64,000 nucleotides of DNA from Candidatus Nomurabacteria bacterium (GTDB lineage Bacteria; Patescibacteriota; Minisyncoccia; Phycocordibacterales; UBA918): NCBI GenBank assembly GCA_020632095.1, contig JACKGF010000001.1:444937-508936 (forward strand), in the 5' to 3' direction. The translations under genes and the position numbers were made by a program. The notes beneath the pieces were generated by a model, which had not been told where the DNA came from, ran no database searches, and saw nothing but the letters and a program-made list of their open reading frames with translations. Shown piece by piece: positions 1-64,000 of this stretch (the first letter of the stretch is position 1; each line of letters begins with the position of its first letter).

Positions 1-111
1 TACAGACACAACTGAATTCATTATTTGAATTATACCACCCGACTTAGCACGCTTTTGCTAGTTGTTAAAACTACTTAAATCCTTTTCAAAAAGGAGTATA
101 CTTATCTCCAT

Positions 112-435
112 ATGAAAGAAATAATACTAACCACCACAGACTACGTACCTCATCGCGAAATAACCGAGATTATTGGTATTGCGCGCGGTAGTACTGTAAG
201 AGCCAGAAACGTCGGACGCGACATCACCGCCATGTTCAAAGGAATTGTCGGAGGAGAGATTTCTGAATACACCAAGCTTCAAGCCGAAGCTCGTGAACAA
301 GCTTTACAGAGAATGGTCGCCGACGCTTCAAGAAATGGGGCTGACGCCATAGTCGGTGTTCGCATCACCACCTCAATGATTATGAACGGTGCGGCCGAAG
401 TCGCCGCCTACGGCACCGCTGTTAAACTTCAATAA
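112..435 (+). CDS. YbjQ/UPF0145 (DUF74) family protein
   Basis: 107 aa; family-typical small protein with Gly-rich MFKGIVGGE and AIVGVR segments; ends TAA. Confidence 0.75.
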   Translation: MKEIILTTTDYVPHREITEIIGIARGSTVRARNVGRDITAMFKGIVGGEISEYTKLQAEAREQALQRMVADASRNGADAIVGVRITTSMIMNGAAEVAAYGTAVKLQ

Positions 436-437
436 AT

Positions 438-548
438 ATGCCTATCGAACTAATCTTCTGGGGATTATTCCTCGCCGGTATCATCTACTTCGCCATCAAA
501 CGCTACTACGACAGCCAAAACGAACACCTAGACGACCGAGATAATTAA
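438..548 (+). CDS. small hydrophobic peptide (36 aa), hypothetical
   Basis: ATG 2 nt after the previous stop; one predicted TM helix (LIFWGLFLAGIIYFAI); below the ORF-track cutoff. Confidence 0.3.
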   Translation: MPIELIFWGLFLAGIIYFAIKRYYDSQNEHLDDRDN

Positions 549-554
549 CATTCT

Positions 555-584
555 AAAAGGCGGTCCCGCGGGACCGCCTTTATT
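555..584. terminator. bidirectional intrinsic terminator hairpin
   Basis: perfect palindrome ggcggtcccgcgggaccgcc flanked by A-run and T-run, between convergent genes. Confidence 0.7.
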
Positions 585-1455
585 AATTACTCGACAAATG
601 AACCAGTCCTTCCATTGCCAACCGACAAATCATGAAGAGACCAGAAAGTAGAACCAACTGTTGGTAAGCAGTATCGAGATTGTGACAGCTAAAATCCACG
701 GAATCACTGCATTTCAAACCACAATAATCCACGCCTTCTGGATAAATACTTAGGTCGGTTGCATTACCATATGTCTGCAAGATGAATCTTCCGTCTCCTA
801 ATATTAGGCAACCACAATCATCAGCTGCCCCAGAACCGAAGTCAGACAACTTAAGAAAACTAAGCTTCATTGCCTGAGCAACTAAGTCACTCAAGACATA
901 CTCACCGTCACCACTCTCAACAACCTGCAGCAACCAGTCGATAACTGGCTTGTGGACACGACCTCCGACCGAGTGACAATGAAAACCGGCTTCCCCCAGC
1001 CTTGGGATAAGAGTGTTTATATTAATCAACTCTAAACAGCCTTTATTATCAACCAAGTCATAGGACATACTCTCAAGAGTTTTAACTATCAAGTTAACCA
1101 TCAAACAAGCATGGCGAACTAATTCAGGTTTAACCAGCAAAACCTTCAGAATTACATCGTCACCATCTCTCGAAAAAGTAATACATCTTCCATAACCAAA
1201 TGGTTCAATCCCGAATAGGTCTTGTCCAAGTGGAATAAATTCCCTTTGTTGAGGCAAATATTCTGCCGCCAGACTTATCCCTGCTTCGCTATTCACTTTC
1301 ATCATATTCTGTTCATACACATCTTCAAACAGACTATGATTAAAAACAAAACCTAAAGCTGGTACCCCCTCGATATTTTCCTCTGGAAAAAAGAATGTGG
1401 GCGTATAAACAAACTTAGGAAAAGTATGTGTCACAAGAATCTCCTTTGATTGCAA
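583..1455 (-). CDS. hypothetical protein, Cys-rich
   Basis: 290 aa ORF; no motif I recognise; multiple Cys/His (CHSVGG, CGC, CGLKC). Confidence 0.5.
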   Translation of the reverse strand: MQSKEILVTHTFPKFVYTPTFFFPEENIEGVPALGFVFNHSLFEDVYEQNMMKVNSEAGISLAAEYLPQQREFIPLGQDLFGIEPFGYGRCITFSRDGDDVILKVLLVKPELVRHACLMVNLIVKTLESMSYDLVDNKGCLELININTLIPRLGEAGFHCHSVGGRVHKPVIDWLLQVVESGDGEYVLSDLVAQAMKLSFLKLSDFGSGAADDCGCLILGDGRFILQTYGNATDLSIYPEGVDYCGLKCSDSVDFSCHNLDTAYQQLVLLSGLFMICRLAMEGLVHLSSN

Positions 1456-1549
1456 AAAATGTCACGATTCAAAAAAACAAACCCTGACACTACTATGGGT
1501 CAAAAATTTATTTACGCAAGTTTTAGGCTAAAGAAGTACTCTTGAAGCA

Positions 1550-2233
1550 CTACCTTGAAGCTCGTCTTTGTTCGATTTCGGCGTGATTACCATTGACGAA
1601 AACTGGGGGGACTGGGTATTTCTTTTTCTTGTATTCAAAGACTTCAGGGCGGGTGTAGGTTTCGCCGTTGGTGATGCGGTCGTCTTCTAGTGAATCGTGG
1701 GTACCGAGTACGCCAGCCACCTGTCGCGCTGTCGCGTCAATAATCGAAAGGGCTGGTAATTCCCCACCAGTCAAAATGTAATCACCAACACTCACTTCTT
1801 CCGCCTTCAAAGCTTCCTTTACTCGACTGTCTATACCCTCGTAACGACCAGAAATAATTACTAGGTGATCGTATTTTTTTATATAATCCTTTGCAAAAGC
1901 CTGGGTAAAGACCGTACCGCGCGGAGACATGATCAAAGTCTTCACTTTCTTCTGGTCTTTTTTTCGCCCCACTGCTTTTTGCCAAGCTTTCAGAATTGGC
2001 TCCGCCTGCATCACCATCCCTGGCCCACCGCCGTATGGCTTGTCATCGATTTTTTTATGTTTGTTATTAGAAAAATCACGCGGGTTATAATAACTAACCG
2101 AAATTTTCTTCCCTCGTACTTTAGAACCTTTCCCCTTGTCCGTTTTCTGCGCCCGCCCCAAAACACTAGCATCCGTATACGCCTGACAAACCTCTGGAAA
2201 TAATGTAATTACGTGAAAGTTCATAAAAAGCAC
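1550..2233 (-). CDS. trmD: tRNA (guanine37-N1)-methyltransferase
   Basis: MNFHVITLFPE N-terminus, YGGGPGMVM SAM-binding loop, SVSYYNPRDF; follows rpsP as in the canonical operon. Confidence 0.9.
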   Translation of the reverse strand: MLFMNFHVITLFPEVCQAYTDASVLGRAQKTDKGKGSKVRGKKISVSYYNPRDFSNNKHKKIDDKPYGGGPGMVMQAEPILKAWQKAVGRKKDQKKVKTLIMSPRGTVFTQAFAKDYIKKYDHLVIISGRYEGIDSRVKEALKAEEVSVGDYILTGGELPALSIIDATARQVAGVLGTHDSLEDDRITNGETYTRPEVFEYKKKKYPVPPVFVNGNHAEIEQRRASR

Positions 2234-2662
2234 TTATAGGGGATTGATTTTTAAATTTTTCAATAATTGCGAGTGCAAGGGTGTAGGTAAACTATCAGCC
2301 GTAAACCAACCGATTTCATCGTGTTTATCTGGCTCGTTATTTACTACTTGCTCAGGATCAACCAACACTTTGAAAGCAAAACTTATCCAATGTGTAGAAA
2401 CTCCATCATGTTCCCGAAAAACTTCGCGGTGACCGAGACTCTCTAAAGAAACAATATCCGCGCCATACTCTTCTTTTACTTCACGCGACAATCCGTCGGC
2501 AATAGTTTCGCCAAATTTCAGACCGCCGCCGCCAAAATCCCAGCAACCATGCTCATCTCTACAATTAACATTTCGGCGATGCATTACATAATTACCTTTT
2601 CCATCATGACAGCGAAAAGCCACTGATACACCAATATAATCAATTCCCTTTTTCATAAACAA
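2234..2662 (-). CDS. NUDIX hydrolase
   Basis: canonical Nudix box GGGLKFGETIADGLSREVKEEYG (G-x5-E-x7-REVxEExG). Confidence 0.8.
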   Translation of the reverse strand: MFMKKGIDYIGVSVAFRCHDGKGNYVMHRRNVNCRDEHGCWDFGGGGLKFGETIADGLSREVKEEYGADIVSLESLGHREVFREHDGVSTHWISFAFKVLVDPEQVVNNEPDKHDEIGWFTADSLPTPLHSQLLKNLKINPL

Positions 2663-2742
2663 ATCCTAACATAAAACAGAGTGTGCGACAGCCTTCCTTC
2701 ACACAAGGAGAGGAGTTGTAGATATCATCACTCCGGTAGCGA

Positions 2743-2881
2743 AGCATCATTGTTGAGCGAGCATCTGCAGACATCTGGCCAGTCAAAGAAAAAACCAGAT
2801 GACTATCTGGTTTTTTCTTTGCAGATGTCGAAGCCGAAGTAAAATTCTGCTGAGAATTTTACGGTCGCTCAACAATGATGC
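2743..2881. terminator. nested inverted-repeat element with a 16-bp perfect hairpin, likely attenuator/terminator
   Basis: outer IR catcattgttgagcgag / gtcgctcaacaatgatg; inner perfect hairpin aaagaaaaaaccagat-gact-atctggttttttcttt; second hairpin gtaaaattc-tgctga-gaattttac. Confidence 0.5.
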
Positions 2882-2888
2882 GAGTGGT

Positions 2889-3284
2889 TTATATCTTTAG
2901 GTCGTCGATGGCTTGGTCTAGTGACTTAGGCGCAACCGCAGGATTATCTTCTTTCATCGCTTCTGACATTTCTTGGTTCATTCGCTGTCCACCTTCTGGC
3001 TCGTTAATCTTAAGATTAACTCGTGCGTCATGCTTCATTCCCACTACTCGCAGTAGGGTTCTGATAGCTTTAGCAGTGTTGCCTGAGCGACCGATAATCT
3101 TTCCCATATCATCAGCGTGCACATCAAGTGTGAGCAAAACTCCCATCTCATCAACCGTACGGTTAATTTTAACTGAGTCTGGATTATCAACTAATGCTTT
3201 AACTAGGCTCTCTAGAAATTGCTTATCTTCGTGCGTATCCATATTCTTATCTATAACTGGTAAGCAGTCGTTGCGGTAATGCAA
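2889..3284 (-). CDS. KH-domain RNA-binding protein (YlqC/UPF0109-like)
   Basis: KH core GKIIGRSGNTAKAIRTLL; positioned directly after rpsP. Confidence 0.7.
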   Translation of the reverse strand: MHYRNDCLPVIDKNMDTHEDKQFLESLVKALVDNPDSVKINRTVDEMGVLLTLDVHADDMGKIIGRSGNTAKAIRTLLRVVGMKHDARVNLKINEPEGGQRMNQEMSEAMKEDNPAVAPKSLDQAIDDLKI

Positions 3285-3344
3285 CGCGCTATTAAAATAA
3301 TACGAGAGTGTCGCGTGCTAGTCAACCAACAAAAGTGAATTAAC

Positions 3345-3779
3345 TTAAGCTGCTACCTTTTCTGCTTCAACTTCTTCCTTCGGTGCTTCAACTGTTTCAG
3401 ATTCTGCTTCAACTGGAGTTTCTTCTACAGGAGCACTAGCTTCTTCTGCAGCGGCTTTAGCCTCTGCCTCTTCAGCAGCTTTCTTGATAGCAGCTTCATC
3501 AACAATCGGTGACTTCTTTGGTAGAACGTTAATCTTCTTGCCAGTAATCACTTTTTGATTGATTAGAATATTGTGTACTGTATCTGAAGGTTGTACTCCC
3601 TTAGCCAACCATTCCTTAGCTTTTTCGGCATCAATTTGTACCAAATTTGATTTTGGGTTGTATGAACCAAGACGGTCGACGTGTCGATCGCTTTTAACAC
3701 TGGTTCGTTTGTCAGTTACCACAATTCGGAACGACGGATCGTTCTTGCGGCCTACTCGTTGTAAACGCATCATTAACAT
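3345..3779 (-). CDS. rpsP: 30S ribosomal protein S16 with Ala/Glu-rich C-terminal extension
   Basis: MLMMRLQRVGRKNDPSFRIVVTD...LGSYNP S16 signature. Confidence 0.9.
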   Translation of the reverse strand: MLMMRLQRVGRKNDPSFRIVVTDKRTSVKSDRHVDRLGSYNPKSNLVQIDAEKAKEWLAKGVQPSDTVHNILINQKVITGKKINVLPKKSPIVDEAAIKKAAEEAEAKAAAEEASAPVEETPVEAESETVEAPKEEVEAEKVAA

Positions 3780-3867
3780 AGTGGCGACAGCATATCAGAG
3801 TATGTAAAAAGGTCAATAGCAAGCCTTGTCCAACACAAGAATACACTAACCTAACTGTAGACTTTTC

Positions 3868-3900
3868 ATTAGGGGTCTCATTAGGGGTCTGACCCCTAAT
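3868..3900. repeat. REP-like palindrome copy 1, with 12-nt partial duplicate
   Basis: attaggggtctgacccctaat at 3880-3900 preceded by a partial attaggggtct; followed by a conserved 20-mer aactctgtttttataatatc. Confidence 0.7.
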
Positions 3901-3980
3901 GGGATAATTTATAACTCTGTTTTTATAATATCTCTATTAAAGCACCAAGGAAAGGCCTAGGCGGAATAATCTTAAAGGGT

Positions 3981-4700
3981 GTGATATGCAGGAATTTTAC
4001 AAAAATTCCACCTGTGGTAACGTGCACACAGATCAGAACCTTACACAGGAGAACGCTAGTGAAAAAGACTGAACTCTTTACCAGTACTGGCCATGATGAG
4101 CTCAGTCTTGAGCTCAAAAGACTTCTTACTAAAGCTGGGCTGAAAAGTTTTAGTCAGCTCTCCGAATTTACCCGCCTTGGTCTACTCGAATTAATCCCTG
4201 AGCTCAAAGTTCGCCATTTGGTCAACTTGGAGCTAGCTTTAGAGATAAGAGATCTTTTTTTTCAACCAGACAACAGCATCCAGCTTGATTTGTTCATTAA
4301 TCAAAGGAAGCTTTTTGAACTATGGAAAAAGGGCGTCTACACCTACGAACAACTCGACAAGTTACCTTTTGCAGAGTTTGCCGTAGCAATGGGAGGGCCA
4401 CACTCGCGCTTTTTTAGAAGAAGAGTTGATGCCGAGAGTTGGGCCAAAGAACATGGAATAGCGAAAAAACTGTTCGAGATTCTCTACCTTACCTCCCGAA
4501 CCGCTTGGTTGCTTTATGCCGGCGGCATCACTAGTCTAGAAGAAACGGTGATAAAGAGCGATTTCGAGTTGGCACAGATACTACAGCCCAGTTTTGGTCT
4601 CAACGGGATTAAGCTACTGCCTTTGACCAGAAAAAGACTGCTTGAGATCAAATTCGCTCTTTTAAAAGCAGGTATCCACCGCCCCTGCATGCCGCTCTGA
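3981..4700 (+). CDS. hypothetical protein with helix-hairpin-helix-like motifs (passenger gene between REPs)
   Basis: 239 aa; RBS aaaggg 6 nt upstream; three L-x-x-AG-I/L-x-S HhH-like segments. Confidence 0.4.
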   Translation: MICRNFTKIPPVVTCTQIRTLHRRTLVKKTELFTSTGHDELSLELKRLLTKAGLKSFSQLSEFTRLGLLELIPELKVRHLVNLELALEIRDLFFQPDNSIQLDLFINQRKLFELWKKGVYTYEQLDKLPFAEFAVAMGGPHSRFFRRRVDAESWAKEHGIAKKLFEILYLTSRTAWLLYAGGITSLEETVIKSDFELAQILQPSFGLNGIKLLPLTRKRLLEIKFALLKAGIHRPCMPL

Positions 4701-4863
4701 CTTTTGTCAGAGCTTTTTTTTACAAAAATAATAGGTTCTGATCTATTAGATAATGAGCCAAAAAACACAAAGTATGGGTCAAGGCAGATTTTCAGAATAG
4801 TACAGTTAACTGCACTATTCTTGAAAGGGCTGTTTTGGTGTTTAATTAGGCTTCAAAGAATTC

Positions 4864-4884
4864 ATTAGGGGTCTGACCCCTAAT
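4864..4884. repeat. REP-like palindrome copy 2
   Basis: exact attaggggtctgacccctaat just 3' of the transposase stop; followed by the same 20-mer as copy 1. Confidence 0.7.
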
Positions 4885-4889
4885 AGAAA

Positions 4890-5513
4890 TCACAACTCTG
4901 TTTTTATAATATCCCTCTGTTTTGCAATTGAGCGGGCTAATTTTTGTGCTTCTTTGTAATCATAAGGATTTTCTACTTCAGGCAGTATTATTGAGTGAGA
5001 TTGTTTTTGATAGTGTGGAGAACTGGAATAAAAAACATCATCCCCTCTTTGTACTTTGTGTACATAATGATTTTCATTCACATACACAAAAAGATATTGG
5101 TAATATTCTTGTGTATCAATATGAATCCGCTTAAACCTACCCTGCAATAAAGTGCCAGATCGATCGTAACGATCATTAAAATATGATGTATAACCACCCT
5201 GAAGCCGTTTCATAAATTCACTAACACCTCCATCAGTAAGTTGTTCGACAATAAGATGAAAATGGTTCGACACCAGCGCATACGCGTGAATTTGTACCAG
5301 CTTATCTGAATCCAATCTTTCCTTACTTTTTGCATATTCAAAATTAAAAGTGGGGTTGGAGACATTAAAAACATCAAGAGAATCATAAAACCTTATGTAA
5401 TCATTTTTTGAAGAAAAGATTTTACGTTTATCAACTCCTCGATTATAAACGTGATATCTTTCACCATTCACTAAGGGAATTACTTTACGTGCCATAAGAA
5501 CATCATAACACAT
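4890..5513 (-). CDS. IS200-like Y1 (HuH) transposase, REP-associated tyrosine transposase-like
   Basis: YHVYNRG, IFSSKNDYIRFYDSL, HuH motif SNHFHLIVE, catalytic-Tyr block YTSYFNDRYDRSGTLLQGRFK; flanked by palindromes. Confidence 0.8.
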   Translation of the reverse strand: MCYDVLMARKVIPLVNGERYHVYNRGVDKRKIFSSKNDYIRFYDSLDVFNVSNPTFNFEYAKSKERLDSDKLVQIHAYALVSNHFHLIVEQLTDGGVSEFMKRLQGGYTSYFNDRYDRSGTLLQGRFKRIHIDTQEYYQYLFVYVNENHYVHKVQRGDDVFYSSSPHYQKQSHSIILPEVENPYDYKEAQKLARSIAKQRDIIKTEL

Positions 5514-5515
5514 CT

Positions 5516-5536
5516 ATTAGGGGTCTGACCCCTAAT
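5516..5536. repeat. REP-like palindrome copy 3
   Basis: exact attaggggtctgacccctaat 3 nt upstream of the transposase start codon. Confidence 0.7.
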
Positions 5537-5693
5537 AACACTACAAATTTTGACCCTTTACAAAGGGTTACCCTTGGTAAATTTGTCCTTGGGCGATAAA
5601 GGAGAGCTTTGGGGGGCAAGGACAAAAAGTGTTGTTATTGGGGGTAAAAAAGGTATACTGCGTGCTATGAATAATACCCATGAAGGAGTCATA

Positions 5694-7604
5694 ATGATTC
5701 GCGGTAAGGGCACAGGATTTGTGGCCCACCCAGATTTTACTGAAGATATAGTCATTAAGCGCGAAGCCCTTGGCTTCGCGCTCGACGGTGACATTGTTGA
5801 AATAACCTTAAATCCAAAAGTCCTTGGCCGCCGCCAGGACGGGAAAGTCACACGAGTCATTAAAAGCGCGCACCGCGAGCTAATCGGTGTAGTTAAAGAA
5901 AAAACCGAAAACGGAAAGTCAATAAAATTTCTCCAGCCCGATAACCGCCGGATCCACATTCGCCCGTTACTACCAGAAGCAACTGCTAACGACCTCGGAA
6001 TGAAAGTGGTAGTGGAAATTTCTAGCTGGACGAATCCAACCTCCGACCCAAGTGCCAAAATAGTTGAGACCATCGGCCGCGCTGGTGACCACGAAACAGA
6101 AATGCAAGCAATTATTCGCTCAGGTGGTTTTTCTAAAGAATTTCCTGAATCTGTACAACAAGCAGCACATGAACTTTACGAAAACAAAGAACAAATTTTT
6201 GCTGATGCTCTCAAAGACCCAAAACGTCGAGACGTACGCGGTGTAACTACCATGACTATAGACCCAGCTGACGCTAAGGATTTTGATGATGCTCTATCTA
6301 TTCAAACATTACCCAACGGAAATGTTGAGATCGGTATCCATATTGCTGATGTGTCGCACTATGTAGTTGCTGGCGAACCACTAGATCTAGAAGCGATTGA
6401 ACGCGGAACTTCAGTTTATTTAGTTGACCGTGTAATTCCCATGCTCCCTGAAGTACTTTCCAACGACCTGTGTTCCCTACGACCCAATGAAGACCGCTTA
6501 GCCTTCTCTGCTATTTTTGAACTAGATAGCAACGCTGGCATTATCAACTCTTGGTACGGACAAACCATCATTCATTCCGACAAGCGTTTTAGTTATGAAG
6601 ACGCTCAAGCAGTACTAGATAATAATTCTGGAGAATATCTCGAAGAACTGACAACCATGATGACTCTGGGAAGAATCCTGCGTAAACAACGTTATGCAAA
6701 AGGCGCTATCGCTTTCGAACAACCAGAAGTGAAGTTTGAATTAGATGAGCGCGGTGCCCCTATTCGAGCCTACAAAAAACACCGGACTGAAACTATGCTA
6801 ATGATTGAAGACTTCATGCTCTTAGCTAACCGTGAAGTAGCAACTTTCATTAACAAAAAAGCTAAAGACCAAAACAAGGATCTAACTTTTGTCTACCGCA
6901 TTCACGATGTACCAAATCCCGATAAGATTGAAGAACTAGCAACCTTTGTACACGCTCTTGGCTACGAATTCGAAACTAAAAAAGGAGTGGTTGATGCTAA
7001 AGCTATCAATCAATTAATGAAAGACGTGGAAGGTAAGTCTGAAGAAAACCTAATCAAGACCGCTAGTATCCGTTCCATGGCGAAAGCGATTTATTCCACC
7101 AAGAACATCGGCCACTTCGGTCTCGCTTTCGGCTTCTACACTCACTTCACTTCCCCAATTCGACGCTACCCCGACTTAATGGCCCACCGGATGTTAAGAA
7201 CCCACCTAGACGGACAAACTATCGGACCAAAAGAAACAGCCAAATACCAACAAATCTCAGTTCAGTCATCCGAACGTGAAATGGAAGCAGTCTCAGCCGA
7301 ACGCGATTCAATCAAGTTCAAGCAAGTTGAATACATGTTGAATAAAGTGAGTGAAGAATTTGACGGCGTTATTACCGGCGTAGCCGATTGGGGTATCTAC
7401 GTCCAAGACCAAGAATCCATGTCTGAAGGAATGGTTCGACTAGCTACTATAAAAAGTGATTTCTTCGAACACGAAGCCAAGAAGTATCGTATCAAAGGCC
7501 AGCGTCACGGAAAGGTGTACCGACTGGGTGATGAGGTAAGAGTGAAACTGGTACGAGCCGATAAAGACGAGAGGCAATTGGATTTTGAATTGATTGAGAA
7601 GTAA
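5694..7604 (+). CDS. rnr: ribonuclease R / RNase II family exoribonuclease (RNB plus C-terminal S1)
   Basis: RNB catalytic region DPADAKDFDDALS; C-terminal S1-like GVITGVADWGIYV; start chosen at the in-frame ATG with RBS aaggag (the upstream ORF runs from 5550). Confidence 0.85.
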   Translation: MIRGKGTGFVAHPDFTEDIVIKREALGFALDGDIVEITLNPKVLGRRQDGKVTRVIKSAHRELIGVVKEKTENGKSIKFLQPDNRRIHIRPLLPEATANDLGMKVVVEISSWTNPTSDPSAKIVETIGRAGDHETEMQAIIRSGGFSKEFPESVQQAAHELYENKEQIFADALKDPKRRDVRGVTTMTIDPADAKDFDDALSIQTLPNGNVEIGIHIADVSHYVVAGEPLDLEAIERGTSVYLVDRVIPMLPEVLSNDLCSLRPNEDRLAFSAIFELDSNAGIINSWYGQTIIHSDKRFSYEDAQAVLDNNSGEYLEELTTMMTLGRILRKQRYAKGAIAFEQPEVKFELDERGAPIRAYKKHRTETMLMIEDFMLLANREVATFINKKAKDQNKDLTFVYRIHDVPNPDKIEELATFVHALGYEFETKKGVVDAKAINQLMKDVEGKSEENLIKTASIRSMAKAIYSTKNIGHFGLAFGFYTHFTSPIRRYPDLMAHRMLRTHLDGQTIGPKETAKYQQISVQSSEREMEAVSAERDSIKFKQVEYMLNKVSEEFDGVITGVADWGIYVQDQESMSEGMVRLATIKSDFFEHEAKKYRIKGQRHGKVYRLGDEVRVKLVRADKDERQLDFELIEK

Positions 7605-7608
7605 AGAG

Positions 7609-7672
7609 ACGGGCGGGTAAAGTAAAACGGCCGACGCAAAAAGCGCCGGCCGTTTTACTTTACCCGCCCTCA
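7609..7672. terminator. very long perfect hairpin (23 bp plus a further 3 bp), bidirectional terminator
   Basis: gggcgggtaaagtaaaacggccg ... cggccgttttactttacccgccc, loop acgcaaaaagcgc; between convergent rnr and the PEP-CTERM gene. Confidence 0.65.
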
Positions 7673-7761
7673 CCCCAACCCTGAGACACATTAACTATAA
7701 TATTAAAAAGAGCGGGAAGGAGTCATAGTGACCCTCCCCGCCTTCTGTCGCTCCCAACAAT

Positions 7762-8424
7762 TCAGGGCGATTTCTTTACCAAAACCTCAGACACTTTCTT
7801 CTGCCGAGATTGAATGTAACCCATCCCAAGCAGGCCGAGTGCCAGCAAAACCAGCGACCCTGGTTCCGGAACGGAACCACTAGGTGGATTTCCGCCACCG
7901 CCAGATCCTGAACCACCGCTGGTACTTGGAATCCAGGGGTTGTTTACAGGAGTAAACAACAAAGTAACCGGCAATGTACCACCGTTAGAAATCACACCCC
8001 CACTGGCACCGGTCCATACCATGTTAAAAAAGAAAAATGGATATGTTTGACCAGTAACTTGCACAGTAAACAGATCCGACGGATCATCGAGTATCCAGGC
8101 TGGATCTGTGGGGACCGAAAGAATCGATCCTGCACCATCAAGCTGAGTACTCACCCACGCATAGAATGAATCACCAGCTATTCCCGACATAGATACATTA
8201 TATGCAGGAATAGACAAGTTGGTGCCAAACGCAAACGAATAGACTGGGTTTGTTTGACTCAATCCTCCGTTGAAATTTGGCGTAACTTCCAACGGGTTGA
8301 AGTCACTGACTACGCTTTGATCGTAAATCTCAACAACAGGCAGCGCAGCTGCCGAAACTGGCGCCGTCAAAAACGAAAAAGCGAACAGTACCGAGGCCAA
8401 AATGGCCAAAACTTTCTGTTTCAT
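7762..8424 (-). CDS. secreted protein with PEP-CTERM-like sorting signal
   Basis: N-terminal signal peptide; C-terminal Gly-rich segment then VPEPGSLVLLALGLLGMGYIQSRQKK (PEP motif, TM, basic cluster). Confidence 0.55.
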   Translation of the reverse strand: MKQKVLAILASVLFAFSFLTAPVSAAALPVVEIYDQSVVSDFNPLEVTPNFNGGLSQTNPVYSFAFGTNLSIPAYNVSMSGIAGDSFYAWVSTQLDGAGSILSVPTDPAWILDDPSDLFTVQVTGQTYPFFFFNMVWTGASGGVISNGGTLPVTLLFTPVNNPWIPSTSGGSGSGGGGNPPSGSVPEPGSLVLLALGLLGMGYIQSRQKKVSEVLVKKSP

Positions 8425-8533
8425 TGTACTTCTCCTTGTATAAATTACATAGAGCTTGCAGCAGTCGACGACTGCCCTCCTCCAATTTCAAACCATAACA
8501 TTTATGAAATAATAATCAAGGTGTACAGTCGAC

Positions 8534-9850
8534 TTAAATTGTTTTTTTATTTTCTCTTTCTACCTCAGTCAGAGCCTCGGTTTTAGCATAAACCCTTAAA
8601 ACATATTCCCTTGATTCACTTCCATATTTTTTCAAATCATTTACATCACTCTCTTTTGCAAAATCGGCAATCGCCAAAAACAACTCCTTGCCTTGAGGAA
8701 GCATATCCAAAGTGATTTCACCAGCAATAATTCTTTTGTGTTCATCAATACAATACAGCCTAACAGCCTCTCCTACTCTAGCTGCCCCAACGTTGTAACC
8801 ACTAATTATTAAAGGTGTCATAAAATCCTGCAGAAATGTAGCTTCACTACTAAACCTCTCTTTAAAATATGAAAAAGCCTCTTCACCCATATGATACTTA
8901 ACTTGCTTCCATAAATCAGGGATAAACTCATTAAACGCAGCCACTTGCTGTGGTATTGAAGCATAAAAATCGCTTAAATTTTTTGCATAAGCGTTTGCTG
9001 TATCAGGTACAAACTGAAAAACTCCCCTCGCTTCTTTTTTACTAGATACATTATTATCAAACTTTGACTCATGCGCACATAGACCCAAAACAAGCCTTTT
9101 AACCTCTAAAGCAATTTCTTCCGGCAAACCACTCTCATCAGAAAAATTAAGATTACTCAAAACATAATCTTTTCGACTCAGACCTTGACCAGGGACTGGT
9201 TTATTGGCGAAATATTCTATTATATCAATGAACCTGATAATTTTTCCACATTCAATTCCTGTAGCCAGCTCTGGTTCTCTACCTAAATCATAAGCGCTAT
9301 TAAAATCATTCACTACCGCACAGCGGTCAGCAATTTGACAGTCTGGGTATTTTTCCTGATGCATTTTCTGCACATAGTCCATCCATTCAGTCACAATTCC
9401 ATTCTCCGGTATACCACCAGCATTTAATGTTCCTGGTGTATATTTATGAAGCTCTGCCTGACCATTCTTGGTCTTATAATCAACAAATTCTCGAAACCTT
9501 ACTGGTTTACCAACCGGTCGATTATTTCCATCTAAAAACAAAATTTCATCTTTACGTAACAAAGCCTCAGCTTTATAACCAGCCACCTCATTCGCAAAAG
9601 TAGGGAGAGATTCACCATTTTGGAGAACATTCTCTATATCACTAGCTGATTCATTATTTACAGTTGCTAAAGCACTTGTTTCAAGCCTTTTTCTAGATGA
9701 AGAATCTTCCCCGACCTGAATCAGCTTATCCAACATTTTTGGCAACACAGTTACACCTAAAGCTGCAGCAATAGCCAATCTCAATGATTGCCTTCGTTTC
9801 TCTGACTTTAGATCTTCTGCCTGACCACCCGAGCCTTTATATGCTTCCAT
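8534..9850 (-). CDS. lytic transglycosylase (SLT-domain) protein
   Basis: CAHESKFDNNVSSKKEARGVFQFVPDTA matches the family-1 ES...GxxQ...P.TA core. Confidence 0.6.
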   Translation of the reverse strand: MEAYKGSGGQAEDLKSEKRRQSLRLAIAAALGVTVLPKMLDKLIQVGEDSSSRKRLETSALATVNNESASDIENVLQNGESLPTFANEVAGYKAEALLRKDEILFLDGNNRPVGKPVRFREFVDYKTKNGQAELHKYTPGTLNAGGIPENGIVTEWMDYVQKMHQEKYPDCQIADRCAVVNDFNSAYDLGREPELATGIECGKIIRFIDIIEYFANKPVPGQGLSRKDYVLSNLNFSDESGLPEEIALEVKRLVLGLCAHESKFDNNVSSKKEARGVFQFVPDTANAYAKNLSDFYASIPQQVAAFNEFIPDLWKQVKYHMGEEAFSYFKERFSSEATFLQDFMTPLIISGYNVGAARVGEAVRLYCIDEHKRIIAGEITLDMLPQGKELFLAIADFAKESDVNDLKKYGSESREYVLRVYAKTEALTEVERENKKTI

Positions 9851-9852
9851 AA

Positions 9853-12105
9853 CTATTTTGCCACTGCGGCTGCCTCATCAAATTTAACCGAGAGTATTTT
9901 AGACACACCATCACCACCCATGGTAATACCGTAGAGAATTCCAGCCCGAGCCATAGTTTCACGGTTGTGAGTAATCAGCACCAACTGCGACTTCTTAGCC
10001 AAAGCTTCAATCATATCGCCATAGCGTCGACTATTGGCTTCGTCTAGAGCCGCGTCAGTCTCATCCAAGATAATAAATGGTGGCGGGTTAACCTGACTCA
10101 TGGCAAAAATAAGCGCAATTGAAGTTAGTGCCCGTTCACCACCAGACAACATGTCCAGTCCACGCACCCTCTTATTAGGAAGAGAGATATTAAGTTCTAC
10201 CCCTTCTTCAGTTTCTACCTCCTCCTCACTATCTTCGTTCATCTTATTCTTCAGAGTCACTCTTTCCAGAGAAGCAGAACCACCGCCAAACATAAGGGTG
10301 AAAAAAGTATGGAACTCAACGGTAATTTTCTCTAACCCACCCACAAATTGCTCCTGCAACTTCGCTTGCATATCAACAATCAACTCTTTAAGATTCTCAA
10401 CCGAGGCTTCAAGGTCAGCCAACTCTCTAGCTAAAAATTCGTCACGTTCTTTAGCATTGTTGTACTCCTTAAGTAATTCATCAGTTGCACCGATTCCTAG
10501 CTCTTCAAGACGAATTTTAAGCTTCTCCACTTCCCTACGACGTTCGCGCTGTACACTCCTATCTTCATTTACCATCTCCTCCTGGTTAAGAACTTCGCCT
10601 GACGGAGACAATACTTCATGTGAATAGTAATCAGAGGCACCTCGCCCAAGCAAAGACACTGCTTCTTGCAGTTCATTCTTGAAATCTGCTCTATCTCTTT
10701 CTAGCATAGACAAATCCCTATCAATTGAAACCAAGGTCGACTCCAGTTCACGCTGTCGATTCATCGAGGTAAACATTTCTCGTTCGGCTTCACGATTCCT
10801 TTCGGTACCAGACACCTGTTCTCCGCGTATCCTCTCTAACTCTTCTTTTTTCCTAGACTCTTCTTCAGTCGCATTCAAAACCTGTTCCTCGACTTTTTTC
10901 AAGCTTTTCTGAATAGAAGCCAATTCAGCTTTATCAGCTTCTGAAGTATCTATTACTTCACCTTGTTCGTGTTTTAAAAAGGTTTTTAATTGGTGAACCA
11001 GGTCGTTCAAAGCTCTTTCAAGTGATGACTCTCCTCCACGACTAATGGCTTTTTCGGCACTACTCTCAATCATTAATACCAACTTTTCTAATTGAGTCCT
11101 TGAGATAAGAGAATTTGTCTCAACCGCAGCTTTTGGTGGAGTGGCAATCCTTCTTTCAATAAATGAAATCTGACCGCTGATTCGACTCATCTCTCGCTCA
11201 GCCTCTTGTCTGACGCCTGAAGCCTGCCTAAATTCCTGTTCAGCGTTTTCTAATTCATTAGAAATTGGTTTAGCTTCTGATTCTTTTAAAACCTTTTTTA
11301 TATCGGTCAAACTCTCTCTTACCTTCTCCAATTCTTCAGCCGGACCCCTCCGCTCTGCGGTCAAACGGTCGAAATGAAAAGCAACGTAAGTATCTTCACG
11401 CTTAAGATATTCTGCCAAGTGTGTTCGGAGAAGTTTCTGAACCTCGAGTGAACGCTCAGCTTTTTCAACTTGTTTATGTAAATACTTTAGATGAGGCGCT
11501 GCTTCCCTACGTAAGGACTCTACCTGTAAAATATTTTCGCGAGTTTTTTCAAACTTACGCTCGGTCTCTTGTTTTTTTAATTGATAAACCTTGAGACCAA
11601 GTGCATCCTCAATCATTTCGCGACGTTCTTTCGGTCCAGCAGCTAATACTCTATCTGCCTCACCTTGCGAAATAATATGGTGACCTGTTGAACCAATATT
11701 GGCATTAGCCAGCAATTCGTGTACGTCTTTCAGCCGAACAGTGGAGTCATTTAGTTTGTATTCATTTTGACCATCACGGTGAACGATACGCTCGATTTGG
11801 ACTTCGTCAAAATCAAGCGCAAAAGTCCGGGCTTTGTTATCAAACACCACCTTTACACTAGCTCGATTACCGCGAGACACTTTCTCCGATCCTCCCCAAA
11901 TCAAATCCTCCCCTTTTTTACCGCGCATCGACTTAACAGACTGTTCACCCAAAACAAAACGAAACGATTCAGCAATATTACTTTTTCCAGAACCATTAGG
12001 ACCAACAATAGCGGTAATAGCCGCCGAAAATTCCAACTCGCTTTTTTTAGCGAAAGACTTAAACCCATTAATTGAAAGTTCTTTTAAATACATTTTAATT
12101 ACCAA
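9853..12105 (-). CDS. SMC-family ATPase (shortened SMC-like chromosome segregation protein)
   Basis: SMC N-terminus LSINGFKSFA...IVGPNGSGKSNI, long coiled coil, C-terminal LSGGER signature and Walker B ILDETDAALD; only 750 aa. Confidence 0.7.
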   Translation of the reverse strand: MVIKMYLKELSINGFKSFAKKSELEFSAAITAIVGPNGSGKSNIAESFRFVLGEQSVKSMRGKKGEDLIWGGSEKVSRGNRASVKVVFDNKARTFALDFDEVQIERIVHRDGQNEYKLNDSTVRLKDVHELLANANIGSTGHHIISQGEADRVLAAGPKERREMIEDALGLKVYQLKKQETERKFEKTRENILQVESLRREAAPHLKYLHKQVEKAERSLEVQKLLRTHLAEYLKREDTYVAFHFDRLTAERRGPAEELEKVRESLTDIKKVLKESEAKPISNELENAEQEFRQASGVRQEAEREMSRISGQISFIERRIATPPKAAVETNSLISRTQLEKLVLMIESSAEKAISRGGESSLERALNDLVHQLKTFLKHEQGEVIDTSEADKAELASIQKSLKKVEEQVLNATEEESRKKEELERIRGEQVSGTERNREAEREMFTSMNRQRELESTLVSIDRDLSMLERDRADFKNELQEAVSLLGRGASDYYSHEVLSPSGEVLNQEEMVNEDRSVQRERRREVEKLKIRLEELGIGATDELLKEYNNAKERDEFLARELADLEASVENLKELIVDMQAKLQEQFVGGLEKITVEFHTFFTLMFGGGSASLERVTLKNKMNEDSEEEVETEEGVELNISLPNKRVRGLDMLSGGERALTSIALIFAMSQVNPPPFIILDETDAALDEANSRRYGDMIEALAKKSQLVLITHNRETMARAGILYGITMGGDGVSKILSVKFDEAAAVAK

Positions 12106-12662
12106 TCTTCTGCTCCAGCTGAATAAATTGCGTAAACAGACGGATCAGGCACAGCTCCACACCAACCATTACTATAGTTTTTGGGACAACGAGCAAATTC
12201 ATTTTCAAAACTAGTAACAAATTTTGTTTCTACTGAACCGTTAACTAACACCTTGTATGCATCATGAGTTCCATTTACATGATATATATACCCTTTATCT
12301 ATTTCAGACTCCTTGTTTGGATCAGTTGGCAACTCGCCTATAAATTCAGGAACTAAACCAACGATATACTCAGGACAATCTGTAAGGTTTCCTCCAAATC
12401 CATTCGAATGAGTACCTGGTCCAGTCCAGTATGTAGCTTCACCACACCCTGCGTCTGGATACACGCCATTCTGTGCTTTATAAAGCTTCAAGGCAAGCTG
12501 TAGCGACTTTAAATCAGCCTTACGGATATCATCACGAGCAGCTTCTTTGACACTAGCGTAATTAACAACAACTACCGCCGATAAAATACCGATAATTGCA
12601 ATCACCACCATTACCTCAAGCAAAGTAAATCCAATTTGCAGCAATTTCTTGTTCATTTGCAT
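12099..12662 (-). CDS. type IV pilin/pseudopilin (prepilin N-terminal methylation domain)
   Basis: IG|FTLLEVMVVIAIIGILSAV class III signal. Confidence 0.8.
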   Translation of the reverse strand: MQMNKKLLQIGFTLLEVMVVIAIIGILSAVVVVNYASVKEAARDDIRKADLKSLQLALKLYKAQNGVYPDAGCGEATYWTGPGTHSNGFGGNLTDCPEYIVGLVPEFIGELPTDPNKESEIDKGYIYHVNGTHDAYKVLVNGSVETKFVTSFENEFARCPKNYSNGWCGAVPDPSVYAIYSAGAEDW

Positions 12663-12753
12663 ATCATAACATCTATGTATGAACCATTATCTAAGTAGTG
12701 AACACTGTATTAAACTAAATAATCTATTGTTACAACAGTAACAAAAAAACACC

Positions 12754-13332
12754 TTACATACATTCAGCTCCTGGGCTATAAATAGCAAGCGACGAATAAT
12801 AAACTGGCGCAGTAGGAACACAGTTTCCTCCCACAGGACAAGTGGGTGCACTTGGGCAGCGAGCAAATTCGTCATTTTGATCTATACCGTTAGAAGGAGA
12901 AGTCGCTCCTGCAAAACAATTTTCAGCAATGAGTTTATAGAAAGAGAAGTTAACTTTGTCAACATAATATTTTATATTACAATTTGGATTTGAGGATGAC
13001 TCATGGCTTAATAACTTAGGAATATAATCTGGAGTTAAACCAGTTATATAATCGGTTAGACCACACAATGTACTGTCGGCATAATTTGTTGCGGGATTAC
13101 TTCCACCACAAGGCGCACCAGTAGCAGCGTTTGGGTATTTGCCATATTGGCTTTTATATAACTCTATTGCTAACTGCATCTCTTTCAACTCTGATCGAAA
13201 AGATTTATTCACAGCAACTTGTCTTGCTCCACCAAAATTTGCATAAATCACTACTGACAAAATACCTATTATTGTAATTACAACTAGTATCTCTATGAGG
13301 GTGAAGCCTGATTTTACAGAAAATTTTTTCAT
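12754..13332 (-). CDS. type IV pilin/pseudopilin
   Basis: SG|FTLIEILVVITIIGILS. Confidence 0.8.
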   Translation of the reverse strand: MKKFSVKSGFTLIEILVVITIIGILSVVIYANFGGARQVAVNKSFRSELKEMQLAIELYKSQYGKYPNAATGAPCGGSNPATNYADSTLCGLTDYITGLTPDYIPKLLSHESSSNPNCNIKYYVDKVNFSFYKLIAENCFAGATSPSNGIDQNDEFARCPSAPTCPVGGNCVPTAPVYYSSLAIYSPGAECM

Positions 13333-13357
13333 ATTGTCTTACTTAAGAATTCAAAAT

Positions 13358-14014
13358 TTATTGTATGTCACAAATTATATCTTCTGTATATCTTTCTATT
13401 AAATTATTATAATTACCGTTACTAGGGGATACAGTAGGAGTGATGTATCCACCCCACACTCCATAAGATGTCTTGAATTGTGCATTGGACTCACTACACC
13501 ATGCAGGTAAGTTGTTTGAAGGTAATGTTGTATTACACATACCAACTGAAATAATATTTGACGCGTCACAACTTTTAAAAGGATGACTGTAATCAACCAC
13601 CTCAGACTCGACTGTGTTTTTAGCCATTAACTTATACACTGTTCCCTCAGTATTTACAGTATAAACATACCCAGAATTGCTACCGTTTAATTTTGGATCC
13701 TTTGGTAAAGTTGGAATATATTCTGGAGCTATATTTACAATATAGATATTACTGCCTGATCCACAAGCATACGCTGTGCCAATTTGGCCAGACCAAGTAC
13801 CAGAAGCATTACAACCAGCCGGGTAAACACCATTGCGATTTTTATATAACTCAATAGCTGTTTGTAGCGTTCGTAAATCACCTTGTCTTTGAGCGTCACG
13901 AGAAGCAGCCGAACTATCGCCAAAATTCGCATATAGCACAGCACTGAGTATACCTATTATAGATATAACAACCATTAGCTCAATCAAACTAAATCCCGAT
14001 GAGAACTTTTTCAT
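13358..14014 (-). CDS. type IV pilin/pseudopilin
   Basis: SG|FSLIELMVVISIIGILS. Confidence 0.8.
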   Translation of the reverse strand: MKKFSSGFSLIELMVVISIIGILSAVLYANFGDSSAASRDAQRQGDLRTLQTAIELYKNRNGVYPAGCNASGTWSGQIGTAYACGSGSNIYIVNIAPEYIPTLPKDPKLNGSNSGYVYTVNTEGTVYKLMAKNTVESEVVDYSHPFKSCDASNIISVGMCNTTLPSNNLPAWCSESNAQFKTSYGVWGGYITPTVSPSNGNYNNLIERYTEDIICDIQ

Positions 14015-14113
14015 ATTAAAAGTATATCATGCACCAACTTAAAGACAGTCAGCTACTCACCAAAACTCTTGAATACTACTCAAAAGTTTCACTAAACATT
14101 TATGAAAAATTTA

Positions 14114-14830
14114 TCACTCTCCGTCCCAACCTTTTGCTATTACCGCTTTCTCGGCTGCTTGTTGTTCGGCTTCTTGTTTAGAGCGACCTTGCCCCTCAGC
14201 GACTAATTCACTTTTAAGATAAACTCCAACCGTAAACACACGGTCATGGTCTGGTCCGACTTGATTGATAGTTTCGTAAGTTGGAGTGATAGAGGAGTGT
14301 TCTTGAGCTAATTCCTGGAAACGACTCTTAGCATCTTGCCACAATCGCTTATGAACAATATTTTCAGTTTTGGCAAACAAATGTCCCGCGATAAATTCTT
14401 TCGCTGTTTCATAACCTTGATCAAGATAGATTGCCCCAATACAGGCTTCAAAAGCATTGGCCAAAATATATTGTCTAGCTCGACCAACATCCTTAGCTTC
14501 GCCTTTAGACATTAGTAGGTATTCATTAATACCAAGTTGTTCAGAAACTTGAGCTAATGAAACTGTATTTACCAAGGCGGCTCGTACTGCCGTCAGTTCC
14601 CCTTCGGGCTTTTCTAAATATTTTTTATATAAAAAATCTGTTACCACTAACTCCAAGACAGCGTCGCCTAAGAACTCCAGTCTTTCGTTGTGGTCCCAAG
14701 TAGCTTCACGGTGTTCATTTAAATAAGATCGATGTGTAACCGCGGACAGCAAAATATTTGTATCAGTAAAATTAACACCAATTAGGGTCTGAAGTTTTAT
14801 TAAATCAGTTTGTATATTTCGTTCTTCCAT
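14114..14830 (-). CDS. rnc: ribonuclease III
   Basis: ERLEFLGDAVLELVVTDFLY RNase III signature plus C-terminal dsRBD. Confidence 0.9.
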   Translation of the reverse strand: MEERNIQTDLIKLQTLIGVNFTDTNILLSAVTHRSYLNEHREATWDHNERLEFLGDAVLELVVTDFLYKKYLEKPEGELTAVRAALVNTVSLAQVSEQLGINEYLLMSKGEAKDVGRARQYILANAFEACIGAIYLDQGYETAKEFIAGHLFAKTENIVHKRLWQDAKSRFQELAQEHSSITPTYETINQVGPDHDRVFTVGVYLKSELVAEGQGRSKQEAEQQAAEKAVIAKGWDGE

Positions 14831-14866
14831 ATTTAATTCCTCTAGCGAGGTTTTTAAACACTACCA

Positions 14867-15769
14867 CTATTTACCGCCTCTGCCAACGAGCATCGTTACC
14901 GCCTTAGTTACAATCGGTAAAATATCTTCGTAAAAATTCAAATCCAAAATCTCAGCCACTTTGAACCATTTAGCATCGTCCAGTCCACCTTTTTTAATTA
15001 ATTGAATATCCTGATAAGGTGCGCCAGCTAAAAAGTAGTGCACTTGCTTACGGACCTTTCCAACTTCTGGCTGGGTAGCTACGTATTCGTTTTTACCAAG
15101 TTCAGCTTCAATTTGGACTGGTAGACCAATCTCTTCTAACAAAGCGCGAGTAGCACCCTGCTCAACTGTCTCTTCTTCTTTTACCTTACTCTTAGACAGA
15201 GTCCAGTGACCGAATATATCGTGCACTAGAGCAAAATACATCTGTCCTTCATGTTCTGAATAAACCACTGCGCCTGACAAACGTTCAATTGGCATCTCAT
15301 CAAATGGGACATCTTTCTTTCGACGCTTACTCTGCTCTTCTTTACCTGGTTCGCCAATTTCCTTATAAACAGCTCCCAGTACACCATTTACAAATCGACT
15401 ACTGTTGTCTCCACCAAATTGCTTAGCCAATTCAATTGCTTCATTAATAGCTACTTTGGCTGGTACCTCTGAACGCTCAGCAAAAAGAAGTTCAAATAAA
15501 CCAAGTCTAAGAATATTTCTATCGACCGGAGAGATACGTTCAATTGGCCACTCAGGAGCAGCTTTAGCGATTACTAAATCTAGTTCGGGTTGTTTAGACA
15601 TTACTCCATCAAGGAGCTTTTCCATAAACGGCAAATCTGTCTTGTTGGGTGCAAACTCAGTTACGTTGCGATCCAAAACCTCATGCACAACTTTTCGTTC
15701 TAGCGCATTTAAATCCCACTCAAAGAGGGACTGAAGAACGATACTGCGTGATAAATGTCGATTTGCCAT
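14867..15769 (-). CDS. nusB: NusB antitermination factor fused to a C-terminal Nudix-like domain
   Basis: N-terminal ~135 aa NusB (AINEAIELAKQFGGDNSSRFVNGVLGAV); basic linker; C-terminal Nudix fold with degenerate box RALLEEIGL. Confidence 0.7.
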   Translation of the reverse strand: MANRHLSRSIVLQSLFEWDLNALERKVVHEVLDRNVTEFAPNKTDLPFMEKLLDGVMSKQPELDLVIAKAAPEWPIERISPVDRNILRLGLFELLFAERSEVPAKVAINEAIELAKQFGGDNSSRFVNGVLGAVYKEIGEPGKEEQSKRRKKDVPFDEMPIERLSGAVVYSEHEGQMYFALVHDIFGHWTLSKSKVKEEETVEQGATRALLEEIGLPVQIEAELGKNEYVATQPEVGKVRKQVHYFLAGAPYQDIQLIKKGGLDDAKWFKVAEILDLNFYEDILPIVTKAVTMLVGRGGK

Positions 15770-15885
15770 ATTTAATGTACTAAACTTTTACTACCCATTA
15801 TTGTACCACTAGAAAATGTGTATACAAACACAAATCCACATAAGGAAATTGCTGGACTAAGGTCCAGCAATTTCATGGGATTTGA

Positions 15886-16173
15886 TTACTTAACTTCTTC
15901 TTTCTTTTCTTCTGGAGCTACTTCGGGCTCTACCTCTTCGTGCTGAGCACCAATAGCTTCGCGCTTAGCCTCCAGTCGAGCCTCTCTTGACTTCTTTTTT
16001 GCTGCCATATCAACCACCATTCGTCCCTTGTAGAAACCACAGTCTAAACACATATGGTGAGGACGATGCTTAGCTCCACAGTTTTGGCACGTAGCCAAAG
16101 TGGGCGCTGTAAGCGCATGATGAGAACGACGATTTGCGGTGTGTGACCGCGTGTGACGCATTCGAATTACCAT
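15886..16173 (-). CDS. rpmF: 50S ribosomal protein L32 with Lys/Glu-rich C-terminal tail
   Basis: [36 protein letters not shown]. Confidence 0.8.
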
Positions 16174-16267
16174 AGTGGCGAAACTATAGCAGAATTACAT
16201 AAAAACGCAATATGTTTAACCTAATACTGTGATTTTGCTACTTTAATCGTTGTTTTCTAGAGTTACT

Positions 16268-16876
16268 TTAATCTTTCACAACCTCAATATTTCCACAAAA
16301 ACTTTGTCTATGTGCAACAGAAAAACCATATTTTTTAATCGCCTCACGATGATTTTTAGTTCCATAGCCCTTATGTCTGGCAAAACCATACGATGGAAAT
16401 TCAGTGTCCAGCTCAAGCATATAATGATCGCGGATGACTTTAGCCATAATTGAAGCTAGCCCAATCACCTTTTCACTACTATCACCCTTGATAATAGTTT
16501 CTTGATTAAATTCTGCTGGTGCTTTAAGCGAACCGTCCAGTTTAATAAAACATTCTTCTGGATTAAGTTCCAACTCCACAATACCAGCCGCAATAGCGCG
16601 TCTAATCGCTGATACAATCCCTTTCGAATCAATCGACTGGGCTGAGACAAACTTCACCGAATACTCTAAAAAACCTTGTTTTGCAAGCTCTTTTGCACTA
16701 TTAAAAATTTCCTCCCGTTTTTTTTCACTCAATTTTTTAGAATCATTCACCCCAGGAATCATCGCCCAATCAAAATCCTGAGCAACTTTCACCAACCCTA
16801 CCGCCACAGGCCCTGCGAGTGGACCCCGCCCCGCCTCATCAATTCCAATCAGGTATTTAGCTTTCATATCTCCCAT
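16268..16876 (-). CDS. rnhB: ribonuclease HII
   Basis: YLIGIDEAGRGPLAGPV; internal start chosen (MGDMKAKYLIG); the 5' part of the ORF as given looks non-coding. Confidence 0.8.
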   Translation of the reverse strand: MGDMKAKYLIGIDEAGRGPLAGPVAVGLVKVAQDFDWAMIPGVNDSKKLSEKKREEIFNSAKELAKQGFLEYSVKFVSAQSIDSKGIVSAIRRAIAAGIVELELNPEECFIKLDGSLKAPAEFNQETIIKGDSSEKVIGLASIMAKVIRDHYMLELDTEFPSYGFARHKGYGTKNHREAIKKYGFSVAHRQSFCGNIEVVKD

Positions 16877-16987
16877 TATACCACAGTGTTGACTTTTCAT
16901 GTATTTTATGTATAATAGTAGAGGCAACAGTCCCCTAAATTCACCCATCATATGGGTATCCGCTATATTATAGAGGAGTAAGTTGAA

Positions 16988-17212
16988 ATGACCCCAAACC
17001 GAATGGCGCACACGGTGCTTAGTTGGATGATAGCACTGTTAGCTGTAGGCGCTATCGTTTCAGTATTCGCTCTAAAAAACTATGAGTACTCAACAGTTTG
17101 CCTCTCCCTAGTAGTTATTGGGATGATATTCATCCATCATCTGCTAGAAAGCCCGGAGAAAGTCGAGGCCGAAGAGCGAGCGAAGGAAGTCGAGACTTCC
17201 GACAAAGAATAA
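16988..17212 (+). CDS. small membrane protein, hypothetical
   Basis: 74 aa with two hydrophobic helices and an acidic tail. Confidence 0.35.
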   Translation: MTPNRMAHTVLSWMIALLAVGAIVSVFALKNYEYSTVCLSLVVIGMIFIHHLLESPEKVEAEERAKEVETSDKE

Positions 17213-17226
17213 TGAGCATCACAGCT

Positions 17227-17257
17227 CGAAAACCCTACCTCTTTTGGTAGGGTTTTA
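17227..17257 (+). terminator. intrinsic terminator
   Basis: aaaaccctacc-tctttt-ggtagggtttt followed by a T-run. Confidence 0.6.
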
Positions 17258-17279
17258 CATTTTTACAGCTAATACTCGC

Positions 17280-17600
17280 GTGAGCACTTCCACTCAGAGC
17301 AAGGTCTCGCTTTAATCCTCCACACTGAGCGAGGGTGTACTAGAAACTGCCATTGCGGAGCCAGCTATAAACAGCGAAGGAAAGACAGAAAATCACAACT
17401 GTTTAAACCACACTGAGCGAGGTCTCACTTTAAAACATCACTGCGGAGAGGATTTGTTTTATAGGGAGCTGAAGTAGGAAATTGTGACTGTCTGAGTGTA
17501 GCGAGTTTCACAATTTCCGCTACGTAAGCGACCATATAAAACAATCCTCGTAGCATTATGATGTTTTAAAGCGAGACCGAGCGATGCTATACTATCCCAA
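17280..17600. promoter_or_regulatory. repeat-rich structured leader upstream of dnaE
   Basis: about 25-nt motif gagcgaggtctcRctttaaaacatc in three direct copies plus one inverted copy; 11-bp hairpin ggaaattgtga/tcacaatttcc. Confidence 0.4.
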
Positions 17601-17602
17601 CT

Positions 17603-20600
17603 ATGCCCTACCCCAAACTAACTTCCGACTTCGTACACCTACACGTCCACTCAATGTATTCCCTCCTCAACGCCGTCCCTACCCCCAAGGAACTGGCCGC
17701 TACTGCCAAAGCCGACAGTCAGGACGCTCTTGCTATCACCGACGCTGGCGCACTTTACGGTGCGATAGATTTTTACAAAGCTTGCACCAAAGAAGAAATA
17801 AAACCCATTATTGGTCTCGATGCCTTTTTAGCACCGCGTACGCGTTTTGATAAAGAAGTAAACATCGACCGCCCACGCTCTCGACTAGTCTTACTAGCCA
17901 AGACTTTCAAAGGCTACCAAAACTTAATTCAACTTGTTACTGATTCAAACCTAAACGGTTTTTATTATCGGCCACGCCTAGACGAGGAGTTACTTGCAAA
18001 ATACAAAGAAGACTTAGTTTGTATCATCCCCTCTTTTGCTGGTGAAGTTGCTCAAGCCCTAAAAGATATTAACCCTGATAAAGCCGCCGAGCGACTCGAT
18101 TGGTACCGTAATACTTTCGGTGAAAATTGCTACTTGGAAATCTCTCATCACCCAGAAATTTTTGACCATGAAGAAAACCAAAAAAGAATTATTGATCTAG
18201 CTAACAAGACTGAAACTCCTTTAGTCGCGGCTCATGATGTTTATTATTTGAAACCAGGAGACCGCTTGGCGCGCGAGACGATGATTAAAATTCAGAGCGG
18301 TGGTGTCGTAGACACCACCGCGGACCACGATGGAGGCGAAAATTTCTCTTTTACTACTCAAGCCGAAATGAAAAAGTGGTTTGCTGACACCCCAGAAGCA
18401 ATTAATAATACAGTCAAGATCGCTGAACAGTGTAACGTTGAAATCGAAATCGGTACTCATTGGTATTTTCCCAATTACATTATTGAAAGTGGCAAAACTC
18501 CAGACGATGAACTAAAAGACATGGCCTACAAAGGCGTCGCTTGGCGCAAGCATGACATAACTGACAAAGTTATTAAAGAGCGAATCGACTATGAGCTAGA
18601 AGTCATTAAAAATAAAGGTTATTCGACCTATTTCTTGGCGGTGGGAGACCTACTACGCGAGGCCCGTGAACGTGGCATCTACACCACTATTCGAGGTTCC
18701 GTAGCTGGTAGTTATGCAACTTACGTGCTTGGTATTACCAACGTAGACCCCTTAGAATACAAACTTCCTTTCGAGCGTTTTCTCAACCCGGAACGACCAT
18801 CCGCTCCAGATATCGATATGGACTTTGCCGATAATAGACGCGATGAAATTATCGAGTACGCCAAAGAGAAATACGGCGCTGACAAGGTCGCTCAAATTGG
18901 TACTTTTGGCACCATGATGGCCAAAGCAGCAGTGCGTGACGTGGCTCGTGCCCTTGGTCATTCCTATTCAACTGGAGATCGTATCTCGAAACTAATCCCG
19001 TTAGGGGCTCAAGGTTTCCCTATGACTATCGATCGGGCTATTGAGATAGAACCAGAACTAGCCGAACTATACAAAAAAGACGCCGAATCACGTGAAGTAA
19101 TCGATCTAGCCAAGCAAATTGAAGGACGCGTACGACACTTAGGTGTTCACGCGGCTGGCGTGGTAATTGCCCCTGAGCCACTAAATCAATTTGTCCCTAT
19201 TCAGCCCGACTCGAAAACTGGAAAGTCGATTACTCAATACGAAATGCACAGTGTGGGTGAAGACGGTGTTGGTTTACTAAAATTTGACTTCCTTGGTATC
19301 AAAAACTTAGCGATTCTAGCTGATGCGGTGAAGCGGGTAAAAAAGATTCGTAACATTGATATTGATATCGAAGACATTCCCCTTGATGATCAAACCACCT
19401 TTGACATGTTGGCTCGTGGTGAAACTATGGGACTCTTTCAACTAAACGGTACTGGCATGACTTCGTTCTTGAAGCAACTTAAGCCAACTACTATTCACGA
19501 CATCAATGCGATGGTAGCCCTCTATCGACCTGGACCGATGGAAATGATTCCGCAGTATATTGAACGTAAACACAACCCAACTCTTGTTTCTTATCTCGAC
19601 CCGCGTCTCGAAGAAATTCTTGATCGTTCTTACGGCGTTATTACTTACCAAGACGACGTGATGATGACCTCAATTAAGCTAGCTGGCTATTCTTGGCTGG
19701 AAGCAGACAAACTGCGTAAAGCGATGGGTAAAAAAGTGCCAGAAATTATGGCCGCGGAAAAGGAAAAACTTTTTAACGGTTTTATTGAACATGGCATGAC
19801 GGAAGCCAAAGCGGAAAAACTTTGGGCTTTAATTGAACCTTTCGCTGCTTACGGATTCAACAAAGCACACGCCGCTAGCTATGGTCGAGTTGCCTATCAA
19901 ACCGCCTATATGAAGGCTAATTTCCCGGTTGAATACATGTCTGCGGTCCTAACTGCCGACTCTGGTGATACTGAACGTATCTCCGACAGTATTCATGAAT
20001 GCGAACGAATGGGTATTGATGTATTGCCACCAGACATCAACGAATCTTTTGAAGATTTTTCAGTAGTACCAGGCACACAGACTATCCGCTTTGGACTAAC
20101 AACCATCAAAAACTTTGGGGCTGGTATAGCTGACATTATCATTACCGAGCGAAAAGCCAACGGGGCCTTCACCTCCATGCAAGATTTTTTAACACGCATT
20201 CACGACCGTGGTCTAAACAAAAAATCTATTGAAGCCTTAGTAACAACTGGAGCTTTCGATAGTTTTGAAGAACGTGGCATACTTTTCACCAACATAGACA
20301 ACATGCTTGCCTACAACCGCGAACAGATAGTAGGTAAAGAATCCAATCAAGACTCACTCTTTGGCGGGATGGCTGACGTACACAACTTGTCTCTCCTACC
20401 AGCTGACAAGGCTACTATGATGCAAAAACTACTATGGGAAAAAGAACTACTTGGCATCTACGTATCAGGCCACCCACTAGACGAATATAAAGCTGAGGTC
20501 GATAAGCGTCCTCATATTTCTCAAGTCAAAAAAAGTTATCAGGGCACGACTGTTGTTACTACTGGTTTGATTGAAGTGGTTAAAGAACTCCTGACCAAGA

Positions 20601-20821
20601 AGGGCGACAAGATGGCTTTTATCAAACTATCAGATCAAGTCGATAGTATCGAAACCGTCACCTTCCCTGAGACCTTCACCCAATACCGCGAACTATTAGT
20701 CCCTGGCACCTGTGTGGCCATCCAAGGCAAATTCAACCTCCGTAACGACGAACCAAGTATTTTGATTGATAAGATAAAATTACTAGGACCAAGTAATTTA
20801 AAAATTGAAACTCTTTCTTAA
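17603..20821 (+). CDS. dnaE: DNA polymerase III alpha subunit
   Basis: PHP domain HLHVHSMYSLL; polymerase core; 1072 aa. Confidence 0.9.
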   Translation: MPYPKLTSDFVHLHVHSMYSLLNAVPTPKELAATAKADSQDALAITDAGALYGAIDFYKACTKEEIKPIIGLDAFLAPRTRFDKEVNIDRPRSRLVLLAKTFKGYQNLIQLVTDSNLNGFYYRPRLDEELLAKYKEDLVCIIPSFAGEVAQALKDINPDKAAERLDWYRNTFGENCYLEISHHPEIFDHEENQKRIIDLANKTETPLVAAHDVYYLKPGDRLARETMIKIQSGGVVDTTADHDGGENFSFTTQAEMKKWFADTPEAINNTVKIAEQCNVEIEIGTHWYFPNYIIESGKTPDDELKDMAYKGVAWRKHDITDKVIKERIDYELEVIKNKGYSTYFLAVGDLLREARERGIYTTIRGSVAGSYATYVLGITNVDPLEYKLPFERFLNPERPSAPDIDMDFADNRRDEIIEYAKEKYGADKVAQIGTFGTMMAKAAVRDVARALGHSYSTGDRISKLIPLGAQGFPMTIDRAIEIEPELAELYKKDAESREVIDLAKQIEGRVRHLGVHAAGVVIAPEPLNQFVPIQPDSKTGKSITQYEMHSVGEDGVGLLKFDFLGIKNLAILADAVKRVKKIRNIDIDIEDIPLDDQTTFDMLARGETMGLFQLNGTGMTSFLKQLKPTTIHDINAMVALYRPGPMEMIPQYIERKHNPTLVSYLDPRLEEILDRSYGVITYQDDVMMTSIKLAGYSWLEADKLRKAMGKKVPEIMAAEKEKLFNGFIEHGMTEAKAEKLWALIEPFAAYGFNKAHAASYGRVAYQTAYMKANFPVEYMSAVLTADSGDTERISDSIHECERMGIDVLPPDINESFEDFSVVPGTQTIRFGLTTIKNFGAGIADIIITERKANGAFTSMQDFLTRIHDRGLNKKSIEALVTTGAFDSFEERGILFTNIDNMLAYNREQIVGKESNQDSLFGGMADVHNLSLLPADKATMMQKLLWEKELLGIYVSGHPLDEYKAEVDKRPHISQVKKSYQGTTVVTTGLIEVVKELLTKKGDKMAFIKLSDQVDSIETVTFPETFTQYRELLVPGTCVAIQGKFNLRNDEPSILIDKIKLLGPSNLKIETLS

Positions 20822-21093
20822 GACAGAAAATTGTATTATTAAAACAATTCTTTTCTAGGAAAATTAATTGGGACAATTTCTTTTGTAAAAATACTCATTT
20901 TAAAATAACTTTAACACAGAGATTTAGCTCGAACATTTGACAATTTACGTCTGCGCGTTAGGATAGTAGATATAGAAATTGTGGTGCTTACCAAACACCA
21001 GAGCAATGCTCGAAGTCAATTTGATTTCCTAATCTGTAATAATGAGCGCTGGTTGGAATACTGACCGGAAACTCGGTGGAACCGCGATCAAGA

Positions 21094-21143
21094 TCGTCCG
21101 AGTAAAAATTCAATTTGTTGAATTTTTACTCGGACGATTTTTT
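21094..21143 (+). terminator. strong intrinsic terminator, possibly the 3' end of a small RNA
   Basis: tcgtccgagtaaaaattcaa-tttg-ttgaatttttactcggacga followed by tttttt; about 270 nt after the dnaE stop. Confidence 0.6.
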
Positions 21144-21453
21144 AAATGAGCAAATGCCCTGCGGGCATATTGCGAATTTATGTCTCAATCTGCCCCCCTT
21201 CCTAGGGCAGATTGCTAGACGAACAAAGTCCAGCCCTGTCTATTTATTATCCAGCGACTATTACGAACGTACATTGCTGGAAAATAATGAGCCTGCGAAT
21301 ATATTTTCTGTATGCTTTGCACAAGATTTGCCTAGCCTTAGAGCAAATATAGAGGTAAGTCACTCTAACTCAAAACAATCTCTTTTCTCTTCCGAAAAGA
21401 ATTGCTAAACAAAGTCCACACCCTTTTACCAGAAACACTCAAGAAACTAAAAT

Positions 21454-23199
21454 ATGGAACAAAAAATTGAACACAAACGACACACACTCGCCCACTTACT
21501 GGCGGCAGCAGTATTGGAAAAATATCCTCACGCTAAGTTAACGCTTGGCCCAGCGATTGACACCGGCTTCTACTACGACATCGACTTCACTGGTGGCGAC
21601 ACACCGGGCGACGAAGATTTGAAAGATTTGCAAAAGAGAATGAAAAAACTGATTAACTCCTGGACTGAGTTTTCTCATGAAGAAGTTTCGGTTGCAGAAG
21701 CTAGCAAGGTTTTTGCAGGCAATGAGTATAAACTGGAACTAATCAAAGAAATTGCCGAACGTGGTGAAACTATCACTCTCTACACCTGCGGTAAATTTAC
21801 CGACCTCTGTCGTGGTGGTCACTGTGAGAATCCAAAGGCCGAACTAGCGATGGACGCCTTCAAGCTCGACAAAATAGCCGGTGCTTACTGGCGTGGTGAC
21901 GAGAAGAACCCGATGTTAACCCGTATCTACGGCGTCGCTTTTGATACAAAGGAAGAATTAGAAGCTTACGAAAAGCTACAAGTTGAAGCCCGCGCCCGCG
22001 ACCACCGCAAACTGGGTAAAGAGCTAGATTTGTTTACTATTTCTCCGCTCGTCGGGGCTGGGCTCCCACTCCTGAAACCAAAAGGTATGATCATAAGACA
22101 AGAGATTGAAAATTACTTATGGGAATTACACAAAGACAAAGGATACTCTCGAGTCTGGACACCTCACATCACAAATATCTCTCTTTACGAAACTAGCGGT
22201 CACGCAGAAAAATTTGGTGAAGAACTGTTTCGGGTAAAAGGTGGAGATGAGAACTTCGCACTCAAACCAATGAACTGCCCTCATCATATGCAGATTTTTA
22301 GTGACAATCATTTCTCTTACCGAGACATGCCTGTACGATACTTTGAACCGGCCACCGTATATCGTTATGAAAAATCTGGTCAGCTATCTGGCCTCACCCG
22401 CGTACGAGCTATCACGCAAGATGATGGACACCTTTTCTGTCGAGTTTCACAAATCACTGAGGAGGTATCGACCATCGTTGGTATCATCAGGGAATTTTAC
22501 GGCACAATGGGACTGCTTGATGACTATTGGGTAAGTCTCTCTGTTCGAGGTGGTGACAATATGTATCTCGGAAGTGACGATGTTTGGAAAGAGGCCGAAT
22601 CATCCCTTGAAAAGGCCGCTTTAGACAACAACCTTAAATACAAACGAGTTGAAGGTGAGGCCGCATTCTATGGTCCAAAGCTAGACTTTATGTTTAAAGA
22701 CGCTATCGGCCGTGAATGGCAATTAGCTACTATTCAGTGTGATTTCAATCTACCAGAAAGATTTAAACTTACCTTCACAAATGAGAAAGGAGAAAAGGAA
22801 CAACCAGTGGTTATCCATCGCGCAATCTCTGGCTCACTGGAACGCTTTATGGGGGTAATGATTGAACATTTTGCTGGCAAATTCCCTCTTTGGCTTTCAC
22901 CAGTGCAAATAGCTATAATTCCAGTCGCTGATACTCACGTTGAATATGCCAGTAAAGTGGCCGCCACCTTACGCGAGAAAGACTTCCGGGTTGAACTTGA
23001 TACTTCAAATGAAAGCATGGGCAAGAAAATTCGAGCAGCTAAACAACAAAAACTCCCCTACTTCATTGTTATTGGTGATAAGGAAACTGAGAATCATGAA
23101 GTCACTCTAGAAACTCGTGATTCCGAAACGAATCAATCAATTTCAGTTAAAGAACTTATAGCAAGTCTTTCAGATGAAAGAGACAACCGAGAACTATAG
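21454..23199 (+). CDS. thrS: threonyl-tRNA synthetase, lacking the N-terminal TGS domain
   Basis: class II motifs, HRKLGKELDLF, Zn-binding CPHH; ends TAG. Confidence 0.9.
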   Translation: MEQKIEHKRHTLAHLLAAAVLEKYPHAKLTLGPAIDTGFYYDIDFTGGDTPGDEDLKDLQKRMKKLINSWTEFSHEEVSVAEASKVFAGNEYKLELIKEIAERGETITLYTCGKFTDLCRGGHCENPKAELAMDAFKLDKIAGAYWRGDEKNPMLTRIYGVAFDTKEELEAYEKLQVEARARDHRKLGKELDLFTISPLVGAGLPLLKPKGMIIRQEIENYLWELHKDKGYSRVWTPHITNISLYETSGHAEKFGEELFRVKGGDENFALKPMNCPHHMQIFSDNHFSYRDMPVRYFEPATVYRYEKSGQLSGLTRVRAITQDDGHLFCRVSQITEEVSTIVGIIREFYGTMGLLDDYWVSLSVRGGDNMYLGSDDVWKEAESSLEKAALDNNLKYKRVEGEAAFYGPKLDFMFKDAIGREWQLATIQCDFNLPERFKLTFTNEKGEKEQPVVIHRAISGSLERFMGVMIEHFAGKFPLWLSPVQIAIIPVADTHVEYASKVAATLREKDFRVELDTSNESMGKKIRAAKQQKLPYFIVIGDKETENHEVTLETRDSETNQSISVKELIASLSDERDNREL

Positions 23200-23292
23200 A
23201 ATCAACCAACATGAACCTAGATGATTTGCTAGCGAAATTAAACAAGGAGGTTAACGTATAAGAAGATAGGATGTTCTTGTAGAGTAATAAAA

Positions 23293-23336
23293 AGAAAAGA
23301 CCGGCCACATAGGGCCGGTCTTTTCTTTTTTTACTG
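23293..23336. terminator. bidirectional terminator
   Basis: gaaaagaccggcc...ggccggtcttttc with a T-run; between convergent genes. Confidence 0.6.
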
Positions 23337-23340
23337 CAAA

Positions 23341-26300
23341 CTAATCAACCTCCTTCACTGCTTTCATAATTGCCATTTTCACGGCTGAAGCTTCGTCGTT
23401 GTAGGTTCCGTCTAGCGCAGAAGTTAGAGCATTAATCATGTTCTTGATTTGGTCATCAGATAGCTTTGCTGCTTCGGCAGTCAACATATCAGACACAATT
23501 TCATTGCCGCCAAGTCGATTACGGTAAACTGAATCCAAGTCGGAAGCCGCGTCAGCCAAAGCAAACATTGGTCGGTGTCCAATCATTTCATAGGCAGCCA
23601 CAATGTTACCAGTTACAATTGCTTCTGCTAGTGATCCGCTTCCTTCTGGTATGGTCGAAGGAATGAAAGGATCCTCTACTTCAGTTACTGAATTAGCTAA
23701 ACAAGTATCACACAAACCGCGCATTCTAGTTTCATTAATTACAATCCAACCATCTTCAAGCGGGTAATGCTTTTTTGACTCCTTGATGACATTGTCTAAA
23801 GCTTCATTTCGCTCCACCTCTCCAGTAGTATTTCCCATAAAGTAACGAATAGCGTCACTTGAAAGCAATGCCTTTTGTTCATGCGCTCGATTCTCCAAGG
23901 CTGTTACTACAGCATCAGTGGCTTGATGAGGATTAGTTGTTTCTGGTTCAGACACAACTTCTTCGACATTCTCCTCAACTGCCTCAACAGCAGAATCAGT
24001 GGCATAGTTTGCATAACCAATTACTGGAGCTGCAGTCGGAAGATTTGAAGGTTCAGTATAAACCGGAGCAGAAGCATAAGTTGATGCTGCAGCATAATTG
24101 TTATGTGGAGTTGTTTCCACTACCTTTTCTGACTCAACTTTTTTTACAGCTGTTTCAGTAAATACCACACTGTTAATAGAAGCCTGCTTTCTGATTACCA
24201 ATAAGTAAGTTATGTAGAAGGCCCAAGCAATCAGCAAAGCGTAAAACATGAAAGTCATTATCGGACCAGCTTCAAATCCAGTGTATGGTACTTGACTAAG
24301 TGAGATACCAGCTACCAAAGGTTGTTGATCGCGAGTTTGTAAAACAACAACATTATCTTCAGTCTTAACTGAAACATTACACTCAACATCTCTTGAACCT
24401 CGTTCAGCCAACAATGTGTATTTGGTGTCTCTGGTTGGCCTCAACACAATTGAGCCATCGTAGTAATCTTTCTTTTCACTAGATAGATATTGATCAGTAC
24501 TAAACACTACCTTACCCTTATCATCAGTCAAAGTAAGTTCAGTGGCATTTGAAGTGTTCCAGATTAGAGTAACTTTTTCACCACTCTTAATTTTTGAATC
24601 AGAGATAGTTAATTCACAACGTGGAGTAGGAGTACCCCCACCACCCCCACCACCAGTAGTCACATCAATTGATACTGGACAAGACACACTGTCACTTCCT
24701 CTAGTTGCCTTTAATACGTAAGTGGTGTCAGACGATGGAGAGACTGATTGAGTACCAGATAAAGCAGAAGAATTTATCACACTGATTGATACTGAGTCTA
24801 CATCAGTTGTACTCCAGTTCAGTGTCGCTGATTGACCTCGCTTAATTGAACTAGCAGAAATAGAAAATGATACATTGTCCTTACAAGTCAAAGCTGGTTC
24901 TGGATCAGCTACCACTACTGGAGCTGGACAAGTAACCTTAGTCCCATCAGCGTCAGTTGCTGTTAGCACAAAGTTGGACGATTCGGTAATACCGACAACC
25001 TTTGAATCTACTAAGGCCACCGACCCAACAATTGGAGAAATTGATACAGTACTAGCATTTAGAACCTTCCAGTTCAAAGTCACATCTCCCCCACCAGCTG
25101 GCAAACTACTTGGAGTAGCTGTAAATAATTCACAAACAGGAACTTTTTTTTCAGTTACAGTCACAGGAACCTCACAGTCTACTGTCTTTTCATCAGCTCC
25201 CATTGCTGTCAATTTATAAGTAATGTTTGATAGTGGTGACACTTCAATATTTCCATCCACTGCAACATCACCAATTCCATTATTAATGAACACTCGCGTA
25301 GCATTAGTTGTTTCCCAACTAAGAGTTGAACTAGCACCCACTAAAATAGAACTTGGAGTTGCCTTGAACATGTCACAACTTGGAGCTGGAGTAACTACCT
25401 TCACTGGAGAATTCCAAGCGACACAATAGTATGTTTGATCAGCTTTCAATCCATCAATGTAATCGTGGTTATCATAGTTGATAACATCGTTATGACAATA
25501 AAATTCAGCTGACACATTATCAACGTTGGTGTGTCCATTTTGCCCGTAAGTGAACGGGATGTATCCACTCTTTAGAACTTCACGGAACCAAACTTTTTCT
25601 CTAGTTTTGTCACTCAGATTGATCTGCACAGAAGTCTTTCCAAATGAGCCAGTTGGTCCAAAAGCATACCAAGGTGAATTTGCTTTACCAATAAGAGTAT
25701 CGCCTGGATCTGAGGTGTATGTATCAGTCCATTCAAATTCCCATCCTTCAGCAAACGAACAAGTATCATGAGTCGCTACCCAATTAGCTGCTGTATTAGC
25801 AGTAATATCTGGACCTCCATTACCATAATTTGGCAATTGAGCCTCATCGGTACAAATAATCTTTTGTGCTACAACTGTAGCTTTTTCAATTACTTTTTCA
25901 CTTACTTTAACTTGCGCGTTACATTTTACTTCTCCATCAGGACCAGTCGCAGTCAATAGATAATTAGTATCGGCAAACAAAGCACCGGTGGACTTTGAGC
26001 CACTCTGTGCTACTGCACCAAAACTAGAAATATTTACTGCTGTAGCGTTACTAGAAGTCCAATTTAATGTTGCGGTTCCGCCATAACTAATAGTTTGCAG
26101 AGCTGGAGTAAGAGTACAAGTTGGTGGTTTAGGAACATAACAATCGTTATCAACCATAGTTTTTACCACTGGGCTGTATACCCAGTTCTGATAGTTATTT
26201 AATTCCAGAGCCGTTGCCTTAGCTTGATTCTTTACTTCAAAATCACCACAAATCTCAGGAGTTGCTACTTTAGCAAACACAGAAATAGTACCAGTTTCTC

Positions 26301-27063
26301 CTGGGGTGAAAACGTCACCATTAAAATGTAGAGTTCGATTTGTGTTAGTGTAGACGGGATTTCCTCCATATCCAGCACTCAGATTGCTAGATAATTGATT
26401 GCTCACATAGACTAGATGTGAATCAAGCACATCTTCAATTTTTACACCACTACCAGTACAATCAGCATCACCAATATTCTTTACTGTAATTGTGTATTTT
26501 AGCTCGTCACCAACCACAGCAGTGCTTTTATTTACTGCTTTAGTGACTTCAAGCTCACACTTCTTAGGAACTTCAGGTGGTGGCAGACAACCAACATTCA
26601 CTCTAGCTATACAACTTGAACCGCTTTCATTAAGAGCTGTTAATGTATAGGTGGTATTTTCTTTGATGTTTGTAAAGGTTTTTGAACCCTTGTCACCACT
26701 TACTATCTGACCATTAATACTCCAACTATTAAAACCGGCAGTATCCCAGGAAAGAGTAACGCTGTCTCCAGTGTTCACTGTTTCAGTATTAGCAGTTAGG
26801 TGACATTCAGTAAACGAACCAGAGGATGATTCTGAGGATGCTCCAGAAGTACCTGAAGTACTGGTGACATAACTTGGTGTTTCGCCAAAACCAGTACCGA
26901 AGCTTGAACCAGAGCCAAAACTAGTTCCAGTACCGAAACTTGAATCAAACGCTAACAATGACACAGGGTTAGCTAGAACTGTGAAAGCAAATGCAAACAC
27001 AGCCATTGCGCTAGCAATCGCTTTAAAATATTTATTCATAAAGTGAATATCTGAGTTATTCAT
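23341..27063 (-). CDS. large cell-surface protein (DUF11-like repeats, Ig-like domains, poly-Gly linker, TM segment, cytoplasmic tail)
   Basis: signal peptide; VTKAVNKSTAVVGDELKYTITVKNIGDADCTG DUF11-like repeat; GGGGGGG linker; QVPYTG followed by a TM helix, then a roughly 300-aa C-terminal domain. Confidence 0.6.
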   Translation of the reverse strand: MNNSDIHFMNKYFKAIASAMAVFAFAFTVLANPVSLLAFDSSFGTGTSFGSGSSFGTGFGETPSYVTSTSGTSGASSESSSGSFTECHLTANTETVNTGDSVTLSWDTAGFNSWSINGQIVSGDKGSKTFTNIKENTTYTLTALNESGSSCIARVNVGCLPPPEVPKKCELEVTKAVNKSTAVVGDELKYTITVKNIGDADCTGSGVKIEDVLDSHLVYVSNQLSSNLSAGYGGNPVYTNTNRTLHFNGDVFTPGETGTISVFAKVATPEICGDFEVKNQAKATALELNNYQNWVYSPVVKTMVDNDCYVPKPPTCTLTPALQTISYGGTATLNWTSSNATAVNISSFGAVAQSGSKSTGALFADTNYLLTATGPDGEVKCNAQVKVSEKVIEKATVVAQKIICTDEAQLPNYGNGGPDITANTAANWVATHDTCSFAEGWEFEWTDTYTSDPGDTLIGKANSPWYAFGPTGSFGKTSVQINLSDKTREKVWFREVLKSGYIPFTYGQNGHTNVDNVSAEFYCHNDVINYDNHDYIDGLKADQTYYCVAWNSPVKVVTPAPSCDMFKATPSSILVGASSTLSWETTNATRVFINNGIGDVAVDGNIEVSPLSNITYKLTAMGADEKTVDCEVPVTVTEKKVPVCELFTATPSSLPAGGGDVTLNWKVLNASTVSISPIVGSVALVDSKVVGITESSNFVLTATDADGTKVTCPAPVVVADPEPALTCKDNVSFSISASSIKRGQSATLNWSTTDVDSVSISVINSSALSGTQSVSPSSDTTYVLKATRGSDSVSCPVSIDVTTGGGGGGGTPTPRCELTISDSKIKSGEKVTLIWNTSNATELTLTDDKGKVVFSTDQYLSSEKKDYYDGSIVLRPTRDTKYTLLAERGSRDVECNVSVKTEDNVVVLQTRDQQPLVAGISLSQVPYTGFEAGPIMTFMFYALLIAWAFYITYLLVIRKQASINSVVFTETAVKKVESEKVVETTPHNNYAAASTYASAPVYTEPSNLPTAAPVIGYANYATDSAVEAVEENVEEVVSEPETTNPHQATDAVVTALENRAHEQKALLSSDAIRYFMGNTTGEVERNEALDNVIKESKKHYPLEDGWIVINETRMRGLCDTCLANSVTEVEDPFIPSTIPEGSGSLAEAIVTGNIVAAYEMIGHRPMFALADAASDLDSVYRNRLGGNEIVSDMLTAEAAKLSDDQIKNMINALTSALDGTYNDEASAVKMAIMKAVKEVD

Positions 27064-27237
27064 AAGTTTTATACTCCCACCTACACTTTAAATACGTAAG
27101 AGTAATTAAGCCCACGAAAATACATTTCTGGTTTATTCTATATTCATTTTTGAACAGAGTATCACTCCTAACAACAAGAGAACTTCACTACCTTATCTAT
27201 GTATAATATACTAAAAAGTACCATTTGTCAATGGTAT

Positions 27238-27957
27238 TTAGAGTGACTTAACATTAATTTGCTTAGCTTCTACGATATACCTATCATCTACACTACCAAA
27301 ACTATTGCAGGTCGCCAAAACTAACGTTTTGCCAGTCCCAGCAATTGGTACAGTCACATCTTTAGCCTGCGCCCGATAAACTTTCTCCACCCGATACTCA
27401 AATACTTGATTGTCAGAAAAAACCTCAATTGTATCTCCCCACTCGAGATTTTGAATACCATTAAAAGCTTGGAAATTTTTATTAAATACTGTTGGCAAGT
27501 AACTGGAGTGTCCGAGCATAAAAACTGTCCCCTCTTGTGACATGGTCGCTGAATCAGGATGTCGTACTGCACCATTAAGCAAAGCTGCATCCAAGTCTGC
27601 AATACTTCTTGAGGTTGGATTTGAAACAGACACTACCTTATCAAGTTTTTTTATTGCGATACTAGTTGGCAAAATCACTTCATTGGTTGAACTTGCCTTT
27701 TCATCATCGACAACTTGATCATCACCCGTACCATCAATTTGAATTGAAGTTGACTGGTTTTCTTCATTAGAAACATCAACCACCGGTACAGACTCAACTT
27801 CTTCCGGTTGTTCAGAATCAGAAGTCGGAGCTTCCGGTAGCCAATCCAAAGCCACTAGAACTATATAAGAAACAGTAAACACCAAGAAAAACGTTAGCAA
27901 AAACGCCCACTTTCGACCCCAAATTTGCTCAAAGTTAATTCCCATACTTTTATTCAT
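27238..27957 (-). CDS. sortase-family transpeptidase
   Basis: N-terminal TM; His motif MLGHSSY; catalytic LVLATC (TLxTC-like) and downstream Arg. Confidence 0.7.
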   Translation of the reverse strand: MNKSMGINFEQIWGRKWAFLLTFFLVFTVSYIVLVALDWLPEAPTSDSEQPEEVESVPVVDVSNEENQSTSIQIDGTGDDQVVDDEKASSTNEVILPTSIAIKKLDKVVSVSNPTSRSIADLDAALLNGAVRHPDSATMSQEGTVFMLGHSSYLPTVFNKNFQAFNGIQNLEWGDTIEVFSDNQVFEYRVEKVYRAQAKDVTVPIAGTGKTLVLATCNSFGSVDDRYIVEAKQINVKSL

Positions 27958-28087
27958 AGATAAATTATGCTGTAATATATCACACTTGACCTAAAAGTCA
28001 AGAGTCGTAGGCAATGTTTCAATACCCTTTCATGTTTGTTTTTCATGTCTTGACAATTAGGTTTGAATATGGTAGCTTTTTGGCATT

Positions 28088-29179
28088 ATGGATAATAATG
28101 CGTCACAAGAAAAGAAGACTTCTATTATGAAGTCCCTCGCCATCGCCGGTTTTATTAGTATCATTATTTTAATCGCTTGGTTATCAATTCAGTTAGTTGG
28201 TGTCTTACCTGGAGCTTTTTCTTCACTTGCCTCTTTAGCTGAGAGTGTTAGCGAACCGCAAGGAACATCGGTTGAAACAAAAGAAATAACAAAACTGACA
28301 GTAACCAGTAATACTACTCTAGTTAACCCTGGTGAATCAGTTGATGTAACATGGAGTAAAATAACCGTTCCTGGTAGTTATACTTTCTCATACAATTGTA
28401 AGGAAGGTGTGGCGGTAGATATTCTAAACGTGGACGGCATTAAAAGTATTGCTTGCGATACTAATTATAATGTTGGTGATATCAATACCCTTTCCTTGGC
28501 CATTGATTCTGAAAAAGAACGTTACGCTGACTTAAACTACAAAATTTCTTTCTTGCGTACTAATGAAACTTCTCCGAGTGCTACTGGCGAGGCAACTCTA
28601 ACTGTAGTGAATAGTGCTATTTCTTCACTGGCTATTTCTGATATCGAAACACCTACTGAAACAACGGTTGAAACAGAAACTGTCGAAGAAGTGACTGAAA
28701 CGGAACCAGTTGTCGAAACTCCAGTTGTTACTACACCAGTCAAACCAACTCCTGTAGTAACCACCCCAGCCAAACCAACTCCGACCTACGAACAGGAATT
28801 TATCTATACTATTCCTACCTCTAATCCAAACGGACGAACTGACTTATCAACCCGATTCTTGAATGTTGGTCGAATTACTGGAAACACATTTTTCCCAGGG
28901 GCAATAAAACAAAACGACAACGGAGCAATCCAATTCGAAGTCAAGAATCTTGGAACCAAGACCTCATCTGACTGGACTTATACTGTCAATCTTCCAAACG
29001 GCGAAACTTACACCTCAAATGCTCAAAAACCCCTTAAACCAAATGAACGAGCAGTGTTAACTATCGGCTTCCCTACTGATAACGATTCCTCTCACCTCTT
29101 TAAGGTTGAAATAAAAGAATCAACTGATAATTACACCCTGAATAATCGCTTCTTTGAAACTATTAAGTTTGTTAAGTAA
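28088..29179 (+). CDS. membrane-anchored surface protein with Thr/Pro-rich linker
   Basis: N-terminal TM; ETPVVTTPVKPTPVVTTPAKPTPT linker; ends TAA. Confidence 0.5.
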   Translation: MDNNASQEKKTSIMKSLAIAGFISIIILIAWLSIQLVGVLPGAFSSLASLAESVSEPQGTSVETKEITKLTVTSNTTLVNPGESVDVTWSKITVPGSYTFSYNCKEGVAVDILNVDGIKSIACDTNYNVGDINTLSLAIDSEKERYADLNYKISFLRTNETSPSATGEATLTVVNSAISSLAISDIETPTETTVETETVEEVTETEPVVETPVVTTPVKPTPVVTTPAKPTPTYEQEFIYTIPTSNPNGRTDLSTRFLNVGRITGNTFFPGAIKQNDNGAIQFEVKNLGTKTSSDWTYTVNLPNGETYTSNAQKPLKPNERAVLTIGFPTDNDSSHLFKVEIKESTDNYTLNNRFFETIKFVK

Positions 29180-29201
29180 AAAGAGCTGAATTTAGATAAT
29201 G

Positions 29202-29233
29202 AAAAGTGCGTGGCCTTCGGCCGCGCACTTTTC
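29202..29233. terminator. bidirectional terminator
   Basis: aaaagtgcgtggcc-ttcg-ggccgcgcactttt. Confidence 0.6.
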
Positions 29234-29254
29234 ATTATCTACAACTTAGTAGAC

Positions 29255-31312
29255 CTAAATATCTAGATTCGCCATTTTGGCATTATTTTGGATAAATGAC
29301 TTTCGACTCGGCACATCATTTCCCATCAAAATATCGAACACCTTGTCAGCATTGATAGCGTCATCAACTTCAACTTGCTTCAAAATTCGGTTCTCAATAT
29401 TCATGGTAGTTTCTCCAAGCTCTTCAGCGTTCATTTCTCCTAGACCCTTGTAACGCTGAATTCTTACTCGACCACTCTTCTTAGTAGTTTCTTCCGTCTC
29501 TTCTTCACTATCTTCTTCCTCATTATCATCTTCGCTCACATCTTCTCCCATATCCTTTAAGATCGCAAACTTTTCATTATCATCAAAAGCGTAACGCACA
29601 TCCTTTCCTTTTTGAATCTTGTAAAGTGGTGGCTGAGCAATATATAAGAATCCACCGTCAATCAAAGGTCGGAAATATCGGTAAAATAGAGTCAGCAACA
29701 GTGTTCTAATATGTGCACCATCGACGTCCGCGTCAGTCGCAATAATAATCTTATGGTAACGAAGTTTGGAAATATCAAACACATCACCAATTGCTGTCCC
29801 TAGTGCAATCACTAGATTCTTGATTTGTTCAGAAGCCAACATCTTATCAATGCGAGCACGCTCAACATTGAGAATTTTTCCCCGCAACGGAAGAATAGCC
29901 TGAGTCTTTCTATCTCGACCCATCTTAGCTGAACCACCAGCTGAGTCCCCCTCTACAATAAAGAGTTCTGAGTCCTCCGCCCGTTTACTCTGGCAGTCGG
30001 CCAATTTACCCGGTAATGACATTCCTTCAAGTGCTCCCTTACGCAACACACTATCCTTAGCCGCTTTAGCTGCCTTACGGGCTTTTACTGCAATAATAAC
30101 CTTATTGATTATTGCCTTTGCGTCATCTGGATTCTCTTCTAGATACATTCCAAAAGAGTCACCAAAAACCGACTCTGTAGCACTACGAGCCTCAACCGAA
30201 CCGAGCTTGGCCTTAGTCTGGCCTTCAAATTGAATCTCCTGCATCTTAACCGATACCACAGCAGTAATCCCTTCCAACACATCGTCACCAGTAAATCCGG
30301 CGTCTTTATCTTTAGCGGAAAAGAAATTATTTTTCTTGGCGTAATTATTGAGAGTTCTCGTTAGAGCGGTTTTAAAACCGGTGATATGAGTACCATGTTC
30401 GGGATTGTATATATTATTAGCAAAAGCAGAAATTCTTGGTGCTATGTCATCAACATATTGCAAAGCCACTTCGACTGACATTACTTCTGGTGTAACATCA
30501 TTTTTTTCTACATAGAAAATATTCTTATGAACTGGTTTTTGGTACTGATTGTTGAAAGCAACCAATGAACGTAAACCGCCTTCAAAATAGAAATTTTGGT
30601 GTGGTACTTCCAGATGTTCCTCACTTAAATAAAACTTTCCTTTTAGGTCTAACTTTTTTTGCTCCGCCTCAGTCAATTCTCTCGCGTCAATAACAGTCAC
30701 CTTCATAGCTTTTACCAAGTAAGCCTGTTGTCGTAAACGACTTACAATTCTTTTGTAGTCGTAAATGATTTCCTTGAAAATACTGATGTCAGCTTTAAAA
30801 GTTATGATAGTACCCTTACTTTTTGAAGCACCAACTTTCTTAACTTTAGCCTTGGCTTTTCCAATATTATATTCCTGAATGTAGTACCCCCCATCACGAT
30901 GAACTTCAGCAATGAGATGAGTCGACAAAGCGTTCACTACTGACACACCAACTCCGTGTAAACCTCCGGAAGCTTTGTACCCAGAACCTTCACCACCAAA
31001 CTTACCCCCAGCATGAAGAGTGGTCAAGATTGTCTCCAGGGCAGATACTTTTGATTGCTTGTGAGTGTCGACCGGAATACCGCGTCCATTATCAACCACT
31101 CTAATATAATCATCCGGTAAAAGAGTAATTTCAACTCTATCCGCAAAACCACCCATCGCCTCATCGCGCGAGTTATCAAACACCTCCCAAATAAGGTGAT
31201 GAAGTCCGTCTGGACCGGTAGTACCGATGTACATTCCGGGGCGTTTTCGTACCGGCTCTAAACCTTCAAGGACCGAAATTGCTGATGCGTCGTATTTTTT
31301 CTCTGCTGCCAT
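29255..31312 (-). CDS. gyrB: DNA gyrase subunit B
   Basis: GHKL ATPase N-terminus LEGLEPVRKRPGMYIG, Toprim EGDSAGGSAK, C-terminal tail. Confidence 0.9.
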   Translation of the reverse strand: MAAEKKYDASAISVLEGLEPVRKRPGMYIGTTGPDGLHHLIWEVFDNSRDEAMGGFADRVEITLLPDDYIRVVDNGRGIPVDTHKQSKVSALETILTTLHAGGKFGGEGSGYKASGGLHGVGVSVVNALSTHLIAEVHRDGGYYIQEYNIGKAKAKVKKVGASKSKGTIITFKADISIFKEIIYDYKRIVSRLRQQAYLVKAMKVTVIDARELTEAEQKKLDLKGKFYLSEEHLEVPHQNFYFEGGLRSLVAFNNQYQKPVHKNIFYVEKNDVTPEVMSVEVALQYVDDIAPRISAFANNIYNPEHGTHITGFKTALTRTLNNYAKKNNFFSAKDKDAGFTGDDVLEGITAVVSVKMQEIQFEGQTKAKLGSVEARSATESVFGDSFGMYLEENPDDAKAIINKVIIAVKARKAAKAAKDSVLRKGALEGMSLPGKLADCQSKRAEDSELFIVEGDSAGGSAKMGRDRKTQAILPLRGKILNVERARIDKMLASEQIKNLVIALGTAIGDVFDISKLRYHKIIIATDADVDGAHIRTLLLTLFYRYFRPLIDGGFLYIAQPPLYKIQKGKDVRYAFDDNEKFAILKDMGEDVSEDDNEEEDSEEETEETTKKSGRVRIQRYKGLGEMNAEELGETTMNIENRILKQVEVDDAINADKVFDILMGNDVPSRKSFIQNNAKMANLDI

Positions 31313-31501
31313 GCTGACTAGTATTTACACGTAATAATAAAGTCTATTATACCAGAAAAAGGTACAAAATGGGGCATTTTTTCACAAAATAACACATCTC
31401 CTCTCACCTAGGAACCTCTTCCCTAGGAAGTACCTAGGGAAATGTTAAGCACCCATATAAAACATCCTTAAAATAACAACCTCTTTGTTTTTCAGTCAAA
31501 A

Positions 31502-33436
31502 TTACCGGACTTCCCAATTGTTCTGTTTAGCCACTTCATTGATTTTATCCATTACCTTATTTACTTCTTCGTCAGTTAGGGTTTTTTCAGGAGACTGAAA
31601 TACTAATCTGAAGGCGTAAGAAGTTCGACCGTCTTTGGTAAAGGTGTCAAACAAAGTTTGTCTAACACAGAGTTCACCAGCGGCAGAGACTATAGTCGAT
31701 AATACCTCGTTGTCTGTCTGCCCTTCCTCTACCCATAGAGCAATATCACGAGCAACTGCAGGGTAAGGAGAAATCGAACGGTAAGTAACTGGGTCACTAT
31801 TTGGAAACACGTCGTAAGTAGTTGGAGCCGGCAACTTATCTAGCAAATCTGTCAAATTCATTTCTGCCACCCCCTTTTCAGTCACCCAATCAACTTCTAA
31901 CCCTAAAAAGTCAGATACAGCCCTGCAAGCCGCTTGAACGATTTTTTCATCCTGTCCAGAGTAGCCATTACCTTTGGTTCTAGCACCCAGCGTCAAGGCA
32001 ACATATTCCTCCACCTGCGAATTTACCTTGGTAAAGACAGTACCAATTTCAAATACGCGCACTCCGCTAATGCCCAACAAGTCAGCGTGCACAAAGTTTG
32101 CGTCTAACACATTGTTAATATTTTCAACCAAAGTATTTCTGACATAACTTTTATCTTTGGCTAAAGCGTTATGGAGTTGTATCTCTCCTTTGTTCAAAAA
32201 TGATGTCGTGATGACTTCGGAAAAGCCTTGCTCAAGTAACACCTGTCTCAACTGTTCACTATAATACTGACGAGCATTTACTTCTGATATTTCTCTCACC
32301 GCCGGTACCACAGAAACTATTTTGTTCAGACCATAAATACGGCCCACTTCTTCAATGTAGTCTTCGGCAATATTTAGGTCAGTTCTTTCCCACGGACCAA
32401 TTGCATATATCGTCTCTCCTTCTACTCTAACCTCAGATCCAGTACGTTTAATTATTTCTTGAACAGCTTCAATACTTAAATCCAATCCCAGTAGAGAATT
32501 CACCTGCTTGATTGAAACAGCCACTTCTGTTGATTTTTTTTTGACTAAATATTCATCGTGTACACCTTCAAATTTACCTCCCGCAATATCGACAATTAAT
32601 TTTACGATGTCGCGCTGAGCATAAAGTGGTAACTCTCTTGAAGGTTCATTTTCGAAACGTTTTGAAGCATCAATCACAATCCCTAGACCACGAGCAGTCT
32701 TACGGGTAACAGTCGGATGGAAATGAGCCGCCTCTATGATGATATTTTTTGTTCCAGCGTGCACTTCAGCATAACGACCACCCTTTACTCCAGCTAGACC
32801 AACTGGAACATCGGAAGAGCCGTCAACAATCAAAAGCTCAGAGCCAGTCAACTCAACAATCCTGTCTTCGGTCTTTCCTCCCTCTGCTAGCAAACTAACC
32901 ATTTCACCCACCTTTGCAAAGCGCACATCAAATTGCCATTTTCCATCAACCTGAGGAAATAAATCAGCATCATAGGCATGAAGGGGTTGGCCGATAGCGT
33001 ACATGACATAATTAGTCGCATCGACAATATTATTGATAGGTCTTTGTCCTAAAGCTTTCAGACGAGTCTGCAACCAAGTCGGAGACTCTTTGACTTCAAC
33101 ATCTGTAATTAAAGTAGCGGTGAAACGCGGACAAGCTTCTTGATCAGCAATATTAACTTTGATCAAATCAGTTGTTGCTAAATCGGGTATCACCTGTAGA
33201 GGATCTTCAACCATCTCAACACCTAAAATAGTTGCTAGTTCGCGGGCAATTCCACGATGACAGAGACAATCACTAGCTCTGTTTGGTAGCACATCTACAT
33301 CAATAACAGACTCCCCTTCCACCTCTTCCACCCCATCAACTTCAAAAGCATGGAAGTTCAGCAGCTCCTCTACCTTACGAGCATCAGGCAAGACATCACC
33401 AACATATTCTTTTAACCAACTGTGAATGACTTTCAT
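31502..33436 (-). CDS. pheT: phenylalanyl-tRNA synthetase beta subunit (shortened)
   Basis: B3/4 and B5 domains; immediately follows pheS. Confidence 0.85.
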   Translation of the reverse strand: MKVIHSWLKEYVGDVLPDARKVEELLNFHAFEVDGVEEVEGESVIDVDVLPNRASDCLCHRGIARELATILGVEMVEDPLQVIPDLATTDLIKVNIADQEACPRFTATLITDVEVKESPTWLQTRLKALGQRPINNIVDATNYVMYAIGQPLHAYDADLFPQVDGKWQFDVRFAKVGEMVSLLAEGGKTEDRIVELTGSELLIVDGSSDVPVGLAGVKGGRYAEVHAGTKNIIIEAAHFHPTVTRKTARGLGIVIDASKRFENEPSRELPLYAQRDIVKLIVDIAGGKFEGVHDEYLVKKKSTEVAVSIKQVNSLLGLDLSIEAVQEIIKRTGSEVRVEGETIYAIGPWERTDLNIAEDYIEEVGRIYGLNKIVSVVPAVREISEVNARQYYSEQLRQVLLEQGFSEVITTSFLNKGEIQLHNALAKDKSYVRNTLVENINNVLDANFVHADLLGISGVRVFEIGTVFTKVNSQVEEYVALTLGARTKGNGYSGQDEKIVQAACRAVSDFLGLEVDWVTEKGVAEMNLTDLLDKLPAPTTYDVFPNSDPVTYRSISPYPAVARDIALWVEEGQTDNEVLSTIVSAAGELCVRQTLFDTFTKDGRTSYAFRLVFQSPEKTLTDEEVNKVMDKINEVAKQNNWEVR

Positions 33437-33438
33437 AA

Positions 33439-34161
33439 TTAAAATTGATTAACGAATCTTAAATCTCCAGTATATAAATCACGGACATCTTCAATGCCAT
33501 ACTTCATCACACCCAAACGATCAATACCCATCCCAAAAGCGAATCCAGAATAAACATCAGCGTCAATGCCGGCGGCCCGAAGCACATTGGGATGTACCAT
33601 ACCAGCCCCCATTACTTCTATCCACTTACCCGCCAATTTACTATCGCCTTCCAGTAACTTCATATCAACCTCAACCCCTGGCTCTACAAAAGGGAAAAAG
33701 CTAGGTCTGAAACGGACTTCAGTTTTTCCACTGAAGAACTTTGAGAAAAAATATTCCAAAGTTCCTTTAAGATCTCCTAGACTGATACCTTTATCGACAC
33801 ACAAACCCTCCAGTTGGAAGAATTGAGCTTCGTGGGTAGCATCAGTTGCTTCATTACGAAAAACTTTACCCGGGACAATTATCCTAATCGGTGGTTTATG
33901 ACTTTCCATAAACCGGGCTTGTACTGGACTTGTGTGAGTACGAAGCACAGTCGGTTCTGACACGTCTTGTGACTTGAACCAAAAAGTATCTTGCATATCA
34001 CGCGAAGGGTGATCTTTAGGTACATTTAATTGGTCAAAATTATAATGCTCAGTCTCCGCTTCTGGTCCTTCAGCAAAATCAAAACCTACTTCCGTAAAAA
34101 TACTGTTTATCTCTGCAATCATTTGCGATATAGGATGTTGGTGCCCAACTGGTTGATTCAT
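33439..34161 (-). CDS. pheS: phenylalanyl-tRNA synthetase alpha subunit (short form)
   Basis: FRPSFFPFVEPGVEVD and GAGMVHPNVL class II motifs. Confidence 0.9.
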   Translation of the reverse strand: MNQPVGHQHPISQMIAEINSIFTEVGFDFAEGPEAETEHYNFDQLNVPKDHPSRDMQDTFWFKSQDVSEPTVLRTHTSPVQARFMESHKPPIRIIVPGKVFRNEATDATHEAQFFQLEGLCVDKGISLGDLKGTLEYFFSKFFSGKTEVRFRPSFFPFVEPGVEVDMKLLEGDSKLAGKWIEVMGAGMVHPNVLRAAGIDADVYSGFAFGMGIDRLGVMKYGIEDVRDLYTGDLRFVNQF

Positions 34162-34205
34162 AGACGTCTAGTTTAGCATGTGATTAAAAGCTGTCCAAAA
34201 TATTT

Positions 34206-35360
34206 TTAAGTTGGCTCAATTTCTGTCACCAATTCAAAATACAATCCGTCTTCATGAATAAATATTTGCTCATTTTCTAATACTACTTCAAAGTCACTTC
34301 CCGGATAAATCAACTGTGTATTCTGCCAGGACCGATCATCAATCTCGGTTACATATAACCCATCTTCAAGTTGCAACAAAACTAAATCAGAACTAGTTGG
34401 TAAGAAATCATAAAAATATACATCTTGTCTCTTACGATCAATTTTTATTTCTGGTCGGCAAATTTTATTTCCATTTACAATCATTGGCGTAGTAGTAGAC
34501 AAACGCAAACGCTCCGTCTCTAGCGCCACGTGCTCGCCATATCTTTCAGCTAAAGTACTGGAGGAAACGTCAGTGGTACAAAAATAGTAAGGGATACTAT
34601 TATCTGAACCTTTCCAAACTGCATACAATTCTCCTTTTCTGTCTAAAAGTTGCATACTACCACTTGTAACAATAGACTCAGTATCGGTTGCTACACCACC
34701 CACATTTGTTGATGTGGTAGCAAAACCAAACCGACCAACTTCATCCATAAAACGTTCAAAAACAGATTCTTTTACCGCCGTAGAAGTACTAAACAAACTA
34801 GACACAAAAATATACTCCTCATTTGTCTGATAAGTAGTTGTCGCTTTCTTGGTTAAAATAACGTATGGCGTTGTAGTAGTTGCTTTAGGAAATAAATTTA
34901 TTGTTGTTGATGCCAATATATAAACTTGCTCTCCAGCACTAGTATTATACTTTGCTATTGGCCTCACGTGAGGTATGGTCGGCATATTAAAGGCTGCCAC
35001 CTCTGCCACAATGTAAGAGTCTATCGGGAGAACTTTTACCCAAGTTTGCAGATCATCCCTCTGCACCACCACTCGATGTAACTTAGCTTCGATGTTTTGG
35101 ATGTAATAGGCTGATCTAAATAACCGAGGCCTTTCAACCTGTTCTTCATCTAAATAAACATCTACTTCCAAGTTATCAGTAGTAATGTACATACCCCCAG
35201 TTGTTACAATCGAAGTTTCCTCATTTTCAAAACTTAAACGATAGCCAGTGGTATAGAAAATAAGTGAAGGTAGAGCCACTAAAAAAATCACCACTAACAG
35301 CCAGAAAAAGTATTTTCGACTGTTGCGTGAAAGCGTTTGAATCTGTGGTTCTAAGAGCAT
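34206..35360 (-). CDS. membrane-anchored hypothetical protein, possible partner of the GT2 synthase
   Basis: 384 aa; N-terminal TM; 8 nt after the GT2 gene on the same strand. Confidence 0.5.
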   Translation of the reverse strand: MLLEPQIQTLSRNSRKYFFWLLVVIFLVALPSLIFYTTGYRLSFENEETSIVTTGGMYITTDNLEVDVYLDEEQVERPRLFRSAYYIQNIEAKLHRVVVQRDDLQTWVKVLPIDSYIVAEVAAFNMPTIPHVRPIAKYNTSAGEQVYILASTTINLFPKATTTTPYVILTKKATTTYQTNEEYIFVSSLFSTSTAVKESVFERFMDEVGRFGFATTSTNVGGVATDTESIVTSGSMQLLDRKGELYAVWKGSDNSIPYYFCTTDVSSSTLAERYGEHVALETERLRLSTTTPMIVNGNKICRPEIKIDRKRQDVYFYDFLPTSSDLVLLQLEDGLYVTEIDDRSWQNTQLIYPGSDFEVVLENEQIFIHEDGLYFELVTEIEPT

Positions 35361-35368
35361 AATTTATT

Positions 35369-36928
35369 TTATTTTATTCTTTTCGGAGTTACCCAGAAGC
35401 CCATATAACGACCGAACATCAATCTCGTCTGAGCATCAAGACCAGGAATAGCGCTAAAGAAAATCATTGTCATTGGTACCATAATCCACTGCAATGTCAT
35501 TACTATATACCTGAAACGACTATGTCCATCGGGACGCGGTGGAGTCAAAGAAAGTGAAATAACAGAAGAAACCACCAAACCAAGCATAGCTACAACCAAC
35601 AAGTTACGGACCATGATTGGTAATTCATACGACAGAACGGTCTCGTGAAATTCTCGTGTCCCTAGAAAAATCGGTGCCCAACCGAGAATAAACAACATAA
35701 TAGGATTGGTCACTAGTGACCAATAACCTTCTCCTTGAATCGCCGAAATAGCTAACCGCTTCTTGAGAGGAATCGCTTTGTTTTTGGTAAAGTGATAAAT
35801 CAAGTAACACCAATTCTCTACTCCATAAGTCCAGCGTCGATGTTGACGATAAATATTTTGAACTGTCCCCCACAAAGTTGGAGCTGTAGTAGCGTCCATA
35901 GCAATCGGATATGACAGAGATACGACTTCAAATTTTCCATCGTTAGCCAACAATAAATTCCAGAAAATTCGTGAATCTTCACTCACCACATTGGCCTGGC
36001 CATAGCCAATTTCATACAATGCCTGAAAACTAACTGAGTGTGAAGAAAAAGTTGCTGCTTTCTCTGGGCGTTCCTGCATAATCATCTGCCAAAAAGTACT
36101 AGACATCGCCATCACCCGAGACAGAGCCGTAGCTTCCCATAGGTTATTAGTAAAAAGTGGCACTGGCTGGAAAGCACTTTTGTATGGATTCTCAACTGTC
36201 ATGAAGTGCCAAATAAGACAATTGAAATAATCTGGGTAGATTACTGTATCAATATCAAAAATCGAAGTTAAGATATTTTTGTACGGAATGTTATTAGCAT
36301 CAATTATCTTCTCTCTAACTTGATGAAGTGCGAAGTGGGTATTTGAACCCTTACCAGCTATTTCGCCAACAATGTTTTCTGGATGAATAGTTACTAAAAA
36401 ATGTCCGAATTTCTGACCAAACTTTTTCTCCATTTCATTGGCTAATTTCTTAGCCTCCTCTCCTGCTCTCTCCTCCGCAGCTAAGACGACAATAATTTTC
36501 TTTAAGTCATATTTTGAATCAGCTAGACCTTGTAGGGTCCCCTCAAGTACTTCGCGTGGTTCTTTATAAAAAGGAAAAATTACCAGATGATAATACTTGT
36601 CATAATTAAATCTTTGTACCAAAGATCCCCAATCAAGTTCCATATGGTGTTTTAACCTTTTCCAATTGTGCCGTACATGGACTGATAGAAAAATGGTTTT
36701 AAGTACCCAAAAGACTGAGAAAGCAATAATGAAGTAAGCAGCGAAGAAAGGTGCATACATAGATGCTAAAATAATTCCAACAATTGTAATCCAAGCTGAT
36801 AGCCCAGGAGCAATTTCTAGAAAACGATAAAGCCTCCGATCAGAGCCGGATAGTTCACTGGCACGAGCAACCTTAAAGTCAGGTCGCCTTGCATAAGGTA
36901 GCAGATAAGATGTGTCGTCTTCTGACAT
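35369..36928 (-). CDS. processive family-2 glycosyltransferase (cellulose/chitin/hyaluronan-synthase-like)
   Basis: N- and C-terminal TM bundles; ED (SEDSRIFW) and QxxRW (QHRRW) motifs. Confidence 0.7.
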   Translation of the reverse strand: MSEDDTSYLLPYARRPDFKVARASELSGSDRRLYRFLEIAPGLSAWITIVGIILASMYAPFFAAYFIIAFSVFWVLKTIFLSVHVRHNWKRLKHHMELDWGSLVQRFNYDKYYHLVIFPFYKEPREVLEGTLQGLADSKYDLKKIIVVLAAEERAGEEAKKLANEMEKKFGQKFGHFLVTIHPENIVGEIAGKGSNTHFALHQVREKIIDANNIPYKNILTSIFDIDTVIYPDYFNCLIWHFMTVENPYKSAFQPVPLFTNNLWEATALSRVMAMSSTFWQMIMQERPEKAATFSSHSVSFQALYEIGYGQANVVSEDSRIFWNLLLANDGKFEVVSLSYPIAMDATTAPTLWGTVQNIYRQHRRWTYGVENWCYLIYHFTKNKAIPLKKRLAISAIQGEGYWSLVTNPIMLFILGWAPIFLGTREFHETVLSYELPIMVRNLLVVAMLGLVVSSVISLSLTPPRPDGHSRFRYIVMTLQWIMVPMTMIFFSAIPGLDAQTRLMFGRYMGFWVTPKRIK

Positions 36929-37065
36929 GTATAACAGCGAGTATATACTTATTTTACAATAAAATAAAGGTGATTTTTGCTATTTTAGTGGTATTACACT
37001 TCCAAGGACAAGTGCTAGAATTTTTCTTAAAACCTCTCTATGAATGATTAACCCAATGAATTCAA

Positions 37066-37818
37066 GCCACCTGTATGACAAGCATACAGCGTGGCCTCAC
37101 TCGGAAGTGACCACGTCCGGCGGGGTTTAGGACGTTTGATTTGGTTTAAGTTTTAGAGTTTGTGGCCACCTGTATGACAAGCATACAGCGTGGCCTCACT
37201 CGGAAGTGACCACGTCCGGCGGGGTTTAGGACGTTTGATTTGGTTTAAGTTTTAGAGTTTGTGGCCACCTGTATGACAAGCATACAGCGTGGCCTCACTC
37301 GGAAGTGACCACGTCCGGCGGGGTTTAGGACGTTTGATTTGGTTTAAGTTTTAGAGTTTGTGGCCACCTGTATGACAAGCATACAGCGTGGCCTCACTGG
37401 AAGTGACCACGTCCGGCGGGGTTTAGGACGTTTGATTTGGTTTAAGTTTTTAGAGTTTGTGGCCACCTGTATGACAAGCATACAGCGTGGCCTCACTCGG
37501 AAGTGACCACGTCCGGCGGGGTTTAGGACGTTTGATTTGGTTTAAGTTTTAGAGTTTGTGGCCACCTGTATGACAAGCATACAGCGTGGCCTCACTCGGA
37601 AGTGACCACGTCCGGCGGGGTTTAGGACGTTTGATTTGGTTTAAGTTTTAGAGTTTGTGGCCACCTGTATGACAAGCATACAGCGTGGCCTCACTCGGAA
37701 GTGACCACGTCCGGCGGGGTTTAGGACGTTTGATTTGGTTTAAGTTTTAGAGTTTGTGGCCACCTGTATGACAAGCATACAGCGTGGCCTCACTCGGAAG
37801 TGACCACGTCCGGCGGGG
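37066..37818. repeat. perfect tandem array, about 7.6 copies of a 99 bp non-coding unit
   Basis: unit starts at 37066, 37165, 37264, 37363, 37462, 37561, 37660 and 37759, plus a 60-nt partial copy; one copy has a compensating 1-nt deletion and 1-nt insertion; stop codons in all six frames. Confidence 0.9.
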
Positions 37819-37837
37819 CCGGACTAGCCAATAAAAA

Positions 37838-37885
37838 TAATACCTAAGGAAAAGTTAACTTTTCCTTAGGTATTATTTTTATTGG
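37838..37885. terminator. long palindromic hairpin, 3' of tRNA-Thr
   Basis: taatacctaaggaaaagttaacttttccttaggtatta with A/T runs either side. Confidence 0.6.
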
Positions 37886-37924
37886 CTCTCTTCCTTCGTC
37901 ATCGAGTCACTTCTCTCGTATCGG

Positions 37925-37997
37925 AGCCACCTGTCAGATTCGAACTGACGACCTGCGGTTTACAAAACCGATGCTCTACCAACTGAGCTAAGGTGGC
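37925..37997 (-). tRNA. tRNA-Thr (anticodon UGU)
   Basis: hand-folded cloverleaf: acceptor GCCACCT/AGGTGGC, D-loop AGTTGGTA, anticodon loop TT-TGT-AA, T-arm GTCAG-TTCGAAT-CTGAC; CCA not encoded. Confidence 0.85.
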
Positions 37998-38061
37998 GGT
38001 TGCAGATTATATATCTGCGCACTGAATCCTATCAGATATCAAATTATTTTTCTACCCTTCT

Positions 38062-38505
38062 TTAGTGCTTTCCTTCCAAATTCTTATGGCGTAATTTTTT
38101 CTTTTGGGCTGGAGTCAATTCGGTATCTTCTTTATGAGCGGCCATCTGACTTAAATGATTTGTAGAATTTAATTTCTTCTTTTCAGACCTCAGTTGTTTG
38201 GCTCTAGCTCTATTTCTTTCAAAAATAGTTTCAAAAATAGTATAAAACTTTACCAAAACCTGTAACAGCGTTTTTAGGACCGAATGGATACTGTAATACC
38301 AATGCAGTTGAACAATATATTTAACAAAATGTTCAAGGCTCCTAAGCAACCAATTTCCAAACGCATCAATCTTATCGTCTAACCAATTACGTATTCCAGT
38401 AGCAAAAAATCTCCGTCCACGCTTACCTTCCTTGTATACAATAGTCACAAATACAAGAAAAACAACAATACTGATTACACAATAGATCGCTGCAGTATAA
38501 ATCAT
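38062..38505 (-). CDS. hypothetical membrane protein
   Basis: N-terminal TM helix, basic C-terminus. Confidence 0.4.
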   Translation of the reverse strand: MIYTAAIYCVISIVVFLVFVTIVYKEGKRGRRFFATGIRNWLDDKIDAFGNWLLRSLEHFVKYIVQLHWYYSIHSVLKTLLQVLVKFYTIFETIFERNRARAKQLRSEKKKLNSTNHLSQMAAHKEDTELTPAQKKKLRHKNLEGKH

Positions 38506-38510
38506 TTAGG

Positions 38511-39095
38511 CTATTTTAGAGACATTCGAGAGAATTGAGCAATCGATACATTCTCGCCAAATTTCTGTACAGCACCAGTCACCATCTCTCCAATTGTTTG
38601 ATCTGGATTCTTGATGAAATCTTGCTCCATCAAAATCTGATCCTTAAAGTATGACGCTAGTTTTCCAGCCATAATTTTTTCCTGCATTTCTGCTGGCTTC
38701 CCTTCTACCTCAGCCGCAAACACTTCTTTGGCTTTTTCAATTGATTCAGCTGGTAGCTGGTCTTTACTAACATACCGTGGATCTGTCGCTGCTACATGCA
38801 TAGCAATATCTTTTGCCAACGCCACAAATTCCTCATTCTTTGACACAAAATCAGTTTCACAAGCCAACATAACCATAGCTGCAACTTCGTTAGTGTTATG
38901 AAGATATACCCCAACCGCTCCAGCACCGAGGGTACGGTCAGACTTTTTGTCAGCCGCTTCACTACGCTTTTTCTTTAGAATGATAATGGCCTTTTCCATA
39001 TCACCACCAGCCTCAGTCAAAGCAGTCTTGCACTGCATAACTGAAATACCAGTTTTTTCCCGTAATTCTTTTAATTGAGCTGATGTAATTTCCAT
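38511..39095 (-). CDS. tsf: elongation factor Ts (short form)
   Basis: UBA-like N-terminus LKELREKTGISVMQCKTALTEAGGDMEKA; follows rpsB. Confidence 0.9.
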   Translation of the reverse strand: MEITSAQLKELREKTGISVMQCKTALTEAGGDMEKAIIILKKKRSEAADKKSDRTLGAGAVGVYLHNTNEVAAMVMLACETDFVSKNEEFVALAKDIAMHVAATDPRYVSKDQLPAESIEKAKEVFAAEVEGKPAEMQEKIMAGKLASYFKDQILMEQDFIKNPDQTIGEMVTGAVQKFGENVSIAQFSRMSLK

Positions 39096-39154
39096 AGAAA
39101 ATTTCTAATGAACTAAGATAATGAATATAAAGTGCGACTTAACTGCAAAAGCAA

Positions 39155-39904
39155 TTATCGTCGAACTGGAGCCTTTCTAACTTCTACTGGCTTTGGTACG
39201 TAAGCAGCTTTTCCTTCCTTGTAAGAAGTTGCTAGCTCATCAACCAACAAGGCCACACTGGTCTGAAGTGAGTCGTTAGCAACCACTGGTACCTGAACTT
39301 GCGAAGCGTCGCAATCTGAACTCATGATAGCAATAATCGGAATTTTTCGATCATGAGCTTCTGTTACAGCAATTGACTCATGTCGAGGGTCAATCACCAA
39401 CAGGTAATCAGGTAATTTTTTAATAGTTGAAATACCAAAGAAGTTTGATGTTAATTTGTCAGTTTCGCGACCAATCAATACTCGCTCTTTCTTAGTGTAC
39501 TTTCGCTCCAGCTCACCTGACTGCTTTTCGTTAGTCAGAGTTTCTAGACGGTTAATCCGCTTTTTCATTTCACTGAAGTTTGAAAGCATTCCTCCAATCC
39601 AACGGTTAGTAACATAAGGTGCGTCAGCTTTTTCAGCCGCTGCTTTTACGATTCTCGCTGACTCATCTTTAGTACTAACAAATAGTACTGTCTTTCCTAG
39701 TAACCCAGCTTGCTTGATTGTTTCTTTAGCTATTTCAAGTTGCTCGGTAGTTTTTTCGAGGTCAAAAATATCGTTACCATCCTTAGTTGTAAAAAGGAAT
39801 TTAGTAACAGTTGGATGACGACGTCGCTTCTTGAAACCAAAGTGTGAACCGGCCTTAAACAGGCGGTCGATTATTGATGTTTTATCAGTTGTAATAGTTG
39901 ACAT
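39155..39904 (-). CDS. rpsB: 30S ribosomal protein S2
   Basis: LFKAGSHFGFKKRRRHPTV...; rpsB-tsf gene order. Confidence 0.9.
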   Translation of the reverse strand: MSTITTDKTSIIDRLFKAGSHFGFKKRRRHPTVTKFLFTTKDGNDIFDLEKTTEQLEIAKETIKQAGLLGKTVLFVSTKDESARIVKAAAEKADAPYVTNRWIGGMLSNFSEMKKRINRLETLTNEKQSGELERKYTKKERVLIGRETDKLTSNFFGISTIKKLPDYLLVIDPRHESIAVTEAHDRKIPIIAIMSSDCDASQVQVPVVANDSLQTSVALLVDELATSYKEGKAAYVPKPVEVRKAPVRR

Positions 39905-40093
39905 AAGTAATTATAGGCAAAAAGCGTAAGACCGCTTAGCGACGAGATGGTACCACAGCCACCACTTGAGTGCAATAGCTATGGCTATACTGAAACCTTA
40001 AAAGACAAAGTGAAACTAGCAATAATAGTTGCTCTTAGATGGATTTTTAGCCGTCTTAAATTTTAAGATTGCACATCAACCCAACTTACTATT

Positions 40094-41104
40094 TTATAAT
40101 TCATCATCATTAAGCTCAGCCACCACTCCCTCCTCACCATCACCAGCGGCCACAGACTGTAGAGTTTCAACAATTGGAGCTAAATTACCCCCCAAGGTAG
40201 CTTCTACTGTATGCCATGACTGTTTGATACGGTGATCAGTAATGCGGTTTTGCGGAAAATTGTAAGTACGGATTTTTTCTGAGCGATCACCGGTACCAAT
40301 TTGGTTTTTACGGGTTTCTGCATGTTTACGGACTTGCTCCTCTTCGTGTGCCATTTCTAATTTTGCCACCAAAGCAATCATCGCTTTCTCGCGATTCTTA
40401 AGTTGAGAACGTTCACTTTCACATCGCACATCAACCCCTGTCGGTCGATGAATCAATCGCACTGCTGTTTCCACTTTGTTCACATTCTGACCACCCGCCC
40501 CACCAGAGCGAGAAAATTCCATATCGATGTCAGTCGGGTTGATTTCAATGGTTGGTTTTTTACGCATTGGTAAAATCGCAACTGAAGCGGTCGAGGTATG
40601 AATTCTCCCCTGCTTCTCAGTCGCTGGAATACGTTGCACCCGATGTACACCTGTTTCATAACGCAAATGATCGTAGACGTCTTTCCCCATAATTTCAAAA
40701 GAGGCATCCTTATACCCTCCCGCTTCAGTTGCAGACACGGAGGAGCGTATAGTGGGCCAACCATTAATCTCGGCGTACTTTAGATACATAGAAGCCAGCT
40801 CAGCCGCAAACAAAGAAGCTTCGTCTCCCCCAGCGCCGGCGCGCACTTCGAGCATTACCCCGTAAGGTTTAACCTCTTCTTCCTTGTCGCCTTCAATAAT
40901 TTTCTCCATCTCTTTATAAGATGAATCTAATTGTGCGTCGAGATTGGAAATCTCCTCCTTTACCAACTCAGCCATTTCCGGATCAGCATCAGCCATCTCC
41001 TCAGATTCTGTTCGTTGTTTTAACAGCAAGTCAAACTGACTCGCCAAAAATTGCGTTTTATGATTGTCACGAAATGTTTGTAATATTTCTTCAGAAAATT
41101 CCAT
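40094..41104 (-). CDS. prfA: peptide chain release factor 1
   Basis: GGQ motif [11 protein letters not shown] and RF1 PAT tripeptide ([14 protein letters not shown]); start moved to MEFSEE because the first 14 codons of the ORF as given overlap the rpmE terminator hairpin. Confidence 0.85.
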
Positions 41105-41126
41105 AGAGTTTATAGTACACAAAAAA

Positions 41127-41165
41127 GAGCAGTGTGTCTTCGACACACTGCTCTTTTTAATTATG
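41127..41165 (-). terminator. intrinsic terminator after rpmE
   Basis: aaaaagagcagtgtgtcgaagacacactgctcttttt. Confidence 0.6.
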
Positions 41166-41430
41166 CCTTCTTCTTTCGGCCATCAGTTTTTCCAGCTCGA
41201 GCTTTGAATCGCTCTACTCGACCAGCCATGTCCATCACCTTTTCTTGTCCAGTATAAAACGGGTGTGAAGCACTAGTTACGTCAACGTTAGCCATTGGGT
41301 ACTCTACTCCGTCTGTCCACTTGTCAGTAGCGGTTGTTTCAATGGTAGAACCAATCAAAACTCGCTCGTTACTTGAGTTATCATGGAAAATTACCATACG
41401 GTAGTTTTGTGGGTGAATATCTTTTTTCAT
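41161..41430 (-). CDS. rpmE: 50S ribosomal protein L31, non-zinc type B
   Basis: [10 protein letters not shown]...HPFYTGQ; no CxxC pairs. Confidence 0.85.
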
Positions 41431-41684
41431 ATCTATAATACTTCGGCGTACCCATGAGACTATAAAATAGACTCTGGAATATAATAAGCGGGTACACCTA
41501 ATTTCTTGTGCCAGATACTATAACAGACAATGCCGTTTTCGCAACTTTTCCAAGGCTGTCCTTGGAAAATTCCCGTGGGATACCCTACTCCTCCCTAAGC
41601 CGGTCTTAGGGATTAATAGATTTCAGTATAACTGTATTTTCTTCTTTTAGACTAGCTTCATTTTCCATAAATTAAGCACAACTA

Positions 41685-43046
41685 CTACTGCCCAAGAATC
41701 TTGATGTTCTCGGCCATGTTGGCTTTGCGGTTCATCACTTGGTCACCGTAGAAGGCGTTAGCTGGGTTTGATGCTCCTCCCCAACCAGCGTAGTAACGAA
41801 GGGCTGCCAACCTATCGCCTGAGAAAGTACCGTTAGCTCCATTATCTCTAAGCAATAAGGCAGTAGCGATAAAAGCGTCTTGATTATTAAACGGATTGGC
41901 TGGACCAGAACTCTTATTGATGCGACGAATCGCATCAGCAGACTGACTGTATTCCCAACCATTCCCATAATTAACAATTCCACCGTAAATCGCCCAAGTA
42001 GAAGGAATGAATTGTGAAGGACCCATCGCCCCTCCCCAACCAACCCGGCTGCCATTTTGGATAATTGGACAAGAAACTGTTCGGGAATACGGATCAAAAC
42101 CAAGCACTTTTGCAATCGCTAAGAATACTGGCTCATCTCTATCAGGATGCATTACTGGCTTACTACTGTGACTGTCGGAAAAGAGACAGCTACCGAGGTT
42201 GGAGCCAAGATTTGTTTCTTGTTCGAGAATAGCTAAAATCAAAGCCGCATCTACACCCGTTACTCCAGACGCATACTTAGCCAAAGACACCGCTTCAGGC
42301 AACGGAATATTTCCTCCTCCTCCAAGCAACTGAAAGAGTTGATTACGAAGCTCGGCGGCAGTGCGCTGGTGAGATTCTAATAAAGCTTGGTAGGTTTTTT
42401 CCTCTCCTTTAGTGACAGTAAGAATTTGTTCTTTCTCTTTTTCCTTAGCTTCAATTTCTTTTTTTTGTAACTCCTGAATCCGCTTCATCTCAGCCTCAGT
42501 CTCTTGCTTACTTTCAAGTGAACTTTTTTGTTCGTAAGTATCCTGTCGAATGCTGTGTAAAATTCCTAAAGACTCATTGAGTGACTCTTTGATTGACTCA
42601 TAAGTAGCAACATCGGTAAAAAATTCTGAGAAATTTTGTTTACTCAACATCACCTCTACTAGAGAGTATTCATCCAGTAGCGCAGACTTTCTGATCAGGT
42701 CTGCGAGCGAAGCCTGCTGTTTGCCAAGACGCTCCTGTAGTATATCAAGCACAATTTCTTTATCCCCAATCTGGTCTGTTAGTTGCTCAATTGCCACTGC
42801 CCTAGCCTGAATTCCTAGCTGAGCTTTTTTGATTTCTCCTTCAATCAAATTAATATCGCGTTCGAGCGAACGACGTTCTAGCCGGGTATCTTCTACCAAT
42901 CGCTCTTGTTGGAGCATTTGTCTTTCAACGTTTTGAAGCTTAATTTCAAGCTGTTTTCGGATTTCTGCGTCCGACTGACTTTGTACACCAACAGGCGGCA
43001 CAAATAAAACTAATAGGAAAATACCGACAATCAACTTTCGTATCAT
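41685..43046 (-). CDS. coiled-coil protein with C-terminal MltB-like lytic transglycosylase domain
   Basis: signal/TM; long Glu/Gln/Leu/Lys-rich coiled coil; GWGGAMGPSQFIPSTW (SLT_2-like). Confidence 0.6.
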   Translation of the reverse strand: MIRKLIVGIFLLVLFVPPVGVQSQSDAEIRKQLEIKLQNVERQMLQQERLVEDTRLERRSLERDINLIEGEIKKAQLGIQARAVAIEQLTDQIGDKEIVLDILQERLGKQQASLADLIRKSALLDEYSLVEVMLSKQNFSEFFTDVATYESIKESLNESLGILHSIRQDTYEQKSSLESKQETEAEMKRIQELQKKEIEAKEKEKEQILTVTKGEEKTYQALLESHQRTAAELRNQLFQLLGGGGNIPLPEAVSLAKYASGVTGVDAALILAILEQETNLGSNLGSCLFSDSHSSKPVMHPDRDEPVFLAIAKVLGFDPYSRTVSCPIIQNGSRVGWGGAMGPSQFIPSTWAIYGGIVNYGNGWEYSQSADAIRRINKSSGPANPFNNQDAFIATALLLRDNGANGTFSGDRLAALRYYAGWGGASNPANAFYGDQVMNRKANMAENIKILGQ

Positions 43047-43092
43047 GCCGGTATTATACCAGAGTCAGCAGTTTTTGTAGTCTCGACAGAAA

Positions 43093-43728
43093 CTATTCTG
43101 CAACCTCTTCTTCTTTACCTTTCTTCTCTACTTCAATTGCTTCCATATCTACTTCCGCATTTTCTTCATCCTCTGTAGACACTCTCGCTGCACTAACCAC
43201 CGCTACTGGACTTTCTCCATCCTCATGAATAACCACCCCTTTAGCCACTTTCAAATCAGACACATGAATCTTGTCCTCAATATTAACCAAAACACTAACA
43301 TCAACATCAATATGTGAAGGTAAATCAGCTGGCTTACAAGTAACTTTCACATCCTGAAGAATATGAGTCACTGTTCCACCATGAGTAGTTTCTACTGGAG
43401 CGACTCCAATAAACTCAAGCGGTACGTGAGTGGTGATTTCCTTACCTTTTTCAAGAGCGTAAAAGTCCACATGAATCACTTGTTGTTTCACTGGATTGAA
43501 TTCCACATCTTTAATAAGTACTTCCATCGCTTTGTCTAAACCAGTAAGTTCAATAATGGTAGATTCACCGGCTTCTTTTAGTACTTTATCAAACTCTTTT
43601 TTCTCCAAAACTATTGATAATGGTTCTTGTTTAGGGCCATACACTACGGCCGGCACATTGCCATCAACCCGCAGAGTATCTAAAGATTTCGCTTTGTCAC
43701 GAATTGTGACTGGTAATGTAATTGTCAT
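43093..43728 (-). CDS. rplY: 50S ribosomal protein L25/general stress protein Ctc
   Basis: L25 N-domain with C-terminal acidic extension. Confidence 0.85.
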   Translation of the reverse strand: MTITLPVTIRDKAKSLDTLRVDGNVPAVVYGPKQEPLSIVLEKKEFDKVLKEAGESTIIELTGLDKAMEVLIKDVEFNPVKQQVIHVDFYALEKGKEITTHVPLEFIGVAPVETTHGGTVTHILQDVKVTCKPADLPSHIDVDVSVLVNIEDKIHVSDLKVAKGVVIHEDGESPVAVVSAARVSTEDEENAEVDMEAIEVEKKGKEEEVAE

Positions 43729-43815
43729 GTTGAGTAGATTAGCACAATTTTATGAAATGAAAACAGTTTACAATCAAAAGTGAGTATTCCCCTACCTCTA
43801 ATAATCTGATACGAC

Positions 43816-44841
43816 ATGAGTGATATACTCAAACATATGTCACAACAGTACGATTTTGTCGCCATTGGCGACATTCTAATAGACGCTTTTATTGAACTTA
43901 ACAAAGACGAAGCTGATGTTTCTATCGACCTAGACACCGGCCGAAAAACCCTACACATGCCATTTGGTGGTAAGTTACCTTACAACGATGTGACCGTAAT
44001 CAACGCCGTTGGTAACTCTCCCAACGCAGCAGTTTCTGCTCACCGGCTGGGCCTAGAAACTGGTTTAGTAACTCATCTCGGTAATGACCGAAATGGAAAA
44101 GATTGTTTGGAAGCACTGCGAACAGAGGGGGTCCACACTGATTTTGTGAAGTTACACGAAGATAAAAAAACTAATTATCACTATGTGCTCCGTTATGGAC
44201 CAGAACGCACTATTCTGATTAATCATGAGAAATACCCTTATTCTCTACCAGATTTCCCCGTTGCTCCTAAGTTCTTTTATTTCTCATCCGTTGGCGAACA
44301 CGGCCTACCCTACCACCACGAAATTGCTGAGTACGTAAAAAACAACGAAACTAAATTAGCCTTCCAACCAGGAACATTTCAAATCAAAGTTGGAATTGAT
44401 GCCATACGTGACGTCTACGAAAATACAGAAATCTTTTTCTGCAACAAGGAAGAAGCTCAAGAAATACTAGCTTCAACCGAACAACATATTCCGACTTTGA
44501 TTCGTGGCATTCGTGAACTTGGCCCAGTCATTCCAGTGATTACTGATGGACCAAACGGAGCCTACACCGTCGACGCTGATGATCAAGCTTGGCACATGCC
44601 AATGTACCCAGACCCAGCTCCACCAGTCGACCGTACTGGTGCTGGTGACTCATTCTCATCCACCTTCACCGCCGCCATCATTCTCGGTAAAGACCCTGCC
44701 GAGGCTCTATCTTGGGGACCGATTAACTCCATGAATGTAGTGCAACACGTCGGTGCTCAAGCAGGTTTACTACCCCTCGAAACCCTCCTTAAACACCTAG
44801 AAAACCGCCCAGCGGATTATGTAGCTAGTAAAATTGTTTGA
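43816..44841 (+). CDS. PfkB-family carbohydrate kinase (ribokinase-like)
   Basis: C-terminal DRTGAGDSFSS anion-hole motif; ends TGA. Confidence 0.75.
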   Translation: MSDILKHMSQQYDFVAIGDILIDAFIELNKDEADVSIDLDTGRKTLHMPFGGKLPYNDVTVINAVGNSPNAAVSAHRLGLETGLVTHLGNDRNGKDCLEALRTEGVHTDFVKLHEDKKTNYHYVLRYGPERTILINHEKYPYSLPDFPVAPKFFYFSSVGEHGLPYHHEIAEYVKNNETKLAFQPGTFQIKVGIDAIRDVYENTEIFFCNKEEAQEILASTEQHIPTLIRGIRELGPVIPVITDGPNGAYTVDADDQAWHMPMYPDPAPPVDRTGAGDSFSSTFTAAIILGKDPAEALSWGPINSMNVVQHVGAQAGLLPLETLLKHLENRPADYVASKIV

Positions 44842-44863
44842 GAAAACGAGCTTAGATAATCAC

Positions 44864-44893
44864 AAAACCACCGCTCTGTTGAGCGGTGTTTTT
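44864..44893 (+). terminator. intrinsic terminator
   Basis: aaaaccaccgctc-tgtt-gagcggtgttttt. Confidence 0.65.
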
Positions 44894-45035
44894 AGTGTTT
44901 TAGGCCCCGAAAAGTTTCTTTATCCCTAAATATGTCATAATTCACTAGCTACTTTACCAACCTGTCTGAATGAAATCATATACAAAAAACTCCCTAATTA
45001 TAGTGAGTGTTTTCGTGTTATTTAAAAAATTTTAA

Positions 45036-46019
45036 CTACACCAGTTTCCGGGCTGCAGCTTCAATTCCAGCGGCGTCTAGACCAAAGAAAGAAATCAATT
45101 CCTCCGGCTCACCCGATTGACCAAAGACATCTTTGATACCGACTCTAATCATTTTGGTTGGAACTGTTTCAGACAAATGTTCAGCTACTGCCCCTCCCAA
45201 ACCACCAATCACTTGATGTTCCTCGACTGTTACTAGAGCACCGTGCTCAGCTGCAAAAGCTTCCAAAGCCTCACCGTCAAGAGGCTTGATAGTTGGCATA
45301 TGAAGCACCGAAGCGCCAATACCGCTTTGCTGAAGGGTTTCTGCAGCCATAAGAGCATTATAGAGCAGAGAGCCAGTTACTACGATTCCTACCTTTTTCT
45401 CGTGCTTTTCATCACGCGAATACATCCGCAAAGCTTTCCCGATTTCAAATGGAGTTTCTGGTGTAGTAACTACCGGAGTCGCACTTCGACCAAGTCTAAA
45501 ATAAATTGGTCCTTCATACTTAGCCGCCGCTAAGGTGACCTTACGCGCTTCATGAACGTCAGCCGGAGCAATCACAATCATGTTCGGCACCGCCCTCATA
45601 ATAGCAATATCCTCGATCATTTGGTGAGTTGCCCCATCTGGCCCCACCGACACACCAGCGTGTGCGCCCACAATTTTCACATTGCTATTATTATAAGCAA
45701 TTGTAGTGCGAATCTGTTCCCAGTTCCGACCTGGTGAAAAAATGGCGTAAGAAGCAATAAACGGAATCTTTCCCATCGCCGCCATACCCGAACCAACCGA
45801 CGCCATATTTTGTTCTGCAATGCCGATCTGAACAAATCGTTCTGGAAATTCTTCAGCAAAAGAATTGGTCTTGGTGGATTCTGTTAGATCACAACTTAAC
45901 GCTACCACTCGACTGTCGCGCTTCCCTGCTTCAAGCAGACCTTCACCATAGCCATTTCTAGTTGGCACCTTTTCAACTGAGTCACCAGTTAGATTTTGTT
46001 GTATATAGTCAGCAAACAT
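45036..46019 (-). CDS. transketolase, C-terminal subunit (split transketolase)
   Basis: pyrimidine-binding and C-terminal domains; immediately follows the N-terminal subunit gene. Confidence 0.85.
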   Translation of the reverse strand: MFADYIQQNLTGDSVEKVPTRNGYGEGLLEAGKRDSRVVALSCDLTESTKTNSFAEEFPERFVQIGIAEQNMASVGSGMAAMGKIPFIASYAIFSPGRNWEQIRTTIAYNNSNVKIVGAHAGVSVGPDGATHQMIEDIAIMRAVPNMIVIAPADVHEARKVTLAAAKYEGPIYFRLGRSATPVVTTPETPFEIGKALRMYSRDEKHEKKVGIVVTGSLLYNALMAAETLQQSGIGASVLHMPTIKPLDGEALEAFAAEHGALVTVEEHQVIGGLGGAVAEHLSETVPTKMIRVGIKDVFGQSGEPEELISFFGLDAAGIEAAARKLV

Positions 46020-46020
46020 A

Positions 46021-46917
46021 TTATGAGATATCTTGAGCTTCGATGGTTCCGGCTAAAGTGCGGAGCTTCTGTAGAGCAACGGCTGCTTGTTCTTCGTGAG
46101 TTACTCTATCTTCAGGTCCTTTACCTGGAGGATTGCCATGCCATCTAAAATCTCGCTCAAACACATCAACTCCTTTAGAAGCAATCGTGTGCGCAATAAT
46201 TAGTGATGGTTGACTATAGACCGCCTGTGCTTTTCCAATAGCGTCATTTAAGGCGCGTATACTATGACCATCAACTTCCTGTACATCGAAGTTAAAGGCT
46301 TCAAATTTTTCCGCTAACGGTTCAAGCGGCATTACATTTTTTGTATAACCATCAATCTGAATTCCGTTCCTATCGACAATGACAATTAGATTATTTAATT
46401 TTTCTTTTCCAGCTAATAGTGCCGCTTCCCAAATCTGTCCTTCATTGAGCTCACCGTCACCCGTCAGACAATAAAAGAATTTTGACGAGTAAGGATTATC
46501 AATTCTTTCTGCTAAAGCCATCCCTATCGCTTGAGAAAGACCTGAACCCAGTGGACCAGAACTGGTCTCAATCCCTGGCAAAGCTCCCTTGTGCGGGTGA
46601 CCCTGTAGTCGTGAGCCCAGCTTGCGTAAAGTCATCATTTCCTCCATAGGAAAATATCCAGCGTGGGCTAAAGTAGCATACAAAACTGGACAGATATGAC
46701 CATTAGACAAAATCACTCGATCACGCTCTTCCCAGTCAGGATTCTTAGGGTCGTGTTTTAGAATTCCAAAGTATAGCAAAGTGAACACGTCAGCCATTCC
46801 CAGTGGTCCAGCCGTATGTCCACTACCAGCTTCAGTTAGCATCTCAATGATACTTTGACGAATATCATTAGCCTTGTGTTCTAGGGTTTTTATTTCTTCA
46901 GAAGTAAGATATTGCAT
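46021..46917 (-). CDS. transketolase, N-terminal subunit (ThDP-binding)
   Basis: GHxxxxLG and GDGELNEGQIWEA ThDP motifs. Confidence 0.85.
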   Translation of the reverse strand: MQYLTSEEIKTLEHKANDIRQSIIEMLTEAGSGHTAGPLGMADVFTLLYFGILKHDPKNPDWEERDRVILSNGHICPVLYATLAHAGYFPMEEMMTLRKLGSRLQGHPHKGALPGIETSSGPLGSGLSQAIGMALAERIDNPYSSKFFYCLTGDGELNEGQIWEAALLAGKEKLNNLIVIVDRNGIQIDGYTKNVMPLEPLAEKFEAFNFDVQEVDGHSIRALNDAIGKAQAVYSQPSLIIAHTIASKGVDVFERDFRWHGNPPGKGPEDRVTHEEQAAVALQKLRTLAGTIEAQDIS

Positions 46918-46963
46918 AAATGTACTGATAGTATAACAACGAAATTTGCTAGATGAAACTTTA

Positions 46964-47617
46964 CTAGTTAATAAGTCCTAAAAGTGCTTTATGGGCCACT
47001 TCTGGGTTAGGTTGAAGCACTATAGCTGATCCACAGATAAAACGATCTGCACCGGCATTATAGAGTCTTTCGATAGTGTTTTTATTGACACTACCGTCAA
47101 TCGTAATCGACATCTTTGGAAAAACTCTTTTCAACTCTGCGATCTTAACAAAGACCCCTTCATCCAGTGGCAATCCTTGAGCGCCAATTTCGTAGATACC
47201 CATCAATTGAATATAATCCGCATATTCCGCATATGAGATTAAAGTTTGAAGCGGAGTATCACCATGAGCACTCACTCCAACCGAAACCTTGGTGGTATTA
47301 GCAAAATTCTTAAACGTGTCTAGTGATAATGTCTCCACATGAAAGACCAACATGTCTGCTCCTGCTTCAATCCACTTAGTCGCCGCCTTGATTGGTTCTG
47401 CTACCATCAAGTCAACCTCCAAAGTATAAACATCTAAATATGGTTTTACAGCCAAAGGTTCCCCCACCGGTGCGTAGGGCCAGGAAATAGTTTGTACAAA
47501 ATTACCATCAACGATATCTAAATGGAACTCACCCGAAAAGGCCAATACTTTAGAGAAGTTTTCAACCTCAGCTTGGGACTTTGGTATAACAGCGGGTACG
47601 ATAGGAGAATAGATCAT
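46964..47617 (-). CDS. rpe: ribulose-phosphate 3-epimerase
   Basis: HLDIVDGNFV and TIM-barrel pattern. Confidence 0.85.
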   Translation of the reverse strand: MIYSPIVPAVIPKSQAEVENFSKVLAFSGEFHLDIVDGNFVQTISWPYAPVGEPLAVKPYLDVYTLEVDLMVAEPIKAATKWIEAGADMLVFHVETLSLDTFKNFANTTKVSVGVSAHGDTPLQTLISYAEYADYIQLMGIYEIGAQGLPLDEGVFVKIAELKRVFPKMSITIDGSVNKNTIERLYNAGADRFICGSAIVLQPNPEVAHKALLGLIN

Positions 47618-48078
47618 GTGTGAATTTTTTTGGTTATGACAGAGATTTTTTTATTTCTTCGTTGGTATTTTTCTTCAGTAAAAAAGTCTGTATGCAACCA
47701 CTTCCAAACCATTTTCTTGCAGGTATCAATATCAACAAATCTAGCCCCTATCGATAAAACATTAGCGTCATTATGTTGTCTCGACAAACTAATAATTTCT
47801 TCGTCGCCTCCATAATAAACTGTCGCCCGCACATTAGGAAACCGGTTGGCTACCATCGCCTCCCCTTGCCCCGAACCACCAAACACAATCGCTTTGGCTC
47901 CAGCTGGGTTCTTACTCACTTCAGCCGCTGCTAGTGAAATAAAATACGGATAATCGTCCAACGGATCATCCTCGTATGCACCATGATCTACAATTGTATA
48001 GCCTTCAGATTTTAACCAAGTCGAAACCGCCTCCTTGTGAACGAAACCGGCGTGGTCTGTAGCTAGATGAATAACCAT
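47614..48078 (-). CDS. rpiB: ribose-5-phosphate isomerase B
   Basis: RpiB/LacAB fold (GGSGQGEAMVANRFPNVRA). Confidence 0.85.
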   Translation of the reverse strand: MVIHLATDHAGFVHKEAVSTWLKSEGYTIVDHGAYEDDPLDDYPYFISLAAAEVSKNPAGAKAIVFGGSGQGEAMVANRFPNVRATVYYGGDEEIISLSRQHNDANVLSIGARFVDIDTCKKMVWKWLHTDFFTEEKYQRRNKKISVITKKIHT

Positions 48079-48088
48079 AAGTTTTCGA

Positions 48089-49117
48089 TTAAGATTTAAT
48101 GTGAGAAGCTACGGCGGCCACATGCTCTACCAAAGTCTGAGTGTAACTAGTTTCATTATCGTACCAAGCCAGCACCTTGACTAAGTTTCCGCCGACCACT
48201 TTTGTAAAAGACAAATCAGCAATTGAACCAACTCTTGAACCGATAATATCCGAAGAGACAATCTGCTCATCAGTCGCCGCAAAAATATTAGTCCACCTTG
48301 GGTCAGTCGCTGCCTTAAGTAAAACTTCATTCACTTCTTCGACTGTAGTATCGCGTGAAGCAATAAAAGTCACGTCTACGATAGAACCAACTGGTACAGG
48401 TACCCGCATAGCCAAACCATCAAACTTCCCTTTCAACTCAGGATGAGCTTCAGTCGTAGCAATAGCAGCCCCAGTAGTAGAAGGAATAATATTAAGCGCG
48501 GCTGCCCTACCTTTCCTCATGTCTTTTCCAGATGGACCATCAACTAACGATTGGGTGGCGGTGTAAGCATGGACAGTATTGAGAATCGCCTTTTCGATTC
48601 CAATCGCTTCTTTCAAAATTGCAATCAAAGGACTGGTTGCATTCGTAGTACAAGAAGCATTTGAAGAAATATCACAAGTTGCTAACTCACCTTGATTAAC
48701 CCCCATCAAAACCGTCGCTCCTCTGACCCCAGCTTCCTCAGCATCATTTTTAGCTGGAGCCGAAATCACTACTCGCCTAGCCCCCGCGGTCAGGTGTTTT
48801 TTAGATCCAGAATAAGCGGTGAAGAATCCGGTCGACTCGACTACAATATCAATATTCAAATCGCGCCACGGTAATTTTTCAGGGTCACGCTCTTGCACGA
48901 AAGCAATCTCACGTCCATCTACCACCAACTTGCCGTCACTTACCTTTACTGAAAAAGGGCTACGGCCATAGACAGAATCGTACTCAAGTAGGTACGCCAA
49001 ATTTTCCAGACTGCCCAAATCATTTATCGCCACTACTTGGAAATTCGGATTCCCGAAAGCCAGTCGAATGAAAGTCCGCCCGATTCTACCAAATCCATTT
49101 ATTGCTACTCGTACCAT
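48089..49117 (-). CDS. gap: glyceraldehyde-3-phosphate dehydrogenase
   Basis: INGFGRIGR NAD-binding motif; active site SNASCTTN. Confidence 0.9.
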   Translation of the reverse strand: MVRVAINGFGRIGRTFIRLAFGNPNFQVVAINDLGSLENLAYLLEYDSVYGRSPFSVKVSDGKLVVDGREIAFVQERDPEKLPWRDLNIDIVVESTGFFTAYSGSKKHLTAGARRVVISAPAKNDAEEAGVRGATVLMGVNQGELATCDISSNASCTTNATSPLIAILKEAIGIEKAILNTVHAYTATQSLVDGPSGKDMRKGRAAALNIIPSTTGAAIATTEAHPELKGKFDGLAMRVPVPVGSIVDVTFIASRDTTVEEVNEVLLKAATDPRWTNIFAATDEQIVSSDIIGSRVGSIADLSFTKVVGGNLVKVLAWYDNETSYTQTLVEHVAAVASHIKS

Positions 49118-49175
49118 ATATAAAATAATAACTGATTAACTCCATATACTATACAAGCAATTCACTACACCTTCA

Positions 49176-50795
49176 TCATTCTTTATCCTCACCTTGACGC
49201 CGATAAATTACGTAAATAATAATTAAAATTATCAATAACAAAAAAAATACCACCGAAAACAATACTATTTTTGATGGCCGAAACAACATATCTGGAAACA
49301 CCACCTCACCACTCTCAACCATCGGACCAACAAATGAAATTGGTCCTTGATACTTAGCCACCACCAAGGCTTCGTAGTCATAAATTTCAATAATTAATCT
49401 TGATTTACCAACCACCCCAAGTGATGAGACCATCGCTTCATAAGCAGACTGGTCTTTGTTGATACGCAATAAAAATGAATACTGTTGACGATTGTCAGTT
49501 GGGTCTAACAATGTAACTATGATTGATTTTAAGTTACCAGCGATAGTTTTCTGGGGAATTGATATCTTGAAGGTTCGATCACTTGTGAGGACAATGTCTG
49601 TATCAATCAGTGAATAATTCTGCTCTCCTTGCTCGATGAATATCTGACCAAGTTCGGGCATTTTCATATCAGGTGTCACTCTTTCGACAACCACACTTGA
49701 GGTCGCTTCCTCGGTAATAATTGGTTTACCAATTGGATTATTTACCCCAGAAGGATAACCTCCAATTTCTCCAGTAACACTACTTGAATCAGCAAAAACA
49801 ATGGTCACTGCTCCCGAAGAGACATTACCATAGTTATCGACCACAAAAGCCGTGTAATAAACGGGAGAATACTGACTTAGGATATTTTCATCAAGCACCG
49901 AGGAACCGGTTCCTTGATATACTATCGCACCATCTTGAGGATGAGCTGGAAATCCAATATAACTACGGAGAATTCGAACGTATGAAATATTGTCTCCTTC
50001 CGGTATCTTCCAACTTAATTTAACATTTTCGCCTGTTGCCTCCGCTAAAAACCTAGACACATTAACTGGCGGTAAAACTAAAGCTTTGCTTAAGGTGGTA
50101 AATTGACCATTTTTAACAACCGTCTGGTGACCAGACGGAGTATAGCCAATTATCTGATACTCATAAGTTGTCCCAGGCTCCAAATCTGTCAATAAAACAT
50201 TATGTGACTTTGTATAGGCTTCACGAACAACATAACCTAATTCATACGAAGTACTCTTTCCCCATCTTAATTCAAGCCTGGCCGGAAAAGATGAATTTGC
50301 TTTTATACTTGTAGTAGATACCCCCGGAATGATTTGAAAATCATTTAATACTACTCGAGCTACGGTACTCTCAACTGGATTACTTTCAGGTTCCACTGGC
50401 ACAACTACCACCGGGTTATCTGGTGTTGTAGTCGATAACGAATTAGACGAGGTTGAATAATTAAGAGCAACATCAAAAGCTCTCACAGAATAGGAATAGG
50501 TAGTTGAAGCAGTTAACCCGGTATCGGAATAACTGGTCAAAGTTGTTGTTGCGATTGGTGTACCATCACGAGATACTGAGTACCCAGAAACTGCATAATT
50601 ATCGGTAGACGAAGACCAACTTAAATCAATCTGAATTGGAGCAATTGGGACAGCCGAAAGTAGAGTTGGTGTCGATGGTGGAATAAAATCATCAATTATA
50701 AAAGTCCTGACACTGAAAGAACCCGTATCAACCTGAGCTAGAGCAAGCTGTAGCGGTAAAAAAAATATTAAAAATAAAGCTATTTTTTTCATCAC
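49176..50795 (-). CDS. cell-surface protein with fibronectin type III domains and C-terminal TM anchor
   Basis: signal peptide; FN3-like repeats (LSWSSSTDNYAVSGYSV...YSYSVRAFD); C-terminal hydrophobic anchor and RRQGEDKE tail. Confidence 0.55.
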   Translation of the reverse strand: MMKKIALFLIFFLPLQLALAQVDTGSFSVRTFIIDDFIPPSTPTLLSAVPIAPIQIDLSWSSSTDNYAVSGYSVSRDGTPIATTTLTSYSDTGLTASTTYSYSVRAFDVALNYSTSSNSLSTTTPDNPVVVVPVEPESNPVESTVARVVLNDFQIIPGVSTTSIKANSSFPARLELRWGKSTSYELGYVVREAYTKSHNVLLTDLEPGTTYEYQIIGYTPSGHQTVVKNGQFTTLSKALVLPPVNVSRFLAEATGENVKLSWKIPEGDNISYVRILRSYIGFPAHPQDGAIVYQGTGSSVLDENILSQYSPVYYTAFVVDNYGNVSSGAVTIVFADSSSVTGEIGGYPSGVNNPIGKPIITEEATSSVVVERVTPDMKMPELGQIFIEQGEQNYSLIDTDIVLTSDRTFKISIPQKTIAGNLKSIIVTLLDPTDNRQQYSFLLRINKDQSAYEAMVSSLGVVGKSRLIIEIYDYEALVVAKYQGPISFVGPMVESGEVVFPDMLFRPSKIVLFSVVFFLLLIILIIIYVIYRRQGEDKE

Positions 50796-51556
50796 AAAGG
50801 TAAAGCAGTTATAGTGGTGGTAGCTGTATAAACACCAGCAATTACACCAGCTCCACTACCGATCCCGACCCTGAAACGCACCGTAGTAGTAGCTCCAGCT
50901 GGATGATTTGAACCAATACCTTCTGCTATCGACACTGATGTGGTCGACAAACCATCCCAACAAGTCAGCGTATTGTTATATGAACCTGAGTTACAAGTAC
51001 CAGCATTATCATCCAGAAACTCTTGCACCACATCAACTCCCTCCGGCGTAAAACCAAACGAAGCAGTTCCACCACTGATAAGGAAAGATGGATCTGGATC
51101 AACTCCAGCATTATAGTCAGCAATTGTGTAAGGGCCATTTTGCATCGCTGGATCATTTTGAGCCTCGATCGTTAGACGATACCCAGACGGACTATCTGTA
51201 ATAACAGTAAAGGTAGTTGACCCATTGGAAGTACCCCCAGTTAGACCAGGCAAATCTGGTGACATAACTACATCTCCAGTCGTAGTTAAGCTAACATACA
51301 CTTCTTGCATCTGTTGATATCCCGCTCGCAAAGAGTAAGAAGTACTATCAGACGGACCAGTGGCTATTTCACCGACTGTACTCTCCTGCACATAAGAAGT
51401 TGAAGACGAAAAACCGCCACCGATATTTATACTATCACTTTGTAACTGATAATTAGTACTAGTACGAACCTGCGCTTGAGTAACATTTAATAACAGTAAC
51501 AACACTGTCAGAACTGCGGTAGATACTAAGGAACTGATGATTTGCTTATAGACCAT
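50792..51556 (-). CDS. secreted protein, paralog B of the cassette
   Basis: signal peptide; shares PSFGF, TCW and YTATTT blocks with 52651..53358. Confidence 0.55.
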   Translation of the reverse strand: MVYKQIISSLVSTAVLTVLLLLLNVTQAQVRTSTNYQLQSDSINIGGGFSSSTSYVQESTVGEIATGPSDSTSYSLRAGYQQMQEVYVSLTTTGDVVMSPDLPGLTGGTSNGSTTFTVITDSPSGYRLTIEAQNDPAMQNGPYTIADYNAGVDPDPSFLISGGTASFGFTPEGVDVVQEFLDDNAGTCNSGSYNNTLTCWDGLSTTSVSIAEGIGSNHPAGATTTVRFRVGIGSGAGVIAGVYTATTTITALPL

Positions 51557-51559
51557 ACT

Positions 51560-52633
51560 TTAACCTTTACGCTTAAATTCAAACGTACGGAAAAAGGCTC
51601 TAATACCGAAAATTATAACAAACAAAACAAAGAACATTCCACCGACAATTTTCCAGGGCATCACCCAAAAAGAAACTGATACCTTATCAACAATATCGTC
51701 ATAACCACGGTTAACTTTGGCGGTTGCAGTATACCTACCAAGCAAGAATTCTCTGTCCCAAGTAATCTCTCGCAACCGGAGAGATTTCGGCAAAACAAAC
51801 CATGGTTCAAGTTCAATAAACCCGACTTCTTCACCAAACATATTTTTTATCGACAGTTCACCATATGGGTTCACATGAACAGAACCAGTATTTTCGTATA
51901 AGATACCAAAATCAATTGGACCTTTCTCATACCACCATTTGTTTCTAGTTAGTGAGATATCCGATGTTTTTCCCTCAATTACAACGTCACCTCGCACCCG
52001 TAAAAAGAACAGCGAGCCAACCCTAGCTATAATCGGTGAGCGAGGAGCCGCAGAAACTTCAGAATCAGCCTTACGCACTGTAGAAACTAAAACACTACCA
52101 TAATACCCTCCGGGCGAGGTGTTGGGTGGAACAGTTATTGTAATTGGAATACGAGCTCTTTCACCCAAATCAAGAGTGAAGTTGTCTTCCGGAAAACTAA
52201 TAAAGTCCCTAATGCTGTATGGCCCTACTTTATCACCCGTCAAACTAACAGCACTACTACCATCATCACTACCAGTAATGTCTTCAATCTCAAGCAAAAA
52301 AGATCTGTCAGCACTAATACGGTTTGTAACTGTTATTTCTCGAGTTACAGTCTCTCCTGGACTTACTTCTATCTCCGTTCTACCAGGACCAACCACGAAA
52401 TCACCAACGTCTATGTTTCCTGAGATTCTCTCTGAACGGTACCACAACTCATCATCTTGAGTTAAATCAATCGGTACCACTAACTCGGTAGTTGAAGCGG
52501 TAGACGAAGAAGTTGCTTTAACATTAGTAATATCGTTTTTTTGCTGCGCAAACACCTCTCCAGTGAGAGGTGTAGCAAGAAGCAAAATTGAACAAGCAAC
52601 ACTAATTCTTTTAACAAAAGTAGTCATATCCAT
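51560..52633 (-). CDS. surface protein with signal peptide and C-terminal TM anchor
   Basis: 357 aa; N-terminal signal; C-terminal WKIVGGMFFVLFVIIFGI TM and basic tail. Confidence 0.5.
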   Translation of the reverse strand: MDMTTFVKRISVACSILLLATPLTGEVFAQQKNDITNVKATSSSTASTTELVVPIDLTQDDELWYRSERISGNIDVGDFVVGPGRTEIEVSPGETVTREITVTNRISADRSFLLEIEDITGSDDGSSAVSLTGDKVGPYSIRDFISFPEDNFTLDLGERARIPITITVPPNTSPGGYYGSVLVSTVRKADSEVSAAPRSPIIARVGSLFFLRVRGDVVIEGKTSDISLTRNKWWYEKGPIDFGILYENTGSVHVNPYGELSIKNMFGEEVGFIELEPWFVLPKSLRLREITWDREFLLGRYTATAKVNRGYDDIVDKVSVSFWVMPWKIVGGMFFVLFVIIFGIRAFFRTFEFKRKG

Positions 52634-52650
52634 AATGACTACAGATTACC

Positions 52651-53358
52651 TTATTGGGCAAAGAGTGACAAGGTTGCGGTAGCTGTATAGGTCTGAGCAG
52701 TCGGAACTGGAAGAGCTCCACTTGGCACATTAACTTTAAATTGAATGGTCGAGGTAGCTCCAGTCACAGCAGAAGTCGTCCGATCAACAATTCTGAAAGC
52801 GGTTGTGGCCGGAGACTTCCAACAAGTCTCTGCAGTTTCACTGGTGTCGTTATTACAAACAGCACCGTTGTTATGGAAGGAAGGATCGGTATCACCAATA
52901 GTAGCTGAAGTAACTGTGTAAGCAAACTGAGCCGCTGTACTAGCAGTAAAACCAAATGATGGCTCACCTCCAACATCACTACTGTAGTCGCGAAGAGCTT
53001 CACTAGCATCATTGTCACCAATCATCGCCTCTGGTGTACCATTGTTCTCAAAAGCTATTTCTACATAATATCCAGTAGAATTGTTTGACTGAACAACAAA
53101 ATCTGTTGTTCCTGTAGCATTACCTCCTGTCACACCACTTATACTACCAGCCATAGTCACATTACTTGGGTACACCAAGAAAGAAGTTTCATCGGTGATA
53201 GTTTGGCGAATCCTGAAATCTGGCGCCACCTCATCTCCATAACTAATCATTGGCTCCGCCAGAAAAAAGGAGGCGCATAGTAAAGTAACTATGGTGCCAG
53301 TAGCCGTGAGAGCGTAGAGTGCTGACCGCTTGTAGTGTGTTTGTGTTCTATTTATCAT
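52651..53358 (-). CDS. secreted protein, paralog A of the cassette
   Basis: signal peptide; conserved blocks shared with 50792..51556. Confidence 0.55.
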   Translation of the reverse strand: MINRTQTHYKRSALYALTATGTIVTLLCASFFLAEPMISYGDEVAPDFRIRQTITDETSFLVYPSNVTMAGSISGVTGGNATGTTDFVVQSNNSTGYYVEIAFENNGTPEAMIGDNDASEALRDYSSDVGGEPSFGFTASTAAQFAYTVTSATIGDTDPSFHNNGAVCNNDTSETAETCWKSPATTAFRIVDRTTSAVTGATSTIQFKVNVPSGALPVPTAQTYTATATLSLFAQ

Positions 53359-53466
53359 GATAATGCTAAGTAACTTATAATCTGCTTAAACTTATAACCT
53401 TATTATATCAGCATAATTTTGTAGGGATGTCTGATTTATACAGAGATATGTGTATATCTACTATAG

Positions 53467-54498
53467 TTACGGTAGATAGCTTGTGTTTTTAGCTACCTGA
53501 TTGTCAATATCGTAATTAATAATATCCTTGGCATCGTTAGGGTCCATATTTATAGCCTTTGCCACCAACTCTGCAAAAGCGTCTCGTGCGTACAAATTAG
53601 TATTATTATTGAAGTAGTCATCTACAGCATTACCTTTTAGAGCAGTTATGTAAGGATGGAGCCAGACGTAATATGCTTCCCAGTCATTCCCAAATTGTTG
53701 AGCTACAATATCAACTTCCAATTGGCTTCCACTACTATAAACATCTTCCTTACCACTTAAATTATTGATTACGACTGCCCATCCCCAAATCGGGGTATTC
53801 ATACCAGTAGTTCCATTTCTTTTTGCAAACAAGTGTATTTCATCAATTACGTCAGGAATAACTGTGACAGTTTGAGTGATCATCGCAAATGCAGAAATTG
53901 ACACACCAAAGTCAGTCGCCAATAAATTCAGAACTTCAGTAGTGGTGGTACTGTTGTAACTTTTACTAAAAGAACCATTAGTATTTGTAAATAAAGTAAC
54001 TAATGATTTAGAATTTGGCAGGTCAATTTCAATAGCAATTTTAGTCACACTTGGTAGAGAAACATTTGAAAAATTGGTTACAACCTGCGTTCCAACAGGA
54101 GCTGATGGTGAAGTTAGTAACTGAGTATAATTGCTAGCTATCCACCCCTGCGGACCACCAGCAAATCTAACTTTGTACCACAGTATCCCTCCTGAGACCT
54201 GAGGATCATCTATAATAATAGCCACTTTATCCTTAGGAACAACTTGTCTAACTGGATTAAAAATGCCTGGTCCAGTCCTAACATTTAAATTATCAGTTAG
54301 CTTTACCCAACTAGCAATCAACGGTGATCTGGGGCTTTGTTGTGCTGGTTGCACAGAACCTAGCATCATGTTTGCTACAGAAGAGTAAGCGTCTCCATTG
54401 TCAGCCTTAGCGACACCCGGATTTAAACAAATTAAAAGTGCCAACATGGTTAAAACTGAACCTGTTGCAAGATAGTTATTTTTAATTAAAGCCTTCAT
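53467..54498 (-). CDS. secreted SH3b-domain protein
   Basis: signal peptide; bacterial SH3-like NVRTGPG...YKV segment. Confidence 0.5.
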   Translation of the reverse strand: MKALIKNNYLATGSVLTMLALLICLNPGVAKADNGDAYSSVANMMLGSVQPAQQSPRSPLIASWVKLTDNLNVRTGPGIFNPVRQVVPKDKVAIIIDDPQVSGGILWYKVRFAGGPQGWIASNYTQLLTSPSAPVGTQVVTNFSNVSLPSVTKIAIEIDLPNSKSLVTLFTNTNGSFSKSYNSTTTTEVLNLLATDFGVSISAFAMITQTVTVIPDVIDEIHLFAKRNGTTGMNTPIWGWAVVINNLSGKEDVYSSGSQLEVDIVAQQFGNDWEAYYVWLHPYITALKGNAVDDYFNNNTNLYARDAFAELVAKAINMDPNDAKDIINYDIDNQVAKNTSYLP

Positions 54499-54642
54499 AA
54501 GAATAATGTTATAATTAGATAATTTATAAACTTAGTAATATTATACGCAAAACAATTAATGGTGTTAGCTAAAAATATATTATTTGGGGATAGTCCTTTT
54601 TAGCATCTGATTACTCTAAATTTTTAACGAGTACCTTAATCC

Positions 54643-57600
54643 CTAAATCCCCCCGCCCCCGCCAGCACCACCGCCACCGGCTTGGTGGAATATGCGGACC
54701 TCCAGAGCGTCGAGATTGAGGGTATTGCCACCGGGTTGAGCGGTCACCCTTAGTCTGAAGAGTGCATTGGAGAAGTTGGCTGGAGTCCAACTGCGACCCC
54801 ATTTGTCTGACGCTCCCCCCACGGTGTAGACCACGTCGGTACCAATGAGGGCTGGGGTGGCTTTAGCGGTGGTGTATGAGCTACCACCATCCCAAGAGAG
54901 TGAGACATCGACGGTGCCACTGGCAGTAGTACCGGAAATGTCTAGTTTAACGGCAATTCCTTCGATGGTATTAGAACCAGGGATATTGAAGCCAAAGGTA
55001 TCGTAGCTTTGTTTGAGGTTGATGGTTGCCGCAGTAGCGTAGACACCATCGGAGAGAAAGGCGTTGGATGGATTGGTCCACTCATTGTCTATATCACCAG
55101 TGGCGGTTGGTCGGAAGAAGTTAACGTCAGCGGCGATGTTTTCGCCGTCGACTGGTTGTCCGACTTCCCCACCTCCATCATCGCCACCCCCAAAGACATC
55201 ACCATCACCATCCGGTGGAGCGCCGCCAATGCGGTCAGACTTGCTACCAGCGCCGTGTTGGTTACGGATATGTTGAATATAGTCTACGGTGTTAGTCATG
55301 GCGGTCGAAACATCTGCTGTGATACCAATAGATGGGAGACTAATGACAACCGCGGCGTTACCGTTGATGGAGACAGTGTCTCCGATTAGGAGGTAGTCGG
55401 CACTGGAGGTAGCACTGAAGTCGCTACTGAAAGTGATAGCGCCGTGTTGACCGTTGATGGTTAAGATACCGGACGCATCTATCTGTGTGTCACCACCGTC
55501 TAGGAGACGGTCACTGTTGTTGTCTTTGTATAGTCTGAGATTAATAAGGTCACTAGTGTCTAGCTTCTGGACTCCAGAGAGAGTGAAGACTAGGTCGGTG
55601 ATAGTGATAGTTGATTCGGCTTCGAGGTTGAAGGCGAAGAGAGCGGTGTCGGTTTTGTTTTGGAAACTGAATTCATTGTCGACTTGGCCAAGGGTATGGT
55701 TGGTGGTGGTCGCGTTGACTAAAATTTCGATGAAGTTCCAACAAGTGTTGTTGCCGGCGTCGTAACCAAAAGGATTGTATAGGTCAGCTGGACAACCGTT
55801 ATTATCTTTGACATTTACGTAGTTGACGGTTTGTTGCGTACCTGGTACGTAAAAGTTGGCTTGCGTACCAGGAGTGGAAGAACGGAGCCAGACGTATGAT
55901 CCGCTGGTGCCTTCGAGAGAAATATCTTGGAAGGTGGAGGTGGCACTTGCGGGGAGTTGGAGAGAGGTAGAGGCGAGCATGGTGAGGGTACCGGTGGTAG
56001 TGACTGGGTCGGTGAGGATGACAGATTGAGAACTACTGCCCATACCACTCTGGTTGGTGATGGTTAGACTGGCGAAGGATGAGGTGGCGGTCATGGAGCC
56101 GGTGAGGGTTTGAGGGGTGGTGCCGGAGAGGGTGAGGAGAGATTCGAGGTCATGACGCGGTTGGTGCCTGTTTGCGCCACCGCCACTAAGAGACCGTTGC
56201 CATAGGTGACAGAGGTCCAAGAATTTGCCTCAGAAGCTGCTCGGGCAGTCCAGGTGATACCGTCGGGAGAGGTCATGACGCGGTTGGTGCCAGAGTCAGA
56301 AACTACCACAAAAGGCCGTTGCCGTAAGTAACCGATAGCCATTGGTTTGATTCAGCCGCAGTACGCGCTGTCCAGGTGGTGCCGTCGGGGGAGGTCATGA
56401 CGCGGTTGGTGCCCCAAGCTACCGCCACGAAGAGACCATTGCCGTAAGTGACAGATGTCCAAAAATTTGCTTCTGCTGCAGAACGCGGTGTCCAAGTGAT
56501 ACCATCTGGGGAGGTCATGACGCGGTTGGTGCCATTACCTGACACTGCCACAAAGAGGCCGTTGCCGTAGGTGACAGAGTACCAAGAGTTTGCCTCAGCG
56601 GCGGAGTGTGATGTCCAGGTGATACCATCTGGGGAGGTCATCACTTGGTTGGTGCCGTTACTAGACACAGCCACGAAGAGACCGTTGCCGTAGGTGACAG
56701 ATCCCCAAAAATTTGCTTCCGCTGCGGAGCGGGCGGTCCAATCAATACCGTCAGGAGATGTCATTACCTTTCCGCTTCCCGACACCGCCACAAAGAGACT
56801 GTTACCGTAGGTGACGGAATACCAATCACTTGTTTCAGCCGCTGTACGGGCAGTCCAGGTGATACCGTCGGGAGAGGTCATGACGCGATTGGTGCCGTCT
56901 GAAGATACCGCCACAAAGAGACCGTTGCCGTAGGTTACAGAACGCCAAAGGTTTGCTTCAGCGGCCGATCGCGCACTCCAACTCCTCCCAGCCCCGTTAT
57001 CGAAGGTGCCGTCGGTGTTGGTGTAGTCGCCAGTGACCGAGAGATGTTGAGGGCCACTACTATTGATGAAGTACCAATCGAGAAATCTGAAGTACTGGCG
57101 TTGTTTGAAAAGTCTTAGTCCCTACTCCAGTGAAAGAGACGTTCCTTAGAGCAGAAGTGCCAGTCATGGTGCCAGTGGCGGTTTGGTCGTTGTCGCCATT
57201 TAAGGTGACGAGTGAGTGGGAGGTCATGACGCGGTTAGTGCCGTCTTGTGATATCGCCACAAGTAACCGTTGCCGTAGGTGACAGAGTACCACGTGTTTG
57301 CTTCAGTGGCAGAGCGAGCGGTCCAGGTGATGCCGTCGGGTGAGGTCATGACGCGGTTGGTGCCGGTATTTGAAACTGCCACAAATAAGCCATTGCCGTA
57401 GGTGACGGAGCGCCACTGATTGGCCCCTGCAGCCGAACGAAGAGTCCAAGTGATGCCGTCAGGGGAGGTCATAACTTGGTAGGCGCCAGAATATGACACT
57501 GAAACAAAGAGACCATTACCGTAGGTGACAGATAACCAAGTAACAGCACTAACAGAGTGAGAGGTCCAGGTGATGCCGTCGGGGAGGTCATAACCGTATT

Positions 57601-60600
57601 AAATCCAACAGCCACAAATAAGCCGTTGCCGTAGGTGACGGAATACCAAGAAATCGCAGCAGCAGCCGTACGAGCGGTCCAATTAATACCGTCGGGGGAG
57701 GTCATGACTTGATTAGTACCGTCCCAGGACACCGCAACAAAGAGGCCGTTGCCGTAGGTGACGGAATACCATTGATTTGCTTGTGCGGCAGAGCGAGCGG
57801 TCCAGGTGATGCCGTCGGGGGAGGTCATGACGCGGTTGGTGCCATTTGTAGATACGGCCACAAAGAGGCCGTTGCCGTAGGTGACGGAATTCCAAGAGTT
57901 GGCCGCGGTGGCCGCGCGAGCGGTCCAGGTGATGCCGTCGGGGGAGGTCATGACGCGGTTGGTGCCTGAGTTTGAGATAGCCACAAAAAGGCCGTTGCCG
58001 TAAGCGACGGAACGCCATGAATTTGCCTCCGCCGCTGACTGCGAAGTCCAGTGACTACCTGCCCCATTATTAAAGGTTCCTTCGTTGGTGTAGTTGCCAG
58101 AAATCGCTAGTTGCTCTGGCGCGACGACAGTCGCGCCAGCATTGATGGACACATCATTCGCCAACACCTTCGTCGCCGAAAATGTCTTCGTCCCCGCCCC
58201 GGTGAAGACCGCGTTACCGAGGTGGGTGGTGCTAGAGGCGGTATCACTAATACTCTGCGCACTAGCGCCGTTGAAGGTAGTGGTGCCGGTCTGTGAGGTC
58301 ATGACGCGGTTGGTGCCACTATCTGCAACCGCCACAAAGAGGCCGTTGCCGGATGTGACGGATCGCCATTGGTTTGCTTCAGCCGCCGCGCGAGCGGTCC
58401 AAGTGATGCCGTCAGGAGAAGTCATGACACGATTACCATCTGTTGTAGCATTACACCACGTCGTATTATAACCACACGCCACTGCAACAAAGAGCCCATT
58501 GCCGTAGGTGACGGAGTACCAACTATTTGCCTCAGCGGCAGAGCGAGCGGTCCAATTGATACCGTCAGGAGAAGTCATGGTGCGGTTGGTGCCGTTTTGT
58601 GCTACTGCTACAAAGAGGCCGTTGCCGTAGGTGACGGAATTCCAGCTGTTAGCTTCAGCGGCCGCTCGGGCGGTCCAGATGGTTCCGTCGGGGGAGGTCA
58701 TAACTTGATTAGTACCGCCCCAAGACACAGCCACAAACAGACCGTTGCCGTAAGTGACTGAGGACCATGAATTGGCTTCAGCCGGTGTACGGTCAGTCCA
58801 AGTAATGCCGTCGGGGGAGGTCATTACATCTCCAGTACTAGCCCCATAAGAATCATTATATGGCGCCACAGCCACAAACAGGCCGTTGCCGTAGGTGACG
58901 GAGCTCCATTTTCTTACAACAGCGGCCGAGCGGGCCGTCCAGGTGGTGCCGTCGAGGGAGGTCATGACGCGGTTGGTGCCAGATTCTGCCACCGCCACAA
59001 ACAGGCCGTTGCCGTAGGTGACTGAGGTCCAAGAGTTTGCCTCAGCCGCCGAGCGAGCGGTCCAGGTGATGCCGTCGGGGGAGGTCATGACGCGGTTGGT
59101 GCCAGATTCTGCCACCGCCACAAAGAGACCGTTGCCGTAGGTGACGGAATTCCAAGTGTTTGCCTCAGCAGCGGAGCGAGCGGTCCAAATACCTGCATAT
59201 GCATCATAAGTACTATTATTAGTAAACTGTCCACTCACACTAAGCTCTTCAGCTACAACAACCCCATCATCATTCACTAGATTGGTAGTGGAGGCAGTGG
59301 TATTGATTGTTTTATTATTGGTACCAGTAAAAGAAAGTGTGTTGAAGGCTGATGTGCTTGTGGCTACACCATTAATTATGACTGAATTGTCACCAAGAGC
59401 GGTAACTAGGCTACTGGAAGAAGCAGTCATAACACGGTTGGTGCCGTCAGATGATACAGCTACAAAAGTACCGTTGCCGTAGGTGACTGAAAGCCATGTG
59501 TTTGCTTCAGTAGCAGAACGAGTGGTCCAGGTGATGCCGTCGGGAGAGGTCATAAGTGTTCCACAAGGATCAATATAAGATGAATCTAGATTACATACAG
59601 CAACGAAAAGGCCGTTGCCGTAGGTGACTGATTGCCACTGATTTGCCTCTGCAGCAGAGCGAGCAGTCCAGGTGATGCCGTCGGGGGAGGTCATAAGATT
59701 ATCACAAAGACTGTAAATCAAATCATATGCACACACCGCCACAAACAGGCCGTTGCCGTAGGTGACGGAGTACCAAGCATTTGGTGAGGTAGCAGCCCGG
59801 GCGGTCCAAGTGCTACCGTCGGGGAGGTCATAACTTGGTAGGCGCCAGAATATGACACTGAAACAAAGAGACCATTACCGTAGGTGACAGATAACCAAGT
59901 AACAGCACTAACAGAGTGAGAGGTCCAGGTGATGCCGTCGAGGGAGGTCATGACGCGATTGGTGCCGTCAGCAGATACAGCCACAAAGAGGCCGTTGCCG
60001 TAGGTGATGGAGGTCCATTGGTTTGCCTCGGTGGCAGCACGGGCAGTCCAGGTGACACCATCGGGGGAGGTCATGACGCGGTTGGTGCCGTCAGCAGATA
60101 CAGCCACAAACAGACCGTTGCCGTAGGTGACGGATTTCCATGAGTTAGCTTCAGCCGCTGCACGAGCCGTCCAAGTGATGCCGTCAGGGGAGGTCATGAC
60201 GCGGTTGGTGCCGGTGTTTGAAACCGCCACGAAAAGGCCGTTGCCGTAGGTGACGGAGAACCAGGAGTTTGCCTCCGCCGCACTCCTCGCCGTCCAAACC
60301 GTCCCCTCATTCCCAAAAGTCGTCGTCCCACTATTATGAGTAAAGGTACCATTGTTAGTATAGTCACCCGTAATCGTAATGTTATCGGCCGGAGCGACTA
60401 AGGTAGCGCCAGCGTCGATAGTGATGTCTGTAGTGGTGGCATTGGTAGCAAAGGTGTAAGTACCAGTTCCCCCGAACTTGAGGTTACCAATTGGTTGGGT
60501 AGCAGTGATAGTCTTCCCTGTCGTACTAGCATTAAAGTAGATAGTGCCGTGGTTACCGACTAGAGCCGTCGAAGAAGCTGATAGATTACCAGCGAGTGTA

Positions 60601-61328
60601 GTGGTACCACTAGTGAGATAAGTAGCATCGGTGGCAATATGCATTGAACCGTCTACCCCACTGCCAGCGTTGCCGTAGACAGTAACCTCTCCGCCAGGGA
60701 TGAAGAGTTTGCCAGTGTTTATATATAGTTTATTGCCAGCGTTGACATCAAACGTAGCCGCCGTGGATGAGGCGTTGTATTGAATGTCGCTGTCATTGTC
60801 GTTATCGTAGAAAGCGAGGTCTCTGATACTGGTGGAGGTACTAGTGGTGGCGCCTTCGTGGGAGATGATGACTCTGTTTTGGTAGATATTTAAGTCAGGA
60901 ATACTGTTCACGGTACTGGAAGACTTAGTGAATATAGAGCCTCGGACAGAAGCATTACCATCTACCCAAGCGACCACTGGTGTGCCCGTTGCCAGTGAAG
61001 AGAACGTGAAGTACCAGTCGCCACTGGCGTCAGTGGTGGTGGAGTGGATAGAAGGTGGAGTTGAAGTACCGACCGCTAGCTTGATAGTTTCAGAAGCAAT
61101 TGGAGTAATACCTTCGTCTGAGTAGAGGGTTCCCGAAACCGTGAGAGCATGAGCTTGGGTTGTAAACAAGAAAAAAAGAAGAGTAGTGAGGGAGAATTTG
61201 AAGAAAGTAGACAGAACGGAAGATGTTCCAACTTTATTATCACAAGTTAAAGTGTTTTTGAAACAGCCAAACAAATCAGAGAAAATCTGACTGAAGGTAT
61301 TTTTTAGTTTTGGATTAAAATTTATCAT
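54643..61328 (-). pseudogene. giant Asp-box repeat surface protein gene (~6.7 kb) broken into at least 7 ORFs by frame breaks
   Basis: signal peptide at the 61328 end; dozens of ~37-aa repeats TNRVMTSPDGITWTARSAAEANSWxSVTYGNGLFVAV (S-x-D-x-G-x-T-W); overlapping ORFs 59718-61328, 57469-59742, 57224-57499, 57060-57293, 56303-56914, 56091-56342 and 54643-56220; Gly-rich C-terminus. Confidence 0.6.
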
Positions 61329-61335
61329 AATTTAC

Positions 61336-64000
61336 CTATTGGTTTGATGTTTCAACTACTACTTCGGGGACTTCTGGTAACAATTCTTCGACTTCCATCT
61401 CTGGCTCTTCGACTACTTCCTCTATTACTTCTGGCTCTGTATTTTCCTCTTCTATTTCTATCGGGGTCTCATCCTCAACTATCTCCCCTACTTCCTCAAC
61501 CACACTTTCCTCATTCACCACTTCTACTTCGACTGTTTCCTCCTCGGTCTCCTCGCCAGTCGTGTAACTTTCTTCCTCTGGTATAACTTCTTCAGGTGGA
61601 GGCGGCGGAGGTGTACTATCCTCCACCACCGTCGTTCCACCGCCGCCTCCACCACTCGACTCTTGACTCTTATTAAGGATTTGTCGCAAATCATCGGCGT
61701 TGACACAAACCCCATCGACACACAATTCCTCCCTCACCTCCACCCGCTCCGCCTTCAAAGTAAACACCGACAACACTCCATCAATAAAGTTATTAGCCAG
61801 CTTCACCATGCGTTGCCAGACGGTTTCTTTGGTGTTGGTGGTGATAGCTTGATTAGTGTAATCAGTCGCCGTGGTACTCGCGGTCATCAGAAGTGAAGCC
61901 AACATATTTTGTCCTTGTGCATCAAAGTAACGGTAACCAGCCTGCACAAACATCACCACCTGCCCTACCTGCACTGTTTGGTTGTTGGCGAGTTTGAGTT
62001 TCTGGCTTGGGGTTCTTGCTAATTTATCTAGAGCCGCTTTTTGAGCCGCTGCGAGAGCAAGAGCTTCCGCTTCTTTGATACGGGCGTCAGTGGTGGTGGC
62101 AATTAATGGTACACACGCTTCTTCCCCCGAGGCGTTACCCGCTCCAAAGTAGCAACCGTCGTTGATACGCGGGTCATTGTCACGGTTGATTGGCGTGAAG
62201 ACTGGTTCTACTAGGTCATCACCAAACTGATTAATATATGTATTGGAATATTTACGAGTATCATCAAAGTCTTCCAGCGCAATACCGATAGTGACTCCAG
62301 TACTGGTCGCTTTCATGGCGATACCTGGTAGTGAAGACATCATCAGTTGATCACCTTTCTTGATTGGTCCAGCTTCGGTAGAGAGCTTAACTGGCACACG
62401 TCCTGATAGAGCGACTGGGAAGGCAGTTTCACCGGCGTTGAGTGAAGTGTCGTCTGATCCAAGCAAGAGACCCGGCTTGGTGGAGACGACTCCGAGGATT
62501 GGCGTGGTACTGTCCTTGGTGGCACGATTGATCGAGAGACCACCGGCTAGCGTGACGATTTCACCTGGTTCTAGGTCGGCACTGGAGAAATAGTTTTCAG
62601 CCAAGTCGGAGTTACCGGCGTAGGTAGAGACGGAAGCAATCCGGCCTTTGACGGTAGCTAAACAACTACCATCATCATCAACACAGAGTCCACCGTTACC
62701 AATCTGGAGTCCAGCCCATTTGCTGGTGGTGCCGTCACCAATGGTGGTAGTACCGTGAGCAGAGACGGTAAAGACGGAGGTACCACCGTTTTGGAAGTCG
62801 AGGTATTTGGAGGTGGTACTAGAGAAGCTACCACCGGAGTTACCGAAGTTCATCAGAAGACCAGTGCCAGTGAAGGTAGAGGAAGCGTGGAAGAGTTTCA
62901 TCAGAGCCGCACTGGTGATGTATGAAGAATAACCACGGATAGCGTTACCTTGGGAGGTACCGTCAGTTTGACCGTAGATACCAGCCGGTTCGAAAGTTCC
63001 ACCAGCATCTCCAGCTGTAGTACCACGAACCCCGAAAGTCCGAGCAAAGCCAGAGAGCGCAGTGTTTTCGCCTTGGGTGTTGGTGCCACGGTCGGTTTGG
63101 ACTTCGAGACCACGGATGGTGTTGCCGTAGACGGTGCTGTCTTTGATGCGGAACATGCTACCGACGGTAGTAGTAGTGGCAGTGTTGGCAGTGTTCAAGT
63201 AGAAGCGATTACCGTACTGGACGGCTGAGGCGACGCTGTTTTGCGTGTCGAGGTATTGATCGAGACCGACCACGCCCGCCCCCGAGAAGGCGGTGTTTTG
63301 GATTGATAATCTTGCGTTAGGAGATGAAGTTCCTATCCCAATATTACCAGTTGAAAGAGTAGTACCAGTACCATCAACCCCCGTACCAAAGATAAGGTTA
63401 CCGATATTTAACACATCATCAGCTGTTGTACTAAAAGCGTCGATGTCGTAACCAATGAAGATACCGCGGTCGACAGTGAGGGCATTGTCGGCGGTTTTGT
63501 ATCCGATGGCGATAGTGCCGGTACCGTTGTTGTTGTAGAGAGTATTGTATCCAAGAGCGTTGTTAAACGAACCGGTAATGTTTGCAATTAAAGCTCCGTT
63601 ACCAAATGAGTTGTTGTTGCCTCCTGAAGTGTTTGAGAATAAAGAAGCGTAACCAAAAGCTGTGTTGTTGCTTCCGGTGGTGTTTGAGTAGAGGGCTGAG
63701 TTACCAAATGAGTTGTTGTTGCTTCCGGTGGTGTTTGAGTAAAGGGCTTGTATACCAAAGGCATTACTGGAAGAACCAGTGGTGTTTTGGTGTAGCGTGT
63801 TATAGCCAATAGCATTGTTGAATGAACCAGAAGTGTTTGAATGTAGGGATTCAAAGCCAAGAGCATTGTTTCCTGAACCACTCATACCAACTCCTTGTAA
63901 GGCTTCTAAACCGACGGCGAAGTTATTATCTCCATCGACTAGATTACTCATAGCTCCGTCTCCAATAGCGTAGTTGTAGGTGGCGCCGTTGGTGAAAGAG
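61336..64000 (-). CDS. tail-fibre-like repeat protein (partial; N-terminus outside the window)
   Basis: degenerate ~14-aa repeats (NNAxGYNTLxxNTTGS...); poly-Gly and poly-Pro linkers; acidic C-terminal tail; the frame continues past 63951 to the window edge. Confidence 0.55.
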   Translation of the reverse strand, partial: SFTNGATYNYAIGDGAMSNLVDGDNNFAVGLEALQGVGMSGSGNNALGFESLHSNTSGSFNNAIGYNTLHQNTTGSSSNAFGIQALYSNTTGSNNNSFGNSALYSNTTGSNNTAFGYASLFSNTSGGNNNSFGNGALIANITGSFNNALGYNTLYNNNGTGTIAIGYKTADNALTVDRGIFIGYDIDAFSTTADDVLNIGNLIFGTGVDGTGTTLSTGNIGIGTSSPNARLSIQNTAFSGAGVVGLDQYLDTQNSVASAVQYGNRFYLNTANTATTTTVGSMFRIKDSTVYGNTIRGLEVQTDRGTNTQGENTALSGFARTFGVRGTTAGDAGGTFEPAGIYGQTDGTSQGNAIRGYSSYITSAALMKLFHASSTFTGTGLLMNFGNSGGSFSSTTSKYLDFQNGGTSVFTVSAHGTTTIGDGTTSKWAGLQIGNGGLCVDDDGSCLATVKGRIASVSTYAGNSDLAENYFSSADLEPGEIVTLAGGLSINRATKDSTTPILGVVSTKPGLLLGSDDTSLNAGETAFPVALSGRVPVKLSTEAGPIKKGDQLMMSSLPGIAMKATSTGVTIGIALEDFDDTRKYSNTYINQFGDDLVEPVFTPINRDNDPRINDGCYFGAGNASGEEACVPLIATTTDARIKEAEALALAAAQKAALDKLARTPSQKLKLANNQTVQVGQVVMFVQAGYRYFDAQGQNMLASLLMTASTTATDYTNQAITTNTKETVWQRMVKLANNFIDGVLSVFTLKAERVEVREELCVDGVCVNADDLRQILNKSQESSGGGGGGTTVVEDSTPPPPPPEEVIPEEESYTTGEETEEETVEVEVVNEESVVEEVGEIVEDETPIEIEEENTEPEVIEEVVEEPEMEVEELLPEVPEVVVETSNQ

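Follow-up and report, generated by a model that had tools for sequence, protein, structure and literature searches.

Seven single-base frame breaks, probably sequencing errors, divide the gene for a very large secreted repeat protein in Candidatus Nomurabacteria

Two groups of short-repeat propellers are the closest described counterparts of the protein reported here. In the EPTP/EAR propellers of animals (PF03736; LGI1-4, ADGRV1), repeats of ~40–45 aa build a 7-bladed propeller that functions in protein binding, and the animal EPTP repeats are far less regular than the S-P-D-G-I-T-W / Y-G-N-G-L-F-V-A-V signature which characterizes the blades of the present protein. BNR/Asp-box propellers, found in the PSII assembly factor Ycf48, sialidases and Vps10/sortilin, carry a short blade motif of the S-x-D-...-G-x-T-W type. 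Surface proteins with LVIVD repeats are found in other Paceibacterota, namely L007 (MAG ABC1.92, 1843 aa) and L008 (Parcubacteria OLB19). With respect to sequencing, benchmarks indicate that the residual errors of hybrid long-read assemblies sit in repeats and are mostly 1-bp indels (PMC8442456; PMC9262707).

The window, that is, the whole 64,000-nt stretch of DNA analysed, belongs to the MAG chromosome of a Candidatus Nomurabacteria bacterium (Paceibacterota, CPR/Patescibacteria) and contains one very large gene encoding a secreted, modular protein of 2230 aa. The gene occupies positions 54643–61328 on the minus strand, its start codon, ATG, lying at 61328 and its stop codon at 54643–54645, in agreement with a preliminary description which had noted a repeat-rich minus-strand coding region beginning with a signal peptide and had estimated an intact length of ~2200 aa. 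As deposited, the gene consists of seven open segments in alternating frames, annotated in the source record as seven fragments (H6784_02350 to H6784_02380), and restoration of seven bases yields a single 2230-codon ORF with no stop codons.

The leader (residues 1–62, 61143–61328; all module coordinates refer to the minus strand) contains, as read from the translation, a hydrophobic stretch that resembles a signal peptide and closes with AHA|LTVSG, and this layout, with an AHA|LTVSG-type stretch, is conserved in the L008 orthologue. It is followed by an N-terminal domain and a first beta-strand-rich linker (residues 63–340, 60309–61142), a region recognized by similarity to relatives, being 40–48% identical to the N-termini of related metagenome proteins and visibly like the start of the L008 protein, for which no Pfam or NCBIfam match was reported. 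Four propellers of 7 blades each follow, separated by linkers of ~80 aa. Blade anchors, seven per module, mark propellers 1 (59422–60308; blades of ~41 aa), 2 (58297–59193), 3 (57219–58056) and 4 (56148–56986), and for propeller 2 there are also an AlphaFold2 model and a Pfam EPTP match of 2.3e-20. Propeller 2 is free of frame breaks, propeller 1 holds break 1, propeller 3 holds breaks 2 and 3, and propeller 4 holds break 5, with break 6 at its 3' edge. The beta-strand-rich linker 2, of ~76 aa, lies between propellers 1 and 2 (59194–59421), linker 3 at 58057–58296 and linker 4 at 56987–57218, and a pattern common to L007 and L008, ...T(F/I)..NASTT.....G..VVAP..L(T/S)(I/V)SG.YTN.GTF.N..G, recurs in the linkers. 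Linker 5 and a CPR-specific C-terminal module of ~500 aa (54646–56147) complete the protein. The last ~130 aa of this module and its Gly-run tail form a separable domain, these ~130 aa also terminating carboxypeptidase-, subtilase- and PQQ-like proteins. The 39 relatives of the C-terminal module that carry names are all from Patescibacteria, and almost all C-terminal relatives are located on contigs of 1–20 kb. A Gly/Asp-rich C-terminus had been described previously; the tail is indeed Gly-rich (GGGGAGGGGGI), but the Gly/Asp-rich stretch lies ~190 aa further upstream.

Blade anchors in the repaired protein define 28 repeats, arranged 7+7+7+7, with a unit of ~123 nt or 41 aa (TRF period 123; blade spacing mostly 41 aa), and not the more than 40 near-identical repeats of ~111 nt counted initially. 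At the DNA level the blades are not near-identical, most being 60–88% identical to the reference copies, with one pair at least 90% identical in BLAST in addition to an exact 120-nt pair found by direct extension. At the protein level, W-x-S-V-T-Y-G-N-G-x-F-V is kept in all 28 blades after repair. The preliminary description had placed an Asp-box in every repeat. A regular-expression search of the repaired protein for the canonical S-x-D-x-G-x-T-W (S.D.G.TW) matches in none of the 28 blades, whereas S-x-D-G-x-x-W (S.DG..W) gives 24 matches; the blade motif, S-x-D-G-x-T-W, is an Asp-box minus one residue, and the Asp-box label is a resemblance and no more.

Family searches place the repeat with EPTP. 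Pfam EPTP (PF03736) is the only family to score above its threshold, at 72.8 bits for propeller 2 and 51.8 bits for the N-terminal third (713 aa) against a cut-off of 21, scores that are sums over weak repeats, no single stretch being significant alone. The Pfam models BNR (PF02012), BNR_2 (PF13088) and PSII_BNR (PF14870), to which the suggested Asp-box affinity had pointed, appear neither among the matches to the N-terminal 713 aa (E ≤ 0.1) nor among those to propeller 2 (E ≤ 0.01). A precomputed EPTP label is attached to most of the listed bacterial relatives, and a precomputed PF02012 label to a few distant ones. The 41-aa bacterial repeat is very widespread, unusually uniform and known to Pfam only via an animal family. 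Unlike the animal EPTP/EAR proteins, the present bacterial protein carries four tandem propellers and no LRR partner domain; unlike the BNR/Asp-box propellers, its motif is one residue shorter and the BNR models are silent.

An AlphaFold2 model of propeller 2, computed with an 85-sequence alignment (pLDDT 93.6, pTM 0.92), has about 28 strands and is read as a predicted 7-bladed beta-propeller; a single-sequence model of linker-propeller-linker was not usable (pLDDT 43.8). The best natural Foldseek match of the propeller model is Ycf48 (TM 0.69, E 2.5e-11), which is also the only PDB sequence matched by the family profile (E 0.028), and a phmmer search of one propeller against PDB sequences returned no match. 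The propeller may be Ycf48-like, as had been proposed, at the level of the fold only. Specific structural similarity of the model to the solved LGI1 EPTP domain was not found. A reading as an adhesin-like surface protein is plausible, with a putative location at the cell surface and putative binding of host or partner ligands via the propeller faces.

The architecture is shared with the LVIVD proteins, which have the same pattern of N-terminal domain and linkers and a C-terminal module 58% identical to that described here. Their repeats belong to a different family (ACSQTAGSA.GCELQVYDISSSTNP...; Pfam LVIVD 8.9e-13 in L008), and the occurrence of different repeats on the same scaffold suggests that a propeller cassette has been exchanged on a conserved scaffold. 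Gene order is also comparable. Immediately upstream in the window is a gene for an 871-aa tail-fibre-like repeat protein (61336–63951, minus strand), identified by PHROG matches (virion structural protein, 9e-21; tail spike, 6e-10) and syntenic with an 845-aa gene in L008, which likewise has a tail-fibre-like gene upstream. Downstream, at 49176–54498 on the minus strand, come genes for an SH3 protein, for three small secreted proteins, of which one is PamT-like, and for a protein carrying two fn3 domains, an order (SH3/small secreted/fn3) that is the same in L007, where the small secreted proteins are followed by GAPDH/RpiB/Rpe/transketolase-sized genes, matching the position in the window. 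Together, these downstream neighbours may constitute a pam-like pilus cluster.

The reading frame of the gene is broken seven times, where the preliminary description had counted at least six switches, and exactly one base is lost each time, the frame passing through 0>2>1>0>2>1>0>2. An apparent +1 step near 57060–57120 is resolved into two separate 1-nt losses, breaks 4a and 4b. The segments overlap at the breaks by 25 to 130 nt, with one gap, a wider range than the 25 to 40 nt given initially. Five of the seven breaks occur in runs that are 4–5 bases long when intact (C5 to C4 twice, T5 to T4 twice and C4 to C3 once) and two in runs of 2–3 bases, as judged against intact blades, L001 and L002 (see below). 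Breaks 1 and 2 are alike: break 1 (59821–59824, minus strand, as are all breaks) reads CCCC in place of the TCCCCCGAC or TCCCCTGAC of intact blades and lies at the right edge of one copy of the 120-nt duplicate, while break 2 (57581–57584) is at the same ATGACCTCCCCGACGG junction, with C4 in place of C5, on the left border of the other copy. Break 3 (57265–57266) reads GGT-TACTTGTGG, with one base lost within YGNG|LLVAIS. At break 4a (57108–57111) a T4 run stands where T5 would restore GTKTFSNNASTSDFS, at break 4b (57050–57053) GCCCT stands where GCCCCT would restore VVAPQHLSVTG, at break 5 (56310–56313) the run is again T4, and break 6 (56146–56147) reads ACCT-CGAA. Use of an alternative genetic code was rejected, as the breaks are frame changes and not in-frame stops and the rest of the window is clean with table 11. 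The other long ORFs of the window are intact. Collapse of repeats, raised in the preliminary description, was likewise rejected, since each of the four propellers has exactly seven blades.

Independent short-read assemblies of near-identical strains, L001 (ENA), L003 (Logan) and L002, cover six of the seven sites, break 2 being outside their coverage, and are in frame at all six. At three covered sites, breaks 1, 5 and 6, the flanks are identical. At break 1 the in-frame sequence of L002 is ACCTCTCCGGACGG, bordered by 281 and 386 nt of 100% identity. The base missing at breaks 5 and 6 is present in both L001 and L003, L001 having T5 (GGCCTTTTTGTGG) at break 5 and both having ACCTCCGAA at break 6, where L002 has ACCTCTGAA. 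These two breaks are the only differences between the window and L001 or L003 from 56660 to 55416, and in propeller 4 L001 is identical except for the two bases missing from the window. For breaks 3, 4a and 4b, the sole comparison is with an L002 allele that is ~80% identical; against it break 3 appears as a 1-nt gap relative to an in-frame sequence, and the L002 protein reads TKTFSNNASTSDFSIG at break 4a. L002 contains an uninterrupted ORF of 991 codons spanning breaks 3, 4a, 4b, 5 and 6 and an uninterrupted copy of propeller 1 that is 94% identical. For the protein stretch from break 2 to break 4b, a large protein search reached no closer than distant repeat proteins (≤74% identity) and gave no same-species evidence, and scans of GTDB-representative and JGI genomes returned distant relatives only.

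Outside the breaks, the assemblies agree closely. The strain of L001 and L003 is ~99.7% identical to the window over the first 6.6 kb and ~99.2% over all 13.2 kb of L001, the sole other indel in these 13.2 kb being one of 9 nt in an intergenic position, and L002 differs by 3 substitutions in ~8 kb of flanking genes, with no internal indel over 9.2 kb. No other 1-nt indel was found in more than 20 kb compared with independent assemblies (~11 kb of non-repeat sequence against L001 and 9.2 kb against L002). In the C-terminal part, 17 substitutions relative to L001 change only 3 amino acids, which suggests that the region downstream of all the breaks is under selection. All three short-read contigs end within the repeat gene, whereas the window crosses it on a 997-kb contig, and for this reason the source assembly was presumably made with long reads.

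We consider it most likely that the seven breaks are uncorrected homopolymer-type 1-base deletions that arose from sequencing in the repeat gene and are absent from the DNA of the organism. A long-read-based metagenome assembly would leave behind single-base deletions, mostly in short one-base runs, and polishing with short reads is not dependable in repeated sequence or where co-occurring strains carry different versions of a gene. Breaks 1 and 2 both border the gene's single exact 120-nt duplicate, where short reads are most ambiguous. The pattern is that of long-read and hybrid homopolymer errors, which create false pseudogenes: 1-base indels in short runs, concentrated in repeats, with unique sequence clean. 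It departs from benchmarked long-read errors in that insertions and deletions are about equally frequent there overall, while here all seven events are deletions. Nine C5 and three T5 runs within the same gene are intact, so that the error process would have to be patchy, which counts against an artefact.

A genuine, very recent pseudogene, in which seven real single-base deletions have ended production of one protein in the source strain, is unlikely to be the explanation. The breaks do stand in the deposited sequence, where they are annotated as seven separate genes; host-dependent bacteria frequently lose surface proteins, bacterial mutation is biased towards deletion, and intact sister strains are compatible with a strain-specific loss, since a gene truly lost in one strain would still appear intact in its sisters. 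In principle, CPR genomes with weak mismatch repair could also gain homopolymer deletions quickly. However, all seven events are 1-nt deletions, with no insertion, larger indel or stop codon in 2230 codons, and no motif is eroded, the blade motif being kept in every blade. Around breaks 1, 5 and 6, ~1.9 kb are identical to independent assemblies apart from one converted blade, so that these three indels would have occurred without any substitution where, by our own rough estimate from usual indel-to-substitution ratios, several to tens would be expected. Once the first break had occurred, at codon ~503, selection would give no reason for the later mutations to be so tidy, and a mutational origin leaves the position of two breaks at the edges of an exact duplicate unexplained.

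Nor do the same observations favour frame changes that serve a function, whether programmed -1 ribosomal frameshifting, transcriptional slippage or phase variation, which we regard as extremely improbable. Phase variation is common in genes for variable surface proteins, and a -1 slip of proline tRNA on CC-CCG at breaks 1 and 2 would restore S-P-D-G. Seven successive frameshifts would, however, give a negligible yield, no slippery heptamer is common to the seven sites, and the runs of 1–4 bases are far below the tracts known to slip at useful rates. The shifts are also not conserved, close relatives being in frame with the same residues at six of the seven sites. Among the readings offered in the preliminary description, the indel artefact is thus favoured, collapse and a variable frame find no support, and a pseudogene is unlikely.

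The exact 120-nt duplicate comprises a whole blade (DGITWTSHSVSAVTWLSVTYGNGLFVSVSYSGAYQVMTSP) and was delimited by direct extension, copy A lying at 59821–59940 and copy B at 57462–57581, both on the minus strand; one blade is thus present in exact copy in propellers 1 and 3. At the site of copy A, L002 has a different blade between identical flanks, the blade at 59821–59921 of the window being ~30% divergent from it and an exact match to sequence elsewhere in the gene, and the edges of this patch carry GTTATGACCTCCCCGACGG at each of breaks 1 and 2. Otherwise near-identical strains also diverge strongly in the repeat gene: the window and L002 differ by 165 substitutions in 55000–56150 as compared with 3 in the next 8 kb, and the order of propellers differs, the last propeller of L002 being the first of the source strain. 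A chimeric origin of the L002 order is unlikely, as its junctions share only ~23 nt, which would be less than the usual assembly k-mers. These features could be produced by a consensus or chimera of mixed strains, in which alleles of a hypervariable gene were merged and mis-threaded reads or local re-assembly during polishing created the 120-nt duplicate and part of the breaks. Under this variant of the artefact reading, errors would extend from run lengths to the local sequence itself. We judge this very unlikely: the duplicated blade is well formed and in frame, each propeller still has seven blades, genuine gene conversion between repeats would look alike, and a patch located 2.36 kb away should not be brought in by long reads that span the gene.

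We also propose, tentatively and with considerable doubt, that this is a CPR host-contact locus, bounded by the tail-fibre-like gene and the pam-like pilus cluster, in which a conserved scaffold (leader, N-terminal domain, linkers of beta-strands and the C-terminal module) carries swappable propeller cassettes, EPTP-like in the source strain and LVIVD-type in L007 and L008. Strains of one species would in addition reshuffle or convert whole blades and propellers, such recombination generating variation in the recognition of partner or host. In the boldest version of this proposal, the seven deletions would also be real and would mark an 'off' allele in the source strain.

The biology of the locus is moderately interesting, combining a uniform 41-aa repeat, an exchange of propeller type, strain-level reshuffling and an adjoining pilus-like operon, although none of these features overturns current views. 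If the breaks are artefactual, as we consider most likely, seven 'hypothetical proteins' in the public record (the fragments listed above) are one surface protein of 2230 aa. Truncation or splitting of giant repeat genes of this sort is routine in CPR MAGs, as illustrated by the L008 orthologue, which its short-read assembly presents as two separate ORFs, and by the C-terminal relatives on short contigs. In consequence, these episymbionts are systematically under-described in their largest proteins, which are probably also those most relevant to the host.

The giant repeat gene, located on the minus strand at 61328-54643, consists in the deposited sequence of seven long open stretches whose frame alternates. 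Exact protein matches trace it to an NCBI MAG named Candidatus Nomurabacteria bacterium, where the public record for the 997,259-bp contig splits it into seven separate hypothetical proteins (H6784_02350 to H6784_02380). As the window also encodes DnaE, GyrB, SMC, ThrS, PheT and RNase R, it is derived from a bacterial chromosome. Tandem Repeats Finder detects arrays with a 123-nt period at 56146-60282, and G+C content is 54-56% in the repeat region versus 43% overall. Along the gene the frame proceeds 0>2>1>0>2>1>0>2, each step being a single-base loss; the seeming +1 step near 57060-57120 consists of two 1-nt losses that flank a short third-frame stretch. The regularity of the repeats allowed every break to be located with a precision of a few bases. 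On the minus strand, breaks 1 (59821-59824) and 2 (57581-57584) read ATGACCTCCCCGACGG where intact blades have TCCCCCGAC or TCCCCTGAC, break 3 (57265-57266) reads GGT-TAC, breaks 4a (57108-57111) and 5 (56310-56313) have T4 in place of T5, break 4b (57050-57053) has C3 in place of C4 and break 6 (56146-56147) has C in place of CC. When one base is added at each of the seven sites, the segments join into one 2230-codon ORF that is free of internal stop codons.

The repaired protein begins with a leader containing a signal-peptide-like stretch, followed by an N-terminal domain extending to about residue 340, four modules (propellers 1-4) of exactly seven blades apiece, separated by linkers of ~76-80 aa with a recurring pattern, and a C-terminal module of ~500 aa terminating in GGGGAGGGGGI. 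The 28 blade anchors, W-x-S-V-T-Y-G-N-G-x-F-V, are spaced mostly at 41 aa. The preliminary description of a large repeat gene with frame breaks thus holds, as does its predicted total size of about 2200 aa; its repeat length of 111 nt and copy number of more than 40 were too low and too high, respectively, and the Asp-box S-x-D-x-G-x-T-W that it placed in every repeat fits 0 of 28 blades, the blade motif S-P-D-G-I-T-W being one residue shorter.

When propeller 2 and the N-terminal third were searched against Pfam, EPTP (PF03736) was the only family matching, at 2.3e-20 (72.8 bits) and 8.3e-14, respectively, BNR models giving no match in either. Ycf48, the other propeller family proposed for the repeat, was reached weakly, as the sole match of the family profile among PDB sequences (E 0.028). 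AlphaFold2, supplied with an 85-sequence alignment, returned a confident model (pLDDT 93.6, pTM 0.92) whose ~28 strands we interpret as a propeller of seven blades. The repeat occurs very widely: of the 8000 proteins scored, 7229 reach E <= 1e-10. Carriers include Flavobacterium, Paenibacillus and Alteromonadaceae as well as Actinomycetota, Micavibrio and Leptospira, and the consensus nearly equals that of the giant gene. The gene belongs to an already known kind, the large beta-propeller repeat surface proteins.

The frame breaks were compared with independent short-read assemblies of near-identical strains. Six other public contigs carry the SH3 gene that lies downstream of the giant gene, each encoding an identical product. 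L001 (ENA) and L003 (Logan), whose identity to the window is 99.65% across the 6.3-6.7 kb first compared, have the extra base at breaks 5 and 6, and these bases are the only differences between 56660 and 55416. The sole further indel in all 13.2 kb of L001 is intergenic and 9 nt long, an insertion of ACATATTTA at window positions 44927-44935 relative to the L001 strain; the 13 kb compared contain no further indel outside the giant gene. Across about 8 kb of flanking genes, 3 substitutions separate L002 (NCBI GCA_020428725.1) from the window, and there are zero internal indels over 9.2 kb. The L002 allele of the giant gene is an unbroken ORF of 991 codons reaching the contig end, in frame at breaks 3, 4a, 4b, 5 and 6. 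A copy of propeller 1 in L002 is in frame at break 1, with flanks 100% identical to the window over 281 and 386 nt. Independent contigs therefore cover six of the seven breaks (1, 3, 4a, 4b, 5 and 6), break 2 being uncovered. All three short-read contigs end within the repeat; the window runs across it.

These comparisons suggest that the frame breaks are probably assembly errors in a large repeat gene that is itself real and intact. Each of the seven events deletes 1 nt, mostly within a single-base run, the repaired frame contains zero stop codons and zero eroded blade motifs, and the unique sequence flanking the gene has zero 1-nt indels. In addition, ~1.9 kb around three breaks is identical to the sister strains, so that the covered indels would have arisen without any accompanying substitution. 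Short-read-polished long-read assemblies retain residual errors that are mostly 1-bp indels located in repeats, often with none outside (PMC8442456; also PMC9262707), a published behaviour which the break pattern matches. Counting against an error process, nine C5 and three T5 runs within the gene are intact. A true recent pseudogene is an unlikely reading on the evidence for error, even though strain-specific loss would leave the relatives looking intact too. A variant of the artefact in which a mixture of strains was assembled appears very improbable. Least credible is functional frameshifting or phase variation, given how short the tracts are, that relatives do not conserve the shifts and that seven frameshifts in series would give a negligible yield. 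A second repeat surface protein in the window, of 1240 aa with DUF11-type repeats (23341-27063, minus strand; TIGR01451, 1.3e-10), is intact in the assembly, indicating that frame problems are peculiar to the gene with the most repeats.

A complete blade occurs as two exact 120-nt copies, one in propeller 1 (copy A, 59940-59821) and one in propeller 3 (copy B, 57581-57462), BLAST giving only one other blade pair of at least 90% identity. At the position of copy A, L002 has a different blade (~70% identical) between perfectly identical flanks, suggesting that a blade-sized tract was converted in the window. Copy A has break 1 at its right edge and copy B has break 2 at its left edge, with GTTATGACCTCCCCGACGG at either junction; given ~24 S-P-D-G sites, we estimate the chance of two breaks falling on the four duplicate edges at ~0.02. 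Real gene conversion is the simplest account of the duplicate, a patch introduced during polishing being the alternative. With conversion, the C5 runs at the edges of an exact duplicate could have been impossible to polish.

Positional orthologues are found in two other Paceibacterota, as an intact 1843-aa ORF in MAG ABC1.92 (L007 1308-6839) and, in the short-read assembly of Parcubacteria OLB19 (L008 2908-8771), split into ORFs of 1171 and 760 aa. Both share the N-terminal domain, linker pattern and C-terminal module (58% identity), but their propellers are built of an LVIVD-type repeat (ACSQTAGSA.GCELQVYDISSSTNP) rather than the EPTP-like repeat. Third-position G+C is 0.58-0.63 in the propellers versus 0.28 in linker 2, with a genome G+C of 0.415, making the giant gene a compositional mosaic (56148-60308 versus the rest). 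This composition would fit a propeller cassette acquired from elsewhere.

L002 1-1500 was set against window positions 59426-60281 and 56150-57538. The last propeller before the C-terminal module in L002 corresponds to propeller 1 of the window (59426-60281), with 100% identity over 281+386 nt. In the first half of the C-terminal module, L002 differs from the window by 165 substitutions, mostly synonymous, against the 3 in about 8 kb of flanking genes. Between these strains, reshuffling and allele exchange are confined to the giant gene. Relative to L001, L003 and L004, two whole codons of this module are swapped, GTC>TCA at 54808-54811 and CCA>GGT at 54976-54979; these are multi-nucleotide changes, not point mutations, and the other differences around them are synonymous.

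Upstream of the giant gene, 61336-63951 (minus strand) encodes a tail-fibre-like protein of 871 aa with N-terminal NT..G repeats, an acidic Glu/Val-rich tail and PHROG matches to virion structural (9e-21) and tail spike (6e-10) proteins, and an 845-aa counterpart occupies the same position in OLB19. Downstream lie the SH3 protein and a cluster of small secreted proteins (49176-53358, minus strand), the latter with its gene order kept in ABC1.92. Among its products, a 254-aa protein (50792-51556, minus strand) matches NCBIfam CPR_pilus_PamT (E 8.9e-14) at 51.5 bits, far short of the cut-off (240), a second protein gives a weak match of the WxL-interacting peptidoglycan-binding type, and one of 539 aa contains two fn3 domains. 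The cluster may be a diverged pam-type pilus operon; a tail-fibre-like gene is reported to co-localise with CPR pam pilus operons (preprint 10.64898/2026.03.03.709456).

The last ~130 aa and Gly run ending in Ile (54646-55143, minus strand) recur as the C-terminal ends of secreted CPR proteins that are unrelated to it, including a zinc carboxypeptidase, a subtilase and PQQ-like repeat proteins, and the terminal run in OLB19 is GGGGGGGGGI. This segment may serve in anchoring or sorting, as a C-terminal domain specific to CPR. The giant protein would be exported through Sec and anchored on the cell surface via its C-terminal module, with stiff beta-strand spacers displaying four propeller faces for binding to a ligand carried by a partner or host cell. 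The strong variation between strains in this single gene fits such a recognition role. The cassette exchange and strain reshuffling are the aspects most worth following.
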